Shown here: positions 1 through 56,130 of the stretch, in pieces
How the letters are laid out: the number at the start of each line of letters is the position of its first letter
Position numbering within the stretch: position 1 is the stretch's first letter
From: Methanocellales archaeon
Lineage (GTDB): Archaea > Halobacteriota > UBA148
DNA: 56,130 bases
Reading direction: 5' to 3'
Assembly (NCBI GenBank): GCA_030019435.1
Contig: JASEEV010000006.1
Coordinates: 1-56,130 of the forward strand
The notes under the pieces: generated by a model
Databases searched by the model: none
Told to the model about the DNA's origin: nothing
What the model saw: only the letters and a program-made list of their open reading frames with translations
Translations under genes and position numbers: made by a program

Positions 1-85
1 TTGACTCGATCAATGATAGATCAAATTCTTCTGCAAACTTGGCGTTTGCAACCACGTTCTCAACTCTAATGATCGGCTCTGGCAT
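1..85 (-). CDS. tbp: TATA-box binding protein, 5' part (runs off window start)
   Basis: Manual translation from ATG at 85: MPEPIIRVENVVANAKFAEEFDLSLIES, the typical TBP N-terminus (IxIENVVAS...DL). Not in the ORF track because it is truncated. Confidence 0.9.
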   Translation of the reverse strand, partial: MPEPIIRVENVVANAKFAEEFDLSLIES

Positions 86-167
86 GCTCTTCCTTATAGA
101 GCATGACAACGATAAAACCTACGGTAGAACGTAAAGATTTATCTGTTCTGATAACGAGTTAGGCTCA

Positions 168-1622
168 ATGAGCGAAACCGTTCACTGGGCAGATGTGATA
201 GCTGAGGATGTGTTGAGAAGAGGGAATAGGCACGTTGTAGCAACTGGTATAACTCCCTCTGGACCGATTCACATCGGAAACATGCGAGAGGTGGTCATTG
301 CTGATGCAGTATGTCGTGTGCTAAGGGATCGTGGCGCAGATGTGCGATTGATCTATATCGCAGACACGTACGATCCTCTCCGCAGAGCATATCCATTCCT
401 CCCAGATGGCTATGGAGAGCACATCGGCAAGCCACTCTCAGAAATACCAGATCCAGATGGTTGTTGCCCTAATTACGCGGAACATTTTTTGAGACCATTT
501 TTGAACTCGCTTGGATGGTTGGAGGTTGAAATCACGGTGTATAGAGCAGATGATATGTATAAAAGCGGTATGTATGCCGATCTCATAGGAACGGCGCTTG
601 AGAACAGAGACGGCATTGCAAAGACACTCGCTGAAGTCGCTGGTACGTCCATCCCATCAAGTTGGAGTCCACTCAATCCTTTATGCGAACAATGTGGCAG
701 GATTACAGACGCCATCGTCAAGGGGCATGTGGGAAAGAATGTGGACTACAAGTGTATGTGTGGTCATCATGGGACTGCTGATTTTTCAAAAGGCGGAGGA
801 AAGCTCACGTGGCGGGTGGACTGGCCTGCACGATGGAAAATGCTCGACATCACCGTCGAGCCTTTTGGAAAAGATCATGCTGTTGCAGGAGGCTCCTATG
901 ATACTGGGGTGCGTATCTCAAGGGAGATCTATGGCCATGAGCCGCCATATCCCATACCATTTGAGCACATATTTCTTAAAGGCAAGGGCAAGATGTCCTC
1001 CTCTACGGGAATCCTCGTCTCGATCCAAGAGATGTTGGACGTCATCCCACCAGAGGTGCTGCGGCATCTTTTCCTTAGGACCAAACCAGAAAAACACATC
1101 GAGTTCGATCCAGGGATGCCACTGCTAAATCTGATAGATGAATACGACCGAATTCATGAGTGGAAGATTCCATTTCGACATATGGTCACGATCGTACAAA
1201 TCGCGCACGACTTTGACGGCGTGTTGGAGGTGCTCCGACGCAGTGGTTATGATATCAGCGATCTCAATGCAATCGGGCAGCGTTCTCTCAATGCCAGAAA
1301 CTGGTTAAGCAAATTTGCCCCGCCCTCTGTTAAATTCAAAGTGCAGGAAACTCTCCCTGTTGGAGTTAAAAAACTATCTCAGAAACAGAAACTTGCTTTG
1401 GGCATTCTTGCAGATGAAATTGGACGCAAAAAAACTGCAGGGGAATTACACGACGAAATATATAAGATAGCCGAAGAAGTCGGCATAGATCCGAGCGATG
1501 TGTTCAAAGCGGTCTATGTTGCACTGCTAGGAAAATCCTCTGGTCCTAGGGCTGGTTGGTTCCTCGTCTCTCTTGAGGGGAATTTTCTCAGGAAGCGTCT
1601 CAGGGAAGCATCCAAAGCGTAA
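168..1622 (+). CDS. lysS: Class I lysyl-tRNA synthetase
   Basis: HWAD N-terminus, GITPSGPIHIGN (HIGH), KLTWRVDWPARW, GKDH, KMSSS, C-terminal GPRAG anticodon-binding domain. Confidence 0.97.
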   Translation: MSETVHWADVIAEDVLRRGNRHVVATGITPSGPIHIGNMREVVIADAVCRVLRDRGADVRLIYIADTYDPLRRAYPFLPDGYGEHIGKPLSEIPDPDGCCPNYAEHFLRPFLNSLGWLEVEITVYRADDMYKSGMYADLIGTALENRDGIAKTLAEVAGTSIPSSWSPLNPLCEQCGRITDAIVKGHVGKNVDYKCMCGHHGTADFSKGGGKLTWRVDWPARWKMLDITVEPFGKDHAVAGGSYDTGVRISREIYGHEPPYPIPFEHIFLKGKGKMSSSTGILVSIQEMLDVIPPEVLRHLFLRTKPEKHIEFDPGMPLLNLIDEYDRIHEWKIPFRHMVTIVQIAHDFDGVLEVLRRSGYDISDLNAIGQRSLNARNWLSKFAPPSVKFKVQETLPVGVKKLSQKQKLALGILADEIGRKKTAGELHDEIYKIAEEVGIDPSDVFKAVYVALLGKSSGPRAGWFLVSLEGNFLRKRLREASKA

Positions 1623-1703
1623 ACTATTGGTTGGTATACAATGGAAAGAATAGCTTTATAATCGTTGCAGAAAGATACAAATACGCAGTCCGAAGGTTGC
1701 ACG

Positions 1704-2003
1704 ATGAATCCAGATGACAAAATCAAGGAAAGACTCAAAAGCTATCTAGAGCGAGATGAGAAGGGGATACGAAAGGCAGTTCTATGCTTGTTCTTACAAG
1801 ATGAGTCGTATACGACAGAGGATGTCTATACCTATTTGGTGGAACATGGGTTTGACGTAAGCTATAGGGGAATATCTGCGATGGTGGGCTTGATGAACAC
1901 CAGGTTGGGCATTCTTTCTATTGATGTAACAGGCGAGCATAACGTGTATTCCCTGAAAGAAGGGCATAGGGAAATCGTCAAGTCTGTTTTGGATAATTAC
2001 TAG
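1704..2003 (+). CDS. DUF2551-like winged-helix protein
   Basis: RLKSYLERDxxGIRK...SAMVGLMNTRLGIL resembles the methanogen DUF2551 family. ATG at 1704 preferred over TTG at 1665. Confidence 0.75.
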   Translation: MNPDDKIKERLKSYLERDEKGIRKAVLCLFLQDESYTTEDVYTYLVEHGFDVSYRGISAMVGLMNTRLGILSIDVTGEHNVYSLKEGHREIVKSVLDNY

Positions 2004-2013
2004 TGGTGGACGC

Positions 2014-2931
2014 ATGCTCAAAAAAATCGCAAACACCCTATATGCTGGATATGAGCATCTCCTTACCAAAGAAATCATGGAAAATCCAGTTCCATCGCAT
2101 ATTGCAATCATCCAAGATGGAAATCGAAGATATGCAGCCAAGCTAGGCAAGCCAAGCCACTATGGGCACTTCTACGGCGCAAACACGACTGAGAAGGTGA
2201 TGGAGTGGTGTCTAGAGCTTGGAATCAGGCAGCTAACCATCTATGCCTTCTCTACGGAGAATTTCAACAGACCTTATGCAGAGCGCATGCAGCTCTTCAG
2301 GCTTTTCAAGCAAAAATTCGATGAAATATGCGTTGATGAGCGAGTCCATCGTGATCAAATGCAGGTCCGCGTGATAGGCAACGTGGATTTACTGCCCAGA
2401 GATGTGAGGTTGGCTGCTAAGAGGGCGGAACGAGTTACTCAGCACTATGACAAGTTTTGTCTAAACGTCGCATTGGCATATGGTGGGAGATGGGAACTTT
2501 TGGATGCAATCAAGGCGATTGCGAAAAAGGTAAAGGTTGGTGCGCTAAAAGCCAAAGACATCGACCAAGAGACGATATCGGCTTATCTATATTCCAATGG
2601 TGCGCCGACGAATGTGGACTTGATCATTCGAACAGGGGGGGAAAAAAGAATGTCAAACTTCCTTCCTTGGCAGGCAAGCGGTAACGGATGTGCAGCATAT
2701 TTCTGTGCACCATATTGGCCTGAGTTTCGCAAGATAGACTTCTTACGAGCGATTCGCACTTACCAGATGAGAGAGAAGGAAAGGAGACATAGCACTGTAT
2801 TGCGAGCAATTTCTTTGCTGAAGGAATGCGGTAAGATCGAGCTTGAGGAAGTCATCGAGTTGTCCAAGCGTGCACTTAAGATCACCAGAGGCGATGTGAT
2901 AAAGATACTGAACGACATAAGATCAGAGTAA
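2014..2931 (+). CDS. uppS: cis-prenyltransferase (UppS/dehydrodolichyl-PP synthase), catalytic subunit
   Basis: HIAIIQDGNRRYA, YAFSTENFNRP, LNVALAYGGR, DLIIRTGGEKRMSNFLPWQ. Confidence 0.95.
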   Translation: MLKKIANTLYAGYEHLLTKEIMENPVPSHIAIIQDGNRRYAAKLGKPSHYGHFYGANTTEKVMEWCLELGIRQLTIYAFSTENFNRPYAERMQLFRLFKQKFDEICVDERVHRDQMQVRVIGNVDLLPRDVRLAAKRAERVTQHYDKFCLNVALAYGGRWELLDAIKAIAKKVKVGALKAKDIDQETISAYLYSNGAPTNVDLIIRTGGEKRMSNFLPWQASGNGCAAYFCAPYWPEFRKIDFLRAIRTYQMREKERRHSTVLRAISLLKECGKIELEEVIELSKRALKITRGDVIKILNDIRSE

Positions 2932-3585
2932 CTATTCGCCAAACCTTCTTCGTCTTTTCTGATAGTCTCGCACAGCTCGTAGCAAATCCATTTTTCTAAA
3001 CCCTAGCCAGTTCACATCTGTAAAATATAGCTCTGAGTACACGGCTTGCCATATCAGAAAGTTCGTCAGTCGTTCGCCTCCAGTCTTGATGATCAGGTCT
3101 GGCTCTGATTTGAACACCAGATGCGATTCCACCATCTTCTCATCTATGTCCTCTGGCTTTAGCTCTCCTGCCTTGACCTTTCGCATGATCTGCTTAATCG
3201 CAGTGGTGAGCTCATATTTTCCGCCAAAGCCGATCGAAATGTCTAGCATTAGATCGTGCTTTCCCTCGCTTACATCTATTCTCTCAGATTCTGTGTGGAT
3301 CGTTACATCAGCTGGAGCACATGACATCGTTTCAACCAATCGTTTCGTGAGCTTTGAACAAATCCCCTTGCTAAGCTCTCCAGCTTCGATCACGCTGATG
3401 TACACCGTAATTTGAGGTATTTCGATCTCAGAGCACCAGGAAACAAATTCCTTTAGTTTATCAAACGCCTTGTCGGTCTGCAAATCGTCTTCTGCAATTA
3501 CAAGGATGATGTGCTTTGGTAACTCTTCCTTTTCGATCTGACTGATCATCCTTCTTTCATACAGGCCTGGAACGATTTCGTTCAT
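2932..3585 (-). CDS. cis-prenyltransferase-like partner (Nus1/NgBR-type, likely non-catalytic)
   Basis: Has EPDLIIKTGGERLTNFLIWQAVYSELYF and a C-terminal RRFG but lacks the DGNRR catalytic motif. Confidence 0.85.
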   Translation of the reverse strand: MNEIVPGLYERRMISQIEKEELPKHIILVIAEDDLQTDKAFDKLKEFVSWCSEIEIPQITVYISVIEAGELSKGICSKLTKRLVETMSCAPADVTIHTESERIDVSEGKHDLMLDISIGFGGKYELTTAIKQIMRKVKAGELKPEDIDEKMVESHLVFKSEPDLIIKTGGERLTNFLIWQAVYSELYFTDVNWLGFRKMDLLRAVRDYQKRRRRFGE

Positions 3586-3653
3586 CTTGACTAATTATAA
3601 GTACTAAGGGATAAAGTATTTCTGTATACTAAAGATGTTGGGGAGGGGGAGAT

Positions 3654-4898
3654 TTGGAACCAGGTCTAGAATTATCACAACGGCATAAGACGGTATGCAT
3701 CTTATTTGGTTGTGTTGCCCTATTGCTTCCGTTCCTAGCGATCTGGCAACTGATGCTCATCGTTTTAGCTGTTACGATCGGATTTGCATCTCTCACACCA
3801 CGAGTTTCAGCACACCTCTGTTTTGCTGTCTTAATTCTTGTGGTTCTCTCTTGGGTGCTAAATTTTCCGATATATCTTCTTGGTGCCTCTATCGCCATCG
3901 TCACGTTCAGTGCGATGGCAAGAGATCTCATCGCCCAACGAAAAACGATCAGAGGTAGTGTGACATTCCTTGTGTTTGGCGTGATTTTTGCGTTTTGCAT
4001 CGGCAGTTGGGTCATTGCACTTACAAAGATCGTCATCTCATCGCAGTTCATGTTCTTCTTAGCTGTAATAGGGGCGATCACAGGAGCGCTGTTGGAGTCG
4101 ATCCCACATGCAAATGACGATCTAACTGTACCACTTGGGTCGGCGATGGCAATGTGGTTATTTGCTGATTTTGAATATTGGGTTCCCCCACACCACCTCA
4201 TTCTTGCGTTGGTGCTCATGTTAGCAATTGGTTACGTCTCATATAAGGTGAGCATCGCAGACATCACTGGTGCATTGAGTGGAGTTCTGCTGGGCGTTTT
4301 AATCATCGTTTTTGGTAGCATCAAGTGGTTTGTGATCCTCTTGGTCTTTTTCATCCTGGGCGGCGTATTCACGAGATATAAATATGGATATAAGCAATCG
4401 CTTGGAATCGCGCAGGCAGAAGGAGGCGCAAGAGGATACCGGAACGTGTTTGGAAATGGGCTTGTCGCTCTGATCTTGGCCGTTGCAGAAGGCGTGTTTG
4501 GTGGGCCCATTTTTTTGATCGCATATCTGGGAGCGATTGCCACAGCGACAGGAGATACACTAGCCAGCGAGATCGGTGAAACCTCCAAAACTCAGCCCAG
4601 GGTGATCACGACTTTCAAAAAGGTGCCTGCTGGAACAAGTGGCGCCATCTCTCTTCTCGGAGAGCTGGCCGCCTTGATCGGATCAGCTGTGATAGGAATA
4701 CTTGCGACATTGCTGGGAATGGCTGGTCTTCATGTGGCAGCCATCACGATTCTGGGTGGTTTCATCGGCACCAACATAGATAGCTTGCTCGGCGCTACGT
4801 TGGAGAACAGGGGATATCTGACAAACAGCTCCGTCAACCTATTTGCAACGGCAGCAGGAGCGATAGTATCTGCTGGTTTGTATTATGTTTTGGTTTGA
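3654..4898 (+). CDS. DUF92/TIGR00297 membrane protein with N-terminal phytol/dolichol-kinase-like segment
   Basis: GALLES..DDLTVPL, RGYRNVFGNG, ATGDTLASEIG, GTSGAIS, DSLLGATLE, NSSVNL; many TM helices; GGAGG RBS before the TTG start. Confidence 0.85.
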   Translation: MEPGLELSQRHKTVCILFGCVALLLPFLAIWQLMLIVLAVTIGFASLTPRVSAHLCFAVLILVVLSWVLNFPIYLLGASIAIVTFSAMARDLIAQRKTIRGSVTFLVFGVIFAFCIGSWVIALTKIVISSQFMFFLAVIGAITGALLESIPHANDDLTVPLGSAMAMWLFADFEYWVPPHHLILALVLMLAIGYVSYKVSIADITGALSGVLLGVLIIVFGSIKWFVILLVFFILGGVFTRYKYGYKQSLGIAQAEGGARGYRNVFGNGLVALILAVAEGVFGGPIFLIAYLGAIATATGDTLASEIGETSKTQPRVITTFKKVPAGTSGAISLLGELAALIGSAVIGILATLLGMAGLHVAAITILGGFIGTNIDSLLGATLENRGYLTNSSVNLFATAAGAIVSAGLYYVLV

Positions 4899-4976
4899 GG
4901 AATTTGTTTTAAATTTCTTCTGAGCACACGGTCCATTGTCACCACTTGGTGGAAAACATAATAAGAAGTAAGTGGA

Positions 4977-5165
4977 TTATTTCTCCTCACTAGGTTTTAG
5001 TAATAGGTGCATCAGTTCGATCGCCAGAGTTGCCCCAATGAAAATGCCTGTAAAAATGAAGAACGGAAATCTAGAATCAACTGACACTCTAGTGGCAGAA
5101 TAAATTGAAACAGCAGCTGCAAGAGCCATTGCACTACCGGGTCCAGGGATATTAATTTGGTTCAT
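4977..5165 (-). CDS. Small hypothetical membrane protein (2 TM)
   Basis: 62-aa ORF with two hydrophobic segments; AAGGT-like RBS upstream. Confidence 0.45.
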   Translation of the reverse strand: MNQINIPGPGSAMALAAAVSIYSATRVSVDSRFPFFIFTGIFIGATLAIELMHLLLKPSEEK

Positions 5166-5255
5166 AATACTTACCTTTAGAAGATATTTTGTATATATTT
5201 TTTTCCGATATTTATTAGGGTACCACTATCTAGTCGAGACGAAGTACAAATGGGT

Positions 5256-6050
5256 TTACATAAGGCTTTTCTCAGAAATTTCTTCTACTGTAAGGTAGTA
5301 TTCAGCACTATAGCTATCTCTCAATCCTTCTAATTTGTTTTTAAGTTTAGACGATAAGTCTATTATGCGTTGCGAGATCTCGCATATTTCCCTTATCTGG
5401 CTTCTGACTTCGGGTTCTTCCCTTATTTCAAGCAGTTTCTCTCCCATTTTTGTCCAAAATAGATGGTAAACATTAGTATGAGGGAGTTGCTTTAAATCAT
5501 CAATTACGTAGGAGACAAAATATCCAGGGCAATAATCCCCATAATGGATTTTTTTGTTTTCTTTAGCCTTTTCGTTGAATTCTTCGACCAATTTCTTACA
5601 TTTACTGATAAACTCGGGTGTGTATATTAGTTCATCTAGTTCTGTTAACTTCTTCCTTAATTTTCTAATCTCTTTATCATGTGTTTCTACTTCTTTTGGG
5701 ATTTCAGTATTTCTTTTACAAAAATCACCATAAAGAACTTCTTCCTCTTCTTTGAGTGTAACAAACTCTTTAATATTCCGCATATTTTTAATCCTATGAT
5801 CCCAATCATAGCATTTTTCTTTGAGTAAACGTATTTCATCCTCTAGCTGGCTTATGAAGGGTCCGATAATCTTTCTACTTATTTCAGCTATTTTATGTCT
5901 TTCCTTCTCCTTCCTCATTTCATCCAATTGTCTCTTTCCAAATAAAACAGCTGCAATTGCCATAAAGAAAGTTGAAAATGCTATTACTATGCTACTAATT
6001 GCTGATACCCATTCAGGGGTTATGTTTATGGTTGTGTTTATAATTCCCAT
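5256..6050 (-). CDS. Hypothetical N-terminally anchored coiled-coil protein (AT-rich)
   Basis: 264-aa ORF with one N-terminal TM helix followed by a K/E-rich helical region; DNA visibly more AT-rich than the flanks. Confidence 0.75.
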   Translation of the reverse strand: MGIINTTINITPEWVSAISSIVIAFSTFFMAIAAVLFGKRQLDEMRKEKERHKIAEISRKIIGPFISQLEDEIRLLKEKCYDWDHRIKNMRNIKEFVTLKEEEEVLYGDFCKRNTEIPKEVETHDKEIRKLRKKLTELDELIYTPEFISKCKKLVEEFNEKAKENKKIHYGDYCPGYFVSYVIDDLKQLPHTNVYHLFWTKMGEKLLEIREEPEVRSQIREICEISQRIIDLSSKLKNKLEGLRDSYSAEYYLTVEEISEKSLM

Positions 6051-6210
6051 TCCTTCATCTCTTTAAGCGTGACGGTGGTGATAAAAGTCACATATGTTGT
6101 AATTGTGACTCTGTATCCTATTTGTTCGTCATAGGTTATGCTGTTTCCTCTAAGCTCACAGTCCACTTCCCGCCTTTCTCATTTTTTACGAGTAATCAGA
6201 CAAAAACTCC

Positions 6211-7713
6211 TCATCGCCTTCTCCTGATCAGATATGCGACTACTAGCAATCCTATGATTGCGAATACTACCTCAAAGCCAGGCACTGGTGTGGGTGTTGG
6301 CGTTGGATATACATATGGCGTTGGCGTGGGCACTGGTGTCAGTATGGACGCTGGCGCTATTTCTTCAGGCGGAGTGATTTCCTTTGGGATACCTACTATC
6401 TCGCCTGGAATGGGGCCCACTAGAGCTGCGTTCAAGTTGGAAATTTTTCCTTCAATCGTCTCTTTAGCGGATTCTGCTAGTTTCATATAGTCTAATTGCC
6501 CTATTTTCTCTCTGCCATAGGTGATTAAAACTAACCCTTCAGGTAGGGATTCATTTATCTGCGTGGATGAGATGACTTTTCCAATATATTTGAATTCTCC
6601 TTCAACATCTGAGAGAACATAGTCTTGGTGATGACTGGAAGCGCCCATTGTCAGGAGGACGTCTTCCTTCTCAGGAGGTACGCTGATTTTATTCCAAGAA
6701 GCTAATCCATGAAGGAGAACGTCTGCTGGAGGATATTCTTCCTCAGATTCCTTGATCGCTTCTTGGACGCTAATTGTCCCGCCTTTTCCGAAGGCAGTAA
6801 ATGTGACAACATTTCCCTTGTATTTGTCTGGATTAGTGGTCATCTCCCTTACAGATGGGACCTCTGTGCTTCTTAGCCTAGTCTCCACGATGTAGAGCAG
6901 CACTTTTTCATCAGTATGGATGAGTTCGCTTTCAAGACCTCCTATATTTCTGATCAAGTCGGCGATTGCGCCTTTAGGATACAAAACTATGGCATTGACA
7001 ACTGCCTTAGAATCAATCCAGAAATCCTCTTCAAAGTGGAAGGTGTGTAGGTACGGCTCCGTAATATCTCCAAGAAGTCTATCAGTAAGATCTCTCGAGG
7101 GGTTATCATGGAGTCCTTTGACCTTCTTTGGCATATAATCAACGAAATCTACAGGAGCTCTGGGAGAGTCAACAACTACACCTACTGTTACTGGCAATTC
7201 AATCCCGGTTCCATCATCAGGGTCATAAAGGATGGAGACTTGCCTCAGCGTGGCATCTACTTTAACAAGCTTCAACACGTATTCATCGGGATTTGACAGT
7301 ATAGCGCTGATAGTGGCTGGATCACCCTCTTTCTTGATGGATACGCTTTCTGCTTTTATCACAGACAACTCAGTATCCTCCCAGGTTAAGCTGCGAAGAA
7401 GTTTTTCACCTTCAACTGTAGCTAAGCCTTTGTCCACCTTTTCCCGAGTGAAAACTAGCGAGAGCTCTTCTTTCGTGGCTAGCAGAAATACGTACGTTGG
7501 AAGTCCCTCGGGCACAACTTTTCTATATTCCGAGACATCGTCTTCAAGGGAATCTGGAATAGGAAATGCAGCCCCTTCCAAAGTAACCAATATAGATTTG
7601 ATTTCTGGCTCTGGTAGCTGAGCACTCACAGCCATCGGCATCGCTAGCAACATCAGCAAAACTAAAACAACAATGATTTTTCCCAACGGCATCTTTCCAA
7701 CCATGGACATCAT
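6211..7713 (-). CDS. Secreted cell-surface protein with PGF-CTERM sorting signal
   Basis: Signal peptide (KIIVVLVLLMLLAMPMAVSA), PT-rich linker, C-terminal VPGFE-hydrophobic helix-RRRR. Confidence 0.9.
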   Translation of the reverse strand: MMSMVGKMPLGKIIVVLVLLMLLAMPMAVSAQLPEPEIKSILVTLEGAAFPIPDSLEDDVSEYRKVVPEGLPTYVFLLATKEELSLVFTREKVDKGLATVEGEKLLRSLTWEDTELSVIKAESVSIKKEGDPATISAILSNPDEYVLKLVKVDATLRQVSILYDPDDGTGIELPVTVGVVVDSPRAPVDFVDYMPKKVKGLHDNPSRDLTDRLLGDITEPYLHTFHFEEDFWIDSKAVVNAIVLYPKGAIADLIRNIGGLESELIHTDEKVLLYIVETRLRSTEVPSVREMTTNPDKYKGNVVTFTAFGKGGTISVQEAIKESEEEYPPADVLLHGLASWNKISVPPEKEDVLLTMGASSHHQDYVLSDVEGEFKYIGKVISSTQINESLPEGLVLITYGREKIGQLDYMKLAESAKETIEGKISNLNAALVGPIPGEIVGIPKEITPPEEIAPASILTPVPTPTPYVYPTPTPTPVPGFEVVFAIIGLLVVAYLIRRRR

Positions 7714-7858
7714 GTAGTTCCTATTTCTCTCATCTTTCTTATCATCTCTCTTAATATGTTGTGTTAGAGCATTGCTCGATCAAAGCAGAGTGGAAAATCG
7801 TGAAGAACAGAGTATATCGCTTCTGGAGTGATCGATAGGGCATAGTTGAAAGCTCCAC

Positions 7859-8239
7859 TTATAACAATCTCTTGATCTTGTCAGCCGTTTTCTCCATTTC
7901 CAAAAGGATCAAGCCTAATCCAGCCCCAGGGTTGCTCATGACGACCAAAAGGGCTTTAGGCCCTGCTCCTGCAGCGATCAACTTGCCCTCTTTTGATTCA
8001 ACGATGATCCTATCTGGAACTCCTTTCTTCAGCTCAGAAGTTGCGGTCTCTGCAGCTCCAAGCATCGTTGCACTCATAGCCGCAAAGGTCTTGGCACTAT
8101 AAGAACGTTGAGCAAAATCAGACGCCATCAGCAAGCCATCCCTTGAGACTATCGCAGAGGCTTCCACATCGCCCACATCTCTCAGATCCTCCAACACTTT
8201 TTCCAACATTTCAGCTATGGTCGTCACTTTTTCACTCAT
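7859..8239 (-). CDS. Roadblock/LC7 (MglB-like) protein
   Basis: ASAIVSRDGLLMAS..FAAMSATMLGAAE..GLILLEM; close paralogue of 42915..43280. Confidence 0.9.
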   Translation of the reverse strand: MSEKVTTIAEMLEKVLEDLRDVGDVEASAIVSRDGLLMASDFAQRSYSAKTFAAMSATMLGAAETATSELKKGVPDRIIVESKEGKLIAAGAGPKALLVVMSNPGAGLGLILLEMEKTADKIKRLL

Positions 8240-8262
8240 CCTTCTGATCGACGTTGTTGTAG

Positions 8263-8286
8263 CACACTACGATTGATTGTAGTGTG
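8263..8286. promoter_or_regulatory. Palindromic operator candidate between the divergent roadblock and HxlR genes
   Basis: CACACTAC-GATTGATT-GTAGTGTG, with perfect 8-bp arms. Confidence 0.45.
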
Positions 8287-8320
8287 TATTCAACTGATAT
8301 AATCTTTACTACGATAAATT

Positions 8321-8611
8321 ATGCTGTTGGATATTCTGAAAAGGAAGCACTTCTGCGATGTTTTTCTGCTGATCAAAGACGAGCCAAAGTCGTTCAATGA
8401 GATACAGAAGAAGTTGAACATGTATCCCGATACCCTAAATCGCCGGATAAAAGAGTTGTTAGGATATGATTTGATAGAATCCGTTGTCATCCAGGTAGAA
8501 GGAAGGGATCGCATCAAATATCAACTCACCCAGAAAGGAAAAGATATCTTACCTGAGATCGAGGAGTTTGTAAGGCTATCCAAAATGATCGAGAATAGAA
8601 TTAAATCATAA
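8321..8611 (+). CDS. HxlR-family winged-helix transcriptional regulator
   Basis: PKSFNEIQKKL..TLNRRIKEL..GLI..IKYQLTQKG pattern. Confidence 0.85.
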   Translation: MLLDILKRKHFCDVFLLIKDEPKSFNEIQKKLNMYPDTLNRRIKELLGYDLIESVVIQVEGRDRIKYQLTQKGKDILPEIEEFVRLSKMIENRIKS

Positions 8612-8757
8612 AGATTTGTTGTTGTTTTGAATTTTCAAGCGTTTTTCATCATAGTTACTGATAGTACTCGCCATTTGCTCCCTGTCCGCCCATCGATAAC
8701 CAATAAATATATATCCAAGGTGCGATGAAAGTTAGCAAAAAATGAGGAGGTGTAGTA

Positions 8758-8877
8758 ATGCACTGCGATCGTTGCACGAAGTGGATTGACATATTTGAGT
8801 ATCACGGCAACGGAGGACTATGCGACGAGTGCAAACGCCTGATCAGCGAATCGAGTACCTTCGCGGGTTTGGAGTGA
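8758..8877 (+). CDS. 39-aa zinc-finger micro-protein
   Basis: MHCDRCTKWIDIFEYHGNGGLCDECKRLISESSTFAGLE; two CxxC motifs; strong GAGGAGGTG RBS and an upstream AT-rich TATA-like box. Below the ORF-track cutoff. Confidence 0.7.
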   Translation: MHCDRCTKWIDIFEYHGNGGLCDECKRLISESSTFAGLE

Positions 8878-8940
8878 TATGCTTTTCTGCTGTGCTAAAT
8901 TCCGAGCGGTTTATTTTTCACTATGCTCCTGATAACATCG

Positions 8941-9290
8941 CTACTGTGGCGTTAAAATGATCTCATCACCACGTAGAGAGACCTTAACCTTTGTACCCTT
9001 TTTAAGGTTCAACTCCCTTTGAATTTCTTTTGGTATGTAAAAAGCTAGCTGTCCTCCACTCTTTGTAATTGTTCGAGTTAGAGCTCCAACATCACCATAT
9101 AACCCCAATCTTTCCGCCAGCTCTTGAGCATGCTCAGCTTCTCCAATAGATATCAGCTCAAAACCACATGTCTTACACTTATATCCTCCTACAGGAGGCG
9201 ATCCCTGGGGTAATGGGTATAGAGTATGGACTCGTTCATCTCTAGGTTGCACTTCCTACACCTTGGCACCTCACCCATCTTCTTAGTCAT
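8941..9290 (-). pseudogene. Zn-ribbon + AbrB/MazE-type DNA-binding protein, frameshifted
   Basis: Frame A from ATG 9290 reads MTKKMGEVPRCRKCNLEMNESIL.. then stops. Frame B carries YKCKTCG and ITKSGGQLAFYIPKEI..LKKGTKV (AbrB). The two CxxC halves lie in different frames. Confidence 0.7.
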
Positions 9291-9320
9291 CCTCCCATTC
9301 GTCATGACATGTGGTACTGC

Positions 9321-9662
9321 TCAGTCTGCGCTCACCTTCACCGTGAACTCCGTGCTTGACTTCGGTTCTATCAGCACCTTCTTCCCTTTTTCGATGTGAT
9401 AGTAGTCTCGTAGTAGTGCAGGTATTCGTATTATCTGTGTTTTGCCCAAGGCACCGACTTTGACCTCAAACTCTTTTTCCTTTTTGAGTTTGAGCATGAA
9501 GTTTGCATCCAATGGGTGCAGGATCATGAACCCGCAGTCTGTGCATTTCCATGCTCTGAGTAATAGGTTTCTGTCCCTATATTTCGTTGGCTCGGTTGGC
9601 TTTCTACATTCTGGGCAGTTTGGACCTTTTGATGGCCATTCCATCTCTTCTTCTGTCGACAT
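9321..9662 (-). CDS. Zn-ribbon + AbrB/MazE-type antitoxin/regulator
   Basis: CPEC...CTDC followed by VGALGKTQIIRIPALLRDYYHIEKGKKV; GAGGTG RBS before ATG 9662. Confidence 0.8.
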   Translation of the reverse strand: MSTEEEMEWPSKGPNCPECRKPTEPTKYRDRNLLLRAWKCTDCGFMILHPLDANFMLKLKKEKEFEVKVGALGKTQIIRIPALLRDYYHIEKGKKVLIEPKSSTEFTVKVSAD

Positions 9663-9669
9663 AATCTTT

Positions 9670-9908
9670 TCACCTCTTTTTTCTTCGCTTGGTTGCTCCA
9701 GCATGGGTGATCAACCACACATGTTCGTTGAGGGATATCGACCAATCCTCCACGACAATTTTCTTTTGGTCTTCGAGCAGTCATCTCCATGCTCTAGTAT
9801 CTCAACTACATCGTGTAGGTCGAGTTTGAGATCACCCAGCTCGTGGTATGCGGTCAGCGAGGGGAGAACGAGCCGTCCTCGCCATTTCGGATAGACCTCA
9901 AACTTCAT
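9670..9908 (-). pseudogene. Putative toxin (DUF4258/RelE-like), frameshifted
   Basis: MKFEVYPKW..ELGDLKLDLHDVVEILEHGDDCSKTKRK, then a second frame gives KIVVEDWSISLNEHVWLITHAGATKRRKKR*, ending just before the antitoxin start. Confidence 0.55.
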
Positions 9909-9990
9909 GTGATATCCCCTTATGATATCCCTATATGATATCAATGTATATGTATCTTACGCCTGCTTTAAGAATGGTTGAGATCAGCTC

Positions 9991-10830
9991 TCACTTTTGT
10001 TCTCTCTCCATTTCCCTTTTGTACACTATCGTTCGATACGGAAATGGGATCTCGATGCCCTCTCTGTCGAATCGCTTCTTTATGGACTCACGTATATCGC
10101 AACCAACTTCAAACGCAGTCGACCGATCCTTTAGCCAGAAGGACAATCTGAGATTGACGGCAAAATCACCAAGCTCAGTTACCAGGACCTTTGGCGTCTC
10201 GGTCTTCATCACACCCTTGTGCCTCATTGCCTCTTCTATCATGATCTCCCTTGCCTTATCAATGTCGGAATCATAACTGATGCCAACGTTGACATACCAC
10301 AGCGTCTTTGGATCTGATATGGAAAAATTGATTATGGCCTCCTCACCGATGACCGCATTAGGGATTATCAACCGTCGATTATCCCATGTCTTTATCACAG
10401 TATGCCTCAGAGTGATATCCTCGATCTTGCCATGCTCATCCCGCACCGTCACGTAGTCGCCAACCCTGAAGGGTTGAAAGATCGCAAGGAATATTCCAGA
10501 AACGATATTCGAGAACGCGTTTTGGGCTGCCAAACCGAGTACGATAGCTGCGAAACCAGCGCCTGCGACCAAGGATATCGTAAGCTTCTCAAGCCCAGGA
10601 ATTATCGAGATCAAGACTATGATGCCGATCACGTAGATGAGCGCAACGACAAGCCGTCTGAATACCACATATGTGGTCTCGCTGACCTTTAGCCGACGGC
10701 TTACTCCCTTGAAATATTGTCTCAGGAAAACACCAACGATCCTTGCAACTATCCCAGTCGCAACTAAGATGATAATTGCGAGTACTACGATCTCCATTGG
10801 ACTATTTGGATTCAAAAGCGACATGATCAA
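9991..10830 (-). CDS. mscS: Small-conductance mechanosensitive channel
   Basis: GLAAQNAFSNIVSG..PFRVGD..GKIEDITLRHT..IPN..GIEIPFP. Confidence 0.93.
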   Translation of the reverse strand: MIMSLLNPNSPMEIVVLAIIILVATGIVARIVGVFLRQYFKGVSRRLKVSETTYVVFRRLVVALIYVIGIIVLISIIPGLEKLTISLVAGAGFAAIVLGLAAQNAFSNIVSGIFLAIFQPFRVGDYVTVRDEHGKIEDITLRHTVIKTWDNRRLIIPNAVIGEEAIINFSISDPKTLWYVNVGISYDSDIDKAREIMIEEAMRHKGVMKTETPKVLVTELGDFAVNLRLSFWLKDRSTAFEVGCDIRESIKKRFDREGIEIPFPYRTIVYKREMEREQK

Positions 10831-10864
10831 GTATTCTCCAGAGCCAGTTTAATTTTTTCGGTTA

Positions 10865-12622
10865 TCACAGCTCCTGATAATAATACTCGCCTTTTGCCTT
10901 TTGCTCCCTGTCCAGCTTCGATCCAAGTTTGTTTACCCTCGGTCTCTTGCTTTCTTCGTCTCGCCTAAATGTGATCTCCACCTTCTTTAGGAAGCAATTC
11001 ATGCCTTCGCGCATTTCAAAGGGACCGAGGGCATTTCCTTTCACGCTAGGTTCGCCCTCAAAGACCATCAACCTATCGCTGAGCAGATCGATCATGTAGA
11101 TGTCATGATCCACTATCATCACGCTGACGTCATTGTTCTCTGCAAATCGACGTATCATCTTGGTCGCCAACGCTCGTTGCTCGACATCTAAGTGCGCACT
11201 TGGCTCGTCCAAGATGTATAGATCCGCCTCCCTGCTCAAACATGCTGCTATTGCCACCCTCTGTAATTCTCCACCGCTTAGATCTGCCATATTCTGATCC
11301 AATAAACGCTCAAGTTGTAGCGGTCTGACGATCTCCGTATTATAGTAGCTGGAGCCGAACCGCTCTGTTATTGAGCGGAGGAATTTGTCGACTCTTATGT
11401 CTCGCTCTCTTTTGATGTACTGTGGCTTGTACGATATCTTTAGGTCCAGGTCTATGCTGCCAACATCTGGTTTGATCAATCCAGCAAGTATTTTAGCGAA
11501 TGTGGTCTTACCAATGGCATTTGGACCTACGATGCCCATGACCTCACCTCTTCGAACCTCCCCTCCCTCTATATCTAGTGTGAACTCGGGATATCTCTTC
11601 ATGAACCCATCAAATTGTGCAAGGACGAAAATCTCCTTTTGTGCCCTTGGTGCATGGACCTCAAATTTGATCTCTTCGGGGCGAATCCTAATATTTTCCT
11701 CTGGTAAAAATCCTCGCAGGTACTCATTGATGCCCACCCTAACTCCTTTTGGATGTGCAATGACACCATATCCTCCAGGAGCTCCATATGCTATATGCAC
11801 CGCATCAGCTAGTAGGTCCAAAATGGCCAGATCATGCTCAACGATCACTACTGTACTCTCCTTGGAGATCTCTCGAATCAGCTTGGCCGCTTTGATGCGC
11901 TGGTGTATGTCCAAGTAAGGTGTGATCTCATCAAAGAAGTAGAAATCCGCATCCTTGCTTATGCACATCGCGATGGCAACCCTCTGCAGTTCTCCTCCGC
12001 TGAGGTCAGCAACCCTCCTGTCTAGTATGTGATCGATGTCCAGCCTAGATGCCAACTCGTTTACCTCTCGCTCATCTGGGAACAACTCATGGACATCGCC
12101 ACCCATACTTGCAATCAGATCGATGTGCTGTGGTTTTTGCGCAACTCGAATCTCGCCTCTGGAAATCCTTCGCATGTATTCTTGTAGTTCTGATCCTCTG
12201 TAGTGGGAGATGATCTCATCCCATGGGGGATTCTCCCCTCCCAAATTTGGTTTTAGATCCCCAGCTAATATCCGTATGGCAGTGGTTTTTCCGATCCCAT
12301 TTTGACCTAATATGCCGGTGACCCTCCCCTCTTGTGGTATGGGTAGCCCATATAGGGCGAAACCATTTGCTCCATATCTATGCGTTTCCCTTTCCCTAAG
12401 CTCCTCTGACAGTTGGATGATCATGATTGCATCGAACGGACACTTCTTGATGCATATGCCACATCCAACGCACAGTTCCTCGGAAATCACTGGTTTTCTG
12501 TCATTGCCTATGATTACGGTCTCATCCCCCGTCCGCACCTTGGGGCAAAATCTCTGACATTCGTAGGTGCATTTTCGAGGTTGACATCGATCTTTGTCTA
12601 TAATTGCAATTCTCATGGACAT
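10865..12622 (-). CDS. Ribosome recycling ATPase ABCE1 (Rli1)
   Basis: N-terminal Fe-S domain (DRCQPRKC..CQRFCP, CVGCGICIKKCP), two ABC cassettes with LSGGELQR, C-terminal RPRVNK..GEYYY. Start at 12622 or 12616. Confidence 0.97.
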   Translation of the reverse strand: MSMRIAIIDKDRCQPRKCTYECQRFCPKVRTGDETVIIGNDRKPVISEELCVGCGICIKKCPFDAIMIIQLSEELRERETHRYGANGFALYGLPIPQEGRVTGILGQNGIGKTTAIRILAGDLKPNLGGENPPWDEIISHYRGSELQEYMRRISRGEIRVAQKPQHIDLIASMGGDVHELFPDEREVNELASRLDIDHILDRRVADLSGGELQRVAIAMCISKDADFYFFDEITPYLDIHQRIKAAKLIREISKESTVVIVEHDLAILDLLADAVHIAYGAPGGYGVIAHPKGVRVGINEYLRGFLPEENIRIRPEEIKFEVHAPRAQKEIFVLAQFDGFMKRYPEFTLDIEGGEVRRGEVMGIVGPNAIGKTTFAKILAGLIKPDVGSIDLDLKISYKPQYIKRERDIRVDKFLRSITERFGSSYYNTEIVRPLQLERLLDQNMADLSGGELQRVAIAACLSREADLYILDEPSAHLDVEQRALATKMIRRFAENNDVSVMIVDHDIYMIDLLSDRLMVFEGEPSVKGNALGPFEMREGMNCFLKKVEITFRRDEESKRPRVNKLGSKLDREQKAKGEYYYQEL

Positions 12623-12630
12623 CCCAAGAA

Positions 12631-12948
12631 TCAGTTTAGCAGGAGGGTCCAGCTTACCAACCAAAATGATAAGGTCATAAATCCTATATAGAGCCAATCC
12701 TTTGCCTTAAGCTCCCCAGTCACGTTAATCGACGGATAGATGTACTTTTGGACCAATATCGCAAAAACTAGGACGGTAAACCCAAACCCAGCTCTAGCCT
12801 GCGCTTCACCAGCCAGATAAAATGATGTGATGCCGGCAATAATTCCGAAGATGCCTGATACGACCGTTTTCTTGATGCCATCGATATGTTCTTTCTTTCT
12901 CTCTTCTTCGGTCTTCTCTGGTATTTTTGGAAAATCTGCTTTGCTCAC
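12631..12948 (-). CDS. EMC6-like small membrane protein
   Basis: HIDGIKKT..3 TM..KDWLYIGFMTLSFWLVSWTLLLN; archaeal family typically found upstream of ABCE1. Confidence 0.75.
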   Translation of the reverse strand: MSKADFPKIPEKTEEERKKEHIDGIKKTVVSGIFGIIAGITSFYLAGEAQARAGFGFTVLVFAILVQKYIYPSINVTGELKAKDWLYIGFMTLSFWLVSWTLLLN

Positions 12949-13023
12949 GCTGGACCTCCATCTATGTTGCTAAGACTTATGTTAACTTTTACGCTTATAT
13001 AATGTGTCCATAATTGAGGCACC

Positions 13024-14952
13024 ATGAAAGACAAAATGACGAGCGTGGATGTAGCAGTTGCTGCAGCAGAGCTGCAGATGCTGGTCGACGCAAAATTGGA
13101 CAAGGCATATCAATACGAAGATGAGATTCGGCTAAAGGCGTACGTCGCTAGGGAGCGCCATGACTTATTGATAGAGGCTGGTAAGCGGATACACCTGACC
13201 AAATATCCACGCCCCAGTCCGAGGATCGCGCCAAGCTACTCAATGTTACTCAGAAAGCACTTGATGGGCGGGCGAATCACATCGATAGAGCAGTATGATT
13301 TCGACCGAATCATCGAAATACATGTCCAACGAGGTGACATGAAAAGAATACTCATAGCAGAGTTGCTTCCCAGGGGCAATATAATACTGCTAAGCGAGGA
13401 TCGGAAGATCATACTACCCCTGAGGACGATGAGTTTACGCGATAGGAAGGTTCGGCGAGGTGAGCAATATACGTTTCCACCACCCCAGAAGAATCCGATC
13501 GATATAACGGAAAGCGAGCTGCAAGCTTTGTTTGAGGGATCTGATAAAAGTGTGGTCAGGATGCTTGCATCTAGGCTAAACATGGGAGGGCTCTATGCAG
13601 AGGAAGTGTGCATTAGGGCAAAAGTGGACAAAAATACGCCAGCTAGAGGTCTCTCATGCGCTCAACTGGGGGCAATTTACAATGCGCTACGCGAATTATT
13701 TGAGCCGATCCCCTCTGGCAAATTAAGTCCACACATAGTCCTTGCAAACGGAGAAGAAGTCGATGTACTCCCATTTGAGTTGTGCAGGTATGAGGGACAT
13801 GAGAAAGTATACTTTGGCTCTTTTAATGAAGCGTTGGATGAGTTCTTTTCTCGAAAGGCGATCCAAGAGGCCAAGCAAATCAAAGATGAGAAATTGTGCA
13901 CGTTGGAGCGAATGTTATATCAGCAAGAGCATGCGATCGAAAAATTCAAACGAGAAGAGAAGGAGTGCATAAAAAAAGCCGAAGCGATCTATGCCCAATA
14001 CCAATACATAGAGAGAATTTTTAAGCTCATTCACGATGCCAGAGAACAAGGTCCCTCTTGGAAAGAGGTCAAGGCTACAATAGAGGAGGTCGATGAGAGC
14101 GCTGGCATTCTGACGATCAGGTTGGATGGGATGCGCATCGATCTGGACATGAAACTGGGCATCCCGCAAAATGCCCAAAGATACTATCAGCGAGCTAAGA
14201 GAATCAGAAAAAAGCTTGAAGGTGCTCAAAGAGCGTTAGAGCAAACAAAAAAGGAGATTGAGCAAGCAAGAGCACGTGAAATCGAGCCCGAGCATGCACC
14301 TCAGCGAAGAATTCGCCAGAGAAAACACTGGTATGACCGATTTAGGCATTTCATATCTTCAGATGGATTTCTCGTCATCGGAGGACGAGACGCTAGCATG
14401 AATGAGGAGATCGTCAAAAAGCATATGGAAGCCAGCGACATATTCTTCCATACGCAAGCACGTGGCGCACCTGCTGTCATCATCAAGGCAGAACGCAAGA
14501 AGGTTCCTAGCTCGACGCTCGTAGAAGCAACTCAATTCGCCATCTCTTATTCTAGCGTCTGGAGAGCTGGACACTATGAGGGAGACTGTTACTGGGTTCA
14601 TCCAGAACAGGTTTCAAAGTCCACTAGAGCAGGGGAATATCTGCCAAAAGGAAGTTTTGTCATCAAGGGAAAAAGAAACTATCTCAAAGCACCGGTTGGA
14701 ATAGCGATTGGCATCGAGATAAATGATGAGACAAGGGTGATAGGCGGGCCTCCTAGTGCAATCAAGCAGAGGGCGAAGTACATCATAGAAATAGAGCCAG
14801 GGGAAAAGACGCAAAATCAGGTTGCGAAGGAGATATCAAAGATATTTTTGCAAGAGGCAGATGACGCAGATCAACTGCTAATCAAATCCATAGCATCCCC
14901 TGATTGCATCTCGAAATTCCTCCCTCCAGGAAACTCGAGGATCAAGATTTAG
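13024..14952 (+). CDS. rqcH: Ribosome quality control factor Rqc2/NEMF (NFACT)
   Basis: MTSVDV, SMLLRKHL, FDRII, GNIIL, NAQRYY, WYDRFRHFISSDGFLVIGGRDA, GEYLPKGSFVIKG. Confidence 0.95.
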   Translation: MKDKMTSVDVAVAAAELQMLVDAKLDKAYQYEDEIRLKAYVARERHDLLIEAGKRIHLTKYPRPSPRIAPSYSMLLRKHLMGGRITSIEQYDFDRIIEIHVQRGDMKRILIAELLPRGNIILLSEDRKIILPLRTMSLRDRKVRRGEQYTFPPPQKNPIDITESELQALFEGSDKSVVRMLASRLNMGGLYAEEVCIRAKVDKNTPARGLSCAQLGAIYNALRELFEPIPSGKLSPHIVLANGEEVDVLPFELCRYEGHEKVYFGSFNEALDEFFSRKAIQEAKQIKDEKLCTLERMLYQQEHAIEKFKREEKECIKKAEAIYAQYQYIERIFKLIHDAREQGPSWKEVKATIEEVDESAGILTIRLDGMRIDLDMKLGIPQNAQRYYQRAKRIRKKLEGAQRALEQTKKEIEQARAREIEPEHAPQRRIRQRKHWYDRFRHFISSDGFLVIGGRDASMNEEIVKKHMEASDIFFHTQARGAPAVIIKAERKKVPSSTLVEATQFAISYSSVWRAGHYEGDCYWVHPEQVSKSTRAGEYLPKGSFVIKGKRNYLKAPVGIAIGIEINDETRVIGGPPSAIKQRAKYIIEIEPGEKTQNQVAKEISKIFLQEADDADQLLIKSIASPDCISKFLPPGNSRIKI

Positions 14953-14959
14953 GTGGTGC

Positions 14960-16129
14960 ATGAAAAAAAGGTTCTTACAGGGAGTCAGCATCAATGTCAT
15001 CATATTGGGCATAGTCAGCTTTCTAGGAGATACGAGCAGTGAAATGATCATGCCCCTCCTCCCGATGTTCATAGTTGCCCTTGGTGGTGCTGGGCTGATC
15101 GTTGGTTTGATTGGTGGCTTGGGAGATAGCATAGCGAGCATACTAACGGTGTTTTCCGGCTATTGGTCTGATAAATTTGGAAAAAGAAAGCCATTTGTCT
15201 TTTCTGGTTATGCGATATCTGCCACATCAAAAATGCTCCTTGCATTCTCTCTCATATGGCAACATGTCTTTGTACTTAGGTCTTTAGAAAGAGCTGGTAA
15301 GGGGCTGAGAACAGCGCCAAGAGATGCAATCATTGCAGATTCAGCCCTAGCAAGGGGCAAGGCATTTGGCATCCATAGAGCCATGGATACAGGTGGCGCA
15401 ATTCTCGGTTCTATACTTGCTTTTGCTCTCTTCTGGTTTTTTAATCTTGACTTTAGGACGATATTCCTCATCGCCGCTGCTATAGCATTTCTTGCCCTCG
15501 CTCCGCTCCTGTTTGTAAAAGAACGAAAAAGGGAAGGGGGCATACAATCTATGAAGATCAGTTTCAAAGAATTGCCGAGATCGTTCCGTTTGTTTGTCAT
15601 CATAGCCATGATATTTGCACTCGGCAACTTCTCATACATGTTTTTCATATTAAGGGCACAACAATTTTTCCAGGCAAGAATGTCGGTAGCTCTGCCCATT
15701 CTTTTGTACGTATGGTTCAACATCATCTACACGACATTTTCGATCCCAAGCGGTGCACTCTCCGATAGGGTTGGGAGAAAAAACGTTCTTACTCTGGGCT
15801 ACTCATTATTTGGAGTGACTTGTATGGGCTTTGCCCTATCACCATCGTTGCTTTCGCTCATCGCTCTCTTTGGGCTCTACGGTCTGGTCTACGCATTAGT
15901 TGATGGAAACCAGCGAGCCTTTGCATCGGATTTTGTCGCAGAAGAGTTGAGGGGAACTGCATTGGGTACGTTTCACGCAGCCATCGGTCTAGCAACCTTG
16001 CCAGCTTCTTTGATCGCAGGCTTGTTATGGGATTTTGTCGGGTCAACAGCACCGTTTTACTATGGCTGTGTTTTATCCCTTGTGAGCACTGGCCTGTTCG
16101 TCGTATTCGTCAAGGGAAGTCAGTCCTAA
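14960..16129 (+). CDS. MFS transporter
   Basis: SGYWSDKFGKRKP, GKGLRTAPRDA, LSDRVGRK; about 12 TM helices. Confidence 0.93.
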   Translation: MKKRFLQGVSINVIILGIVSFLGDTSSEMIMPLLPMFIVALGGAGLIVGLIGGLGDSIASILTVFSGYWSDKFGKRKPFVFSGYAISATSKMLLAFSLIWQHVFVLRSLERAGKGLRTAPRDAIIADSALARGKAFGIHRAMDTGGAILGSILAFALFWFFNLDFRTIFLIAAAIAFLALAPLLFVKERKREGGIQSMKISFKELPRSFRLFVIIAMIFALGNFSYMFFILRAQQFFQARMSVALPILLYVWFNIIYTTFSIPSGALSDRVGRKNVLTLGYSLFGVTCMGFALSPSLLSLIALFGLYGLVYALVDGNQRAFASDFVAEELRGTALGTFHAAIGLATLPASLIAGLLWDFVGSTAPFYYGCVLSLVSTGLFVVFVKGSQS

Positions 16130-16461
16130 CCATGCGCAGGGACTTTCTCAGCTTCTACTTCTTTTAGCTCTTCTCGATTCTGCAGCTCGATCTCGATCTC
16201 AGCCATCTCGAGCTGGAACTTCTTGAGCGCTTTCAACGCAGGGGAGTCCATGTTCACCGTATATAAAATCGTTTTTCCGATCTGGTATGTCGGCTTGACG
16301 ATCTGGTAGCGCTCCAAAACATCCCAGAACTTATACAGCGTTGCGCGTCCGATCTCTGCACAATCCGCAATCTCGGTCTTGGTGTATTGTATGCGCGGGT
16401 GTGTGATCAAGAGATCGATCACTTTTACCTGTGGATATTCACCAAATATTTCCGTCAGCAT
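16126..16461 (-). CDS. Winged-helix/HTH DNA-binding protein
   Basis: IFGEYPQVKVIDLL..YTKTEIADCAEIGRATLYK HTH pattern. Confidence 0.8.
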   Translation of the reverse strand: MLTEIFGEYPQVKVIDLLITHPRIQYTKTEIADCAEIGRATLYKFWDVLERYQIVKPTYQIGKTILYTVNMDSPALKALKKFQLEMAEIEIELQNREELKEVEAEKVPAHG

Positions 16462-16565
16462 TTTACATCGTGTATTTGTTTAAAACGTGCTTGTATAAAT
16501 AAGTTACGTCGTTATCTTCTACGATGGAAAAGTATAAATTCTAGGCAATCCACAGAGATACAAGC

Positions 16566-16817
16566 ATGTACACTGATATAGAAAAAGCGATTCTTGATAA
16601 ATTGCTTTCGCATGGTTATGTCGGCAGGAAGCACACACCAGAAGACAACATTCCAAAGGGCTTCCCAAAGCATATGTACGAAGAGGTCAGAAAGGCGCTA
16701 AAAAGCCTTGTGCGAGAGGGATTGGTCCTTCAGCATCCAACCGCTCATGGAATGGACGTCGCGCTTAACAAAGAGCGGACAAGTGAAATCAAGGAGATAC
16801 TAGGGGTTGACTGGTGA
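16566..16817 (+). CDS. Small hypothetical winged-helix-like protein
   Basis: 83 aa; GRKHTPEDNIPKGFP..VRKALKSLVREGLV; divergent from the HTH gene. Confidence 0.7.
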   Translation: MYTDIEKAILDKLLSHGYVGRKHTPEDNIPKGFPKHMYEEVRKALKSLVREGLVLQHPTAHGMDVALNKERTSEIKEILGVDW

Positions 16818-16890
16818 AACTAGCACTCATTTTTCATCACTAAAGATAAATCGATACCATTATCTGCCATTATCACTGAGCTACAGATAT

Positions 16891-17931
16891 ATGAGGGTCA
16901 TCAAACGTCGCTTGAAGAGACGAGAGGGTGAGATCTCTCTCATTCCAGAGTCATTGGACGATCTGTGGCATCTGAAATACGTCATAGAGCCAGGAGACCT
17001 GGTATTTGCATTAACGAAAAGGCGAGTTGAAGCTCCGAAGGATAAAATCCGTCCAGAAAAGGTGGAGAAGAAACCCATGCGATTGGGCATATCCGTCATG
17101 GAGACGGAGTTTCACAAGTTCTCTAACCGCTTAAGAGTGAGGGGCACCATTGAGCAAGGAATAGATCTCGGCTCATATCACACGATCAACGTAGAGCCAA
17201 ACACGAAGATTTCGATCATCAAGTCCTGGAGGAACGATCAGCTCAAGAGGATCAATGAAGCCGTCCGTGCGTCAACTCATCCGAGAGTGGTGATCGTTGC
17301 CATAGAGGAAGGGGAGGCATCCATTGGCATAGTTCGGCAATATGGTGTGGAGGAATCTGCGACCATAAGGTGTTCGTCTGGAAAAGGGGAGGGGGGTCTG
17401 AGAAATGAGTTTTTCGGTGAAGTCACTCATCAACTGGAGTTCGCTGCAAAGGACGCTCAAATGATCATCGCCGGACCCGGCTTTACAAAGGAGGATTTTC
17501 TTGTTTTTCTCAAACAGAACAAGCCTGAGCTGGCAGAAAAAGCCGTGCTGGAGAGCACATCATCCATAGGTATATCTAGTTTTCAAGAAGTTCTTCGGAG
17601 AGGTGCAGTTGATAGAATGGTGAAAGAGGCACATATTACAAAAGAGGCAAAACTCATGGAATCTCTACTAGAGGGGATTGCCAAGGACGGAAAAGCAGCC
17701 TACGGCATGGATGAAGTTCGAAGAGCTTTTAACTACGGTGCGATAGAGACGCTCTTGATAGCGGATGAAACGCTCAGAGAGGCACGAGAAAAGGAAGATA
17801 TTGACCAATTTCTGATGAACGTGGAATCCGCCAAGGGCAAAATCGTGGTGTTTAGCACGGAGTTCGAGCCTGGACAGAGGTTACGCTCCCTCGGGGGCAT
17901 TGCTGCATTGCTAAGGTTCAAGATCGAATGA
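16891..17931 (+). CDS. pelA: Pelota (ribosome rescue/mRNA surveillance)
   Basis: PESLDDLWHL, RLRVRG, GSYHT, AGPGFTK, AAYG, LGGIAALLRF; ATG at 16891. Confidence 0.96.
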   Translation: MRVIKRRLKRREGEISLIPESLDDLWHLKYVIEPGDLVFALTKRRVEAPKDKIRPEKVEKKPMRLGISVMETEFHKFSNRLRVRGTIEQGIDLGSYHTINVEPNTKISIIKSWRNDQLKRINEAVRASTHPRVVIVAIEEGEASIGIVRQYGVEESATIRCSSGKGEGGLRNEFFGEVTHQLEFAAKDAQMIIAGPGFTKEDFLVFLKQNKPELAEKAVLESTSSIGISSFQEVLRRGAVDRMVKEAHITKEAKLMESLLEGIAKDGKAAYGMDEVRRAFNYGAIETLLIADETLREAREKEDIDQFLMNVESAKGKIVVFSTEFEPGQRLRSLGGIAALLRFKIE

Positions 17932-18568
17932 ACCTATATTTTAACATCGTTTTCAAAACGATCAGACCATCGGTGACGGGCCTGAATTTTGTCTCACCTA
18001 AGCGGGGCTGATATATGATCGAGATGTTCTTCATCCTCAGCCCCATCTTAACGGCTTTTGCGCTTATCTCGGTCTCTATTCCGAATCCCTCCTCCTCTAG
18101 CCTCATCTTTTCAATCGCCCTCTCAGACAGCCCTCTAAAGCCCGAGAGATTGTCCACTGCCCTCCCATATATAAGTCTAAAGAGAGACCTGGATATTTTG
18201 TCGCCAAAGCGCAGCGCCCTTGGCAACGCCTTTTTGCCAAATGCGGCTCTATCACCTGTAACGACGTCATAGCCCTCTTTTAGCGCTTCAACGAATTCTG
18301 GAATCTTTTCAAGAGGATACGTCATATCGGGATCGACGTAAATGACATCATCACTTGCGTACTTGAAGGCAGTTATCAGGGCATCGCCTTTGCCTTTACC
18401 ATGATCATATATGACCTCTACGCCTTTCTCCCTTGCAATCTCAACCGTTTTATCAGAGGAGCGGGCATCCACCACGACGATGCGGCAGTCACATAATCTT
18501 TTGATCATGTTGATAGTCTTACCTATGCTCTCCTCCTCGTTTTTAGTTGGAAGAACGATCGTAGTCAT
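17918..18568 (-). CDS. GT2 glycosyltransferase (dolichol-phosphate sugar synthase-like)
   Basis: LPTKNEE, VVVDARSSDKT, GKGDA, DPDMTY, DNLSGFR, FGIETE. Confidence 0.9.
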   Translation of the reverse strand: MTTIVLPTKNEEESIGKTINMIKRLCDCRIVVVDARSSDKTVEIAREKGVEVIYDHGKGKGDALITAFKYASDDVIYVDPDMTYPLEKIPEFVEALKEGYDVVTGDRAAFGKKALPRALRFGDKISRSLFRLIYGRAVDNLSGFRGLSERAIEKMRLEEEGFGIETEISAKAVKMGLRMKNISIIYQPRLGETKFRPVTDGLIVLKTMLKYRFIRS

Positions 18569-18632
18569 ATTCTCACCTATTGTTAGACCTCAGATATAAT
18601 TTTATATGTTGGTTGTGCATTACCCCCAATAT

Positions 18633-18926
18633 ATGAAGGACATTACGCTGACGATCATTGGAGTTATCGTAGGGATATTTCTGGGTGTCGGTGCAGTTAA
18701 GTCTCTCCTAGACATGCTAGCTGGTTCTGCAGAGCTGATATCGATGCTCAGTTCTGGCACTGGCTTGATAATATTGATCGCGATAGCCATATTCTTGATC
18801 ATCAAAATTCGCTTGATAAGTAGTTTGATCAGCGGAGCGATCATCGGCATCGTGCTGAACGTGCTTGCCAGAGCCGTCATAGGAAAAGACATCGCAACCC
18901 TGATACTTTCACAGCTCGGGCTCTGA
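18633..18926 (+). CDS. Small hypothetical membrane protein
   Basis: Three hydrophobic helices; first gene of a tightly coupled operon. Confidence 0.7.
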   Translation: MKDITLTIIGVIVGIFLGVGAVKSLLDMLAGSAELISMLSSGTGLIILIAIAIFLIIKIRLISSLISGAIIGIVLNVLARAVIGKDIATLILSQLGL

Positions 18927-18927
18927 C

Positions 18928-19893
18928 ATGAAGCTAGTTATCATCGTTCCAGTGTCGTTGCATGAGCCGCTTTCTGTGATAGAAAAATCCCTAGGGTCTT
19001 TATCGAGATTGGAGCACGCTTCTATGGAGGTACGCATAACGTATGTCATCGACTCCCTTGGTGATGATCCCCGCGTTAAATACTTGCAAGATCAGCTTGT
19101 CGATGTGATCATCAGAAAGCCTAGGGGAAGGAGGGCTGGTGCGATCAACGATGCGTTGGACAACATCAAAGCTGATTGCATTGCACTTTTTGATGTCGAC
19201 AGTAGGCCAGACGAAAATTTTCTGGTTGAGTGCATCAAGGCTCTGCAAAAAGAAGGTGCTGTCATCGCTTCCGGGCCCAGATATGTTACGAATCCAGATG
19301 CAAGCATGACATCGAGGATCGTCTCAGCTGAATATCTTCTCATAGCAGACCTGTATAGGCTTCTTGATAGAATGGATGGATTTAAGCAGTTTAACGGATT
19401 GATCGGCATTCTCGATGCCAGAATCTTCGATAGGAGAAGATTGGATGAAACTGCGATCTGCGAGGACGTGGATCTTACGCAACAAATCTATCTAGAGGGT
19501 GAGATCGCCGTTCTTGCTAACACACGTGTGGGCGAGCAAGCTCCCACGACGTTAACGGATCTCTTTAACCAGAGGGTCAGGTGGATATCTGGAGCATGTG
19601 AGGGGCTGAAATATTTGCATGAATTCTGCAGAGCAAAAATTCCCCTGAGCAGGAAGATCACATGGTTTTCTGCGATGACGATCCCATTTGTCACGTTCAT
19701 GATCAGCCCACTCGTGCCGTCTTATGGCGTGCGATTATGGCGTTCTTCTGATGGCATAAAGGACTTCGCGATCAAATTGCTCGGGCTGATCGCAGATGCA
19801 TGGCTCATAGAGCTGTGCGCCTTGGTGGCGTTATCCAAAAAATTGCTTCGTGCACAAGTCAAATGGAAAGACATGGCCAGATCCGAGGTGTGA
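18928..19893 (+). CDS. GT2 glycosyltransferase (processive/cellulose-synthase-like)
   Basis: RAGAIN, FDVDS (DxD), ICED, QRVRW (QxxRW-like), C-terminal TM helices. Confidence 0.88.
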   Translation: MKLVIIVPVSLHEPLSVIEKSLGSLSRLEHASMEVRITYVIDSLGDDPRVKYLQDQLVDVIIRKPRGRRAGAINDALDNIKADCIALFDVDSRPDENFLVECIKALQKEGAVIASGPRYVTNPDASMTSRIVSAEYLLIADLYRLLDRMDGFKQFNGLIGILDARIFDRRRLDETAICEDVDLTQQIYLEGEIAVLANTRVGEQAPTTLTDLFNQRVRWISGACEGLKYLHEFCRAKIPLSRKITWFSAMTIPFVTFMISPLVPSYGVRLWRSSDGIKDFAIKLLGLIADAWLIELCALVALSKKLLRAQVKWKDMARSEV

Positions 19894-19895
19894 GA

Positions 19896-20915
19896 ATGGG
19901 TAAGCTGAGAAGATGGTTGACGATGGCGCTTGCAATCAGCATAGGTTCGATTCTCTTGCTTCTGATCCTCACTGTAGATAGCGAGACGCTCCCATGCCTA
20001 AGACGCATTCAGCCAATCTATCTCTTTATGGCGCTCACAGTCCATGTGCTCTCATGGGTCGTATGGGGCTTGCGCATGAAGGTTCTAAGCGGTGCGGTAG
20101 GTGGTGAAGTTCGTCTCTGGGACTCCACCAAGATGGTCATGTCAAATCTTTTTGCTGCGGGCATAACTCCGTCGCATGCAGGGGGAGAGCCCGTCAGAAT
20201 TCATTTATTGAGCAAGAATGGACTTTCAATCGGAGATGCCACCGCAGTTGTCTTTGGGGAGAGGGTGCTAGATGCATTATTTCTCGGAATTGCAGCTCCT
20301 ATAAGCTTGCTCCTGTTTCGAAGCTTTCTGGGAAGTAACATCGCATCGATATTCGCGCTTGGAGAGATGTTGTTTCTAGGAGCGTTGGGTTTGATGCTGT
20401 ATACGATGTATCGACCTGATAAGGTCAAGCATTTGGCCTCATACATCCAAAAGCTGACATCCAAGCTTGTGGACCAGAAGAAACTGGAGCAAGTCTCCAA
20501 GAGAGTAGAAGTCGAGATAGACAATTTCTACAGCAGTCTATGGAAATTCGTTCGAGAGGGCAAATCGGAATTGTTGATGGGGTTAGGATGCACTATAGTC
20601 ATTTGGACTCTGGAGTTCACCATACCATCTTTCATTCTCATGGGACTTGGGTCGAGTCCGATATTTGTACCATCATTTGCGGCACAAGCCATTTTAACGA
20701 TGATACTCATGGTCCCACTGACTCCTGGAAGCAGTGGAATTGCAGAAGTGGGGGCATCCTCGCTATATGCAGCCTTCGTCGGCTCATCCATTCTTGGGAT
20801 ATTCGTAATGGCGTGGAGGGTCATCATATATCACGTGAACCTTGCAGTCGGCGGATTCGTCAGTTTGAGTATACTAAAAGACATGCAATTGATGAAAGAA
20901 GTGCTGGAAGCCTAA
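19896..20915 (+). CDS. UPF0104/lysylphosphatidylglycerol-synthase-TM flippase-like protein
   Basis: ITPSHAGGEPVR, ERVLD, PLTPGSSGIAE, WRVIIY. Confidence 0.88.
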   Translation: MGKLRRWLTMALAISIGSILLLLILTVDSETLPCLRRIQPIYLFMALTVHVLSWVVWGLRMKVLSGAVGGEVRLWDSTKMVMSNLFAAGITPSHAGGEPVRIHLLSKNGLSIGDATAVVFGERVLDALFLGIAAPISLLLFRSFLGSNIASIFALGEMLFLGALGLMLYTMYRPDKVKHLASYIQKLTSKLVDQKKLEQVSKRVEVEIDNFYSSLWKFVREGKSELLMGLGCTIVIWTLEFTIPSFILMGLGSSPIFVPSFAAQAILTMILMVPLTPGSSGIAEVGASSLYAAFVGSSILGIFVMAWRVIIYHVNLAVGGFVSLSILKDMQLMKEVLEA

Positions 20916-21418
20916 GCTAATGCACTAACTATTGCCTTTCCGAATCTCTTAGCGCTCTGGGGACCATCAGCGGTGATCAGGTTACCATCAATGACCACTG
21001 ATTCCGGCACGTATCGTGCTCCACCGCTCTTGATCTCAGAGGCTCCAGAGGAGAACACCGTGGCCTTTTTTCCTTCTAGCACGCCTGCCTTTGCTAGCAC
21101 AATTGGTCCGAGGCAAATTGCCGCCAATACTTTGTTTTGCTCCTTTGCCTCTCTGAGAATCTGGAGGACCTTAGTATATTGCTTCAGCACAGGAGTGCCA
21201 GCACCACCGACTACAACTACTGCATCAAACTCACCCGCATTGAGCTCGTCAATAACCCTATCTGGCTTGGCTCTAGCGCCGAACATGCCAATGCATATGC
21301 TAGCAGTCACGCTTGTTACCACTACTTCAAATCCAGCGTTTTTGAAGATCTCTTTCGGTTCCAACAGCTCTTCATCCCTAAAATTTCTTGGGGCTATGAT
21401 CATCAGTATCTTGCGCAT
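20912..21418 (-). CDS. DJ-1/PfpI family protein
   Basis: FRDEE, DAVVVVGG, AAICLGP, VVIDGNLITADGP. Confidence 0.93.
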   Translation of the reverse strand: MRKILMIIAPRNFRDEELLEPKEIFKNAGFEVVVTSVTASICIGMFGARAKPDRVIDELNAGEFDAVVVVGGAGTPVLKQYTKVLQILREAKEQNKVLAAICLGPIVLAKAGVLEGKKATVFSSGASEIKSGGARYVPESVVIDGNLITADGPQSAKRFGKAIVSALA

Positions 21419-21504
21419 CCTTACCACAATACATCATGCAACCCAGCATGTCTTAAAATTTTGTGGAACAGATTAATATACTTGCACGGATTCATAGGCA
21501 ACTG

Positions 21505-21945
21505 ATGAACGACCTAGTTGCAGTCACCGTCAAAGGCGTGTATATGGTGGGAACTCCATCAGGACCTGCGCCACTGGTTCTGTTATGCGATGGAGATAGG
21601 GCACTTCCAATATATGTAGGAATAGCTGAGGCAGCCTCCATAGAATGTGCATTGCACAGAGAGACCACACCCAGACCAATGACTCATGATCTGGTCATTT
21701 CGCTTTTGGAGAGTTTGGATGCTAAGATCACATGGGTGTTAATCGATGATCTAAATGACGGCATCTACTATGCCCGACTCATCATCCAGATGGATGGTGT
21801 ACAAAGAGAGTTGGATGCCAGGCCAAGCGATTGCATCGCACTGGCATTACGAGCGAATGCAGAGATTTTGGTAAGAAAAAGTGTAATCGCAAAAGCTGCA
21901 GTAGATAAGAACGAGATAGAGGAAATCATCCCTCTAGATCTATGA
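21505..21945 (+). CDS. Bifunctional nuclease (DUF151)
   Basis: LPIYVG..EA, RPMTHDL, DARPSDCIALALR. Confidence 0.93.
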   Translation: MNDLVAVTVKGVYMVGTPSGPAPLVLLCDGDRALPIYVGIAEAASIECALHRETTPRPMTHDLVISLLESLDAKITWVLIDDLNDGIYYARLIIQMDGVQRELDARPSDCIALALRANAEILVRKSVIAKAAVDKNEIEEIIPLDL

Positions 21946-23112
21946 TCCCCCCATAGAAGTTCCAAATTTTTCATTCGTTATGTTTTCTTCGACATCTTCT
22001 CCCGATCTTACGACGATCTCTGGCCATATCCGAACATCTGAATGGACGATCACCCCATCCTGAATTATGACTCTGGGACCGATGACAACTCCGCTCTCCA
22101 ATATACAGTCATCCCCTATGATGGCGTTGTTGTCGATTATCGCACCAGAGGTGAATGACCTTTTTCCGATGTGAACATCATCGTATATGTACGAGGACAA
22201 TATCTGTGAATCATCTCCAATTACGCAGTTCCGTCCGATAGAGGCATACGGACCAATTAAGACGTTGCTTCCGATAACCGTGCTCTCACCTACCATCACA
22301 GGGCCTATGACCGAGGAATTTAATCCAAGCGTGACATCATGCTTAAGCACCATCGGACCGCTCAGCTTGGCATTTTCGACGTGCAAGTGTCCATCGATTT
22401 CCGTCGATAAATTCTCCAATTTCCATCTTGCTGCTGCTCTGTACTCAGCAGGATCTCCAATGTCCGTCCAGTGTCCTCTTGCCAACCAACCATATATCGG
22501 CTCGTTTGCCTGCAGTAAACTTGGAAACAGATTCTTGGCGAAGTCGTATCGTCCCCTAGGAATCCACTCAAGCAATTCTGGATCACACACGTAGATTCCA
22601 GTACTCGCTAGGTTGCTAAAGATTTGCCCAGGGGCTGGTTTTTCGAGAAATCTTTTGATCTTATTGTTCACATCCATGTCCGCAATGCCGTATTCTCGTG
22701 GGTCCTCTACAGGGAGAAGGCCTATCGTGACCATTCCGTCATGCTCTTCATGGAACCGATACATCTCTCTAAGGTTGAGATCGAGAACATGGTCTCCGCC
22801 TACGACCAAGAAGGGGGCATCCTTCAAATAGCTCTCCGCGTTCTTGACGCTGCCTGCCGTTCCAAGTTTCTCCTTTTCATATACGTAATTGACGCTCACG
22901 CCGAAAATCGATCCATCTCCGAGATATTCTTCGATTTTGTCTCCAAGATATCCCAAGGTCATCACTATGTCATCGAACCCCCTAATGGATAGCTGTTCTA
23001 CCAAATATCCTATCGATGGTTTGTTCAAAATTGGGATGCATGGCTTCGGTCTTTCGAACGTGAGCGGCCTCATCCTGGTCCCTTCACCGCCGCACATGAT
23101 GCATGCCTTCAT
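21940..23112 (-). CDS. NDP-sugar pyrophosphorylase (mannose-1-P guanylyltransferase-like) with hexapeptide repeats
   Basis: CGGEGTRMRPLT..PKP, LGTAGSV, FLEKP, WTDIG, C-terminal LbH repeats. Confidence 0.92.
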   Translation of the reverse strand: MKACIMCGGEGTRMRPLTFERPKPCIPILNKPSIGYLVEQLSIRGFDDIVMTLGYLGDKIEEYLGDGSIFGVSVNYVYEKEKLGTAGSVKNAESYLKDAPFLVVGGDHVLDLNLREMYRFHEEHDGMVTIGLLPVEDPREYGIADMDVNNKIKRFLEKPAPGQIFSNLASTGIYVCDPELLEWIPRGRYDFAKNLFPSLLQANEPIYGWLARGHWTDIGDPAEYRAAARWKLENLSTEIDGHLHVENAKLSGPMVLKHDVTLGLNSSVIGPVMVGESTVIGSNVLIGPYASIGRNCVIGDDSQILSSYIYDDVHIGKRSFTSGAIIDNNAIIGDDCILESGVVIGPRVIIQDGVIVHSDVRIWPEIVVRSGEDVEENITNEKFGTSMGGS

Positions 23113-23142
23113 CAGAATCCCTACAATATACTCGCTATACAG

Positions 23143-24060
23143 CTATAACTCTTTCACCAAAAAATCATTGACGTCTTCCAGCGTGCCATAAGCAGACCAA
23201 CCAATGCCCCCTATGCTTAGAGCAGCTGTGGCGTTCGCAAACATTGCGCACTCGCTAAGATCCTTTCCACTTAGGTATGCCACCACAAAACCAGCATCAA
23301 AAACATCTCCTGCACCAGTGGTATCAACGGCATTAACGTCAAATGCCGCTACCCTAGTTGTCGTTTTTCCATCTGAGACCATGCTCCCCTTTTTCCCCAT
23401 TTTCAAGGCTATGGTCTTGACACCAAGATCGAGGAGCTCGGCTATAAGTTGCTGTGGTCCTCTCTTCCCAGTTATCCTCCTTGCCTCATCGAGGTTTGGA
23501 AAAAAGATATCTATGTTTGGCAGTATGCCTCTGAGTTGCCTTAGTTTTTCAGGATGCCATCCAAATGGGTCCCAGCCCGGGTCAAATGATACCAAGCTAT
23601 CTACTGAGCTGACGATCTCCCCATAATCGCGTTGAAGTGCCTCCAGCAGGAAAAATGAGGATAGATGCGCCAAATCAGCTCTAAGCTCCTCGAAATTCAT
23701 ATCGCTTATCGAAAAGGTGGCGTTTGTGCCCCTGTATGTTATGAAGCTGCGCTCGGCACCCTGAACTATTGCCACCGTCGCACCAGTTTTTTCATCTGAT
23801 AGCAATACGTTGGAAACATCCACGCCGTTGTTCCCTAGCATTGCGAGTACATATCTCCCAAACAAATCGTCGCCCACCTTCCCGAAGAGTTTGACTTCCG
23901 CACCTAGTTTGGCGCATGCAAAGGCGAAGTTCGCTGCGCAGCCGCCGCCGTGAATTTGGAAATCACTCGTAATCACTTGCCTCCCCCTCTTAGGGAGGTC
24001 TTCTACAGAGGCGATCAGATCGACGTTTACATCTCCAATGGCTACAATTTTCATGCTCAT
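23143..24060 (-). CDS. PfkB-family carbohydrate kinase
   Basis: GGCAANFA..LG, GKVGDD, DTTGAGDVF. Confidence 0.93.
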   Translation of the reverse strand: MSMKIVAIGDVNVDLIASVEDLPKRGRQVITSDFQIHGGGCAANFAFACAKLGAEVKLFGKVGDDLFGRYVLAMLGNNGVDVSNVLLSDEKTGATVAIVQGAERSFITYRGTNATFSISDMNFEELRADLAHLSSFFLLEALQRDYGEIVSSVDSLVSFDPGWDPFGWHPEKLRQLRGILPNIDIFFPNLDEARRITGKRGPQQLIAELLDLGVKTIALKMGKKGSMVSDGKTTTRVAAFDVNAVDTTGAGDVFDAGFVVAYLSGKDLSECAMFANATAALSIGGIGWSAYGTLEDVNDFLVKEL

Positions 24061-24264
24061 CTAGCCCCCAGACACGACCCTCAGGATTTTTATCTCACCT
24101 GGTTCGACGCACTCGTCTAGGGGCACCACCTGTTGGTCTCTATACACGATAACGGTCTCTGGGTTTATCCCTAGATCGATGAGCAGGCTTTCATAGTCAC
24201 TTCCTTCTGGAACTTCTATGTATTTCTCGTCTCCAGAAAAAGTGGTTACCTTTATTTTTATCAT
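24061..24264 (-). CDS. Ubiquitin-like small archaeal modifier/sulfur carrier (MoaD/ThiS, SAMP2-like)
   Basis: 67 aa, beta-grasp-like, ends in VVSGG. Confidence 0.88.
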   Translation of the reverse strand: MIKIKVTTFSGDEKYIEVPEGSDYESLLIDLGINPETVIVYRDQQVVPLDECVEPGEIKILRVVSGG

Positions 24265-24320
24265 CTTTTATTAGATGAAGAGGATAACTATTTAAGTTTT
24301 TGAGCACTCTTACGCATGGG

Positions 24321-24405
24321 GCCGGGGTGGCAGAGCGGACAAATGCGGCAGGCTCGAGACCTGTTGTTCCTTTGGAACGCTTGGGTTCAAATCCCAACCC
24401 TGGCG
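24321..24405 (+). tRNA. tRNA-Ser(CGA)
   Basis: Acceptor GCCGGGG/CCCTGGC, anticodon arm GCAGG-CTCGAGA-CCTGT, long variable arm GTTCC-TTT-GGAAC, T-loop TTCAAAT. Confidence 0.95.
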
Positions 24406-24408
24406 TGT

Positions 24409-25458
24409 ATGAGAAGAGCTAAATGGCATCATCTCGGCCATGATAGATGCACAGTCCCTATCTATGAGGCTTCCTCTCCTAGGGGAGTTGTTCCACTATT
24501 GAAAACCCTCATGAGCAGTTATTGCACGAACGACTGCAAGTTTTGCATGTTCAGGTCCTCTAGAAGGATCGACAGGTATAGGTGGGAGCCAGAAGAGTTA
24601 GCTAAGATAGCGATACATCTCTGGGAAATGAAAAAGATCAAGGGGCTTTTTTTGAGCTCTTCTTTCGAGGGAGATCCAGACGAGACGGTTGAGAGACAAC
24701 TAGAGACGGTGCGAATGCTCAGAAGAGACGGATTCACGGGATATATTCATCTTCGCCTTATGCCTGGGACAGGGATGGAAAAGATAAAAGAATCGATGAC
24801 ACTCTGCGATAGAATTGGAATAAACATCGAGTTTCCGAACAAGGAATTGTATGAGGAAATGAAGGGGGGTCCAATCGATTTTAGCCAAGATGTGATGAAA
24901 AGAATGGAGCAAATTTCCAGGATTGCCAGAAAGGAATGCCAGGCAGACGTTGATACCCAAATCGTTGTGGGAATTGAGGACTATGATGATGAAATCCTAA
25001 AGAAAACGGAGTGGCTCTATAAAAAATTGAACCTGGCCAGGGTATATTACTCTGGGTTTGAGCCAATCCCAGACACGCCTCTAGAAAAGCACCCTCCTTG
25101 TCCTAAGCTAAGGGAGCTCAGATTATATCAGACATCTTTCTTGCTCAGAGATTATGGTTTCAAATTAGACGACATGGTATTTGATGGAAAGGGGATGCTT
25201 CCCTTGGACGAGGATCCTAAATTCTTAGCAGCAAAGACGGCGGATTTATTCCTTGACATAAACGAGGCGTCCTATCTTGATCTACTGAGAGTTCCCGGGA
25301 TAGGGCCAGTCAGTGCTAGAAACATATTAGAAGAAAGACCTTTAAGGGACGAGAAGCAACTAAGGTCCATCGGAGTCAATCTCAAGAGGGCTAGACCATT
25401 TATCTTCCTCAAGGGAACGCAGAAGACCCTGGCGGATGAAAAAGTTTATCGTTCGTAG
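24409..25458 (+). CDS. Radical SAM protein with C-terminal helix-hairpin-helix (putative DNA modification/repair family)
   Basis: LLKTLMSSYCTNDCKFC, GLFLSS, YIHLRLMPG, RVYYSGF, RLYQTSFLLRDYGF, INEASYLDLLRVPGIGP. True start is after the tRNA. Confidence 0.88.
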   Translation: MRRAKWHHLGHDRCTVPIYEASSPRGVVPLLKTLMSSYCTNDCKFCMFRSSRRIDRYRWEPEELAKIAIHLWEMKKIKGLFLSSSFEGDPDETVERQLETVRMLRRDGFTGYIHLRLMPGTGMEKIKESMTLCDRIGINIEFPNKELYEEMKGGPIDFSQDVMKRMEQISRIARKECQADVDTQIVVGIEDYDDEILKKTEWLYKKLNLARVYYSGFEPIPDTPLEKHPPCPKLRELRLYQTSFLLRDYGFKLDDMVFDGKGMLPLDEDPKFLAAKTADLFLDINEASYLDLLRVPGIGPVSARNILEERPLRDEKQLRSIGVNLKRARPFIFLKGTQKTLADEKVYRS

Positions 25459-25543
25459 AGCATTAGAGCTTCACGTTCCTAACACCATGGGGTTCTCAAA
25501 TCTGACGATATATTTTTAGTAAGAAGAGGTCAATTGGAAGAAG

Positions 25544-26794
25544 ATGCCTGAGGTGGGGATTTACAAGAGAAGAGGGCTAGAGATCTGGCTTGAGACTGCT
25601 GAGGATAACATCGAGCTTAAGTCCTCGGGTGCGCTCTCTAAATTGGCTTTTCCCTTGTTGAAAAGGGTAAACAAGATGTTAAGGAATGAGAAGCCAATCG
25701 AGGCGACTGAGGAGGAGGTGGTTTTAAGCACGTGGCTTCCACCGATTCCAAGCGAACCATTCCAAAGAGCCATAAAAGCCGAGATGGATATCTTGCTGAA
25801 GAGGAAATTCTCTCCCCAAGCGGTCTCAATGAATATTTCTGATTGTACACTCAATTGTAGCGAGTGCAACATAGTCGAGCATGAAGGAGAGCTCAAAACG
25901 AAAGAGGTGAAGGATTTTATAGCGCAGATCCAAGACCTTGGGGCGATTACAATTGGATTTGCGGAAGGAGACCCTCTTTTGAGAGAAGACCTTTTCGAAC
26001 TTATAGATTATATAGACAAGAAAAAGTCCATTGCGAGCGTTTTTACCCCCGGTCCTTTGTTGACGGATGAGGTGGCTGCGGAACTGAAAGAGCATGGAAT
26101 ATACGCCGTAATAACGGGAATTAAAAGCCCAATTCCCAGGGAGCATGATGCTGCGAGAGGACTAAAAGGAGCATTTGACAAAGCCGTAAGAGGGATGAAA
26201 AACGCGGTGGAGAATGATCTTTATGTTTCTATGCATACGCATGCAACACCGAAACTCGTGGAGAGCGGGGAGCTTACCAAAATCTACAAACTTGCCTCCA
26301 AGATTGGGGTTCATGAGTTGTCCATCTGGGACAGCCATCCAACCTGGAGTTATAAAGACAGAAAAGAGTTGATTTTGAAAGATAGGCACAGAGGGGAGAT
26401 CATGGAACTGTACAGGAAAGCAAACACCTCTAAAGAGGGACCAAGAATATTCTACAACGCTGTCTTTGAATCTCCAAAGCTCTTCGGCTGTATGGCAGGC
26501 AGGAGATGGTTGAACTTGATACACTCCGGAGACCTGACCCCCTGTACCTATGTACCAATCTCTTTTGGAAATATCAGGGAAGAAAGCGTGGAGAGGATTT
26601 GGAGAAGGATGCGCCAGTTTAAGGAATTCAGGAGGAAGAGATCCTGCGTGATGCTCGATAAGGAATTCAGGTCGAAATGTATCGACCCGTTCTCAGTATC
26701 TGACCTGCCCATCAGCTACAAAGATGTTGTTTTAGCCGAAAATCAAAGATTTTCAGGCTGTCAGAAACCCCCAAATGGGTTTCAACTCATTTGA
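25544..26794 (+). CDS. Radical SAM protein with Twitch/SPASM-like C-terminus (paralogue 1)
   Basis: CTLNCSEC, AEGDPLLR, GCMAGRR..GDLTPC..FGNI; N-terminal STWLPPIPSEPF. Confidence 0.9.
   Translation: MPEVGIYKRRGLEIWLETAEDNIELKSSGALSKLAFPLLKRVNKMLRNEKPIEATEEEVVLSTWLPPIPSEPFQRAIKAEMDILLKRKFSPQAVSMNISDCTLNCSECNIVEHEGELKTKEVKDFIAQIQDLGAITIGFAEGDPLLREDLFELIDYIDKKKSIASVFTPGPLLTDEVAAELKEHGIYAVITGIKSPIPREHDAARGLKGAFDKAVRGMKNAVENDLYVSMHTHATPKLVESGELTKIYKLASKIGVHELSIWDSHPTWSYKDRKELILKDRHRGEIMELYRKANTSKEGPRIFYNAVFESPKLFGCMAGRRWLNLIHSGDLTPCTYVPISFGNIREESVERIWRRMRQFKEFRRKRSCVMLDKEFRSKCIDPFSVSDLPISYKDVVLAENQRFSGCQKPPNGFQLI
26734..26783. repeat. Double-hairpin repeat element embedded in the 3' end of a CDS
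   Basis: GAAAATC-AAA-GATTTTC plus GAAACCC..GGGTTTC. The first hairpin is the reverse complement of GAAAATCTTTGATTTTC at 42461-42477. Confidence 0.7.
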
Positions 26795-26803
26795 AGGTGA
26801 ACC

Positions 26804-27994
26804 ATGGAATTTGTCGCATATGATTCAATTCTACTTAAGCTGGTTTTGGAGACCACAGACAGCAGGGTGAGGGTAAAGACTAGAGGGCCACTCTCCCCCT
26901 TCCTGGGAAAAGTGGAGCAGAAGTTTGATGCATATCTAAAAAATCTCCCGGCTGAAATAAGAGGGGACAAGCTTTATCTTTCAACCGCATTCCCGCCTGT
27001 ACCGAGCAATCCTTTTAAAAGACTTGTATTCTCTCAGATGAAAAGGGCTCTTGGTGTTCATACTCCAGATAACCTGACGATTATGGTTACAGGAGATTGC
27101 CAATGTGATTGCGAGCACTGTCTGGCATATAAAATGAATCGGGGCGAAGAGCTCTCTAAGAACGAGATATTCGATGTGATTGACCAAGCTCTGGAGCTTA
27201 GCGTGTCTCAAATCACTTTTGAAGGCGGTGAACCAACCTTAAGAAAAGACCTCCCTGAACTCATTGGATATATCGACAAAAGCAAGGCTACTTCAATGGT
27301 TGTAACAAATGGTCAGTATCTAACTAAGGATTATGTCCAGGAGCTTAAGGAGTTTGGACTGGATTACATAAATGTAAGTATAGATAGCCCTTACCCAGAG
27401 GAACACGATAAGTTTAGGGGGGTTTCAGGACTTTTTGAGGACGCTACAGAAGGGATAAAAAATTCTGTAGATGCGGGCATTCTAACTGGTGTTTTGTACA
27501 TCGCAAGACCGAGGAATTGCGACAGAGAGACTTTAGAAAAGATGGTGAATTACTGTGAAAAGCTCGGCGTCTTTGAGCTGATGATTGACAAAGTTGTTCC
27601 AAGCGGGAGATGGGCAGGTCATGATGTCTTGAGTGAAGAACAGGAGGAAGAGATAGTCAGGTTCCAGAAAGAGGCAGCCGAAAAGAAGGGGAAGAACTTG
27701 ATCACGAACTTTTTCCAGTTAAGGAGACCCGATTTTTTTGGATGCTTTGCGGGCAGAAGATGGTGCTACATCTCTCCCAGTGGGGATGTCATGCCGTGCA
27801 TGCATACTCCCCTCTCCTTTGGCAATGTGAGGGAGGAGAAATTATCAAAGATCTGGAGGAAAATTAGAAGGCACCCCCTCTTCAACAAAAAGCCAAAGAA
27901 ATGTGCATATGAAGATCCCCTATATAGAGGAAACTATTTGAAGAACATCCCTGGGGATGCCCCCCTTCCATATCCCATTAAGGAGATTGATTGA
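26804..27994 (+). CDS. Radical SAM protein with Twitch/SPASM-like C-terminus (paralogue 2)
   Basis: CQCDCEHC, EGGEPTLR, GCFAGRR..GDVMPC..FGNV; N-terminal STAFPPVPSNPF. Confidence 0.92.
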   Translation: MEFVAYDSILLKLVLETTDSRVRVKTRGPLSPFLGKVEQKFDAYLKNLPAEIRGDKLYLSTAFPPVPSNPFKRLVFSQMKRALGVHTPDNLTIMVTGDCQCDCEHCLAYKMNRGEELSKNEIFDVIDQALELSVSQITFEGGEPTLRKDLPELIGYIDKSKATSMVVTNGQYLTKDYVQELKEFGLDYINVSIDSPYPEEHDKFRGVSGLFEDATEGIKNSVDAGILTGVLYIARPRNCDRETLEKMVNYCEKLGVFELMIDKVVPSGRWAGHDVLSEEQEEEIVRFQKEAAEKKGKNLITNFFQLRRPDFFGCFAGRRWCYISPSGDVMPCMHTPLSFGNVREEKLSKIWRKIRRHPLFNKKPKKCAYEDPLYRGNYLKNIPGDAPLPYPIKEID

Positions 27995-27998
27995 TGTG

Positions 27999-28982
27999 AT
28001 GGCGTTTACTCCCTTAATGCCACTAACGGCTCTGTGGCAGTTGAAGGTGAAAAACAGACCTCTAATTCTTTCCCACGCAATTAATTCGAAGTGCAACCTA
28101 CACTGCAAATTTTGCCCATACTGGGAAGAGGATAGAGGGGAGATGCGCAGGGAGGAGGTGTTCAGCCTCCTTGAAGAAGCTAAGTCTTTAGGAATAATGC
28201 TTTATAACGCATGGACCGTCGAACCCCTTTTGAGGAAAGATCTTCCAGAAATTCTTAAACACGCTCATCACCTTGGGATGATAACCTCCCTTGTAACCAA
28301 TGGAGTCCTGCTGAAAAAGAGAGCCAAAGAACTCTCAGACCTTGATCATCTCTCGGTTTCTGTAGACGGTATTGAGTCCTATGAGGAGATGAGGGGAGTC
28401 AAGCTGGATAAGGTGTTGGATGGGATCAAAGAGGCAAGAGACAGGGGGATCACCACCGTAATAAACTGCGTCATCAGCGGAAAAAATTTGGACGAGATCG
28501 AGGAGCTAATACATTTAGCCCAAGAGTTAGGGGTGTGGATTTCATTTGAACCCATCCATGAATACGAAGACATCCCTCAAGAGGTGTGGGAAGATATAGG
28601 GATAAGAAATATGGGAAAGTATGGAAAAATCATCGACAGGATAATTGAATTAAAAGAAGAAGGCTTTCCTGTTATCAACTCCAAAACTTACCTCAGAATG
28701 ATAAAAAGTCTAAGCCCGGATTTTAGATGTCATGCCAGTGACATTGTGCTCGATGTTACATCGGATGGCAGGATAGAAACCTGCAGGGTTCACAGAGAAA
28801 GCCTAGGTGAGATCAAGGATGAACTGGCTAATGTCTGGAGATCCTCAAAGGCGAGGAGGAAAAAAATATCGATGGAATGCAGGGGATGCCTGTTTTTTGG
28901 ATATGCTGAATTAAGCCTCCTCTATTCCTTAAAACCTGAAGTAGTGCTAAATGGCATTAGAATACTAAATGATATTAGATAG
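27999..28982 (+). CDS. Radical SAM protein (PqqE-like, divergent)
   Basis: CNLHCKFC, WTVEPLLR in place of GGEP, VTNG, SVDG, C-terminal C..GRIETC..CRGC; ATG at 27999. Confidence 0.9.
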   Translation: MAFTPLMPLTALWQLKVKNRPLILSHAINSKCNLHCKFCPYWEEDRGEMRREEVFSLLEEAKSLGIMLYNAWTVEPLLRKDLPEILKHAHHLGMITSLVTNGVLLKKRAKELSDLDHLSVSVDGIESYEEMRGVKLDKVLDGIKEARDRGITTVINCVISGKNLDEIEELIHLAQELGVWISFEPIHEYEDIPQEVWEDIGIRNMGKYGKIIDRIIELKEEGFPVINSKTYLRMIKSLSPDFRCHASDIVLDVTSDGRIETCRVHRESLGEIKDELANVWRSSKARRKKISMECRGCLFFGYAELSLLYSLKPEVVLNGIRILNDIR

Positions 28983-28983
28983 T

Positions 28984-30123
28984 CTAAAGAAGATATTTCA
29001 CAAATCTTATCAACTTTGGATTCTTCAGAAGAAGGAGAAACCCCATGCTTAGGGAGTTCAGGATAACATTATCGTGTTTGGAGAGCTGTTGGGATATGTC
29101 CACACCCTCTAAAGCCCTCATTGCCTCGTCAAGCTCCTCATCTGGCATCTTCTCTATGGTCTTTAAGCCAAAACGTCCCACCCTATAATGGTTCAAAAAC
29201 TTCTTTTTCCACCGTCTCTCATATCTGGAAAGGAATCTCTTAGAGCTATCTTTCTTCTTCACCGCTTCTGCAGCAACCTCCCCGCAAAGCATGCCAGCAA
29301 CCATTCCATAGGCAATGCCAGCTTGTCCAGCAGCTCCCCCTGCAACCATCAACCTGTCGCCTACTAACTCGTTAGGCATTGTGATTATTTGATCCGCTCC
29401 ATCTGACACGTGAAGAATCTTAGCCTCATCGAACATGCCTCGCTGCAGGAATCTATCAAAATACTTCCTTGGCTCTTCTCCTCTAACAAATACTCCTGCA
29501 CTCGCTTTGCCATCTCCTTTTGGGGAAATCGTGGCTTTCCAGCCAGGTGCAACTTCTTTGCCCAAGAAATAGTGGAAATAATTTTCATCCACTTCTACAC
29601 CCTCCATCTCGGCCTGCATGGCATATGCAAGGTCTTCCGGATACTTCATCGTTTTTAACCCTGTTGCCTTAACGATTTCAGATTGTATACCAGAGGCGAG
29701 TACAAAAATCTCTCCATTGTACCTCTTCTTGCTCTCTCCCTCTTTTACAACCACTCCATCTCCATTGAGAGCCATGGCCTCGGAATTCATTTTGATCTCT
29801 GCGCCAGCATCCCTTGCCTTCTCAGTATAATAAGCATCAAACTTCTTCCTGTCAATAGAGAATCCCGGAGTTTCTATAGTTATGGTCGTCCCAAAGGGAG
29901 AAATTATATTCATTCCTTTGACCTTGTGAATGATGTATTCCTCTTTAGGCTCAAGTCCAATCATCTTAAAAAAGCCATCAAAGGAGGTATCTGCTGGGCT
30001 TGGAGCAGAATTGAAACTTTTCCTTTTCTCCAAGAGTAGAACATTAGCTCCCCCCTCTGCTGCTTTCCATGCCGCCATTAAGCCAGCAGGACTTGCACCT
30101 ATCACTATTACGTCGTATTTCAT
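28984..30123 (-). CDS. Geranylgeranyl-reductase-family FAD oxidoreductase (divergent)
   Basis: YDVIVIGASPAG, IDRKKFD, APGWKATISPKG, VAGGAAGQAGIAYG (GDAA variant). Confidence 0.85.
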   Translation of the reverse strand: MKYDVIVIGASPAGLMAAWKAAEGGANVLLLEKRKSFNSAPSPADTSFDGFFKMIGLEPKEEYIIHKVKGMNIISPFGTTITIETPGFSIDRKKFDAYYTEKARDAGAEIKMNSEAMALNGDGVVVKEGESKKRYNGEIFVLASGIQSEIVKATGLKTMKYPEDLAYAMQAEMEGVEVDENYFHYFLGKEVAPGWKATISPKGDGKASAGVFVRGEEPRKYFDRFLQRGMFDEAKILHVSDGADQIITMPNELVGDRLMVAGGAAGQAGIAYGMVAGMLCGEVAAEAVKKKDSSKRFLSRYERRWKKKFLNHYRVGRFGLKTIEKMPDEELDEAMRALEGVDISQQLSKHDNVILNSLSMGFLLLLKNPKLIRFVKYLL

Positions 30124-31325
30124 TCTTCTACCCGGTATGGTAATCTTTCTTCTTCAATTGCATTTCTAATATCGCCGAAATAATTCTCTCTGTATTGGGG
30201 GTCTCTCCATGTGCATGTTTCGGGCTTTTTCCTAAACAAGGGATGTCTTCTTATTTTTTTCCAAGCACTCTTCAAGCTTAGATCACGCACATTTCCAAAG
30301 GAGAGGGGAATGTGTAAGCATGGCATCACCTCGCCGATTGGCGATATCCACATCCACCTTCTTCCCGCAAAGCATCCCATGATATTTGGGTCTCTATAGG
30401 AGTAAGAAGAAGATACCCTGGGACCGCTTTTCCTCTTATTTGCCTCATTTTGAAATTCAGCTAACCTCTCGTAATCTTCCCTCTTTAAGAGGTTGTCATC
30501 CCTATATTCCCATCTTCCTCCAGGGACCACCTCATCGATCAAAATCTCATGTACGCCAAGAGAACTGCAATGTTTGTATAAATCCTCTAACCTCTCAAAA
30601 TCGGAGTCATATGGGGTGGCTGTGTATTCGACTATTCCTATCAGTCCTTCTTCAACACCATACTTGACTCCTGTAGAGGCTTTTTCAAAAGTCCCTTCAA
30701 CCCCTCTGAACTCATCATGTTCTTCTTGATAAGGACTATCGAGGCTAACATGTAGGTATACAAGTCCAGCATTCTTCAGCTTCCGTACGTATTCTTTTGT
30801 CAGGCGGAGCCCGTTCGTTATCAGGTGAGTGGAAGCCATGTTCGCATCAACATGCTCGATCAAATCGAATATGTCATCCCGAAGCGTCGGTTCTCCTCCC
30901 TCGAAGCTTACATGGTAAGCTCCGAGTTCAAGGGCCTGATCTATCACATAGTAAAGCTCCTTAGTGGAGAGTTCGGGCTCTCCCTCTATCCCATACACTA
31001 TACAGTGCTTGCATTTGCATTGGCATTTGCCCGTGGTTAACAACATTAAGCTCTCCGGTATGGATTTGCGCAAAAGGAGGCGTTTTATCTGGGCCTTTAC
31101 AAGCCTATTAAAAGGTCCACTAGGGGCGGGCGGCATTAAATTGGATATTACGACATCTTCTTCTCGAACAGCTGCTACCTTTTCCAGTGCTGCATGCGCG
31201 TTAAACCCTTCGGCAATATGTTCTACCAATTTTGAGAGTGCTCCTCTTGTCCTCATCTGGGCGCTTCTGCCATCTACATCAAAAAGAATCTCAAAGCCGG
31301 GACCTTTGTAAATCGATAATTCCAA
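30120..31325 (-). CDS. Radical SAM protein with Twitch/SPASM-like C-terminus (paralogue 3)
   Basis: CQCKCKHC, EGGEPTLR, GCFAGRR..GEVMPC..FGNV; N-terminal SNLMPPAPSGPF. Confidence 0.92.
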   Translation of the reverse strand: MELSIYKGPGFEILFDVDGRSAQMRTRGALSKLVEHIAEGFNAHAALEKVAAVREEDVVISNLMPPAPSGPFNRLVKAQIKRLLLRKSIPESLMLLTTGKCQCKCKHCIVYGIEGEPELSTKELYYVIDQALELGAYHVSFEGGEPTLRDDIFDLIEHVDANMASTHLITNGLRLTKEYVRKLKNAGLVYLHVSLDSPYQEEHDEFRGVEGTFEKASTGVKYGVEEGLIGIVEYTATPYDSDFERLEDLYKHCSSLGVHEILIDEVVPGGRWEYRDDNLLKREDYERLAEFQNEANKRKSGPRVSSSYSYRDPNIMGCFAGRRWMWISPIGEVMPCLHIPLSFGNVRDLSLKSAWKKIRRHPLFRKKPETCTWRDPQYRENYFGDIRNAIEEERLPYRVEE

Positions 31326-31347
31326 AGTGAATCCTCCTGTTATTCTG

Positions 31348-32274
31348 TTATATGGAAATGATAATATTGTAAGCTGCAGCTATGTTGATTATGACGAGCA
31401 TTATGGTGTAGTTTATAACGCCAACATGTGTCAGCTTTATATGGGCTTTATGCTCATCCGGGTGATTATAGGCATGGGAAAGCGCTCTAATTTTAAAGAT
31501 AGCCAACCCAAGGTATAGCATTAAGAATGTCCAGTTCAAGGTAAAGGTTTGCCAGAGCACTATGAGCCATAAGTATTCAAATATACTCATCACAACCGTG
31601 AATGATATCGTTCCCTTTGGCGTTAGCGGTGTAAAGCGCATCGAATCTTTATCATGGTAGGCCAAGCAGCCCATTATAACTGCCAGAGAAACTACGAAAG
31701 TCTCCCATGAAAGTATTCTTTCTGGGGCAACCATGGCGATGCCGCCCAGGACTATAAGCCCACTCAGGGAGCGGTAAATGCGTCTTTGAAGTTCTGTCAG
31801 CCTTTTCAAAGGTGGGCTTGCGGAGTAGGTTAACCCCCAGATGAGCATTAGGACTGCCACCAAAAAGCAGGTTGGATTGAATATGAAGAGGGCGACTAGT
31901 AGGCAGAATATCGTCTCAACTACCATGAAGAAGATGACGGTTTTTGGTGAGAGAAGCCCAGTTACCAGTGGGAGAGTTGAGTTTGGCGGACCAAGGCGTT
32001 CATCTTCTCCTGTCCACCAGTCATATAACATGTCTGCTTGGGAAATCACTCTTGTAAACAAGCCTGCTGCGAAGAGACCTAAAATAAGCTTCCATGGAGG
32101 GAGGAGGGGAGCTCCCAGTGCCATCAATAAAAGTGCTCCAGTAGCAGCGCACAAAGCACCCCAAGGAAGCCATAGTACTCGATGAACGCAAAGGATTGCA
32201 AGAATTTTAGCCTTTAATCCTTTACCTGTTGGTCCAGCTACGCCAAATCCTATGTCTAAGAGAGATGACTCCAT
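31348..32274 (-). CDS. UbiA-family prenyltransferase (divergent)
   Basis: Multi-TM protein with DMLYDWWTGED..LPLVTGLLSP (NDxxDxxxD-like), YSASPPLK (YS.PP.K) and YHDKDS as a second acidic motif. Confidence 0.75.
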   Translation of the reverse strand: MESSLLDIGFGVAGPTGKGLKAKILAILCVHRVLWLPWGALCAATGALLLMALGAPLLPPWKLILGLFAAGLFTRVISQADMLYDWWTGEDERLGPPNSTLPLVTGLLSPKTVIFFMVVETIFCLLVALFIFNPTCFLVAVLMLIWGLTYSASPPLKRLTELQRRIYRSLSGLIVLGGIAMVAPERILSWETFVVSLAVIMGCLAYHDKDSMRFTPLTPKGTISFTVVMSIFEYLWLIVLWQTFTLNWTFLMLYLGLAIFKIRALSHAYNHPDEHKAHIKLTHVGVINYTIMLVIINIAAAYNIIISI

Positions 32275-32279
32275 AACGA

Positions 32280-33161
32280 CTATCCCGATTCAGCTTTCGC
32301 TTTTTTGAGTAGCTCAAAATTACAAAAATCTTTGGGTATCGTTTTGATATAACCCAACTCTTTCATCAGTCCTGCAACTCGCATCATTATATCTATGCTG
32401 CCAGTTATGTCAATACGTGGTTGATTGTATCTTAGGGCCTCTCTTATAATCTCAGCGGAGATTCCGATGTATCTAGAACTGATTTTTGCAGCCTCTTCTG
32501 GCTCTTTATTGCAAAATTCGTCTGCTTTTAAGATTGCTTTTATAAACTTTAACGCCACATCGGAATGGTCTTGAAGAAAATCATCAGTGGTAGTAATGCT
32601 ACAACCTGGTGCTTTTGGAAGGACATCCTTACCTCTGGCGATTATCTTCCCTATCCCTAGTTCAACTGCCATTGTAGCGTAGGGCTCTACATTGGTTGTA
32701 GCATCTACCCTGCCGCTTAGCAGGGCAAGCATGGCTGCATCCCCACTTGGAAGCCGTAGAATCTCTGTGTTTTCTGGAGTTATATCATATTTTTTGAACA
32801 AAGCTTGAGATGTCAAGTCCTTCATACCACCTGCAGCTGGAAGCGAAATTCTTTTTCCCTTGAGCTCGGAAAGGCCGTCTATCTTTGCATCTCTTCGAAC
32901 TACCGTAGCTGGCTCTTCATAGCCTGAGCCAGCGATTACGACCAAGTTATCTCCCTTATCTCTCGCGCTCACTGTCCGCGTCCAGGGAAGAATGCCAAAA
33001 GAAATCTCACCAGAAATAAGTTTATTGGGCAATAGCCAAGCTGTTGGGTCAATGGAATATGAGACATCCAAACCCAGCTCTTTGAAAAACCCCCTCTCGT
33101 ATGCTATATATGCAGGCATCTGGCATATGCCCCTAATAAGCCCTATATTAATTTTTGACAA
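32280..33161 (-). CDS. NMT1/THI5/SsuA-like substrate-binding-fold protein lacking a signal peptide
   Basis: PAYIAYERGFFKELGLDV, ELKGKRI, LLSGRVDA..EPY; the sequence starts directly at the mature fold; no permease or ATPase gene adjacent. Confidence 0.85.
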   Translation of the reverse strand: MSKINIGLIRGICQMPAYIAYERGFFKELGLDVSYSIDPTAWLLPNKLISGEISFGILPWTRTVSARDKGDNLVVIAGSGYEEPATVVRRDAKIDGLSELKGKRISLPAAGGMKDLTSQALFKKYDITPENTEILRLPSGDAAMLALLSGRVDATTNVEPYATMAVELGIGKIIARGKDVLPKAPGCSITTTDDFLQDHSDVALKFIKAILKADEFCNKEPEEAAKISSRYIGISAEIIREALRYNQPRIDITGSIDIMMRVAGLMKELGYIKTIPKDFCNFELLKKAKAESG

Positions 33162-33275
33162 AGTGGTATCCTCCTTTAACTAAATGATTAGAATCAGTTA
33201 GAGATTTTGCTTTAAAAATCTACTGGTATGGGCAAAAGCTTATTTTAATACGATACATTGAATACATACCATCAC

Positions 33276-33349
33276 GGCCGGGGTGGGGTAGTTGGCTATC
33301 CTTTGGGACTGTGGATCCCACGACCCGGGTTCAAATCTCGGCCCCGGCC
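33276..33349 (+). tRNA. tRNA-His(GTG), G-1 encoded
   Basis: G-GCCGGGG/CCCCGGC-C, anticodon arm TGGGA-CTGTGGA-TCCCA, TTCAAAT. Confidence 0.95.
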
Positions 33350-33371
33350 TGTCTCATAGGACTTGATATAA

Positions 33372-34252
33372 GTGATTGACTTAGTAGTCAGCACCCTACT
33401 CTGGACGTGGAAGTTCACAAAAGAAGCCTCGCCTTGGTTACTGCTTGGCTTCCTGTTCGCAGGGATACTAAAAGCATTTGTTCCTTCTGAGTTCATTTTG
33501 AGATACTTAGGTCAAAGAAGCCTTCGTTCTATCCTAACAGCGACTTTGGTTGGAATTCCCTTGCCATTGGTCTATACAAGTCTGGAGCCTCAAGAGCAGC
33601 AACGCTTGCCTTTTTCATAGCCACGCCTGCGACGACCATCACCGCAATCCTAATCGCCATAGGAATGCTAGGATGGAAATTCACCGTGGCAATGATTCTG
33701 ACATGCTTTGGAGTCGCTTTGTTAACGGGATTGTTGTCTTTTATGGTAAAAGAGCGCGTAAAGCAAATGAAAGTGGAAAAAGAAGCCCACAGGCTAAGAG
33801 AGGTCTTTTCTTGTGAAGAGTGTGGAGATGTGTTCAAAGGGAGATTAAAATTTTCTTTTAGGTATGGGTTTATCGATATGGTCGAGGATATTGGATTGTA
33901 TGTAATTTTAGGGCTCATAATAGCGGGAATCATCGCTGCTCTAGCCCCAGGAGTGGTCATTGAGCGATATCTTGGGAGTGGGATAATTGCCTTGGTCATA
34001 ATGGTCTTGATCGCGACGCCGATGTATATTTGCTCAACCGGCTCCATTCCATTCATAACTGCTTTGATCGCGAAAGGGATGAATCCTTGCGTAGGATTGG
34101 TGTTTTTGGTCGTCGGTCCAGCAACCAACCTATCTACGATCTTCGCTATTGCGAAATCAATGGGTAAGAGAACTGCTTTGCTTTATGTCAGCTCTATAGT
34201 CATCTTCTCGATCCTAATCGCTTATTCCCTTGGTCTAGTGGGATGGATATGA
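33372..34252 (+). pseudogene. ArsP/DUF318-type (SO_0444-like) metal permease, split by a frameshift
   Basis: Frame 1: EASPWLLLGFLFAG..GIPLPL. Frame 2 continues LAIGLYKSGAS..FFIATP..PMYICSTGSIP..GPATN. The CSC motif is missing at the junction (~33558-33569). Confidence 0.8.
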
Positions 34253-34331
34253 TAAAGACGATCTGTGCTTTAGTATTGCTTGGCTTGGTGACGTATACAC
34301 TTGGAAAAAAGTTTCAGCTAAGCTAAGGGCT

Positions 34332-34448
34332 GTGAAGTGTACGTCTTGTGGGAGACCAATCGTCGAGCCCATCAAAAGAGAAGTACAGGGAAAAGAAATG
34401 GTTTTTTGCTGTGAACACTGTGCAGAGGCGTATATAGGCATTTGCTAA
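34332..34448 (+). CDS. 38-aa TRASH/YHS-type metal-binding micro-protein
   Basis: GTG start; MKCTSCGRPIVEPIKREVQGKEMVFCCEHCAEAYIGIC (CxxC...FCCxxC). Confidence 0.7.
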   Translation: MKCTSCGRPIVEPIKREVQGKEMVFCCEHCAEAYIGIC

Positions 34449-34507
34449 AATTTCCTCACCGCAAGTTTTTTTTTACCGATAACTAACATTCCCTTATCAA
34501 CGAGAAT

Positions 34508-36565
34508 ATGAGAAAGATCATAGCGGCTTTTATGGTGCTGGCGTTCATAACCAGCTTATTCCTCGTGAGCGCATCAGCTCGTCCTGCTAACATCGAAAAG
34601 GTGCCAGTCATAATCGGATTTAAAGATAGACCCGATCCAGCTCTAATACGAGCACATGGTGGAGACATAAAATACAAGTATCATGTGATACCAGCGATAG
34701 CGGCTTCGATGTCTCCGCAAGCTTGTGATGCAATGATGAAAAACAAAAACGTGGCATACATCGAGCCAGATCATGAGGTGCATGCATTACAGCAAACACT
34801 TCCATGGGGTGTGGATCGAATAGATGCGAACTTGGTTTGGAGTTATAACAAAGGTACTGGTGTTAAAGTTGCGATCATCGACACTGGGATAGATTACACG
34901 CATCCGGACTTAGATGCCAACTATAGAGGCGGATATGATTTTGTGAACGATGATGCCGATCCAAAGGATGACAATGGGCATGGCACGCATTGCGCAGGTA
35001 TCGTTGTGGCAGAGGACAATGATATTGGTGTTGTCGGTGTAGCACCAGAAGCATCATTGTATGCGGTTAAAGTTCTCGATAGACTTGGGTCCGGTTGGCT
35101 TAGCGATGTCATTGCAGGGATACAATGGTCAGTTGACAACGATATGGACGTAGTATCAATGAGTCTGGGCACGTCCACTTATTCAGCAAGCCTGGAAACT
35201 GCATGCAATAACGCCTATAATGCCGGTCTCGTTCTAGTTGCAGCGGCTGGTAATAGTGGGGATGGGAATCCGGCTACAAATGAATACTCATATCCCGCCG
35301 CATACGGTTCGGTCATTGCAGTTGGCGCGACAGACATAAATAATGTAGCGCCTTCTTGGAGCAACTCAGGTCCATATCTGGAATTAGCGGCACCAGGCGT
35401 AAGCATATACTCAACCCTGCCAACGTACAGGGTTACCTTGACCAGAACATATGGGTATAACTATGGAACTTTGAGTGGAACTTCAATGGCATGTCCGCAT
35501 GCTGCTGGAGTGGCAGCCCTCGTGATGGCCTCTGATCCAACGTTAACAAACACAGATGTAAGATCGCGTTTGCAAACGACCGCTGATGATCTAGGACCAG
35601 TGGGATGGGATTCTGTGTATGGGAGTGGTCTAGTTGATGCTGATGAAGCTGCTCCGGGTGTGGACACAATCCCACCAACGATATCTGATATAACACCTGC
35701 TGACGGAGCATTCGTAAACACAGGAACTCCAACGATTTCTGCTACCGTGACGGATGCGAGTGGCATCGATGCGACCTCTATTGTCATGATGGTAGATGGG
35801 GCGACGGTTGCTCATACTTATGACAGTGCAACTGGTCTGGTGTCTTATGTATCAGCTACACCTTTGGTAGAGGGACTCCATACGGCGACTCTAGATGTAT
35901 CAGATACGGTGGGCAATCTTGCCACTGCCAGTTGGTCCTTCACCGTGGACACCACACCTCCAGCCCAAGTCACTGGTTTAGTAGTCACTACGGTCAGTAG
36001 CAGCCAGCTGGACCTTTCGTGGTATGCCAATACTGAAACGGATCTTGACCACTACAATGTGTACAGAAGCACCACGTCTGGTGGCCCGTATGACTTGGTC
36101 GCATCGCCCACCACGAATTCGTACTCAGACACTGGATTGGTATCTTCAACAACTTACTATTACACGGTAACAGCGGTTGACACGGCAGGAAATAAGGGGA
36201 TACCATCAGAGGAAGCATCCGGAACGACGAGTGAAGCACCTGCTAACCTCATGCACGTAGCAAGCATTGACATGTGGTACACGAGGGTGGGACGGAACTA
36301 CAAAATATACACTAAGGTAATGATAGTTGACTCAGGCGACCTTGCTGTTGAGGGTGCTACAGTTTACCTTGAGATGGCTTTACCAAACGGTGCCACAGCC
36401 AGTGGCAGTGGCGACACAGGTGCTGATGGAACGGTGACCTTCGTGTACGGTCCGACGCGGACGATAGGCACATACACCTCAACGGTAACCGATGTGGTAA
36501 AGCTCGATTGGACCTACGATTCCACTAAAAACGTGGAGACTAGTGAGAAGTTAGTGGTACCATAG
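34508..36565 (+). CDS. Secreted S8 subtilisin-like protease with prodomain, Ig-like and FN3 domains
   Basis: Signal peptide; VAIIDTG, HGTHCAG, GTSMACPH catalytic triad; C-terminal YYYTVTAVD (FN3). Confidence 0.95.
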   Translation: MRKIIAAFMVLAFITSLFLVSASARPANIEKVPVIIGFKDRPDPALIRAHGGDIKYKYHVIPAIAASMSPQACDAMMKNKNVAYIEPDHEVHALQQTLPWGVDRIDANLVWSYNKGTGVKVAIIDTGIDYTHPDLDANYRGGYDFVNDDADPKDDNGHGTHCAGIVVAEDNDIGVVGVAPEASLYAVKVLDRLGSGWLSDVIAGIQWSVDNDMDVVSMSLGTSTYSASLETACNNAYNAGLVLVAAAGNSGDGNPATNEYSYPAAYGSVIAVGATDINNVAPSWSNSGPYLELAAPGVSIYSTLPTYRVTLTRTYGYNYGTLSGTSMACPHAAGVAALVMASDPTLTNTDVRSRLQTTADDLGPVGWDSVYGSGLVDADEAAPGVDTIPPTISDITPADGAFVNTGTPTISATVTDASGIDATSIVMMVDGATVAHTYDSATGLVSYVSATPLVEGLHTATLDVSDTVGNLATASWSFTVDTTPPAQVTGLVVTTVSSSQLDLSWYANTETDLDHYNVYRSTTSGGPYDLVASPTTNSYSDTGLVSSTTYYYTVTAVDTAGNKGIPSEEASGTTSEAPANLMHVASIDMWYTRVGRNYKIYTKVMIVDSGDLAVEGATVYLEMALPNGATASGSGDTGADGTVTFVYGPTRTIGTYTSTVTDVVKLDWTYDSTKNVETSEKLVVP

Positions 36566-36610
36566 GAAAATAGGGCCCCCATCTATTCTATTCTGTGTTG
36601 TAAGCACCAT

Positions 36611-36710
36611 AACCCTTAAATACTGACAGACATATCTAGGTGGGCACTCAATAAAAGATGCCCTGCATGCCTGCAGATATCCGATTTCTAAGGCACAACT
36701 CTTATATATC
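36611..36710 (+). promoter_or_regulatory. Two tandem TATA-box candidates of the rRNA operon
   Basis: CTTAAATA (36615-36622) and CTTATATA (36701-36708) upstream of the 16S processing stem. Confidence 0.5.
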
Positions 36711-36837
36711 ATCGAAACCATACTGTATAACTGGACGTAAGGATTATTTCAGATGGAGGCGTGAGCTATTTCACGTCTGACATTCGCCCTAACAGTTCGG
36801 TCATTCCGATCAGTGCGTTTAAACACCAAAAATTCCA

Positions 36838-38309
<1,472 letters not shown>

Positions 38310-38446
38310 AACGAAATACAGCCGATCGGAGCCGAAAAACTGCTAGGGTAGGCATGATAATACGAGATTCGTTGGGACCCCGGGGGAGCTTCTAACGCCC
38401 GAAATGTATATAATCTATTGGGTGTAACGAGATAGGTCGCTATGTG

Positions 38447-38558
38447 GGGCTCGTAGCTCAGTTGGAAGAGCGCTGCCTTTGCATCCGAGGGGCTTCGCCC
38501 CATTCGAACCCCAAGGCGAAATAGGCAGAGGCCCTGGGTTCAAATCCCAGCGAGTCCA
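38447..38558 (+). tRNA. tRNA-Ala(TGC) with 39-nt intron at 37/38 (38484-38522)
   Basis: GGGCTCG/CGAGTCC acceptor, CTGCC-TTTGCA|intron|A-GGCAG; BHB central helix TTTG/CGAA. Confidence 0.92.
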
Positions 38559-38561
38559 TTT

Positions 38562-38664
38562 CAAACCCCTTTAGAAAGGTGTTTGATCCCCAAAACCTTT
38601 TAGGAAAAGGTTTGATCCAAAAAGTAATATTTGGGGGAGTCAAGAGGGGGCAGAGCCCCCTTTG
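38562..38664. repeat. Three hairpin repeat units in the 16S-23S spacer
   Basis: CAAACCCCTTTAGAAAGGTGTTTGATCC, AAACCTTTTAGGAAAAGGTTTGATCCAAAAAG, GGGGGAGTCAAGAGGGGGCAGAGCCCCCTTTG. Confidence 0.75.
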
Positions 38665-38780
38665 TAGATGCACTCGGTGAGAGAAATCTCGTCGGGGAAG
38701 GGTGGATAGCGTTAATCAGCTAAATGAGACCGCGTATAAGTTTGCGACCCGGACGCTCACTGAGTTCAGTGAAGCGGATT

Positions 38781-41770
<2,990 letters not shown>

Positions 41771-41828
41771 TTGCTGAGCTGAGTTCAGGCGATATCTGGG
41801 TCGCAAACTTATACGCGGTTTTCAAAGC

Positions 41829-41854
41829 GGGTTTCAAGAGGGCGTAGCCCTTTG
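41829..41854. repeat. Hairpin repeat unit immediately before tRNA-Cys
   Basis: GGGTTTCAAGAGGGCGTAGCCCTTTG, same family as 38633-38664 and 40352-40380. Confidence 0.75.
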
Positions 41855-41856
41855 AT

Positions 41857-41977
41857 GCCAAGGTGGCGGAATGGCTAACGCAGCCGCCTGCAGATGAAAA
41901 AGGAAAAAGGTCATCGGAAAACTACGTTTTCCTCGGTGGAGAGCGGCTTTTTGCCGGTTCAATTCCGGTCCTTGGCT
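41857..41977 (+). tRNA. tRNA-Cys(GCA) with 48-nt intron at 37/38 (41894-41941)
   Basis: GCCAAGG/CCTTGGC acceptor, GCCGC-CTGCAG|intron|A-GCGGC, U73 discriminator; BHB helix CTGC/GTGG. Confidence 0.9.
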
Positions 41978-41983
41978 TGCGAC

Positions 41984-42053
41984 TACTTCCGAAGGAAGTA
42001 GGAGTGCTGCAACGAAGTTGCAGCTAGGAGATTCTGAGCGAAGAATCGAGGAG
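41984..42053. repeat. Run of three GAA-loop hairpins between tRNA-Cys and 5S
   Basis: CTACTTCC-GAA-GGAAGTAG, GCTGCAAC-GAA-GTTGCAGC, GAGATTCTGAGCGAAGAATCGAGGAG. Confidence 0.75.
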
Positions 42054-42077
42054 ACGATAGTCATTACGTTCATAAGT

Positions 42078-42206
42078 TGAGCATAGCGGCCATGGCGACG
42101 GGGAAACTCCTGGTCCCATCTCGAACCCAGAAGATAAGACCGTCCACGTTCTATGCTGTACTGAGGTGCGCGAGCCCTTGGGAACCATAGGTCGCTGCTA
42201 TGCTCA
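42078..42206 (+). rRNA. rrf: 5S rRNA
   Basis: TAGCGGCCAT..CCCATCTCGAACCCAGAAGATAAG..GGGAACCATAGGTCGCTGCTA; terminal stem TGAGCATAGC/GCTATGCTCA. Confidence 0.96.
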
Positions 42207-42413
42207 CCTGTTTTATTTTGGGGTTGAGTAGCATTCGAGATATTGTCGATGGCGGCTGGCTCACCTAAGGGTTTTGTTTGTTATGAAAGATAAAAAAACT
42301 TGAATATTTAAATGGACTTGGACAGGAAAGTTGGGAGTTATGTGGAATGCTGGCAGGAGGATGGTTTCTTATATCTAAAAAGGAAATCGAATAAAATGAT
42401 CTATTTAAGTGCC

Positions 42414-42505
42414 AGCCCTTGGGAACCTAGATTGCGAGCGTAGCGAGTAATCGAGGATAAGAAAATCTTTGATTTTCGACCATAGATCGCTGCTATGCTC
42501 ACCTG
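42414..42505 (+). repeat. Second copy of the 5S rRNA 3' end interrupted by a 51-nt hairpin element
   Basis: AGCCCTTGGGAACC[42428-42478]ACCATAGATCGCTGCTATGCTCACCTG versus 42173-42210: one mismatch, and ACC is duplicated. Confidence 0.85.
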
Positions 42506-42918
42506 CTTTTTTCGCGCTCCTCTGGAATCACGACAACAGGACATGATGCCATGTTGATCAGATCTTGGGCTGTACTCTGGCGGATAAATCGATAAATCTT
42601 CTCAAATTTGTAATGTCCCATGACGATCATGTCATAATCCTTGGACATGTCAACGGTCTTCTTTGGGATCTCCTCTGCCTTGCATCTTATATCAAGCAGC
42701 TCATGGCTGGTTTCGACGCCTTGCATCCGTCCCATCTCCGCATATTTGTCTATTGCACCACGTCTTTTCTCGAGGGCTTCGTTCGTATCATCTGCGGTGA
42801 CGATGGTGACCATATGAATTCTTGCACCCAGTTGCTTCGCTAGTTCAGTTGCCGTTTTGACAACGTCCTCATCATCCTTCAACGGATTAACTGGAACAAG
42901 TATCTTTTTGAACATCAC
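42499..42918 (-). CDS. Universal stress protein
   Basis: FKKILVPV, DMIVMG, STAQDLINMASCPVVVI. Confidence 0.9.
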   Translation of the reverse strand: MMFKKILVPVNPLKDDEDVVKTATELAKQLGARIHMVTIVTADDTNEALEKRRGAIDKYAEMGRMQGVETSHELLDIRCKAEEIPKKTVDMSKDYDMIVMGHYKFEKIYRFIRQSTAQDLINMASCPVVVIPEEREKSR

Positions 42919-43280
42919 AACAACTCCTTTGCCTTATCAGCTGCCTTTTCCATCTCAACCAATATCAATCCCAAACCCGCCTCTGGTGGTGTCATGACGA
43001 TCAAAAGGGCTTTGGGACCGGCGCCAGTAGCGATCACCTTTCCTTTTGCGGACTCCACGATGATCCTATCTGGGATTCCCTTCTTCAGCTCCGCCGTTGC
43101 GGTCTCTGCCGCACCTAACATGGTGGCACTCATCGCAGCAAAGGTCTCAGCATGTATCCCAGGGGGAATGTCAGATGTCATGATCAGACCATCTCTTGAG
43201 ACGACGGCAGAGGCTTCTATATCACCAGTCCTTTTTAGATCACTCACTATTTTTTGGAGCGTTTCTGCAACTGTTGGCAT
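42915..43280 (-). CDS. Roadblock/LC7 (MglB-like) protein
   Basis: ASAVVSRDGL..FAAMSATMLGAAE; 1 bp downstream of the GTPase gene. Confidence 0.92.
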   Translation of the reverse strand: MPTVAETLQKIVSDLKRTGDIEASAVVSRDGLIMTSDIPPGIHAETFAAMSATMLGAAETATAELKKGIPDRIIVESAKGKVIATGAGPKALLIVMTPPEAGLGLILVEMEKAADKAKELL

Positions 43281-43281
43281 A

Positions 43282-44451
43282 TCATTTGACCTCTGTTATC
43301 ATGTCGATCAGCGTTTCAAATGCCTCAAACACACCTTTCTTTTCCGTCGCAACGGTTGGGACGATCGGCACCGATTTTGGGACTTTCATTCGCTCTCGTA
43401 GTTCATCCACGCTTAAAGCATCTGGCAGGTCTTGTTTGTTCGCTACGATCACATAAGGAAGCCCGTGTGCCCTCGCAGTCTCTAGCATCTGCTTCGCCCT
43501 GACGAAGTCCATCGGCTTTGATGAGTCTAACACAAGGAACACGCCCATCGCCTCGCCACCGAGCACTTTGAGAATGGGATCAAATCGTTCTTGTCCTGGC
43601 GTTCCAAATATGTCTGCTGCAAATCCTTTGTGGTCTATCCTACCATGATCCATCGCAACGGTAGTTCCAAGGCGGTCCACAGATACGGCTCTGCTCGAGA
43701 TCGCGTGGATAAAAGTGGACTTGCCAGAGTGGTATGCCCCTGTCACAAGGATCTTGGGTATGTATACCCGTATACCAGTAGGTCGAAACACTTTGAACAA
43801 CATCGATCGTTTCTTCACCTCAGCCCAGTCCACCTTTGAGACTCCAAAGTACTGTCCAAATATGACTCGTTCAGCAATTCCTCCGATCGTGACCACCGCA
43901 TCGAACAGCTCTTCTTTTATCTGTTTCAGTGTTTCCTCAGCATAGGGCCAAGCGGTGAAGTTGCAAACAAAGACGTTATTGTACGTCATATGGAGTTTTT
44001 TCCATTTTTTGACATACTCCAACGTCTCCTCCTCTCCACACAGGTCCATGAGGGTCGATAGGGGCTCAAACACGACCAGACCGCTGCCAAGCTCTTCCAT
44101 TGCCTTTGACAAAGTCTCATCCAATGCCCCGATGTTCTCCGGATCGGACACAACGTAGCGTTCATCAGAATCCGCTCCCACTAGTGCCGAATAAGCGTCA
44201 ACGATGATAAATCGATCCTCGAACTTTCCAACATCCCAGCCAAATTCGTTGAAGTGCTCTCTAACCGTATAGGGGGCTGAGCTGATAGTGACATATATTC
44301 CTTTCCCTCCTTGCATCAGATGGTGGTACAAGGTCTGCATCCCAAATACATCACCCTCGACACCAGGTTGTACGTAATATACCAATGACCTGCCTGGTGG
44401 AACTTCTCCACCCATGAAGTCATCCAGTTTTGGAATGCCTGTTTTGAGCAT
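43282..44451 (-). CDS. Fusion of a degenerate KaiC/RAD55-like domain with an MglA-like small GTPase
   Basis: N-terminal KTGIPKLD..GG with a broken Walker A (QPGVEGD). C-terminal GAYHSGKST, TTVAMDHG, FGTPGQERF, NKQD, PTVA. Confidence 0.88.
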   Translation of the reverse strand: MLKTGIPKLDDFMGGEVPPGRSLVYYVQPGVEGDVFGMQTLYHHLMQGGKGIYVTISSAPYTVREHFNEFGWDVGKFEDRFIIVDAYSALVGADSDERYVVSDPENIGALDETLSKAMEELGSGLVVFEPLSTLMDLCGEEETLEYVKKWKKLHMTYNNVFVCNFTAWPYAEETLKQIKEELFDAVVTIGGIAERVIFGQYFGVSKVDWAEVKKRSMLFKVFRPTGIRVYIPKILVTGAYHSGKSTFIHAISSRAVSVDRLGTTVAMDHGRIDHKGFAADIFGTPGQERFDPILKVLGGEAMGVFLVLDSSKPMDFVRAKQMLETARAHGLPYVIVANKQDLPDALSVDELRERMKVPKSVPIVPTVATEKKGVFEAFETLIDMITEVK

Positions 44452-44453
44452 TT

Positions 44454-45143
44454 TCAGTCACCCTTTATCACGATGTTCGCTCCTTCAATCTCATATTCGA
44501 GCCACTCTGTTAGTTTCGAGCCCAATCCTCTTGCCCTAATGAAAAATCGATCGTTCTCTTCTTTGATCTCAATCATACCGTCGACCAGTTGTTTGAGCGT
44601 TGCGATCGTCTGCTCATCGTGCATACCACTCTCGATCACATAGATACCGATGGCATCTGCTACTTTAATTCGGCCCGTGAAGACGTGTAAGAACCTGAAA
44701 ATGGTCTGCAAGTTGGAGTACATCAGCATCGTCGATAATGAGTTGATGATCAGTCTTGTTTTTTGAATACGGGCTCTCATATAGAACTGCTCAAAAAACT
44801 GACTTATCTTGACGCCGATGCCTGTTAGATCCACAGGGCTCGATGCCCTCTTTATGTTTTGCGTGTCGGATACATCCATCCCGAGCGTTCTTGATACGCA
44901 GTCCACGATTCCGAACCGCTCTCTGTCCTTCTCTATGTCCAGCTCGCTCTGCTCAAACCACTTGAGCACACCTTCACCGTGCTCTCTTGTGGATACGAGA
45001 ATAATTCCTTCACCGTTCATTAAGCCAGCATGCACGATGTTGTTGACAAATATCTCTTTCCCGCACATCGGCGGTCCAATTAGCATTATGTTCAGTCCGC
45101 CCTGGACTTTATCCAATTTTGGTATCCCGAGATGATATTCCAC
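44454..45143 (-). CDS. KaiC/RAD55-like ATPase-fold protein
   Basis: LGIPKLD, GPPMCGKE, SSPVDLTGIG, NSLSTMLMY, FRFLHVFTGR, LVDGMIE. Confidence 0.88.
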   Translation of the reverse strand: MEYHLGIPKLDKVQGGLNIMLIGPPMCGKEIFVNNIVHAGLMNGEGIILVSTREHGEGVLKWFEQSELDIEKDRERFGIVDCVSRTLGMDVSDTQNIKRASSPVDLTGIGVKISQFFEQFYMRARIQKTRLIINSLSTMLMYSNLQTIFRFLHVFTGRIKVADAIGIYVIESGMHDEQTIATLKQLVDGMIEIKEENDRFFIRARGLGSKLTEWLEYEIEGANIVIKGD

Positions 45144-45213
45144 GTTAATCTCCTTCGGATTAAGTTGCCTATTTATTACTATAAAATACTTATCCTTCTT
45201 AATTTTTTGAAAG

Positions 45214-45639
45214 TGAGTGAGGAGAGTAAGCCCCCTTTTGTTTCAGCGGCATTCGTCTGAGCGTCATACTCGGGCATCGGCTGGACTCCTTATCTGCCCA
45301 TCTTTGACTTGCACCTACGAGGTTTCGCCGTTCCATCCATGCATGCACGACCTCATCGTCAAAAATCGCAAAAGCGATTTTCTCCTCCTCGATTCTTCGC
45401 TCAGAATCTCGGTTCCGAATCATCGCATTGGTGCAGCGTGGTATCGTTTCTGTGCCAGAGCCAAGACTCTCGCCTTGTGCGCTTACATGCACTCGTATGT
45501 CCAGACGGTGGGGGGACTTTCCTCGCAACCTTTTTGCAAGCAAAAAGGCGTTTCTGTTGCACAGAAACAGCCTCTTTCTACGCAAGTAGAAAGCTGCTTG
45601 ACCAAAAAGTTGTGGCAGCCGCCCTTCCTCTCTCAATCA
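45214..45639 (-). ncRNA. rnpB: RNase P RNA (expanded by two repeat insertions)
   Basis: Minus strand has GAGGAAAGTCCCCCCACC (P4 5' strand, 45524-45507), CAGAAAC, AACAAAAGGGGGCTTA (P4 3' strand) and terminal P1 pairing GAGAGAGGAAG/CTTACTCTCCTC. Confidence 0.93.
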
Positions 45640-45686
45640 TATATTCACGCAAAAAGCATATACCTTTTGCTCCCAAATAACAAAAT

Positions 45687-46277
45687 GTGTTGACTCTAGA
45701 AGAAGGCGTAAGGGCAGTAAAGCTTGCTAGGAACGCAGTCGAGAAATACGTTAGAGACGGTGAGGTACTCTGCCCAGAGAAGCTGCCGAAAAAATTTAGT
45801 GAGAAGAGGGGCGTATTCGTTACCTTAAAGAAGAACGGCCTAAGAGGATGTATAGGGCATCCATATCCGACTGTGCCATTAGGCGAAGCGATCATCGACT
45901 CTGCGATAAGTTCCGCTGCGAAAGATCCAAGATTTATGCCTCTTAGCGCAGAGGAGCTGGACAAAATAACGATTGAAGTGACGGTGCTAACCCCTCCAAG
46001 ACCGATTCGTGCTAAGCCAACGATGTTACCGAAAAAAATAGAGATCGGGAAACATGGGTTGATCATCACCAGGGGACGAAATCAAGGGCTTCTGTTACCA
46101 CAGGTTGCCGTTGAACATGGTATGGACGAGGAGGAGTTTCTCTCTCAGACATGCATGAAAGCAGGATTGTATCCAGACGCGTGGTTGGAAGAGGGTACGC
46201 AAATATATGTTTTCGAGGGGCAAATATTCGTTGAGAAAACGCCAAGAGGAGACGTAGAGGAAAGGAGAATCACCTAG
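45687..46277 (+). CDS. AMMECR1/TIGR00296 family protein
   Basis: GVFVTL..LRGCIG, DPRF, GKHGL, GLLLPQV, KAGL. Confidence 0.93.
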
Positions 46278-46950
46278 ATATCATCGTTCTAAGGCGATCG
46301 GCTGCCCTAGCTGCGCTATCTGATACGTCTCCAAGCACGTCCAAGATCCTTGCCAGATGGAAAACACCCACAGCCCCTATTTCATCCTCGGCGAGGAAGA
46401 TTTTTCTGGTCAGCCCCATTCCAATCATGTCAATTTCATGCTCCAATTTCTCCACAAGTGGTATCAGTTCTAGCGTCTCTCCGATCTCCTTTTTTCTAAA
46501 AGATGTTGCCACCAACTGCGAAATTTTTTCCGTCGCTTTGAGATATGCATCCATCGTTTTCGTCGTCATCTTTGTCATTTCCAGTAGCCCGCTCTTGATT
46601 TCCTTTGGCAGAACGTATGATCTGAGCGTCATCAGCTTGGCAACGTCCTCAGCACAGTCTGAGATCGAGTCCTGTGGCTTCAGGAATTCCAGCACATCTT
46701 GTCGGTTAACTGGCAGCAGCACTGAATACGGCAGTCTTTTTCTGATCGTCTGTTTGATCAAATCGGCTTCATGCTCTAGGGTAGAGATCTCATCACTGAG
46801 CTTCTGTACTCTAGACGCATCGCCATCGCAATATGCTTGAACCATCTCTTCCAGTTTATATGCTGCCTCGCATACCTTCTCCGCATGCTTATATAATGGT
46901 TTGAAGGGTGATTCTGCAAATATGCCTGCAATCGAACGCATATATCTCAT
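46270..46950 (-). CDS. DUF47/TIGR00153 phosphate transport regulator (PhoU-like)
   Basis: [33 protein letters not shown]; divergent from pit. Confidence 0.9.
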
Positions 46951-47082
46951 ATTGCCCCCCCACTCATCCATATAAATCTAATTGGAACGATTAATCATTA
47001 TGATACTTAAATCAACCGTTGTTAAATGGAAGGTTTATTTCAGCATAGGATTTTAACCTTATGACGAGGAGAACTAGTCTTA

Positions 47083-48087
47083 ATGATAACTGTGCTTGGT
47101 TTCAGTCTGTTGGCATTTGCAGGCCTCTTAGCAGGATTCTACATGGCTTGGAACATAGGCGCCAACGACACCGCCAATGAGATGGCGACCTCTGTAGCAA
47201 GTGGTGCTCTCACACTCAGACAAGCGGTGGCAATATCAGCTACCTTTAACGCACTTGGAGCGGTGTTTATGGGGGCAAGGGTTGTTAGTACCATTGGAAA
47301 AGGAATCGTACCACAAGTCGAGCCCATCGGGGCGTTATGCGCTGTGATAGCAGCCAGTGTTTTTGTCACGCTTGCTACCTGGAAAAATATGCCCGTCTCT
47401 ACCTCTCATTCGATAGTGGGTGCAATGCTTGGGTATGGCCTCGTAGGCGTTGGAATCGCTGGAATAAACTGGTTTGTGATGGCGAATGTGATCCTCGCTT
47501 GGGTGCTCTCCCCCCTTGCTGGAATAGCGATGGGTTTTTTCGTTTTTAAGTTCATCAGAGGTCTTGTGCTAGAAAGAATAGAAGATGTGAGCAAAGCTGA
47601 GAGAGGATATACCCCCCTGCAAATCATGAGCGCTAGTTACGAGGCTTTTGCCACTGGATCAAATGATGTCGCCAATGCGATAGCCCCTGTTGCAGTGATA
47701 ATGGCAGGAGGGTTTGCCTCTGAGCTGAAGGTTCCAATCTGGCTTTTAGCGTTTGGGGGCATTGGAATAGCTGTTGGGACGCTCATGTGGGGATACAAGG
47801 TCATGGAGACCATCGGAAAGAGAATCACCGGTGATATCACTCCTACAAGGGGATTTGCAGCAGAATACTCAGCTGCGACGGTGGTTTTGGTGTGCTCATA
47901 TCTTGGAATGCCTGTCAGCACAACTCATGCATCTGTGGGCACAGTTACAGGCGTTGGATTTGCAGGAGGACTAAGCGCTGTGAACCTTCGCATAGTAGGC
48001 AGAATAATCGCATATTGGCTTCTAACAGTTCCGATTGCAGCGCTATTTGCTATGGCTTTGTTCAAGCTATATATGGTGATGATATGA
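47083..48087 (+). CDS. pit: PiT-family inorganic phosphate transporter
   Basis: IGANDTAN, PVSTSHS, GSNDVANA, PVSTTH. Confidence 0.95.
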   Translation: MITVLGFSLLAFAGLLAGFYMAWNIGANDTANEMATSVASGALTLRQAVAISATFNALGAVFMGARVVSTIGKGIVPQVEPIGALCAVIAASVFVTLATWKNMPVSTSHSIVGAMLGYGLVGVGIAGINWFVMANVILAWVLSPLAGIAMGFFVFKFIRGLVLERIEDVSKAERGYTPLQIMSASYEAFATGSNDVANAIAPVAVIMAGGFASELKVPIWLLAFGGIGIAVGTLMWGYKVMETIGKRITGDITPTRGFAAEYSAATVVLVCSYLGMPVSTTHASVGTVTGVGFAGGLSAVNLRIVGRIIAYWLLTVPIAALFAMALFKLYMVMI

Positions 48088-48269
48088 AGGAGACGATGGC
48101 GATGATTACCATATGCTGGATCAGTTGGATATCTATAGCAGCGCTGGCGACATCTCTGATGCTTCCCTCTAAAAGATTTAGCCAATGGTCTAATAGGAGG
48201 ATCATGGGAACAAGCTCTGTGATAGCGACCTTGGTTGTGTTGATCATTTTGTTCATCTTATGGGGATGA
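48084..48269 (+). CDS. Small hypothetical membrane protein
   Basis: 61 aa, two TM helices; ATGA overlap with the pit stop codon. Confidence 0.6.
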   Translation: MKETMAMITICWISWISIAALATSLMLPSKRFSQWSNRRIMGTSSVIATLVVLIILFILWG

Positions 48270-48273
48270 TCGA

Positions 48274-49584
48274 ATGTTCGATTTGGTCATCAAAAATGCG
48301 AGATTGGCGTTGGCAAAGGACATCATAGAGGCAGAGCTTGCAATAAAGGATGGCAAGATCGTAAGAATTGCGAAAGATATTGCATCAGAAGACATCATCG
48401 ACGCGCACAACTTGCTTGTGCTTCCAGGCATGGTGGATGTTCATGTACATTTCCGGGATTCAAAGGAAAGACATAAAGAGGACTGGTATACCGGCTCCTC
48501 TGCAGCAGTAGCAGGTGGCGTGACCAGCGTGGTAGATCATCCGAACACGATCCCACCTACTACTTCTGTAAAATCGTTCAAAGCCAAACTGAGAGAGGCA
48601 GAGAGAAAATCGATAGTCGATTTCGGCATCAATGCCGGTGTAGTCGAGGGCGCAGAACTCGAAAAATTGTGGAAAAGAGGCGTAACCGCTTTCGGCGAGA
48701 TATTCATGGCTGAGTCAAGAGGAGAAATGGGCGTTGATGATATGGCGCTATTCAAGGCGTTTCAAACTATCGCCCAGTTGAGCGGCATCGCATGCATTCA
48801 CGCAGAAGACGAGCAAATTATCCTAGAACGTACTAAGAAGTTGAAGGATAAGACCGATCCCAGCGCTTATTCATCATCCAGGCCAAACAGTTGCGAAGTT
48901 GCTGCTATGACAAAAGCGATAGGATTAGCTCATGATGTCGGTGCAAAACTTCACATCTGCCATCTTAGCACGAAAGAGAGCTTGAACCTAATCGGGGCAG
49001 AGATCACATCTGAAGTCACACCTCATCACCTATTCTTATCGCAAAAGGACTGGGAACGATTAGGCACCTTTGGCAAGATGAATCCCCCGCTGAGAAGCGA
49101 ATTAGATAGAAAGAGCCTTTGGGCTGGGCTACATAAAATCGACATGATCGCATCTGATCATGCCCCTCACACTATAGAAGAAAAAAAGCAAGATATCTGG
49201 AGCGCCCCTCCCGGTGTACCGGGCGTCGAGACATCATTACCGTTGATGTTGTCTGCTGTAAAGAAAGGGCGCATATTGCTTCAACGTGTGATCGAGTTCA
49301 TGGCGACCAATCCAGCAAAAATTTTCTGCTTGAGAGGAAAAGGCGAGATCAAAGTTGGAAACGATGCCGATTTCGTGTTCGTCGATCTAAATGACATGAA
49401 GCCCATCAAGGACAGGAACCTGCACAGCAAGGCTGGTTGGACTCCTTTTGAGGGAATGGATGCCATATTTCCCAAAATGACGTTTGTGCGTGGAGAGATC
49501 GTGTACGATGGCGAAATAGTTGGCGAGAAAGGTCAGGGACGCTTCATTCCCGGCAGAGGAGCCGACAAACCTATATATGGATAA
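48274..49584 (+). CDS. pyrC: Dihydroorotase
   Basis: PGMVDVHVHFR, HAED, HICHLS, EVTPHHL, KMNPPLR, SDHAPH, GWTPFEG. Confidence 0.92.
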   Translation: MFDLVIKNARLALAKDIIEAELAIKDGKIVRIAKDIASEDIIDAHNLLVLPGMVDVHVHFRDSKERHKEDWYTGSSAAVAGGVTSVVDHPNTIPPTTSVKSFKAKLREAERKSIVDFGINAGVVEGAELEKLWKRGVTAFGEIFMAESRGEMGVDDMALFKAFQTIAQLSGIACIHAEDEQIILERTKKLKDKTDPSAYSSSRPNSCEVAAMTKAIGLAHDVGAKLHICHLSTKESLNLIGAEITSEVTPHHLFLSQKDWERLGTFGKMNPPLRSELDRKSLWAGLHKIDMIASDHAPHTIEEKKQDIWSAPPGVPGVETSLPLMLSAVKKGRILLQRVIEFMATNPAKIFCLRGKGEIKVGNDADFVFVDLNDMKPIKDRNLHSKAGWTPFEGMDAIFPKMTFVRGEIVYDGEIVGEKGQGRFIPGRGADKPIYG

Positions 49585-49600
49585 TGACAAATAATATATT

Positions 49601-49806
49601 GTCCTCTACGAGACTGGTGTGAGGTTCCGTTGGAAGTATGATCGCTGGTGCAAAAGAGGGCAACTCCGCGTTGTATAGGTCCTTGCGGGAGTTATTGCTT
49701 CGTGCTATCGATGACCGTAAGACAACCCCAATGCGGGACAGCTCCCCTGGCACGAGGGTAACTGAGAGGGACTGCGGAATCTTCCAGAGGATGATCTCTC
49801 GGAGTT
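49601..49806 (+). ncRNA. Candidate structured RNA of unknown class
   Basis: Nested long-range helices with G-U pairs on the + strand; TATA-like CTATATAT at 49571-49578. Confidence 0.5.
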
Positions 49807-49852
49807 AGTGCGTCAGGGGACATCCTTTTATGTTTGCCCTATGGTGATTGAG

Positions 49853-50257
49853 ATGGAAGATCTTGAGCGACTGCAGAAAATCGAGCAGATAATCAGTGAA
49901 ATCCAGGATTTAGCTTTAGAGGGGGCTATCATCATCGTCGAGGGGGAGAAGGATCGAGATGCCTTGGGCGAATTGGGCATTTCAGGTCAAATTTTGCTTG
50001 CGTCTTATCCACCGTTGTTGAATTTTGCTGAGGACATTTCACGAAGAACTGATCTGGCGATAATTCTAACCGATTGGGACTCGCAAGGGAAAAAATTGGC
50101 AAAAAAGCTCTCTGGATATCTACAAGCATCTGGCATGAAGCCCAACAATTTGATAAGAAATAAGATCAAGAAACTCGTACAAAAGGAGATCAAGGACGTG
50201 GAAGGTCTGAGTGGTTACGTTCATAGTCTCAGACGTGAAGTATATACTCGACATTAA
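49853..50257 (+). CDS. Small TOPRIM-domain protein (UPF0292)
   Basis: IIVEGEKD, ILTDWDSQG, KDVEGL. Confidence 0.9.
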   Translation: MEDLERLQKIEQIISEIQDLALEGAIIIVEGEKDRDALGELGISGQILLASYPPLLNFAEDISRRTDLAIILTDWDSQGKKLAKKLSGYLQASGMKPNNLIRNKIKKLVQKEIKDVEGLSGYVHSLRREVYTRH

Positions 50258-50459
50258 CCACAACTTTATTAAACCCTAACACATAATTGTTAGTGTAATA
50301 TGAGAACATCATCACTCTCATAGGTAAAAATAGCTAAAGAGGTAATCTTACCGTCATTCATGGTTAACTCACTAGTACTCTGAAGAGTTGTAGAGCGCAA
50401 AGGTCACTTAGTGGTGAAACCTTCCCTCGATTAGCTATTTTTCCTTAGGGGGGATTTCA

Positions 50460-51623
50460 ATGCAAAATTATGATACCACGAAATACATAATCCATGCTTG
50501 TATCAACGCCGAAGGCGTTGTGGAGAAACCCGACGTAGTGGGAGCGATCTTTGGGCAAACAGAGGGATTGCTCGGTGACGATCTAGACCTAAGAGATCTT
50601 CAGAAGACAGGAAGGATAGGTAGAATAGAGGTCAACATCGATTCTAAGGCAGGCAAATCAAGTGGAACCATCTTGATTCCATCCTCTCTGGATAAAGTCG
50701 AAACGTCGATATTAGCGGCAGCCATAGAAACTATAGATAGGGTGGGACCTTGCGTCGCTGATATCAGCGTGGAAAAAGTCGAAGACGTTAGGGCGACGAA
50801 AAGAAAACAGATCATAGACCAGGCAAAACTCATTCTTTCTGATAAGTTCGATCATGGTATCCCAGAGGGGCAAGAGATAACAGAATCTGTGAGGCAGGCA
50901 GTGCGCGTAGAAAAGATCACCCTTTTTGGTGACGAGAGCTTGCCAGCAGGTCCTAATGTACTTGATTCGGATGCGATACTCATCGTAGAAGGAAGAGCAG
51001 ATGTCATGAATTTGCTACGCTACGGAATCAAGAATGCGATTGCTGTGGAAGGAACCAATGTTCCTTTGACCATAGGAGAGTTGAGCAAAAAGAAAACCGT
51101 CACGGTCTTCTTGGACGGCGATAGGGGCGGAGACCTTATATTGAAGGAACTACTCCAGACCGCAGAGATCGATTATGTTGCAAGAGCTCCAGAGGGTAAA
51201 GGCGTAGAGGAGTTAACTCACAAGGAGATCGTCAAAGCATTAAGGAACAAGGTACCAGTAGAACAAACTATAGAGATGAGAGCTCATCGGAGAATGAAGA
51301 GCGCGAAAAGGAGGATCTTGAGATGGAGTCCACCTAGCAAGCAAAACGAACTCAAGGCATATGCAGAGGAGCTCAACGGCACTTTGAGTGCGAAATTGCT
51401 CAACTCTGATAAGAAGGTCATAAGAGAAGTTGCCGTCAGAGATCTTGCAAATGTGCTTAAAGAGAGCGATAATGTAGAGGGGGTGATCTTTGACGGAGTG
51501 ATTACGCAAAGAATACTCGACATCGCTGCAGAAAAGGATCTTGACTATTTAGTTGGCGTCAAGCTAGGTAACATCGTCAAGAGACCTCTATCTGTGAAAG
51601 TTTTGACCACTAGCGATCTATGA
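50460..51623 (+). CDS. dnaG: Archaeal DnaG
   Basis: [49 protein letters not shown]. Confidence 0.97.
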
Positions 51624-52050
51624 TCTTCCTCATTATGAGCGCACTCTCCCCATCGGAATAGTACTTTGGAGCGACACCAACCATCTCGAAGCCCAGCTTT
51701 TGGTACAATTTCTGCGCGATTAGATTACTTTTTCGCACCTCTAGCCGCACACTTGTAACTCCGTTTCTTCTGAACGCATCCAAGAGCTCTTTTACCAATA
51801 ACGTGGCAACGCCACTCCTCCTATGTTTTTTGCTGACTGCAATCGAGAATATCCTTCCTTCGCTTTCAGAAATCAGCATTCCTACTACGAAGCCCATCAC
51901 AATCCCATCTTTTTCCGCTACCAAAAATCCATCTGAACTCGTCTCATACAGCTTCATATACAAAAATGGGTCATGCTCCCTAAACGATTCTTCTTCTATG
52001 GAGAGTATTTGCTGAAAGTCCCTTGGCATAAATTTTCTGATCAGAAGCAT
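51610..52050 (-). CDS. RimI/Ard1-type N-acetyltransferase
   Basis: [38 protein letters not shown]. Confidence 0.92.
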
Positions 52051-52523
52051 AGCCTCTCACATTTTTTACATGGGCGTTTCTCCTTATAGTCAACATCAAG
52101 TATGCTCAGCGAAAAGGACATCACGCACCTCTTGTTTGGACAGTGCTCCAGCCCAAATGTGTGTCCAATCTCATGCACAGCCTCTTTTTTAGCTCTTTCC
52201 AAAAGCTCATGACCATGGAGTCTATAAATCGAAATCATACATCCTTTTCCACTCAACTCCGCTTGTCCAAACACGAAGTTTAGCTTAGGCATATACACAT
52301 CTACATCTGTTACTGCAATATTCTTGTCGCCCTCTCCTTTAGAAGCAATGGATACGAACTCGCTAGCGAGATATTGCCCTCTTTTTCCAACATAGGCATG
52401 TTCTGGAATCTCTTGCGCATTCGCAATTTCAGCTGTGACCCCAAATGTTTCTTCCAATGCACCACAAATGGTTTTAAGTACTTCTCCATCGATCTTCCCT
52501 ACTGGAACCACGTCAACGTGCAT
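52041..52523 (-). CDS. amzA: Archaemetzincin zinc metalloprotease
   Basis: LNFVFG, HEIGHTFGLEHC..CVMSFS..CKKC. Confidence 0.93.
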   Translation of the reverse strand: MHVDVVPVGKIDGEVLKTICGALEETFGVTAEIANAQEIPEHAYVGKRGQYLASEFVSIASKGEGDKNIAVTDVDVYMPKLNFVFGQAELSGKGCMISIYRLHGHELLERAKKEAVHEIGHTFGLEHCPNKRCVMSFSLSILDVDYKEKRPCKKCERLCF

Positions 52524-52533
52524 GGTAGTAATT

Positions 52534-52941
52534 ATGTTTAGAGGTCATAAAGATTTAGCAGAGTACATCCTCCGTTCATACAAGGGAAAAATCATAGAGG
52601 TTGGCATAGGAAAACATCCAGAGGTAGCACTCCTGCTAAAAGACCACTTGGAGATAATCGTGACCGATACCTCTGATCTTTGCATGGAAGGCATCCGTTT
52701 CATCAGAGACGACATATTCGATCCAAACATTCACATATATGAAGGCGCGAGCTTGATTTACTCGATTCGCCCTCCTGTGGAAATTCAGCATGCGATAGCG
52801 TCCGTCGCAAAGCAAGTAGGCGCAGATGTAATCATCAGGCCACTTGGATCAGAGAAGGCAGATCTCAATAAGTATTTTTCTGAGTCAAAGTTGATAAACT
52901 ACGGAGATGCGGTGTTCTATTTGTATAAACAGGGAGATTAG
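52534..52941 (+). CDS. UPF0146 family protein
   Basis: IIEVGIG, DDIFDP..YEGASLIYSIRPP. Confidence 0.9.
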   Translation: MFRGHKDLAEYILRSYKGKIIEVGIGKHPEVALLLKDHLEIIVTDTSDLCMEGIRFIRDDIFDPNIHIYEGASLIYSIRPPVEIQHAIASVAKQVGADVIIRPLGSEKADLNKYFSESKLINYGDAVFYLYKQGD

Positions 52942-53321
52942 TATCTCCTTCTTTGTGATCTCTCTACATGTTTATCAGACATGTTGAGTGTCTCGTTAAC
53001 TTCGCCTATCTCTTCATCTGATATCAGCATTTTACCATATTTTCCGATGTTCAGTCGCATCGAGTTTCTGACAAGTGAGATATACCCATTTTCAATGGAT
53101 ATGACATTGCCAACACCAACTTTTCCGATCTGGTCATCCCAAAGTGACATCAGTATGCAGCCGGTTTCATCTCCAACCTTTACCTCAGAGACCTTTTTGT
53201 CACCAAATCTTGTGCTTATGTCTCTAAGCTCTCCTATCTCAAGCACTTTAACAAGTGTGTTCACATTCTTTGAATTTACGCCCATGTCCTTGACTTTCAA
53301 ATCTATGGCTTTGTACTCCAT
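52938..53321 (-). CDS. Single OB-fold ssDNA-binding protein (RPA/SSB-like)
   Basis: VGDETGCILMSLWDDQ, IENGY, LNIGKYG. Confidence 0.9.
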   Translation of the reverse strand: MEYKAIDLKVKDMGVNSKNVNTLVKVLEIGELRDISTRFGDKKVSEVKVGDETGCILMSLWDDQIGKVGVGNVISIENGYISLVRNSMRLNIGKYGKMLISDEEIGEVNETLNMSDKHVERSQRRRY

Positions 53322-53448
53322 AATATCACATTGCTTAATTACTTCTCCTTTTAAAAAAGAAGTACGCTATTTATGTTCACCCTGTATTTTATACTGTTGG
53401 TTGCTTTAATAGTAAACTATATTAAGTATATTGTTTATAGTATACTTG

Positions 53449-53688
53449 ATGGAAACTGTAAGTACCAAGGTTGACGACCAAACAAGGTATCAACTCGAGA
53501 AACTCCTAAAGAGTGGGGAATTTAAAAGCAAAAGTGAGCTAGTGCGGCGCGCTTTAAGAGATTTTATATCGCGAAAACAACTAAGATGGGAGAGTAGGGC
53601 AGAGATGCGCACATTCTTTAAAAAACGGTCGTTGGCCCCAAGTGGAGAGATAATAGAGAAAATACGAGGAGAAGAGGAAGACCTATGA
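53449..53688 (+). CDS. Ribbon-helix-helix antitoxin (VapB-like)
   Basis: METVSTKV..FKSKSELVRRALR; overlaps the PIN gene start. Confidence 0.85.
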   Translation: METVSTKVDDQTRYQLEKLLKSGEFKSKSELVRRALRDFISRKQLRWESRAEMRTFFKKRSLAPSGEIIEKIRGEEEDL

Positions 53689-54167
53689 AAGTCTACTTTG
53701 AACCGAGTGCTCTCCTCCAGTGCTACTTGCCAGACCAGGGTAGCGAAAACGTCGAGTGGGTGCTAAGCAGGCTAAATGAAGGAGAAGGTAAAACTTCTAG
53801 GTGGACCCTTCTCGAGATTACCAGGGGATTCTTGAAAAGAAAAAATTTGGGGGAGATCACCTCAGAGGAGGCAGAGGATTCGATAAATTTTTTTCTTGCT
53901 GACATAGCGACTCTTGAGCAAGAAAAAAGGGTGGAGGTAATAGACATATCAAAGGGTGTGATAGAGGAGGCTTTGTCGATCATGCGTATGTATAACATAT
54001 ATGCTGCTGATGCGATCCATTGCGCCACTGCGAATAGGATAGGTGTTGACATCATCCTCGTCGATGATAGACATTATAAAAAACTTCAGAGTGCAAGCAC
54101 GATTCAGATGCTTAACGTGTCCATGAAACCAAAGGAGTTCAAGAACGCATTTAAGGGAGTAACATAA
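53685..54167 (+). CDS. PIN-domain toxin (VapC-like)
   Basis: YFEPSAL, TLLEI, YAADAIHCATA, VDDRH. Confidence 0.85.
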   Translation: MKVYFEPSALLQCYLPDQGSENVEWVLSRLNEGEGKTSRWTLLEITRGFLKRKNLGEITSEEAEDSINFFLADIATLEQEKRVEVIDISKGVIEEALSIMRMYNIYAADAIHCATANRIGVDIILVDDRHYKKLQSASTIQMLNVSMKPKEFKNAFKGVT

Positions 54168-54202
54168 TACTTAAGACGATTCAACCTGTTGAAGGTATCA
54201 TC

Positions 54203-55201
54203 ATGATCGGCATCATTCTATGTGGCGGACAAGGTAAGCGCCTGCGCCCAATGACATCCAATATCCCCAAATCCCTCATCGAGCTCAGGGAAGGATACAC
54301 GATTTTGAATAAGCAAATGCTTGATTTTGCCTCTGCAGGCATAGATGAGGTTATCTTGCTGACCGGTTATCTAGGTGAAAAAATCGAGGAGCGTTACAGC
54401 GACGAATACAAAGGTATGAAAATCAAATACCTGGTCGAGGATGAACCGCTGGGAACGCTAAACGCCATACGCAGGGGTCTGGAGACCATTGGCGATGAAG
54501 ATGCAGTCGTGAGAAATGGCGACATCGTTGCAGACCTCAACTTAAAAAAGATGATCTCCGAGTTTAATGCTTCTAAATTCCTGGCAACAATGTTCGTCAC
54601 CAGACTAAAAAGCCCGTACGGCATCGTAGTGTTAGACGAAAAACGCATTAAATCCTTTAGAGAGAAACCCATCCTGGATCACTATATCAACGGCGGGATA
54701 TATTGTTTTGACGAAGCTTGCTTAGCGTTCTTCGAACATTTTGAGACAGGTGCCATAGAGGATACGGTCTTTCCAGCACTCGCCAAAGAGGGCAAATTGG
54801 GGTATTATACAGAAGACGCCCTGTGGGCATCGATCGACACGAGCAAAGATTTAGATGAAATCAGGAGGGAGTATGTGAATCGCACGGATAAACCATGGGG
54901 GTATGAAAAGGTTTTAGCTCTCACGAATGAAGAAATGAAAAAGGTGCTGTTTATCAAGGGAGGTTATCAAACCTCATATCACTACCACGAGAAAAGAGAT
55001 GAAACCATGCATATAGCGAGCGGCGTTGGGTACATAGAATTTGAGGACCATAAAAAGACGTTTAAAAAGAACGATGTGATCAGGATAAAGCCGAACACAC
55101 CGCATACCATTGTTGCAGAAGAGAATACGATTATCCATGAGGTTTCGATGCCATATCCAGAGGACGTTATCAGGATAAGGGATTTCTATAAGGCACGGTG
55201 A
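54203..55201 (+). CDS. Sugar-phosphate nucleotidyltransferase with C-terminal cupin
   Basis: ILCGGQGKRLRP..PK, FREKP, INGGIY; cupin DKPWG..SYHYHEKRDE. Confidence 0.9.
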   Translation: MIGIILCGGQGKRLRPMTSNIPKSLIELREGYTILNKQMLDFASAGIDEVILLTGYLGEKIEERYSDEYKGMKIKYLVEDEPLGTLNAIRRGLETIGDEDAVVRNGDIVADLNLKKMISEFNASKFLATMFVTRLKSPYGIVVLDEKRIKSFREKPILDHYINGGIYCFDEACLAFFEHFETGAIEDTVFPALAKEGKLGYYTEDALWASIDTSKDLDEIRREYVNRTDKPWGYEKVLALTNEEMKKVLFIKGGYQTSYHYHEKRDETMHIASGVGYIEFEDHKKTFKKNDVIRIKPNTPHTIVAEENTIIHEVSMPYPEDVIRIRDFYKAR

Positions 55202-55214
55202 CTTGGGTGAAAAT

Positions 55215-56130
55215 ATGAAACGAATATCTGTCATCGGAATGGGCTTTGTCGGTCTTGTCAGCGCTGCATGTTTCGCAAAGAAATTTGAGGTCATAGCCTC
55301 CACTCATGACTCAAAGAAGGCCGAGCTGATAAACGAGGGTAAAGCTCCCTTTTACGAGAAGGGTCTAGATGGCATCCTGGGGGATGTCATAAGAAGTGAA
55401 AATTTAAGGGTAATATCAGAAAGAAAAGAGGCTGTTCTTAACTCTGATATCACGTTCATCACTGTGGGAACGCCAAGTAAACCAGACGGGGGCATAGATC
55501 TTAGATTCATAAAATCTTCCGCCAAAGAAATAGGAGAAGCTCTAAAAGGCAAGGATCATCATCTCGTTGTCGTAAAAAGCACCGTCGTTCCTGGAACGAC
55601 AGAAAAAATCGTCAAGCCAATCCTGGAAGAACATTCTGGTAAAGAAGTTGGACCTGGCTTTGGGCTATGCATGAATCCAGAGTTTTTGCGAGAAGGCAAC
55701 GCAGTCTATGATACCTTGCACCCTGATCGAATCGTCATAGGCGAGAGCGATAAATCCTCAGGAGATGCTCTGGTGGAGTTCTATCGAGAGTTCTACGACA
55801 AAAAGTGTCCTCCAATCCTAAGGATGAGTCTTGTCTCAGCAGAGATGGTCAAATACGCCTCTAATGCATTTCTTTCTACGAAGATCTCCTTCGCAAATGA
55901 AATCGGCAACATTTGCAAAGAGCTCGGCATCGATACCTATGAAGTTATGGGGGCCGTCAGCATGGATCACAGAATCTCACCGCACTTCCTTCGCTCAGGC
56001 GTAGGCTTTGGGGGCTCATGTCTTCCAAAGGACGTGAAGGCGCTCATTCATAAGGCAAAGGAAATTGGCTACGAGCCAAAATTATTAAAATCCGTGATGG
56101 ATGTTAATGAGGAACAGCCGAAAAGGATGG
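55215..56130 (+). CDS. UDP-glucose/GDP-mannose 6-dehydrogenase, 5' part (runs off window end)
   Basis: Manual translation: IGMGFVGL, VGTP, VVVKSTVVPGT, NPEFLREG, KYASNAF, GFGGSCLPKD. Confidence 0.93.
   Translation, partial: MKRISVIGMGFVGLVSAACFAKKFEVIASTHDSKKAELINEGKAPFYEKGLDGILGDVIRSENLRVISERKEAVLNSDITFITVGTPSKPDGGIDLRFIKSSAKEIGEALKGKDHHLVVVKSTVVPGTTEKIVKPILEEHSGKEVGPGFGLCMNPEFLREGNAVYDTLHPDRIVIGESDKSSGDALVEFYREFYDKKCPPILRMSLVSAEMVKYASNAFLSTKISFANEIGNICKELGIDTYEVMGAVSMDHRISPHFLRSGVGFGGSCLPKDVKALIHKAKEIGYEPKLLKSVMDVNEEQPKRM

Follow-up and report, generated by a model that had tools for sequence, protein, structure and literature searches.

A conserved cluster of radical SAM, UbiA and geranylgeranyl reductase-like genes in a Methanocellales archaeon as a candidate route to a methanophenazine-related electron carrier

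To our knowledge, the biosynthetic pathway of methanophenazine has remained unknown since 1998. The saturated first isoprene unit of methanophenazine and the MenJ step of mycobacterial menaquinone are models for the reduction of an isoprenoid tail by a geranylgeranyl reductase (GGR). Three sources name geranylfarnesyl-diphosphate synthase (GFPS, MM0789/MA0606) as the sole enzyme connected with methanophenazine and describe the pathway as unsolved (PMC3017947, PMC6315138, bioRxiv 10.1101/2021.06.11.448114). This C25 synthase is assigned to methanophenazine because methanogen membrane lipids generally use C20 chains, according to PMC3017947. Methanonatronarchaeia are described in another source with "methanophenazine-like electron carriers" (PMC9796771). 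Here we describe a gene cluster that provides testable gene candidates for the methanophenazine pathway.

The window, that is, the whole analysed stretch of 56,130 nucleotides, comes from an uncultured and non-methanogenic archaeon with a small genome (94% complete). The initial annotation placed seven open reading frames in two tight convergent operons at 25544-33161, and both their coordinates and their Pfam domains are confirmed (Table 1). Intergenic gaps within the cluster range from -4 to 22 bp, and 1 bp separates the ends of the two operons. The rSAM4 start is probably the ATG at 27999, which comes after the rSAM2 stop, because the alignment with rSAM4 orthologues begins only near residue 15. 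Both tRNA genes that were thought to flank the cluster are present, but a fifth radical SAM ORF intervenes after tRNA-Ser. This ORF scores 230 bits against TIGR03916 (cut-off 343.5), a putative DNA modification/repair family, and is syntenic in 0 of 13 related loci. None of the seven cluster genes is orthologous to an enzyme that has been characterised.

Table 1. Features of the seven-gene cluster and its surroundings in the window
Feature	Position	Strand	Domains (Pfam) or remark
tRNA-Ser(CGA)	24321-24405	+	left landmark, outside pathway
Fifth radical SAM + HhH ORF	~24409-25458		between tRNA-Ser and rSAM1; unrelated to other rSAMs
rSAM1	25544-26794	+	Radical_SAM + SPASM
rSAM2	26804-27994	+	Radical_SAM + SPASM
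rSAM4	27957-28982	+	Radical_SAM; probable start 27999
GGR-like FAD enzyme, geranylgeranyl reductase superfamily	28984-30123	-	GGR_cat
rSAM3	30120-31325	-	Radical_SAM + SPASM
UbiA, divergent membrane prenyltransferase	31348-32274	-	PF01040 UbiA
SBP-fold, NMT1/THI5-fold (type II SBP-fold) protein	32280-33161	-	PF09084 NMT1/THI5
tRNA-His(GTG)	33276-33350	+	right boundary, outside pathway

It is evident that the arrangement of the seven genes is not due to chance. The complete convergent layout is found in four of the 13 related loci (L011, L012, L017 and L018), two loci are rearranged (L016 and L019), and five are broken by contig ends or hold the triad SBP-UbiA-rSAM3 only. This triad is present in 11 of the 12 sufficiently long related loci, including those of Methanonatronarchaeia; rSAM3 always accompanies UbiA and SBP, and the SBP-fold gene is invariably adjacent to UbiA. 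In Methanonatronarchaeia, the triad and the rSAM1-rSAM2-rSAM4 block form separate units (42-61% identity), a split layout seen in all five genome entries, two of which are apparently one assembly. The GGR gene adjoins the rSAM1-rSAM2-rSAM4 block in three of four assemblies and is located elsewhere in the remaining one (G023). The co-occurrence and synteny that had been predicted for these genes are thus borne out.

Sequence comparison leads us to propose, with moderate confidence, that the seven genes are a single pathway to a membrane-soluble electron carrier with a prenyl tail that is partly saturated, and that this pathway is a homologue of the unsolved route to methanophenazine. The enzymes rSAM1-4 would start from a small-molecule precursor and construct or tailor a redox-active head group. 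The soluble SBP-fold protein may bind, form or pass on this head group at the membrane, and the divergent UbiA would join a polyprenyl chain to it. The attached chain probably has the length C20, as each complete relative has a single trans-prenyl synthase. The GGR-like flavoprotein would saturate at least one isoprene unit of the tail, and the carrier could then connect cytoplasmic oxidations to the very large multihaem cytochromes c of this Mcr-less host. Compared with Methanosarcina, the cluster has a UbiA of a different type and an additional SBP-fold partner.

The comparison covered 151 genomes of the phylum in family groups, with inferred family identities for f4, f20, f13 and f30. Methanosarcinaceae-, Methanothrix- and ANME-2-type genomes contain orthologues of rSAM1-3, rSAM4 and GGR, five of the cluster's seven genes. 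rSAM1-3 belong to a radical SAM family that carries an additional, family-specific domain of about 90 aa at the N-terminus. Three copies of this N-extended family are found per genome in f4 (19/19), f20 (6/6) and the host's own order (6/6); all four f7 genomes also have it, three of them in three copies, and so do all three f13 genomes, with one or two copies at the threshold used. It is found in 40 of the 151 genomes in total and in 0 of 109 in other families, besides one match each in f17 and f26. Its named members come from Methanosarcina, Methanococcoides, Methanothrix and Methanosarcinales. In the tree, rSAM1 groups with Methanosarcinales paralogue C (support 100/100), and the clade of rSAM2 and rSAM3, paralogues with 45% identity, is supported at 100/99 and joined to the clade of paralogues A and B at 96/91. 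This topology makes rSAM2 and rSAM3 together co-orthologues of paralogues A and B in Methanosarcinales. Orthologues of rSAM4 (49-58% identity) are distributed in f4 (19/19), f20 (6/6), f7 (3/4) and f13 (3/3), 37 of the 151 genomes in total, and are absent from the other families sampled; named matches include ANME-2, Methanolobus, Methanohalobium and Methanothrix. Within the order of genome G123, rSAM4 is present in 78 genomes (f4 60/60, f28 9/9 and f29 9/9) and in 0 of 41 genomes of family f30. Because the families with the rSAM set may go back to a small number of ancestors, these phyletic contrasts are few in number and should not be counted as independent.

A GFPS-type synthase is encoded directly beside paralogue A, no more than 150 bp away, in 28 of 29 genomes (f4 19/19, f7 3/4 and f20 6/6). 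In G123, the adjacent synthase matches NF040627 GFPS_Meth at 574.5 bits, the next-best match being 146.7. In G123 and G014, paralogue B forms part of a UbiA-GGR-rSAM operon, and a UbiA is one gene from paralogue B in all 19 f4 genomes. The cluster GGR and the GGR next to UbiA in these two genomes are reciprocal best hits (37-39% identity, 254-287 bits), and the other paralogues score 126-146 bits. Profiling against methanophenazine producers, as had been proposed, finds orthologues of five genes in methanophenazine-type lineages, one of them beside GFPS. That relatives of the cluster enzymes adjoin the one gene known for methanophenazine makes a related membrane carrier the probable product of the cluster. 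The original guess of methanophenazine itself gains comparative support in this way, but the host has no GFPS-type synthase, and UbiA and the SBP-fold protein have no Methanosarcinales orthologue (best SBP matches 21-27% identical). In an hhalign comparison, no link was detected between the cluster UbiA and the Methanosarcina-type UbiA (probability 0.6%). The Methanosarcina-type UbiA is found in f4 (19/19), f7 (3/4), f20 (6/6) and f26 (1/1) and in no genome of the host's order or f13, and the cluster type is found in the host's order (11/14, including G000), in f13 (2/2) and in 0 of 25 elsewhere. By sequence type, each lineage has one dedicated UbiA. Against the carrier reading, paralogue C of G123 lacks the CX3CX2C cysteines, and the Methanosarcinaceae copies of paralogue C and rSAM4 lie among housekeeping genes; these two are tied to the remaining genes only in clusters of the type described here.

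The gene set is nearly exclusive with the quinone routes. MqnA/D is found in f6 (24/24), f12 (17/19) and f17 (2/2), and MenA in f10, f16, f18, f19 and f21 (24/24), whereas neither was found in any rSAM-set family among the 151 genomes. The gene set, MqnA/D and MenA thus occupy separate families, with one exception (genome G122). This separation is not predicted if the cluster instead tailors membrane isoprenoid lipids, with UbiA making an unusual ether lipid or polyprenyl conjugate, GGR saturating it, and the rSAMs adding C-C bonds, rings or methylations in steps likened to Tes, Grs and GDGT-MAS. Archaeal lipid synthesis does employ radical SAM enzymes, GGR and UbiA, and the PDB matches of rSAM3 (28.1 bits) and rSAM4 (27.4 bits) include GDGT-MAS (7tol), but this likeness goes no further than the radical SAM core (about 28 bits). 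The UbiA of the Methanosarcina operon is nearest to DGGGPS-like models, and variant locus L019 includes an ICMT/PEMT-type membrane methyltransferase, of a family that takes in phospholipid methyltransferases. However, three families conserve the C25 synthase as the partner, an enzyme that PMC3017947 assigns to methanophenazine, and the host already has two further GGR paralogues and a bona fide DGGGP synthase on a separate contig (332.9 bits, cut-off 296). The cluster UbiA is accordingly not the ordinary DGGGP synthase, an identity that would have refuted the initial reading. We regard the lipid explanation as unlikely.

The cluster UbiA matches PF01040 at 45 bits (cut-off 34.2) and has at least seven hydrophobic segments and the invariant residues D81/D85/E90/D91 and D208/D210. 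Only 24 relatives were found among 5.8 billion clusters; among 1.84 billion representatives, searched with a profile, there were two clusters at E<=1e-10 and four at E<=0.001, and there was no PDB match at E<=1. Judged by its sequence, it is a very divergent member of an orphan clade of the UbiA superfamily. The cluster GGR scores 34.5 against PF22578 GGR_cat (cut-off 27) and 127.4 against TIGR02032 (cut-off 158.8).

All four rSAMs match Pfam Radical_SAM, and rSAM1 (51.7 bits) has CX3CX2C at C101/C105/C108. The top NCBIfam matches of rSAM1-3 are AhbD and NirJ2 (118-135 bits), which would fit a modified prenylated tetrapyrrole (haem O/A-like or chlorophyll-like) for cytochromes, with AhbC/AhbD/NirJ-like rSAMs trimming side chains, a haem-O-synthase-like UbiA prenylating and a BchP-like GGR reducing. 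The pair of UbiA and GGR parallels ChlG/BchG and ChlP/BchP, Ahb genes are present in every lineage with the gene set, and in Methanosarcinaceae the GFPS-rSAM pair adjoins ccmE and lies about 2 kb or less from AhbD in many genomes. The scores, however, amount to a quarter of the cut-offs set for equivalogs (AhbD is the top match of rSAM1 with 127.6 bits against 500). AhbD was rejected as an identity for the rSAMs, which lack its second-cluster CX2CX5CX3C motif, and a true AhbD and an AhbC-like gene lie outside the cluster in all five genomes tested, including the host. Furthermore, AhbD-like genes occur in 76 of the 151 genomes, including many families without the gene set (f5, f6, f12, f15, f18 and f21 among them), and the cluster holds no tetrapyrrole gene. 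A tetrapyrrole product is thus very doubtful. The nearest family of rSAM4, which is shorter than the other rSAMs of the cluster, is PTO1314 (TIGR03961, 146.2 bits, cut-off 306). The rSAMs are orthologues neither of AhbC/D nor of Tes, an outcome in favour of the initial annotation.

Its description of the rSAMs as SPASM-type holds in part: Pfam SPASM is above cut-off in rSAM1-3 (38.7 bits in rSAM1) and slightly under it in rSAM4 (19.9, cut-off 21.5), but the domains are partial, that of rSAM1 being SPASM/Twitch-like. The SPASM matches fall in families rich in peptide maturases (PqqE, MftC, SkfB and AlbA), and the N-terminal position, occupied by the extra domain in rSAM1-3, often holds a recognition element in such maturases. 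One might thus imagine a RiPP-type product or a PQQ/mycofactocin-like peptide-derived cofactor that is then prenylated. We consider this highly improbable: gaps of at most 22 bp leave no room for a precursor gene, no PqqD/RRE family match was found at E<=0.01, the auxiliary domain is only partial and Twitch-like, and the conserved partners are isoprenoid enzymes, with no conserved peptidase or transporter.

The SBP-fold protein matches PF09084 at 90.5 bits, with the match starting at residue 15. Inspection of its sequence found no hydrophobic N-terminus or segment, and the NMT1 match begins at residue 3-15; the reading as a signal-less, cytoplasmic protein therefore stands. In the comparison with MqnA/MqnD/Thi5 that had been suggested, the protein does not match the MqnA/D family and lacks the catalytic Lys/His of THI5, whose K62/H66 align to invariant P59/R62. 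Mean column identity among 12 orthologues is 77%, and many polar residues are invariant.

The host, its order and f13 yielded neither mcrA nor, at E<=1e-60, a GFPS-type synthase, and the tail, perhaps also the product, would therefore differ from methanophenazine. A host respiratory enzyme obviously using the carrier was not found, with no NarI/HdrE-type match, and the antiporter-like genes are Mrp-like by gene order only. The host encodes CcmE/CcmF and AhbD as well as cytochromes c with 68, 37, 35 and 16 CXXCH motifs; the gene for the 16-haem cytochrome is surrounded by cobalamin and transport genes.

The seven-gene cluster (25544-33161) lies in an archaeal window, where a complete 16S-23S-5S operon and an RNase P RNA of archaeal type are present, and eight ORFs are found there between tRNA-Ser and tRNA-His. 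Seven of these make up the cluster, with rSAM1, rSAM2 and rSAM4 encoded on the + strand and the GGR-like protein, rSAM3, the UbiA and the NMT1/THI5-fold (SBP-fold) protein on the - strand. The tRNA flanks and the two tightly packed, tail-to-tail operons described in the initial annotation are indeed present: intergenic gaps within the cluster range from -4 to 22 bp, and 1 bp separates the ends of the two operons. The expectation that these genes stay syntenic was also borne out. Among 13 related loci, the seven-gene layout is seen again in L011, L012, L017 and L018 and in rearranged versions in L016 and L019; the loci L013, L014, L015 and L020 end at a contig edge. Methanonatronarchaeia-type assemblies have sub-clusters: SBP-UbiA-rSAM3 forms one locus surrounded by unrelated genes, and rSAM1, rSAM2 and rSAM4 form a second, with GGR within ~2 kb in three of the four distinct assemblies. 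The cultured Methanonatronarchaeum thermophilum has the two sub-clusters. The SBP-fold protein is always encoded adjoining a UbiA in the related loci. A fifth radical SAM protein, which has a helix-hairpin-helix at its C-terminus, is a putative DNA modification or repair type that scores below its cut-off, and it has no counterpart beside the cluster in any of the 13 related loci. It probably starts at ATG 24409, since the listed start at 24316 overlaps tRNA-Ser.

Coordinates of features in the window, in the host genome (contigs C6 to C54) and in related genomes (G) and loci (L)
Feature	Location	Strand	Remarks
tRNA-Ser	24321-24405		
Radical SAM + HhH protein (fifth rSAM)	24409-25458	+	TIGR03916 230 bits, cut-off 343.5
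rSAM4, most likely start	27999	+	
tRNA-His	33276-33350		
ORF that may hold permease N-terminal part	33372-33620		
ArsP-type permease ORF	33665-34252	+	covers only profile positions 108-290 of 294
rRNA operon (16S, 23S, 5S), archaeal, complete	36838-42203		
Rfam tRNA match	38447-38558		112 nt
Rfam tRNA match	41857-41977		121 nt
Multihaem cytochrome c	C44:27120-35957		68 CXXCH motifs
Multihaem cytochrome c	C9:1-7593		37 CXXCH motifs
Multihaem cytochrome c	C6:1480-5895		35 CXXCH motifs
Multihaem cytochrome c	C11:98088-99248		16 CXXCH motifs
Antiporter-like gene run	C13:16327-27201		
True AhbD	C54:26367-27368		562.5 bits
AhbC-like gene	C54:36540-37682		347.9 bits
Window-type UbiA with one in-frame TAA	G001:C5:30727-31638		
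Window-type UbiA, seemingly split	L023:9558-10500		two overlapping ORFs
Variant cluster locus	L019:5887-20408		MAG labelled Bathyarchaeia
Paralogue C of G123 (L050)	G123:C1:2828536-2829648		
SAM hydroxide adenosyltransferase (DUF62)	L057:8334-9125		adjoins rSAM4 orthologue
SAM hydroxide adenosyltransferase (DUF62)	L058:4810-5598		adjoins rSAM4 orthologue

All four radical SAM proteins match PF04055 (51.7-81.5 bits) and carry the CX3CX2C motif, with cysteines at 101/105/108 in rSAM1, 99-106 in rSAM2, 101-108 in rSAM3 and 46/50/53 in rSAM4; rSAM1-3 also have in common an N-terminal domain of ~90 residues. The SPASM-type motifs ascribed to these enzymes hold up in part. The first auxiliary-cluster motif (GCxAGxxW...PC, plus one more Cys) is retained in rSAM1-3 and their Methanosarcinales relatives, but the second, CX2CX5CX3C, is absent from all of them and present in the host AhbD in the same alignment; the full SPASM signature (CX9-15GX4C with downstream CX2CX5CX3C) is therefore not found in rSAM1-3. 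None of the seven cluster proteins attains any curated equivalog cut-off. The top-scoring curated families for rSAM1-3 are AhbC, AhbD and NirJ of haem and haem d1 synthesis, which share with them the radical SAM core and the first auxiliary-cluster motif. This likeness would suit a prenylated tetrapyrrole as the cluster product, which we consider less well supported: rSAM1-3 score 64-135 bits against cut-offs of 500-650 and differ from these families in their added N-terminal domain and missing second motif. Against AhbD (TIGR04545, cut-off 500 bits), rSAM1 to rSAM4 score 127.6, 135.2, 131.7 and 65.8 bits, respectively, and against AhbC (TIGR04546, cut-off 650 bits) the four score 64.5-106.7 bits, with the true AhbD of the host encoded on contig C54. 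rSAM4 reaches 146 bits with the PTO1314 family (cut-off 306). Identity with Tes/GDGT-MAS was rejected, as similarity to 7tol (526 aa; 27-28 bits) is confined to the radical SAM core, the matches covering residues 98-200 and 36-201 only. The earlier impression that these enzymes are not Tes agrees with the family tests, which likewise do not place them with AhbC or AhbD. A peptide-derived product is another, less well supported reading; against a RiPP maturase system, gaps of at most 22 bp leave no space for an adjacent precursor gene, and no match to PF05402 (PqqD-like recognition domain) was found at E<=0.01.

The window UbiA is a putative UbiA prenyltransferase (PF01040, 45 bits against 34.2) with at least seven hydrophobic segments. 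In its first Asp-rich motif only D85 and E92 align with canonical Asp, E90 and D91 are invariant, and the second motif is HDKD. Its sole NCBIfam match is TIGR01475 (ubiA_other; 33.2 bits, cut-off 180.8), and a bona fide DGGGP synthase is encoded on host contig C1 (332.9 bits against a cut-off of 296; NF009521 and relatives), which argues, as had been anticipated, that the window UbiA is not an ordinary DGGGP synthase. Lipid tailoring would also employ a UbiA and a GGR; with the DGGGP synthase encoded elsewhere and the GDGT-MAS likeness confined to the core, we regard it as less well supported. In a sequence search of the PDB, the UbiA profile gave no match at E<=1. The protein belongs to an orphan clade, with 24 relatives among 5.8 billion clusters, and its profile recovered 2 clusters at E<=1e-10 and 4 at E<=0.001 from 1.84 billion representatives. 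Of 41 related genomes searched, the window-type UbiA is present in 11 of the 14 from the host's own order (the three misses are 63-89% complete), in both genomes of the family equated with Methanonatronarchaeia and in 0 of 25 others. In L023 and in G001 the gene appears interrupted, which could reflect sequencing error or decay. In the variant locus L019, an ICMT/PEMT-like membrane methyltransferase is placed between SBP and UbiA, a second UbiA, of a more canonical kind, forms a bridge to canonical UbiA in hhalign (probability 94.6%), another GGR and an extra rSAM paralogue are present, and HypD and a Tat-signal NiFe hydrogenase lie immediately downstream.

The window GGR scores 127.4 bits with TIGR02032 (GG-red-SF), below the cut-off of 158.8, and 34.5 with PF22578 (GGR_cat), above 27, and has FAD Rossmann and GGR catalytic domains in common with MenJ and GGR/ChlP/BchP. 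MenJ partly saturates the prenyl tail of menaquinone, and by this parallel the window GGR may partly saturate the prenyl tail of a carrier, although it scores only 25.6 bits on the MenJ model. Unlike archaeal and plant GGRs, it falls into a separate orthologous group shared with the GGR encoded next to UbiA in Methanosarcinales, the two being reciprocal best hits. The SBP-fold protein has neither a signal peptide nor a transporter partner. It shares its fold family with THI5/NMT1 and with SsuA/TauA solute-binding proteins, a protein-atlas search returned generic NMT1/SsuA clusters only, and its best PDB match in a profile search is THI5 (E 1.2e-13). The catalytic residues of THI5 are Lys62 (PLP imine) and His66. 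In the HMMER alignment to 4h65, THI5 GLKAMIHT stands opposite AILPWTRV of the SBP-fold protein, and Lys62 and His66 align to the invariant P59 and R62, so that identity as a THI5 HMP-P synthase was rejected. In its mix of superfamilies the cluster resembles the futalosine route, in which an SBP-fold enzyme (MqnA/MqnD), radical SAM enzymes (MqnC/MqnE) and a UbiA (MqnP) yield a prenylated membrane carrier. However, the window SBP has no PF02621 (MqnA/MqnD) match at E<=0.01, the window UbiA has no MqnP model match, and the rSAMs are of SPASM/Twitch type rather than CofG/H-like, in keeping with the first judgement that they are not MqnC/MqnE-like. A PF02621 gene was found in 0 of 6 genomes comprising the host and its order.

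A search with rSAM3 returned full-length relatives (33-41% identity) in Methanosarcina, Methanococcoides, Methanothrix and Methanosarcinales. We then counted the N-extended family of rSAM1-3 in 151 genomes drawn evenly from the phylum (E<=1e-70). Three copies per genome are found in families f4 (19/19) and f20 (6/6) and in the host's own order (6/6); the family also occurs in f7 (4/4, three copies in three of the genomes), in f13 (3/3, 1-2 copies at this threshold) and as single matches in f17 (1/2) and f26 (1/1), and is absent from the 109 genomes of the remaining families. Judging from their identity to proteins of named organisms, position in the tree and named loci, f4, f20 and f13 probably correspond to Methanosarcinaceae, Methanotrichaceae and Methanonatronarchaeia, respectively. 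In a maximum-likelihood tree, rSAM1 groups with Methanosarcinales paralogue C (support 100/100), and rSAM2 and rSAM3 form one clade (100/99) that joins paralogues A and B (96/91), themselves a clade with support of 100/100. Single-copy orthologues of rSAM4 (49-58% identity) occur in the same families as the N-extended rSAMs (37/151), with named matches in ANME-2, Methanolobus, Methanohalobium and Methanothrix. Within the order of G123, a Methanosarcinaceae-type genome, rSAM4 is present in f4 (60/60), f28 (9/9) and f29 (9/9) and in 0 of 41 genomes of f30. The last could be the menaquinone-using Methanoperedenaceae, which according to PMC5244752 have futalosine genes and no methanophenazine. The Methanosarcina-type UbiA is found in f4 (19/19), f7 (3/4), f20 (6/6) and f26 (1/1) and nowhere else, with none in the host's order or f13 at E<=1e-30, and the window-type UbiA and SBP were not found in Methanosarcinales-type genomes. 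Thus, one or the other of two dedicated UbiA types accompanies the rSAM set in every lineage that has it. Families f7, with GFPS-rSAM, UbiA and rSAM4, and f26 carry the Methanosarcina-type set without mcrA (0/4 and 0/1), so the host's order is not the sole Mcr-less group that keeps the set.

Gene neighbourhoods in Methanosarcinales-type genomes tie part of this set to prenyl-chain synthesis. Paralogue A lies immediately downstream of a polyprenyl synthase gene, and in G123 this synthase matches NF040627 (GFPS_Meth, geranylfarnesyl-PP synthase) over its full length with 574.5 bits, against a cut-off of 600 and 146.7 for the next family. By coordinate comparison, GFPS and paralogue A are adjacent in 19/19 genomes of f4, 3/4 of f7 and 6/6 of f20; ccmE is upstream of the pair, and AhbD is close by in many genomes. 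AhbD, ccmE, GFPS and paralogue A make up a small respiratory-cofactor gene island (loci L048 and L051 and coordinate comparison), which in Methanosarcinaceae-type genomes is located just upstream of the A1A0 ATPase (aha) operon. Paralogue B lies inside a UbiA-GGR-rSAM operon (G123 and G014), one gene away from UbiA in 19/19 genomes of f4. In Methanosarcinaceae, paralogue C and the rSAM4 orthologue are surrounded by housekeeping genes (for ribosomal proteins, a class I tRNA synthetase, eIF-2 beta and a KaiC-like ATPase), and these neighbourhoods gave no lead to a head-group precursor; the DUF62 gene adjoins the rSAM4 orthologue in both Methanosarcinaceae-type genomes examined. Paralogue C of G123 (relatives P0144 and P0146) lacks cysteines at the CX3CX2C site, and those of the GC...PC auxiliary cluster are lost as well, while the orthologues in G014 and G098 retain both; it may be a pseudo-enzyme in the genus of G123.

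The distribution of the set is also distinct from those of menaquinone and haem synthesis. In the 151-genome sample, MqnA/D is found in f6 (24/24), f12 (17/19) and f17 (2/2), and MenA in f10 (11/11), f16 (1/1), f18 (7/7), f19 (2/2) and f21 (3/3); the sole overlap with the rSAM-set families is one f17 genome with a single rSAM match. AhbD-like genes are much wider (76/151), so the distribution of the set is not that of haem synthesis.

Taken together, comparative genomics, with contrasts that are few and phylogenetically non-independent, points most economically to a single pathway that would make a prenylated and partly saturated redox carrier of the membrane and would be homologous to the methanophenazine route. 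In such a pathway, the radical SAM enzymes would produce the head group, the UbiA, in the window together with its SBP-fold partner, would prenylate it, and the GGR would saturate part of the prenyl tail. Two trans-prenyl synthases were found in the host and one each in its complete relatives G007 and G023, and GFPS_Meth was found in 0/6 genomes of the host's order and 0/3 of f13 (E<=1e-60). With few trans-prenyl synthases and no GFPS type found, the tail is probably C20 or the product of a bifunctional synthase.

Methanophenazine, an ether of 2-hydroxyphenazine with a partly saturated polyprenyl chain, serves as membrane electron carrier in Methanosarcinales and presumably in ANME-2. Its proposed fit to the cluster stands in part. 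Methanosarcina has orthologues of five of the genes, namely three paralogues related to rSAM1-3, rSAM4 and GGR, with one rSAM paralogue beside GFPS and another in the UbiA-GGR-rSAM operon, and the expected chemistry (head group, prenyl ether, one saturated isoprene unit) matches. Of the candidate methanophenazine set as defined here, the host has three N-extended rSAMs, rSAM4 and the UbiA-linked GGR, but lacks the GFPS-type C25 synthase and the Methanosarcina-type UbiA. It further differs from Methanosarcina in having no mcrA, a UbiA of a different orphan clade and an added SBP-fold protein, and in that genes scattered in Methanosarcina are clustered in the window. We give somewhat less than an even chance to the joint reading that the window genes, together with the orthologous genes of Methanosarcinales (the GFPS-adjacent rSAM, paralogue C, the rSAM4 orthologue and the UbiA-GGR-rSAM operon), constitute the methanophenazine pathway, with the window as a variant. 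Under it, four radical SAM enzymes would build a phenazine or related heterocyclic head group without Phz-type chemistry, the dedicated UbiA would O-prenylate it, and the dedicated GGR would then reduce one isoprene unit. In the window, the orphan UbiA and a soluble SBP-fold partner would have replaced the prenyltransferase, and the variant would serve extracellular electron transfer via giant multihaem cytochromes in archaea in which methanogenesis was lost.

Ogawa reportedly showed in 2010 that GFPS (MM0789/MA0606) carries out a methanophenazine step in Methanosarcina. In the accessible parts of PMC3017947, PMC6315138 and bioRxiv 10.1101/2021.06.11.448114, GFPS is the sole enzyme tied to methanophenazine and the route is described as undeciphered. 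Among papers with openly searchable main text, we found none that connects genes for radical SAM enzymes, UbiA or GGR with the methanophenazine pathway, and no characterisation of the Methanosarcina set genes other than GFPS. For uncultured archaea, methanophenazine use is at present inferred only from Fpo phylogeny and missing Mqn genes, as for ANME-2 in the text available from PMC9012536, and Methanonatronarchaeia are described with 'methanophenazine-like electron carriers' in that of PMC9796771. HdrDE and a GFPS homologue are reported for 'Methylarchaeales' of the Thermoproteota (PMC9478090). A defined gene set would offer direct knock-out targets in the genetically tractable Methanosarcina and a genomic marker of methanophenazine-type respiration in metagenomes, and would point to a radical-SAM route for a redox head group. 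The window is of interest as the sole arrangement in which every piece adjoins the others. It further documents that the set persists in archaea that lack Mcr and have cytochromes with as many as 68 haem motifs, and this persistence suggests a role of the carrier in extracellular electron transfer beyond methane metabolism.

The host assembly (1.42 Mb, 94% complete) has no mcrA, nor does any of the six genomes of its order. Close relatives are labelled 'Methanocellales archaeon', 'Methanosarcinales archaeon Met12/Met33H', 'Methanocellaceae archaeon UBA148' and 'Halobacteriota archaeon' in NCBI. A CcmF gene follows that of the 68-haem cytochrome, and CcmE and a Fae/Hps fusion are also encoded. 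At its N-terminus the 16-haem protein resembles NapC/NirT (22.3 bits, below the cut-off of 24.1), and its gene is adjoined by cobalamin and ABC-transport genes. A search of the host for a carrier-dependent respiratory complex found none, with no NarI/HdrE-type match. The C13 run consists of seven small membrane-subunit-sized ORFs, then four antiporter-like subunits of ~495 aa each, and closes with an ORF of 674 aa where the contig ends; the order of the genes looks like that of an Mrp/Mbh type rather than a complex I/Fpo type. A search for sequencing runs returned three DNA runs (small shares of 0.05-0.06) and no RNA run. Elsewhere in the window, the N-terminal part of the ArsP-type permease may sit in the separate upstream ORF on the same strand, which would suggest a frameshift or wrong start. 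The two Rfam tRNA matches in the rRNA operon are probably intron-containing tRNAs, since ARAGORN made no call at either.

Follow-up and report, generated by a model that had tools for sequence, protein, structure and literature searches.

What does the intron in the spacer tRNA-Ala gene of this archaeal rRNA operon record: the arrival of an intron from a mobile hairpin, or an older event that only resembles one? The window analysed here, a contig of 56,130 nt (C65) from a genome of 1.42 Mb (87 contigs, 94% complete, 45% G+C), contains an rRNA operon with a tRNA-Ala(UGC) gene between its 16S and 23S genes (Table 1). The original prediction held that this gene is interrupted by a canonical intron, that the reverse complement of the intron aligns with a repeat lying in an insert of the 23S gene, that spacer tRNA-Ala genes of such operons are normally intronless, and that the locus might therefore be a snapshot of intron gain from, or invasion of an intron by, a mobile hairpin. 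We find that the kinship between intron and repeat is real and that the intron is not a newcomer. In the reading that we consider likely, it is an old, functional intron built on one unit (M) of a hairpin family and held in common with a sister genus, and the family proliferated later, in this lineage.

The insert in tRNA-Ala(UGC) has the attributes of an archaeal bulge-helix-bulge (BHB) intron: its removal restores a canonical tRNA cloverleaf (Rfam, ARAGORN), its borders form two 3-nt bulges and a 4-bp helix, and the enzymes of splicing are encoded in the genome. The Rfam tRNA model covers the gene at full length (positions 1-71, 59.5 bits), with 41 inserted nucleotides placed within the anticodon loop, and ARAGORN, with introns allowed, reports tRNA-Ala(tgc) with an intron i(38,39) of 39 nt right after nucleotide 37. 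In a hand reading of the sequence, the anticodon stem (27-31/39-43) is the outer helix, the 5′ splice site falls within the bulge C36,A37|U and the 3′ splice site within the bulge A,U|A38, and intron nucleotides 34-37 (CGAA) pair with U32-U33-U34-G35 to make the central helix; an inner helix, CC/GG, and then a long hairpin lie beyond. When the pair cells of this hand-read model were counted across the four orthologues described below, the 18 pairs of the BHB and long hairpin were standard in 72 of 72 cells, and slid partners gave at most 56%. Minimum-energy folds also show the inner hairpin and the CC/GG helix. The minimum-energy fold of the whole pre-tRNA was rejected as a basis for the BHB, as the anticodon arm is wrongly paired there with the variable region, although its inner intron hairpin is that of the hand-read model. 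The canonical 37/38 site and good BHB proposed at the outset are thus borne out by Rfam, ARAGORN and the pair count, and taken alone this is an ordinary archaeal tRNA intron. It shares with canonical introns processed by EndA and RtcB the 37/38 position, the two 3-nt bulges, the 4-bp helix, the inner helix beyond and the encoded enzymes; it differs from them in residing in the spacer tRNA-Ala of an rRNA operon and in having a dispersed repeat for its body.

Table 1. Features of the rRNA operon and of the hairpin modules within it, in coordinates of the window
Feature	Coordinates	Strand	Remarks
16S rRNA	36838-38309		
tRNA-Ala(UGC)	38447-38558		
tRNA-Ala(UGC) 5′ exon, nt 1-37	38447-38483	+	Rfam tRNA model, 59.5 bits; ARAGORN -i
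tRNA-Ala canonical BHB intron, 39 nt	38484-38522	+	ARAGORN, hand-read BHB, repeat homology, orthologues in G001, G004 and G005
Module M within the tRNA-Ala intron	38484-38516		TCCGA, GGGGCTTCGCCCC hairpin, ATTCGAACCCC, AAGG
Tail of the tRNA-Ala intron	38517-38522		Pairs with the anticodon loop
tRNA-Ala(UGC) 3′ exon	38523-38558	+	Rfam, ARAGORN; identical to the sister-genus exon
Spacer hairpin AAACCTTTTAGGAAAAGGTTT	38593-38613	+	One of 3 exact copies genome-wide; both others beside tRNA genes
Repeat copy (M′) in the spacer, ~110 nt upstream of 23S	38634-38666	+	nhmmer E 5.2e-7; covariance model 43.3 bits
23S rRNA	38776-41774		
74-nt insert in the 23S gene	40308-40381	+	GGAGAAAC-TAC-GTTTCTCC hairpin plus the 31-nt repeat (40352-40382); boundary ambiguous by 1 nt
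Weak copy of module M, 23S-tRNA-Cys spacer	41826-41858	-	nhmmer E 0.014; covariance model 25.4 bits, E 0.012
tRNA-Cys(GCA)	41857-41977		
tRNA-Cys(GCA) canonical intron, 48 nt	41894-41941	+	GGAAAAC-TAC-GTTTTCC hairpin module; 49-nt orthologue in G001
5S rRNA	42082-42203		

Two further features of the window lie beyond the operon, both on the minus strand. One is an open frame of 389 aa (43282-44451) that carries a KaiC-type ATPase domain and a small Arf/Ras-like GTPase domain; the other is a match to archaeal RNase P RNA (45215-45634) that runs to 420 nt against a model of 288 positions, with sizeable insertions.

The 31-nt repeat, present as an exact copy in the 23S gene (0 expected, from 100 shuffles), is one module within a system of hairpin modules. 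We refer to its 23S orientation as M′ and to the reverse complement as M, the pattern of which is TCCAAA, GGGGC-loop-GCCCC, TYTTGAMACCCC. Its companions are the perfect hairpins GGAAATC-GAA-GATTTCC and CAGAAACC-TAAA-GGTTTCTG, with 9 and 10 exact copies, a GGAGAAAC-GTA/TAC-GTTTCTCC hairpin with many variants, and a block of ~93 nt containing three hairpins. The modules combine and nest. Both perfect companion hairpins, like the 93-nt block, are invariably found inside M, between CCCCA and TCGAAACCCC, at what is the terminal loop of M in its long-hairpin form, and the constancy of this position suggests a preferred site. At three places (C11:33720, C44:57144 and C9:10715) M is directly adjoined by M′. 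Ten or more tRNA genes have M-type sequence in their introns (Ala, Thr-UGU, Thr-CGU, Lys-UUU, Gln-UUG, Gly-UCC, Met, two Leu and Arg-CCU), and it is because of such introns that the Rfam model finds just 30 tRNAs in the genome.

Outside this genome the repeat is far harder to find. A covariance model of nine M′ copies gives 21 hits here and none in six of six sister-genus genomes (E<=1); it likewise gives none in three f2 genomes, and two or three hits each in three of four f3 genomes. An open-frame test of the context of each hit gave no strict tally, since spurious open frames extend over tRNA genes. Relatives with the same tRNA-Ala intron therefore largely lack the repeat family, which is the outcome that the original prediction had named as telling against it, though diverged modules remain. 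Those of the sister genus all lie within the rRNA operon, with M in the tRNA-Ala intron, a complete reversed composite of five modules in the spacer, and a GAAAC hairpin in the tRNA-Cys intron. The sister-genus spacer hairpin at the site matching the M′ copy upstream of 23S is orthologous to that copy.

Such a distribution invites the idea that descent ran in the reverse direction, with the operon copies (tRNA-Ala intron, spacer hairpins and tRNA-Cys intron) as founders of the dispersed family, since the sister-genus modules are essentially confined to the operon and the repeat model matches nothing else there. More distant relatives, however, carry modules elsewhere. The same unit as in the 23S insert, 68 nt long, is found with conserved flanks at C11:95848 in this genome and in G010 and G012 (both f3), at 87-91% identity. 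At C11:95848-95914 (G000), this hairpin unit of 66-68 nt lies in frame and free of stops inside a 433-aa open frame (C11:95062-96363), where it bridges an ABC-ATPase-like part and a C-terminal domain, and the protein-coding locus is orthologous in G010 and G012. A second f3 genome context is tRNA-Ser of G008, whose intron contains a GAAAC hairpin, and in G009 (f2) companion hairpins lie in the tRNA-Arg(CCU) intron at 91% identity. Because these f2 and f3 copies, with the f3 unit ~90% identical, lie outside the operon, the family either goes back at least to the age of the order or moves between lineages, and the idea of the operon copies as sole founders is weakened to the point that we regard it as unlikely.

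Our preferred reading, an old intron followed by a later burst of the family, draws on comparison of the spacer across relatives. The spacers of three sister-genus genomes (G001, G004 and G005) can be aligned with this one over their whole length (74-78% identity), and each contains an orthologous intron of 38 nt at the identical site, with 28-30 of 39 columns identical. The exons are close to invariant: one D-loop base differs from the 5′ exon of G004, and the 3′ exon is that of the sister genus. An intron at 37/38 of the spacer tRNA-Ala is present in seven of the seven order relatives with an assembled spacer; in the other two families of the order the bodies of these introns are different (37 nt in G008, 57 nt in both G010 and G012, 130 nt in G007). 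Beyond the order, ten of 12 spacer loci from the phylum have an intronless tRNA-Ala, one has an intron of 18 nt and one has no tRNA in the locus, which fits the expectation that this gene is normally intronless. Over the four orthologues the paired positions show one compensatory change (a G-C pair in this genome where the sister genus has A-U) as well as two one-sided changes, and the long hairpin and central helix are kept; covariation drawn from four related sequences is statistically weak, and 121 of 500 shuffles equal it. The short GC hairpin, GGGGC-TTC-GCCCC, is perfect in this genome; G001 has only GGG/CCC left of it, and G004 and G005 have none. The conserved part of the intron is the long hairpin that presents the BHB, and the last ancestor shared by the two genera probably already had an M-bearing intron.

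These comparisons bear directly on the proposal that, in this genome, a mobile hairpin recently gave rise to the tRNA-Ala intron or recently invaded the body of that intron. Several observations speak for recent events of this kind: the intron has an exact 14-mer and 25 of 29 bases in common with repeat copies, the same family demonstrably inserts elsewhere in the lineage, and the GC hairpin that is perfect here and missing from G004 and G005 could be a product of gene conversion from the abundant copies. Recent arrival is nevertheless very unlikely, given orthologous introns with the same flanks in all three sister-genus genomes, the retention by G001 of a GGG..CCC hairpin at the matching place, and the lack of a single model hit in the sister genus, which indicates that the intron predates the burst. 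What survives of the link to a mobile hairpin is kinship; the orthologues in G001, G004 and G005, together with the presence of an intron throughout the order relatives, remove the snapshot of gain or recent invasion.

The kinship itself can be measured in several ways. Reversed, the tRNA-Ala intron gives a local alignment score of 30 against the 23S insert, in agreement with the alignment first proposed, and of 38 against the best copy, in the tRNA-Gln intron, where the 25 identities in 29 positions are ungapped. No shuffle matched these scores in a test of 500 or in another of 1000, a significance that is overstated for this genome's own intron, since shuffling breaks the self-complementarity of the hairpin, and less so for the introns of G004 and G005, from which the GC hairpin is missing. 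The 14-mer is common to the intron and the reverse complement of the 31-mer (blastn-short E 0.12 genome-wide). Models from which the intron was left out place it at the borderline: 13.6 bits, E 0.071 and rank 15 for an nhmmer profile of seven repeat copies, and 19.8 bits, E 0.27 for a covariance model of nine. The orientation of the intron is opposite to that of most transcribed repeat copies. Because both orientations of the repeat exist, it also matches the forward copies that open the Thr-UGU, Leu, Lys and Met introns (0-2 of 500 shuffles as high), and the same forward module opens the tRNA-Thr(CGU) intron as well.

With an exact core of just 14 nt, such E values, and a hairpin that is nearly its own reverse complement, one might ask whether the resemblance is a matter of chance or convergence, GC-rich hairpins being common in tRNA introns and imposed by structural constraint. 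Against this, the match extends through non-palindromic flanks. By way of the flanks TCCAAAGGG and TTTTGAAACCC, the introns of G001, G004 and G005 match the reverse complement of this genome's copies; the match scores 29, a value reached by 0 of 1000 shuffles, and the other orientation gives p ~0.08-0.09. Convergence on GC stems cannot explain the match, because the G004 and G005 introns retain it without a GC hairpin. The flanks match in the M orientation only and therefore point to homology that predates the repeat burst. With a forward module also opening the Thr(UGU), Thr(CGU), Leu, Lys and Met introns, we consider convergence most improbable. The strength of the match lies in this extended flank similarity more than in any one statistic, and to judge from the shared sequence the ancestral intron would already have consisted of an M unit and a BHB-forming tail.

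That the gene is an unspliced pseudogene, as its unspliced form in one RNA-library contig might be taken to mean, is scarcely credible for the single tRNA-Ala(UGC) among the 30 tRNA matches of the Rfam model, the exons of which are near-invariant across genera, the BHB of which is kept with a compensatory change, and for which endonuclease and ligase are both encoded. The endonuclease has two tRNA_int_endo domains (PF01974 twice) in one open frame of 373 aa on C29, and an RtcB-type ligase gene lies on C12 (PF01139, 568 bits). The two-domain single-chain endonuclease, the only type found here, is of the strict kind. The RNA-library contig in question (run X4, 38400-38728) is the only one over tRNA-Ala; it retains the intron at a depth of 65.6, compared with thousands over 23S, and may represent precursor RNA or carried-over DNA. 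The exon joint 38483|38523 is found in no RNA-run contig among the assembled Logan contigs, which rarely capture mature tRNAs.

The gain or invasion imagined for tRNA-Ala does occur in this genome, at tRNA-Thr(CGU), in enlarged introns and in the 23S gene, but not at tRNA-Ala itself. The 23S insert shows presence/absence polymorphism. It occupies a small loop that directly follows the conserved CAGGUUAAUAUUCCUGUAC stretch, corresponds to an unaligned block of 83 nt in the Rfam LSU alignment, and is absent from seven of the seven order relatives that have the region. In DNA run X1, a contig of 2280 nt joins 40307 directly to 40382, with 7 base differences and 3 gaps over 1.9 kb; this contig is >99% identical and lacks the insert, and a near-identical strain must therefore lack it too. 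In this one pair of empty and filled alleles there is no target duplication beyond the 1-nt ambiguity. The region of the insert folds as a junction of three hairpins, with no BHB at the borders. Contigs of RNA runs X4 and X8 also skip the insert, and an rRNA intron was entertained and rejected: because the DNA of X1 has the same joint, the RNA contigs reflect a strain allele and are no evidence of excision. We read the insert as a recent insertion that has been retained as an rRNA expansion, the filled allele being known only from this assembly; an assembly artefact is less likely than a polymorphic rRNA expansion.

The tRNA-Thr(CGU) gene (C75:7932-8068, minus strand) contains a 65-nt intron made of repeat modules. 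In ten of 13 relatives the two halves of the gene are contiguous, without an intron, and no match was obtained in the remaining three, which are 76-89% complete; the intron is a lineage-specific gain. Its 3′ end, GCAAG, leaves a C·A mismatch in the central helix of the BHB, so that splicing may be poor, but would fit the anticodon loop of tRNA-Thr(UGU) without a mismatch. The introns of both genes start with ACCGAAGG, which suggests that the Thr(CGU) intron may have been copied from the Thr(UGU) gene. Other introns have an orthologue in G001 and are enlarged here: 15 vs 117 nt in Thr-UGU, 41 vs 161 in Gly-UCC, 33 vs 95 in Asn, 28 vs 172 in Gln and 93 vs 151 nt in Lys-UUU, for G001 and this genome respectively. 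The introns here are thus ~2 to 8 times longer than their orthologues, with the reservation that these long introns, like the 23S insert, come from a repeat-rich metagenome assembly in which misassembly at repeats is possible. Three tRNA-Leu genes (C75:~7280-7500, C12:~25190-25460 and C11:105673-105843) apparently have long introns of another placement, in the D-loop and not at 37/38, starting with CAACCYTTT.

We propose the following course of events. The tRNA-Ala intron would be co-transcribed with the rRNA operon; the splicing endonuclease would cut at the two 3-nt bulges of the BHB, and RtcB would join the exons. The intron body is a single M unit of a modular family of GC-rich hairpins. 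Selection would since have kept the BHB and the long hairpin that presents it, with the short GC hairpin decaying in part of the sister genus. Later, and only in the lineage of this genome, the family and its companion modules proliferated in a burst that enlarged existing tRNA introns, built the Thr(CGU) intron, and reached the 23S gene as well as one or more open reading frames. Insertion at the DNA level would best fit the manner of spread, given empty and filled alleles, a copy that keeps the reading frame, copies in either orientation, nesting at a single site and no clear target duplication. The enrichment of modules in introns and spacers may reflect mere tolerance of segments that are discarded.

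Small palindromic mobile repeats include the bacterial REP/BIME sequences, the Rickettsia palindromic elements and the hairpin elements derived from IS200/IS605. The modules resemble these in being short, multi-copy hairpins found in either orientation, with strain polymorphism, an in-frame copy and no obvious target duplication. As in MITE- or REP-like families, there are multiple copies (the 21 model hits) and presence/absence polymorphism (the 23S insert). Unlike REP-type elements, they strongly favour stretches of RNA that processing removes, and no cognate transposase was identified: the hairpins beside the Y1 transposase copy on C14 and those at contig ends differ from the modules, so that no transposase is tied to them. 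The transposase in question is of IS200 type, intact at C75:5158-5511 and in fragments at C14:23772-24252. The hairpins recurring at contig ends are CTCAGCCC-TAAA-GGGCTGAG or CTCCGCCC-TAAA-GGGCGGAG, and they probably break the assembly. Still another set, of seven perfect GAAGGGAG-AA-ATCCCTTC hairpins, is spaced at ~0.8-1.6 kb along C15:2850-10083, with two more on C75.

Within the archaea, the closest parallel is provided by the tRNA intron families of the Thermoproteales, which are described as having transposed among tRNAs (Fujishima 2010, as summarised in PMC4090602; bioRxiv 10.64898/2026.10.13.758758). As far as these accounts go, the mechanism of tRNA intron transposition was unknown at the time of the 2014 review (PMC4090602), and the 2026 preprint (10.64898/2026.10.13.758758), which likewise gives the route as unknown, found no general route of arrival for introns in Asgard archaea. 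The likeness to the Thermoproteales families, as summarised there, lies in related introns spread across anticodons within one genome, in the use of canonical and non-canonical sites, and in lineage-specific gain. The last of these is seen here for tRNA-Thr(CGU) and not for tRNA-Ala, the intron of which is common to the sister genus. By the same summaries, the present system differs in its lineage (Halobacteriota), in its two-domain single-chain endonuclease, in the movement of short hairpin modules that combine and nest in place of whole introns, and in the occurrence of modules outside tRNA genes as well, in 23S, spacers and an open reading frame. Our literature search, the coverage of which left out most subscription journals, turned up neither an account of this repeat family nor one of introns in the lineage.

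A single hairpin family thus links an old tRNA-Ala intron, a gained tRNA-Thr(CGU) intron, introns enlarged up to eightfold, a strain-variable insert in 23S and an in-frame copy in a coding gene. The phenomenon known from the Thermoproteales is extended to the Halobacteriota, with differences in lineage, in the modular nature of the hairpins, in the copies within rRNA and coding genes, and in the availability of sister genomes with ancestral states. Close relatives preserve the empty states and so supply the comparative series that is needed to address how introns arrive, and the system around the tRNA-Ala intron is a useful model for intron gain. We suggest, tentatively and as something short of an even prospect, that the tRNA-Ala intron may be the oldest resident copy, and possibly a founder, of a still-mobile family that makes introns, nests in them and enlarges them, and that also enters rRNA and coding genes, all in a euryarchaeal lineage with sister genomes that are still poor in introns. 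If the founder reading is true, dated before-and-after pairs would make the arrival of introns in archaea directly testable.

Follow-up and report, generated by a model that had tools for sequence, protein, structure and literature searches.

A duplicated 3' end of an archaeal 5S rRNA gene: possible nested scars of a small, target-copying insertion process

How does the 3' end of a 5S rRNA gene come to stand twice in a row, with the gene itself intact and a hairpin lodged in the second copy? This question is raised by a DNA stretch of 56,130 nucleotides (the window), which is contig C65 of an archaeal metagenome-assembled genome (MAG; 1.42 Mb, 87 contigs, 94% complete). Here, the rRNA operon has the order 16S-tRNAAla-23S-tRNACys-5S, the 5S gene being the final gene (Table 1). 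The genome, labelled G000, belongs to a GTDB class of only 14 species genomes.

Table 1. Position, strand and basis of the features at and around the 5S locus.
Feature	Position	Strand	Basis or remark
16S rRNA	36838-38309		operon
Intron-bearing tRNA	38447-38558		operon
23S rRNA	38776-41774		operon
Intron-bearing tRNA-Cys	41857-41977		operon
Three hairpin modules, tRNACys-5S spacer	41981..42046	+	repeat search; strain joints
Complete 5S rRNA gene	42082..42203	+	Rfam RF00001, 94.2 bits, model 1-120
Copy 1: 5S positions ~86-122, 7-nt flank TCACCTG and T run; current 3' end of the gene	42167..42217	+	repeat search, alignment
57-nt segment absent in one X4 contig, bounded by the 8-nt repeat GCTCACCT	42202..42258		joint 42201->42259, depth 2
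AT-rich filler B, GC 0.355 vs 0.464 for the window	42211..42410	.	no family-recognisable ORF
Third, partial copy of the 5S 3' flank, GCGGCTGGCTCACCT	42251-42265		read in sequence
Copy 2, left part GTGCCAGCCCTTGGGAACC, 5S positions ~86-105	42408..42427	+	16/17 identity
TAGATTGC, possibly decayed left copy of the module's short duplication	42428..42435	+	vs ATAGATCGC at 42482-42490, 7/8 after 1-nt gap
Arm X GAGCGTAGCGAGTAATC, antisense to 42485-42500 of copy 2	42436..42452	+	duplex and MFE folds
Linker GAGGATAA, hairpin H (42461-42477, GAAAATC TTT GATTTTC) and GACC	42453..42481	+	identical module in G009, G010, G012, G013
Copy 2, right part (Y2): CCATAGATCGCTGCTATGCTCACCTG and T run; ancestral 5S 3'-end position	42480..42512	+	31/34; g2 alignment
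Usp gene, 139 aa, convergent on 5S	42499..42918	-	PF00582, E 3.2e-16
RNase P RNA, synteny anchor	45215..45634	-	~180 nt behind 5S in sister genus

The final ~41-44 nt of the 5S locus (42167-42210) are repeated at 42408-42427 and 42482-42505. The repeat search matched 42170-42186 with 42411-42427 (16/17 identical) and 42184-42217 with 42479-42512 (31/34 identical), and once the insert in the second copy is removed, both copies align from GTGC to CACCTG and the T run. The similarity ends at ~42408; further left, the score of 12 is that of shuffled sequence (mean 12.7). Searched across the entire 1.42-Mb assembly, the right part (22 nt, <=3 mismatches) and the left part (17 nt, <=2 mismatches) each turn up at these two sites and nowhere else. 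The same layout of both copies is present in Logan contigs from runs of other studies: one 847-nt contig of X2 extends across 42066-42917 with 24 substitutions and 7 gap letters, and overlapping contigs of X4 and X1 lie over the duplication. Since the repeat is shorter than the word size of the assemblers and independent assemblies are concordant, an assembly artefact is unlikely. For the RNA run X9, contigs were obtained over 42079-42207 and none past ~42228, absent cover having no weight in Logan contigs. The 5S gene of the assembly carries G at 42191 and copy 2 carries A (ATAGATC); A is also present in contigs of X2, X4 and X9 (three of the four runs, X1 having G) and in four of five genomes of the sister genus g2. 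The sole mismatch between the right parts of the copies is therefore a strain-specific change in the live 5S gene.

The duplication is thereby confirmed as real. The first-pass annotation had described the end of the 5S locus as recurring ~200 bp downstream beyond AT-rich DNA, the second copy as split by a hairpin insert between two ACC triplets and the stop codon of the Usp gene as lying inside that copy, and each of these observations holds. The Usp stop TGA is the complement of 42499-42501; together with the last two codons it lies inside copy 2, more precisely in the 7-nt flank TCACCTG, outside the mature 5S sequence.

Which of the copies is the older one is indicated by g2. In five genomes of this genus, the 5S gene is followed after ~180 nt by the RNase P RNA gene on the opposite strand. 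In blastn, two of these loci are colinear with window 42479-42614, which comprises the right part of copy 2 and the Usp 3' end; the colinearity starts with the last ~20 nt of their own 5S and continues for ~120 nt (L007, 72%, E 1.8e-13; L003, 70%, E 7.5e-12), and the alignment then skips to window position 45174 onwards, the RNase P region. This shows that the ancestor had a 5S gene convergent on Usp with overlapping ends. Copy 2, displaced but still joined to the downstream flank of the ancestor, represents the old 5S 3' end, and copy 1 together with ~200 nt behind it is inserted material. In the ancestral layout shown by this comparison, the Usp stop already lay within the 5S flank. The polarity is as expected for an insertion at the 3' end that brings or makes a replacement end. 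Furthermore, the stop codon of a protein gene can in this manner become fixed in a displaced fragment of an RNA gene.

Genus g2 subsequently lost 42615-45175 but kept a remnant of Usp, ~110 nt long, between 5S and RNase P. This missing block of 2.56 kb holds most of Usp, a Roadblock/LC7 gene, a KaiC-small GTPase fusion and a KaiC-like DUF7504 gene. In the fusion, a KaiC-like ATPase is joined to a Ras/Arf-type small GTPase (43282-44451, minus strand), and it adjoins the Roadblock/LC7 protein (42915-43280, minus strand), a pairing that resembles MglA/MglB and includes an unusual fusion.

The insert in copy 2 (42428-42481) is 54 nt long, namely 51 nt and the second ACC. The first ACC stands directly before it (42425-42427) and the second forms its final three bases (42479-42481). 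Within the window, its first 34 nt have a single occurrence (0 expected), and its 27-nt halves have no further copy in the genome at <=5-6 mismatches. The right half is the conserved 23-nt module TAAGAAAATCTTTGATTTTCGAC, consisting of hairpin H and fixed linkers. The duplicated flank is either ACC only or ~11-12 nt (ACC-TAGATTGC and ACCATAGATCGC); the longer duplication may apply at the 5S insert and would match the tRNA cases described below. No terminal inverted repeats are found, the left end TAGATTGC not being an inverted copy of the right end ...TTTTCGACC; the inverted pair here is arm X and the flanking target, not one insert end and the other. In the first-pass annotation, the insert had been counted as a copy of a repeat family ("family 3") with a 3-nt target duplication, and duplications of 2-3 nt were to be looked for at the other copies. 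This view has to be revised: the strict module is present once in the genome (looser GAAAATC hairpins six times), an arm antisense to the target is present, and the copies in relatives stand with duplications of 13-21 nt of tRNA 3' ends. Of the hallmarks of MITE- or IS-type elements, neither terminal inverted repeats nor a fixed 2-3-nt duplication nor many near-identical copies were found, and the insert is no ordinary short-duplication element.

The strict module (<=1 mismatch to TAAGAAAATCTTTGATTTTCGAC) was searched in the 14 genomes of the class. It is present in 8 copies in five of them, seven behind tRNA genes plus the 5S case, and all eight lie between the 3' end of a stable-RNA gene and a duplicate of that end. 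The duplicate measures 13-21 nt at tRNA genes and 26-33 nt at 5S. The target genes in the sister genomes encode tRNA-Gly, tRNA-Arg and tRNA-Val. A ninth copy, at a tRNA-Arg gene of G013, was found by homology; its hairpin GAAAACGTTTGGTTTTC has a compensatory T-A to C-G change. Of the nine instances tabulated, eight are at tRNA genes and have duplications of 13-21 nt. The eight strict copies share one layout: the 3' end of the gene (Y1), a short variable stretch, arm X, a linker, H, CGA and the duplicate (Y2), which starts with CC. The linker is mostly CTAA or TTAA (GAGGATAA at 5S), and the right junction ...GATTTTCGA/CC... is common to the 5S and tRNA copies. At tRNA genes, Y reaches from position 61/62 (3' strand of the T-stem) to 1-8 nt beyond the discriminator, and at 5S from CCATAG into the flank and the T run. 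If the tRNA ended in Y2, its position 61 would be an A, hence Y1 is the functional end.

Filled and empty states of the same site are found among close relatives. The junction between tRNA-Gly(UCC) and rpp21 is empty in 11 of the 14 genomes, including that of the window, and filled in G009, G012 and G013 with inserts of 33-80 nt and duplications of 13-21 nt. Both states occur within each of the genera g3 and g4; the insert of G012 differs from that of its congener G013, and the flanks of G012 and the empty G010 are near-identical around this site. In the window's own genome, tRNA-Gly(UCC) (C11:16474-16706; locus L083, G000:C11:15139-18499) adjoins a putative rpp21, which we take to be the gene of the RNase P protein Rpp21 from its translated N-terminus. 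At tRNA-Arg, 10 of the 14 genomes were examined, and the module is complete in three of these, truncated in two and absent from five; at this old site, Y2 is conserved at 13/13 positions in G012 and G013. Every insert has an exact right junction, the left one being variable. The exact right junction and the alternation of filled and empty sites speak for a very small unit that was repeatedly gained (or transferred) in a site-directed manner and lost, rather than for leftovers of large elements. As several instances are orthologues or paralogues, the independent events perhaps number 5-6.

Outside these sites, the pattern is sparse. Among the 39 predicted tRNAs of the window's genome, no duplicated 3' end was found beyond neighbouring paralogous tRNAs. 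A scan of this genome for a hairpin followed by a 12-mer repeated upstream gave 26 matches, all of them tandem hairpin modules, CRISPR arrays or unclear; it misses the 5S case because it needs exact 12-mers. In the pattern scan, the named relatives are MAGs of ~1 Mb labelled Methanocellales or Methanosarcinales archaeon, and the scan of genome contigs gave 8 archaeal loci, which were inspected, and 11 bacterial ones. Of 15 loci inspected in a metagenome scan for H, only L078 lies beside a 23S 3' end, the others being chance-like. Outside the class, the H module was also seen in a canonical tRNA-Arg intron of an uncultured archaeon (L052), together with two other hairpin and GAGGACC modules, and before a sequence resembling a tRNA 3' end at a contig end of an Asbonarchaeaceae MAG (L050).

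The second recurring part is arm X. At 5S, its duplex with Y2 has a predicted energy of -22.3 kcal/mol (z -3.3), which 4 of 1000 shuffles reach (3 of 500 in a second tabulation). In six of the nine instances, 5S among them, the X:Y duplex is stronger than that of shuffles (<=6/500), and in the other three significant pairing is absent. At three H sites lacking a duplication (an rRNA spacer, a tRNA intron and a 23S flank), the duplex is no stronger than in shuffles, with z about 0. Among the positions at which X is not the exact complement of Y, 13 changes retain G.U pairing on the sense strand, 3 would give it on the other strand and 13 are transversions, the instances being partly non-independent. 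The whole X-H-Y unit folds as an imperfect palindrome, whose arms are the inverse and the direct copy of the crossover region.

From this, we favour a reading in which the 5S locus consists of nested scars, left by a lineage-specific process of small insertions in which the 3' end that is hit becomes copied; we assign it a probability of roughly 0.45. The process would bring a short hairpin module and duplicate the 3'-terminal strand of a stable-RNA gene, which would stay intact because this strand is duplicated. The locus would then be a stack of at least two such scars at the 3' end of the gene. In an older event, ~44 nt would have been duplicated and the gene body separated from its former end by a filler of hairpin-derived, AT-rich DNA. 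Copy 2 would afterwards have taken the module, arm X - linker - hairpin H - CGA, which abuts the target CC. The inserted unit would be non-autonomous and very short, measuring 33-80 nt (up to 262 nt at 5S), and it may enter by a single-crossover (Campbell-type) or priming event at the terminal strand of the gene. By analogy with a folded attC or the att site of CTX phage, the folded X-H-Y hairpin might be the recognition structure, and the layout could be the product of a single crossover between the terminal strand of the gene and a small molecule that carries X-H-Y. That the same type of insertion is found behind tRNA genes of sister genomes argues for an insertion scar and not for the remains of a virus-sized island. 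Nevertheless, the 5S case is atypical: its copies are 262 nt apart instead of 33-80 nt, an extra 17-nt piece of 5S lies left of the module, and the first event has left no intact H. For this reason, we only infer that the 5S and tRNA cases result from the same process. Also weighing against this reading are the single copy of the module in the window's genome, the lack of such duplicated 3' ends among its own tRNAs, and the absence of a PF00589 match in two module-bearing genomes, G009 and G013, both of which are incomplete.

Further traces of such events are present around the 5S gene. The right end of filler B is a decayed hairpin of the GGAAATC type, and its left part holds another antisense-like stretch, GGTTGAGTAGCA, and the third partial flank copy GCGGCTGGCTCACCT. 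This points to three events at 5S, apparently all of one kind. Whole hairpin modules are present or absent between strains. In the tRNACys-5S spacer, contigs of X1 and X2 are without 47 nt (41981-42027; joint 41980->42028) with a GA microhomology of 2 nt, and one X2 contig is without 69 nt (joint 41982->42052); a further variant of this kind is that of 57 nt (Table 1). The third spacer hairpin (42029-42046, then GAGGAG) resembles the first hairpin of the 54-nt insert. Three other populations have a 5-nt deletion at 42487, inside Y2, and further changes are found in arm X and the linker, with only two substitutions in 5S itself. The scars at the 5S locus would seem to decay neutrally, save where the Usp stop constrains them.

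The genome in general is rich in purine-rich hairpin modules of 7 bp, which are found in tRNA introns, rRNA spacers, RNase P RNA and even 23S. Within the latter, three modules (GGAGAAACTACGTTTCTCC, CTTGACCC...GGGTGTCAAG and AGGGGCGAAGCCCCT) lie at 40313-40380 and form either an expansion segment of 23S or a small intron; the first hairpin and its flank recur at many tRNA introns of the genome. Many tRNA genes have very long predicted introns (up to ~286 nt, ARAGORN) made of the same modules. The RNase P RNA measures 420 nt here compared with 294 nt in the sister genus, and 76 unaligned nt (45533-45608, minus strand) fold into three hairpin modules. At 26738-26790, between genes, the H-like hairpin GAAAATCAAAGATTTTC with an AGCC/GGCT extension precedes a GAAACCC...GGGTTTC hairpin, and similar double hairpins are present on contigs C14 and C86.

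That elements integrate at tRNA gene 3' ends is textbook knowledge, and the locus could likewise be a classical att scar, as the first-pass annotation had assumed. Here, a virus or plasmid would have been inserted by a tyrosine integrase at the 5S 3' end and mostly deleted down to ~200 nt, with the hairpin module arriving later and unrelated to it. The geometry fits: an intact gene, an insert and a displaced fragment at the ancestral flank are the product of integration at a tRNA 3' end, so that the att-like arrangement of the duplication, with copy 2 as the displaced ancestral end, is supported. The interval is AT-rich, and tyrosine recombinases (PF00589) are found in 10 of the 14 genomes of the order. 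The integrase-borne island, on the other hand, could not be substantiated. No integrase fragment or other family match lies in the interval. A single ORF of >=30 aa has most of its length between the copies; it encodes 43 aa (42312-42443), extends into copy 2 and is without a Pfam match. The one PF00589 match of the genome is on contig C12. The filler has no match in 40 relatives, phages, plasmids or viral contigs, and of the viral contigs 0 carry H and 0 the 5S 3' end. None of the 5S loci of 19 relatives, examined over 359-1517 nt downstream, has a second copy of the 3' end or an integrase-bearing island. All three filled tRNA-Gly alleles are 33-80 nt long, with no large element seen at tRNA sites among the 14 genomes. 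According to a review of archaeal tyrosine recombinases, tRNA 3' ends are their preferred targets and the 5' limits vary; rRNA targets are unmentioned there, the term "rRNA" having 0 occurrences (PMC8371274). In another source, tRNA fragments are tied to a recombinase-bearing element of 1.8 kb, a scale other than the present one (PMC3293823). The literature searched listed no paper in which 5S serves as an att site or in which hairpin modules accompany duplicated tRNA ends. Altogether, we consider an att scar of this kind unlikely.

Other known types of insertion were compared with the module and rejected. A CRISPR-like arrangement, with the hairpin as repeat and the duplicate as spacer, does not agree with the two CRISPR repeats of the genome, which are unlike H. 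A casposon-type insertion does not agree with the variable duplication length and the lack of terminal inverted repeats. For both, Cas1 does not track the modules, being CRISPR-linked in G000 and absent from G012, G013 and G010. A retroelement was rejected as RVT_1 was found in 0 of 5 genomes, some incomplete, and an IS200/IS605-type element as strong TnpB-type matches, present only in G012 and G009, do not track the modules and the module is a single hairpin without paired ends; for integrase, RVT, Cas1 and TnpB-type co-occurrence alike, several of the genomes are incomplete. The internal loop of 4 nt by 2 nt (or 2-nt bulge) is not that of a BHB intron, which has two 3-nt bulges 4 bp apart. 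A second 5S gene or pseudogene was rejected since no Rfam match at E<=10 besides 5S and tRNA-Cys is present in 41780-42560.

Replication errors by template switching or slippage at the 5S processing stem and the hairpins would need no element at all, the hairpins being copied from elsewhere in the genome. The order Y1 - X (inverted) - Y2 is a template-switching pattern, the junctions have microhomologies of 1-3 nt (ACC, CC) or 2-8 nt, whole modules come and go between strains, and the many similar hairpins of the genome are possible donor templates. Such errors would hardly place one 23-nt module, with its asymmetric linkers (TAA...CGAC) and an identical right junction, at four genes in five genomes. 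Moreover, X is inexact even in the apparently recent insertion at tRNA-Gly of G012, where G.U pairs account for 4 of 14 aligned positions, and snap-back synthesis would leave palindromic linkers, which these are not. Snap-back synthesis, hairpin capping of a break and target-primed reverse transcription were set aside because they leave the conserved asymmetric linkers or the imperfect arm X unexplained. Replication errors as the source of the locus therefore appear doubtful to us.

The X-H-Y unit might also be a selected RNA structure, namely a trailer hairpin which mimics the terminal helix of the upstream tRNA or 5S as a minihelix-like signal for processing or protection and which, on the other strand, serves as a 3'-UTR hairpin or terminator of Usp. 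The duplication would then persist because the structure needs it. This would agree with the G.U bias for the sense strand (13 against 3), the compensatory change of H in G013, the 13/13 conservation of Y2 at tRNA-Arg of G012 and G013, the near invariance of H across three families, and the occurrence of H and then TTTTCTTAT on the minus strand directly behind the Usp stop. Against this, most genomes are without the module (11 of 14 at tRNA-Gly), and the one at 5S is decaying, with the 5-nt deletion in Y2 in three populations and other indels and substitutions; above all, selection can keep an exact copy of 13-26 nt but not create it. As an account of the locus, selection on RNA structure is hence very unlikely, even if the module at tRNA-Arg, seemingly old and with a covarying hairpin, is as compatible with a selected RNA structure as with a mobile element. 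A decayed tandem 5S duplicate, suggested by copy 2 following copy 1 in the same orientation, or an assembly artefact is largely refuted and barely credible, as 42204-42560 has no Rfam 5S signal at E<=10, the interval is no more similar to the 5' half of 5S than shuffled sequence is, and contigs from runs of other studies span the junctions.

If the nested scars are indeed the product of a small insertion process, its recurring anatomy of 3' end, antisense arm, conserved hairpin and 3'-end duplicate, measuring tens of nt and polymorphic between close relatives, points to a mode of insertion which copies its own target and thereby spares essential RNA genes. The 5S locus belongs to a broader spread of hairpin modules into stable-RNA genes, in an archaeal class that is little known and has small genomes. 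A bolder version holds that X-H-Y is a new miniature mobile element of archaea, which is directed by pairing of its antisense arm, guide-like or as a folded att site, and not by a transposase site, and which inserts behind the strand of a stable RNA and duplicates it; 5S would have been hit three times in succession. Its ~23-nt hairpin would carry or acquire arms that fit the 3'-terminal strand of the stable-RNA gene in question, a highly expressed one, and 5S rRNA would be a newly recognised target. This is improbable in our estimation. If a small element or guide-like pairing does drive the insertion, it would represent a new design of mobile element and possibly a programmable insertion chemistry.

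Among known systems, there is a likeness in outcome to the att duplications left by tyrosine integrases at the 3' ends of tRNA and tmRNA genes (SSV-, pNOB8- and pTN3/pT26-2-type), which likewise consist of a direct repeat of the 3' end, a restored gene and a displaced fragment, and in which the repeat also extends a few nt past the gene end. In contrast to these, 5S rRNA is a target here too, the inserts are geneless and only 33-262 nt long and do not track an integrase, and each has an inverted copy of the repeat beside a conserved hairpin.

Casposons generate target duplications of 14-15 bp, some at tRNA 3' ends, and several of the instances described here likewise have tRNA 3'-end duplications of 13-17 nt. 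They differ in that terminal inverted repeats are lacking, the duplication varies between 13 and 21 nt (26-33 nt at 5S) and the inserts are tens of nt long. REP/REPIN- and MITE-like repeats are also short hairpin modules, numerous in non-coding transcribed DNA and variable between strains. In contrast, the strict module is rare (0-3 per genome), is tied to the 3' ends of stable RNAs and has long target duplications and an antisense arm matched to the target; to our knowledge, no RAYT or transposase has been linked to such modules.

In its geometry, the unit resembles folded recombination sites. The attC site of integrons contains an inverse core and a core, and attP(+) of CTX phage is a recombination site folded as a hairpin. 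An integron cassette with its attC has the same order of direct copy, content, inverse copy, central palindrome and direct copy, and as in attC and CTX the pairing is imperfect and strand-specific. Here, the arms are 12-17 nt long and tailored to each target gene, no arrays are formed and the hosts are archaea, unlike in the case of attC. The occurrence of recombinases gives no pattern with the folded-hairpin modules (PF00589), and no positive association with IntI or Xer is seen. The likeness to attC is one of geometry only: a direct and an inverse copy of the crossover region, placed on either side of a central hairpin.

What the first reader, a model, noticed from the sequence alone, without database searches (positions are those of the whole stretch)
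45214..45639. RNase P RNA enlarged by two repeat-derived multi-hairpin inserts
The P3 region (45526-45612) holds three perfect hairpins (CCTTTTTGCAAGCAAAAAGG, GTTTCTGTTGCACAGAAAC, CTTTCTACGCAAGTAGAAAG); the last two are nested inside a family-2 unit. The probable P12 region contains 45385-45410, an exact 26-nt reverse complement of GAGATTCTGAGCGAAGAATCGAGGAG (42028-42053), so it lies in the same sense in both transcripts. The exact match implies recent spread. P3 and P12 are established length-variable, protein-binding helices.
Basis: partly seen in the sequence, partly recalled or inferred. Interest (0 to 1): 0.7.

Follow-up and report, generated by a model that had tools for sequence, protein, structure and literature searches.

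The report
RNase P RNA carrying tRNA-intron-like hairpin inserts
This is a genuine, expressed archaeal RNase P RNA gene whose two outer helices have been enlarged by copies of small hairpin modules that otherwise sit in tRNA introns and in the spacer before 5S rRNA, which shows that such modules can settle in a ribozyme and stay in its RNA.

Summary
Confirmed. Window 45215-45634 (-) is a full-length type-A archaeal RNase P RNA (Rfam RF00373, 196.9 bits). It is 420 nt, against 294 nt in five same-family genomes.

**P3.** The extra ~74 nt replaces the P3 loop. It is not repeated in this genome. It is a 35-nt palindromic element with two nested hairpins, and that element is a common tRNA intron across this small archaeal class. 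A relative carries the same composite at 94-96% identity in a tRNA-Leu D-loop intron. Public reads show the identical 84 nt inside a tRNA-Leu(CAG) gene.

**P12.** The extra ~52 nt lies in distal P12 and is a paralogue of the two-hairpin module in the tRNA-Cys/5S spacer. Its 26-nt exact identity to the copy 3.3 kb away is real.

**RNA and population.**
- Metatranscriptome contigs carry the P3 insert joined to the RNA's 5' end, and the P12 module at high depth.
- No form lacking an insert was seen.
- No bulge-helix-bulge motif brackets either insert.
- A co-occurring strain has a different 43-nt P3.

Best reading: tolerated, fast-turning-over expansion segments made by DNA-level copying from a shared pool of hairpin modules. 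This is a new variant of known kinds.

The parts
45215..45634 (-). rnpB: type-A archaeal RNase P RNA, 420 nt; RNA 5' end at 45634
   Evidence: RF00373, 196.9 bits, model 1-288/288. It is the only RF00373 match in the genome. An RNA-run contig ends at 45634 followed by CCC and adapter letters.
45657..45663 (-). TATA-like box (GTATATG in RNA sense) centred about 26 nt upstream of the RNA 5' end
   Evidence: Read directly from the sequence. This is an inference and was not tested.
45525..45613 (-). P3 helix with its insert (RNA positions 22-110); the segment that differs between strains
   Evidence: cmscan shows 79 nt against 3 in the P3 loop. DNA runs X1-X3 hold contigs in which exactly these 89 nt are replaced by 43 other letters.
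45526..45609 (.). 84-nt composite palindromic element, antisense to the RNase P RNA as written on the + strand
   Evidence: 94-96% identical to the D-loop intron of a tRNA-Leu gene in G008. Identical 84 nt flanked by tRNA-Leu(CAG) sequence in public runs.
45526..45547 (.). 5' half of the 35-nt basic element (CAACCTTTTTGCAAGCAAAAAG)
   Evidence: Found at 0-3 mismatches in 9 of 14 class genomes, with exact copies in G007, G008 (3), G010, G012 and G013. The reversed control pattern gave 0.
45596..45609 (.). 3' half of the basic element (GCTTGACCAAAAAG)
   Evidence: Alignments. Unique in the window.
45550..45568 (.). Nested hairpin GTTTCTGT/ACAGAAAC
   Evidence: Perfect 8-bp hairpin. The pairing is kept through two-sided changes in the tRNA-intron copies of G013 and G009.
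45574..45593 (.). Nested hairpin CTTTCTAC/GTAGAAAG
   Evidence: Perfect 8-bp hairpin. Identical in the G008 tRNA-Leu intron.
45359..45419 (-). Distal P12 extension (RNA 216-276): two-hairpin module
   Evidence: Absent from 5 of 5 same-family RNAs. Its 3' part is shared with G007, G009 and G008. It resembles the tRNA-Cys/5S spacer modules, z 7.7-16.7, with 0 of 300 shuffles as good.
45385..45410 (-). 26-nt stretch identical to 42028-42053; it holds the lineage-specific hairpin GAUUCU-GAGCGA-AGAAUC
   Evidence: One co-occurring strain differs at 45407.
45362..45381 (-). P12 hairpin AAAAUCGC-UUUU-GCGAUUUU, ancestral in the order
42028..42053 (+). Copy of the 26-nt hairpin in the spacer between tRNA-Cys (41857-41977) and 5S rRNA (42082-42203)
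42419..42483 (+). Third, diverged copy of the two-hairpin module, lying inside a duplicate of the 5S 3' end (about 42400-42512)
   Evidence: nhmmer E 0.005 over the whole genome. Local alignment score 52 against 14.0 +/- 2.4 for shuffles. The direct repeat with the 5S 3' end is family D3.

Best explanation
The locus is the single, functional rnpB gene of an uncultured, small-genome, mcrA-less Halobacteriota archaeon from groundwater. Its catalytic core is ordinary. Two peripheral helices carry expansion segments copied from a pool of small hairpin modules that, in this archaeal class, otherwise fill tRNA introns and stable-RNA spacers.

1. P3: the loop is replaced by a 35-nt palindromic element that lengthens P3 coaxially, plus two hairpins nested in its apical loop. 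The same element is a tRNA intron in sister genomes, in the anticodon loop of tRNA-Arg(TCG), in the D-loop of tRNA-Leu genes (both orientations) and in further tRNA genes.
2. P12: the distal part is a paralogue of the two-hairpin module in the tRNA-Cys/5S spacer. This lineage added the first hairpin recently, probably by ectopic gene conversion with the spacer copy 3.3 kb away, which lies only 180-450 bp from rnpB in relatives.

Shown here: identity of the RNA, position of the inserts, homology of the modules, presence of the inserts in abundant RNA, and strain polymorphism of P3.

Inferred: the copying happens at the DNA level, because both orientations occur. The inserts are not spliced. They are tolerated rather than required, because they project away from the conserved core.
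For: Identity: RF00373, 196.9 bits, full model. It is the only match in the genome.

Insert positions:
- CR-I starts at position 110, against 36 in 5 of 5 same-family RNAs.
- The CR-II to CR-III span is 117, against 65 in the 3 where both anchors were found.

P3 module:
- BLAST of the 84 nt hits 12 of 14 class genomes at E<=1. The best is G008 at 96% over 50 nt plus 94% over 32 nt.
- ARAGORN puts these matches inside tRNA introns, finding tRNA genes in 8 of 13 context sequences. By eye, four of the other five are tRNA-Leu genes on the opposite strand; the fifth is unclear.
- The 22-mer is found in 9 of 14 genomes and the control pattern in 0.
- Nine aligned 35-nt copies show 93% column identity.
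- A covariance model of it hits 10 of 14 genomes, including the rnpB P3 of G010 (46.8 bits).
- Pieces of the P3 inserts of G007 and G008 are likewise multi-copy.
- The element is far better conserved than the ribozyme: own versus G008 RNase P RNA is 71.5% identical.

P12 module: expanded P12s match the spacer modules at z 7-16 with 0 of 300 shuffles as good, while unexpanded P12s (G001, G010) do not, z<=2.5.

RNA: contigs of metatranscriptome run X4 cover 45532-45591 (depths 297 and 885) and 45562-45634 (depth 804). The 45386-45407 bin is at depth 3140, against 6 for the neighbouring gene. No joint skips either insert.

Turnover: DNA runs X1-X3 hold a second allele in which 43 letters replace the 89-nt P3. 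P3 and P12 lengths also differ between species of one genus, for example G007 versus G009 and G008 versus G010.

Specificity: SRP RNA is 312-317 nt in all 11 genomes where it was found.
Against: - No biochemical test of activity exists, with or without the inserts.
- RNA evidence comes from assembled contigs of one run. These drop rare forms, so a minor spliced species cannot be excluded.
- High-depth RNA contigs were seen only for 45364-45634. The 3' half lay at depth 150, which I cannot explain.
- The near-identity of the element across families (94-100%) is odd for neutral sequence. It could mean selection for a function, or recent horizontal spread.
- The direction of copying is not established, either between intron and P3 or between spacer and P12.
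- The copying mechanism was not observed.
- This assembly holds no second copy of the P3 element, so in this genome 'repeat-derived' rests on relatives and on public reads.
Confidence: 0.75

Rival explanations
1. The inserts are archaeal bulge-helix-bulge (BHB) introns. The splicing endonuclease cuts them out of the primary transcript, so the mature RNase P RNA is about 294 nt like its relatives.
For: The P3 insert is homologous to genuine tRNA introns. This organism splices many long introns: ARAGORN reports introns in 19 of 38 tRNA genes, up to 235 nt.
Against: My BHB scan recovers a motif with the right span in 6 of 6 control tRNA introns. It finds none bracketing the P3 or P12 insert. The nearest relaxed hit needs three G-U pairs and pairing with CR-I. 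The scan is unspecific, giving 23 hits per shuffle.

RNA contigs at depths of 300-800 join the P3 insert to the mature 5' end. No RNA joint skips an insert. The P3 copy is antisense to several intron copies.
Confidence: 0.05
2. The inserts are adaptive. They form extra protein-binding or tertiary-contact platforms, for example extra L7Ae/K-turn sites in P12 or a platform on P3 that alters holoenzyme dimerisation. The same hairpins recur in introns and spacers because one protein binds them all.
For: - The basic element is 94-100% conserved across families whose ribozyme core is only 71-82% identical.
- Hairpin pairing is kept through two-sided changes.
- The P12 extension starts just beyond the conserved GAUGA...GAUGAGG motif that matches the Rfam consensus.
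- Archaeal P12 extensions bind L7Ae, and Rpp30 sits on the short P3 in the M. jannaschii dimer (PMC6565675, PMC5499556, passages read).
Against: - P3 content differs between co-occurring strains and between species of one genus, and all five g2 genomes lack both inserts. No particular insert can therefore be essential.
- By hand I could not fit a standard K-turn consistently to the module in own, G007 and G009.
Confidence: 0.18
3. The enlarged gene is an assembly artefact: a mis-join of rnpB with a tRNA-Leu intron and an rRNA spacer across short repeats in a mixed-strain metagenome.
For: - The same 84 nt also lies in a tRNA-Leu(CAG) context in the same runs.
- At least two strains coexist.
- The assembly's own tRNA-Leu(CAG) carries a different intron, so the genome may be a strain composite.
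Against: Separate short contigs in X1 and X2 span both junctions between the rnpB core and the element, at 45495-45555 and 45580-45643, with 0 differences. An RNA contig spans 45562-45634. The P12 region is contiguous in contigs of all four runs.
Confidence: 0.02

Closest known systems
Type-A archaeal RNase P RNA (Rfam RF00373) with a K-turn-bearing P12 extension
   Same: Full match to the model. The conserved regions and the GAUGA...GAUGAGG motif at the base of the P12 extension are present. An extension beyond P12 is described as common in archaea (PMC6565675, passage read).
   Different: P3 is about 75 nt longer than usual. The distance from the 5' end to the conserved block just before CR-II is 172 nt here. 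It is 82-126 nt in 19 other Halobacteriota RNAs (my arithmetic), and CR-I starts at or before position 43 in 16 further genomes. The P12 extension is a paralogue of an rRNA-operon spacer module.
[quoted passage not shown] 2010, as summarised in PMC4090602, passage read)
   Same: [quoted passage not shown] The same pattern appears here for the 35-nt element.
   Different: The lineage is different (Halobacteriota). The element occurs in both orientations, carries nested hairpins, and has entered a non-tRNA gene (rnpB P3), where it has no BHB and stays in the RNA.
STRR repeats inside helix P12 of rnpB in heterocyst-forming cyanobacteria (Vioque 1997; only its title was seen, in the reference list of PMC2858038; the content is recalled)
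   Same: A genome-wide repeat family sits inside a peripheral helix of the RNase P RNA gene and lengthens it.
   Different: Those are bacterial tandem heptamer repeats in P12. Here no tandem repeat is found. The modules are palindromic hairpins shared with tRNA introns and spacers, and P3 is affected as well.
rRNA-type expansion segments and MITE-like palindromic insertions in stable RNA genes
   Same: Lineage-specific, structured additions at the tips of peripheral helices that leave the core intact, with fast turnover.
   Different: There is no multi-copy family in this assembly and no clear target-site duplication. The donors can be identified as intron and spacer modules.

Membership tests
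Archaeal RNase P RNA, type A (RF00373) | Covariance-model score above the curated threshold over the whole model, which includes the P8/P9 and P15-P17 parts that type M lacks | tested here: met
   196.9 bits against a gathering score of 84, model 1-288/288.
Archaeal RNase P RNA, type A (RF00373) | Conserved regions CR-I, CR-II, CR-III and CR-V in order | tested here: met
   GAGGAAAGUCC at RNA 111-121, ACAGAAACGA at 182-191, AUGGAACGG at 299-307 and ACAAAAGGGGGCUUA at 394-408. These match the consensus.
Archaeal RNase P RNA, type A (RF00373) | Expressed as a stable RNA | tested here: met
   RNA-run contigs lie at depths of 300-15000 over 45364-45634, against 6 for the adjacent gene. The 5' end is at 45634. 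These are contigs of one run only.
Archaeal RNase P RNA, type A (RF00373) | Catalyses 5' maturation of pre-tRNA | not testable with these tools
   Needs an in vitro cleavage assay.
Archaeal BHB intron | Bulge-helix-bulge (or relaxed HBh') motif at both boundaries | tested here: not met
   No motif brackets either insert, while 6 of 6 control tRNA introns give one with the right span. The scan has a high background.
Archaeal BHB intron | Absent from the mature RNA | tested here: not met
   Insert-bearing RNA contigs reach the mature 5' end, and there is no skipping joint in the RNA run. A minor spliced form is not excluded.
Archaeal BHB intron | Sequence homology to known introns of the same lineage | tested here: met
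   94-96% identity to the G008 tRNA-Leu D-loop intron, and the 22-mer is exact in tRNA introns of five genomes.
MITE-like mobile element | Several near-identical copies in the same genome | tested here: not met
   There is one copy in this assembly (94% complete) by BLAST, nhmmer, pattern and covariance-model searches. Relatives hold 1-4 loci per genome.
MITE-like mobile element | Terminal inverted repeats and a target-site duplication | tested here: inconclusive
   The ends are inverted repeats (CCTTTTTG...CAAAAAGG) because the element is a hairpin. No consistent duplication of flanking bases is seen across the contexts.
L7Ae-binding K-turn extension of P12 | Tandem sheared G-A pairs next to a 3-nt bulge | tested here: inconclusive
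   The GAUGA/GAUGAGG motif at the base of the extension is kept. A hand fit of a K-turn around the distal hairpin works for this RNA but not for G007 or G009 (sequences).
STRR-type tandem repeats in rnpB | Head-to-tail short repeats inside the helix | tested here: not met
   Tandem Repeats Finder gives 0 rows for 45150-45700.

The most novel reading that the evidence does not exclude
P3 of RNase P RNA and the tRNA introns of this class form one exchanging pool for a functional reason.

In the population sampled, the window-type P3 allele is the exact antisense of an 84-nt D-loop intron of tRNA-Leu(CAG). The other P3 allele starts and ends like the different tRNA-Leu(CAG) intron in this assembly.

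Either of two things could be true:
- The ribozyme's P3 extension and the introns of its own substrates pair with each other.
- They share a binding protein, for example Pop5-Rpp30 or the splicing endonuclease.

That would couple 5' processing to intron-containing pre-tRNAs and drive concerted evolution of ribozyme and introns.

A weaker form of the same reading is that BHB-intron elements are actively mobile DNA that can colonise non-tRNA genes.
Probability: 0.12. Interest if true: 0.85.

Novelty: new variant of a known kind. Interest (0 to 1): 0.6.

Why it matters
Three known phenomena meet in one gene:
- RNase P RNA tolerates peripheral variation.
- Archaeal tRNA introns can spread between genes.
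- Repeats can lodge in rnpB.

The enzyme that processes pre-tRNAs has taken up, unspliced, the same hairpin element that interrupts its substrates. It has also taken up a module from the pre-5S spacer next door. The two alleles in one natural population catch this turnover in progress.

This gives a concrete system for three questions:
- How do archaeal intron elements move at the DNA level?
- How much extra RNA can P3 carry, given that in the M. jannaschii structure it is short and contacted by Rpp30 across the dimer?
- Is a common protein behind the conservation of these hairpins?

It also warns annotators. Length-based or strict models may miss such rnpB genes, and ARAGORN missed a tRNA-Leu gene with a D-loop intron.

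Tried and rejected
- BLAST (word size 9) and nhmmer of the P3 insert against the genome gave nothing beyond the locus itself. The best other hit was 15 nt at E 0.46.
- The 30-letter loose end from read laying has no match in the assembly at up to 3 mismatches. Only its 19-20-nt tRNA part matches, at C22.
- Pattern scans of genome contigs and metagenome contigs found no closer relative of this genus. The nearest metagenome contigs (L074, L080) are G007-like, at 401 nt.
- Covariance model R1 of the uninterrupted 35-nt element does not find this window's copy, because it is interrupted, and finds no other copy in this genome. Only 150 of 387 candidates were scored.
- The BHB scan is unspecific, with 38 strict hits in the RNA against a mean of 23 in shuffles. 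I used only the question of whether any hit brackets an insert.
- Hand-fitting K-turns to the P12 module gave inconsistent results across relatives and was dropped.
- RNA contigs do not cover the 3' half of the RNA at high depth. I draw no conclusion from that.
- Depth arithmetic (84-nt unitig is about equal to the window-form junction plus the tRNA-Leu context in X1 and X3) is compatible with one strain holding both copies. It does not prove it.
- The literature search for the lineage name (UBA148/Halobacteriota) was unhelpful.
- Vioque 1997 is not held.
- Two searches found no paper on intron-like elements in archaeal rnpB. Most subscription-journal papers are not in that library.
- My first impression of about 93% core identity to the same-family RNAs was wrong. 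MAFFT gives 84-85% over 293 aligned columns, partly because the 5' end is misaligned.

Full report
**1. What is at the locus**

cmscan against Rfam places RF00373 (archaeal RNase P RNA) at 45215-45634 on the minus strand. The score is 196.9 bits against a gathering score of 84, and all 288 model positions are covered. It is the only such match in the 1.42-Mb, 87-contig assembly, which is 94% complete.

The alignment shows two places where the sequence far exceeds the model:
- 79 nt where the consensus has 3, in the loop of P3.
- A run of inserted residues in distal P12.

The conserved regions are in place. A fourth lies in P12 at 45362-45381.

The 26-nt string occurs at 42028-42053 (+) and 45385-45410 (-). 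None of 100 shuffles gave a match, and it occurs nowhere else in the genome.

**2. Organism and relatives**

Public titles of relatives place the lineage in Halobacteriota. Examples are 'Methanocellaceae archaeon UBA148', 'Methanocellales archaeon' and 'Methanosarcinales archaeon Met33H' (a complete 987-kb genome).

The class as held contains 14 genomes of 0.7-1.6 Mb. No mcrA was found in this genome. Runs that hold the locus are mainly labelled groundwater metagenomes.

**3. Comparison of RNase P RNAs**

RF00373 matched in 26 of 31 genomes searched.

| Genome(s) | Kinship | RNA length | P3 | P12 |
|---|---|---|---|---|
| This window | own | 420 nt | long; CR-I at position 110 | CR-II to CR-III span 117 |
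| G001-G005 | same family | 294 nt (all five) | short; CR-I at position 36 | span 65 in the three where both anchors matched |
| G007 | same order | 401 nt | +81 | +25 |
| G009 | same genus as G007 | 376 nt | short | +76 |
| G008 | same order | 432 nt | about +68 | +76 |
| G010 | same genus as G008 | 312 nt | +23 | short |

Both helices therefore change length even within genera.

Outside the order, P3 is short:
- CR-I starts at or before position 43 in 16 phylum genomes.
- The distance from the 5' end to the conserved block before CR-II is 82-126 nt in 19 other Halobacteriota RNAs. It is 172 nt here and 179 nt in a G007-like metagenome contig. This is my arithmetic from the coordinates.

P12 length varies widely in the phylum, with spans of 28-283 nt.

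SRP RNA is 312-317 nt in all 11 class genomes where it was found. The 16S and 23S rRNAs match their models in length. The expansion is therefore specific to RNase P RNA.

**4. The P3 insert is a tRNA-intron element**

In this assembly the insert has no other copy.

*Matches in other genomes of the class.* BLAST of the 84 nt 45526-45609 finds matches in 12 of 14 genomes at E<=1.
- The best is G008, at 96% over 50 nt plus 94% over 32 nt. This lies in the D-loop intron of a tRNA-Leu gene. There the same composite carries a further 49 nt nested in the loop of the middle hairpin.
- Two tRNA-Arg(TCG) introns align over the full length at 75-77%.

*The basic element.* The outer parts of the insert (45526-45547 and 45596-45609) together form a 35-nt palindromic element, CAACCTTTTTGCAAGCAAAAAGCTTGACCAAAAAG.
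- It stands alone as the intron, or as the core of the intron, of tRNA-Arg(TCG).
- It also forms D-loop introns of tRNA-Leu genes, in both orientations, and introns of further tRNAs.
- The first 22 nt occur at up to 3 mismatches in 9 of 14 genomes, and the reversed control pattern in none.
- Nine aligned copies show 93% column identity.
- A covariance model of them hits 10 of 14 genomes at E<=0.01. One hit is the P3 of G010's own RNase P RNA at 46.8 bits, in the same place and orientation as here.

*P3 inserts of relatives.* The P3 inserts of G007 and G008 are also mosaics of multi-copy hairpins. The inner hairpins of G007's P3 match the nested part of the G008 tRNA-Leu intron at 86%.

This genome's own tRNA-Arg(TCG) intron is a diverged relative of the element. 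Small ACC(C)TTTT...AAAAGGT hairpins occur 10 times here, next to or inside tRNA genes, against 0 in five shuffles.

The element is much better conserved than the ribozyme. This RNase P RNA is only 71.5% identical to G008's over aligned columns.

**5. Evidence from public reads (runs)**

I laid one metatranscriptome run (X4) and three DNA runs (X1-X3), all held as contigs, on 45100-45750.

*(a) The window form is real.* Contigs with 0 differences span both junctions between the core and the element, at 45495-45555 and 45580-45643, in X1 and X2.

*(b) A second allele exists.* In contigs of X1, X2 and X3, exactly the 89-nt P3 (45525-45613) is replaced by 43 other letters. One of these contigs is 2704 nt long at depth 185. 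The ends of the replacement resemble the P3 of G007. That strain keeps the P12 insert, with one substitution at 45407 and a 1-nt deletion at 45370.

*(c) The same 84 nt lies in a third context.* It is preceded by TGGTCAAA and followed by a sequence whose last 20 letters are identical to tRNA-Leu(CAG) of this assembly at C22. That context is therefore a tRNA-Leu(CAG) gene with a D-loop intron made of this element.

The assembly's own tRNA-Leu(CAG), which ARAGORN missed, has a different 83-nt D-loop intron. It starts CAACCCTTTTCC, like the ends of the other P3 allele.

*(d) In the RNA run.*
- Contigs cover 45532-45591 at depths 297 and 885.
- A contig covers 45562-45634 at depth 804. It ends at 45634 followed by CCC and adapter letters, which marks the RNA 5' end.
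- The bin holding the 26-nt module is at depth 3140.
- The neighbouring gene is at depth 6.
- No joint in the RNA run skips either insert.

These are contigs of one run, so a minor spliced form cannot be excluded.

**6. The P12 extension is a paralogue of the pre-5S spacer module**

The hairpin AAAAUCGC-UUUU-GCGAUUUU, together with its flanks, is shared by this RNA, G007, G009 and G008. It is absent from the five same-family RNAs and from G010. It is therefore old in the order and has been lost more than once.

Compared with G009, this RNA has about 26 extra nt (RNA 220-245). These form the hairpin GAUUCU-GAGCGA-AGAAUC and nearly coincide with the 26-nt exact match.

In order relatives, the spacer between tRNA-Cys and 5S rRNA carries a two-hairpin module of the same design. 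Local alignment gives these results:
- Expanded P12s of this RNA, G008 and G009 match these spacer modules at z 5.5-16.7. At most 1 of 300 shuffles did as well, and for most pairs none did.
- Some pairs do not match; G009 against the G012 and G010 spacers gives z about 0.
- The unexpanded P12s of G001 and G010 give z<=2.5.

A third, diverged copy lies at 42419-42483, inside a duplicate of the 5S 3' end.

In the same-family genomes, the tRNA-Cys/5S unit lies 180-450 bp from rnpB. Here four protein genes separate them by 3 kb. Proximity, inverted orientation and pre-existing similarity make ectopic gene conversion the simplest source of the 26-nt identity. This is an inference.

**7. Are the inserts introns?**

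A simple scan for helix/3-nt bulge/4-bp helix/3-nt bulge/helix finds a motif with the correct span in 6 of 6 control tRNA introns. It finds none that brackets the P3 or P12 insert. The closest relaxed hit needs three G-U pairs and pairing with CR-I. The scan is unspecific, so this is weak evidence alone. Together with the RNA contigs it argues against splicing.

**8. Structure**

The minimum-free-energy fold extends P3 coaxially: CAACUUUUU pairs with AAAAGGUUG, and CAAGCAG with the 3' strand. The stem ends in a three-way junction bearing the two nested hairpins.

G010's P3 shows the same long hairpin without the nested parts.

The middle hairpin keeps its pairing through two-sided changes in the intron copies, for example GUUUCUGU/ACAGAAAC, GUUUCUGC/GCAGAAAC and GUCUCUAC/GUAGAGAC.

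In the M. jannaschii holoenzyme, Pop5 sits at the P2-P3 junction and Rpp30 sits on the short P3 of the partner RNA. L7Ae binds a K-turn in the extension of P12 (PMC6565675 and PMC5499556, passages read). A P3 lengthened by about 75 nt may therefore affect dimer contacts, but this is untested.

**9. Interpretation**

This is a normal RNase P ribozyme carrying two expansion segments copied from a lineage-wide pool of hairpin modules.
- The spread of one intron sequence among tRNA genes is known from Thermoproteales (Fujishima 2010, via PMC4090602, passage read).
- A repeat family inside rnpB P12 is known from cyanobacteria (Vioque 1997; title seen only, content recalled).
- What is new here is that an intron-family element sits unspliced in P3 of the ribozyme, that P12 borrows from the neighbouring pre-5S spacer, and that P3 alleles differ between coexisting strains.

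Two literature searches found no description of this.

Function beyond tolerance is open. The high conservation of the element across families is the main unexplained point.

Noticed in passing
whole genome G000 (e.g. C22:16618-16926, C9:10879-11127, C11:16474-16706): ARAGORN reports introns in 19 of 38 tRNA genes, up to 235 nt. The long introns are chains of perfect hairpins that recur between genes. Some ARAGORN labels ('Stop', 'SeC') are probably mis-assignments caused by the introns.
   Followed up: partly
G000 C22:30445-30625: A tRNA-Leu(CAG) gene with an 83-nt intron in the D-loop, missed by ARAGORN. Relatives have the same kind of D-loop intron in several tRNA-Leu genes, in both orientations.
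   Followed up: partly
window 41898-41942; G000 C11:74493-74536, C18:6876-6914, C8:9317-9349: The core of the tRNA-Cys intron recurs at 93-97% identity at three other loci: inside tRNA introns on C11 and C8, and in a spacer between tRNA genes on C18.
   Followed up: partly
window 40353-40377 and G000 C8 about 9290-9316; window 38488-38512: A 25-nt stretch of 23S rRNA is present letter for letter in a 151-nt tRNA intron on C8. The tRNA-Ala intron in the 16S-23S spacer is 80% complementary to the same 23S stretch (pair I8).
   Followed up: no
window 42400-42512: About 45 nt of the 5S rRNA 3' end is duplicated 290 nt downstream of the 5S gene. The duplicate is interrupted by a two-hairpin module that ends in GAAAATCTTTGATTTTCGA.
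   Followed up: partly
L038, L042, L043, L044, L045 (G009, G013, G012, G010): In relatives, several tRNA genes are followed by 20-30 nt, then the hairpin AAGAAAATCTTTGATTTTCGA, then a direct copy of the last 13-15 nt of the tRNA. Upstream sequence can pair with the copy, giving a mini-helix that looks like an acceptor arm. The purpose is unknown.
   Followed up: no
window 42499-45143: Four minus-strand genes lie between 5S rRNA and rnpB here: a universal-stress-like protein, a roadblock/LC7-like protein, and two KaiC/RecA-like ATPases, one of them fused to a small GTPase-like part. These names come from reading the translations and were not searched. In same-family genomes, rnpB and tRNA-Cys/5S are direct neighbours.
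   Followed up: no
window 26737-26754 and 42460-42478: An 18-nt perfect palindromic hairpin (CGAAAATCAAAGATTTTC) occurs downstream of an ORF at 26.7 kb and, as its reverse complement, in the 5S-duplicate module (pair I13).
   Followed up: no
window 45202 and 45137-45159: Co-occurring strains differ in what lies beyond the 3' end of rnpB. Some contigs leave the window sequence at 45202, and the intergenic stretch 45137-45159 is full of small differences.
   Followed up: no
window 45215-45363: In the RNA run, the 3' third of the RNase P RNA shows only depth 150, while 45364-45634 reaches 300-15000. This may be an effect of contig building or filtering. It is unexplained.
   Followed up: no
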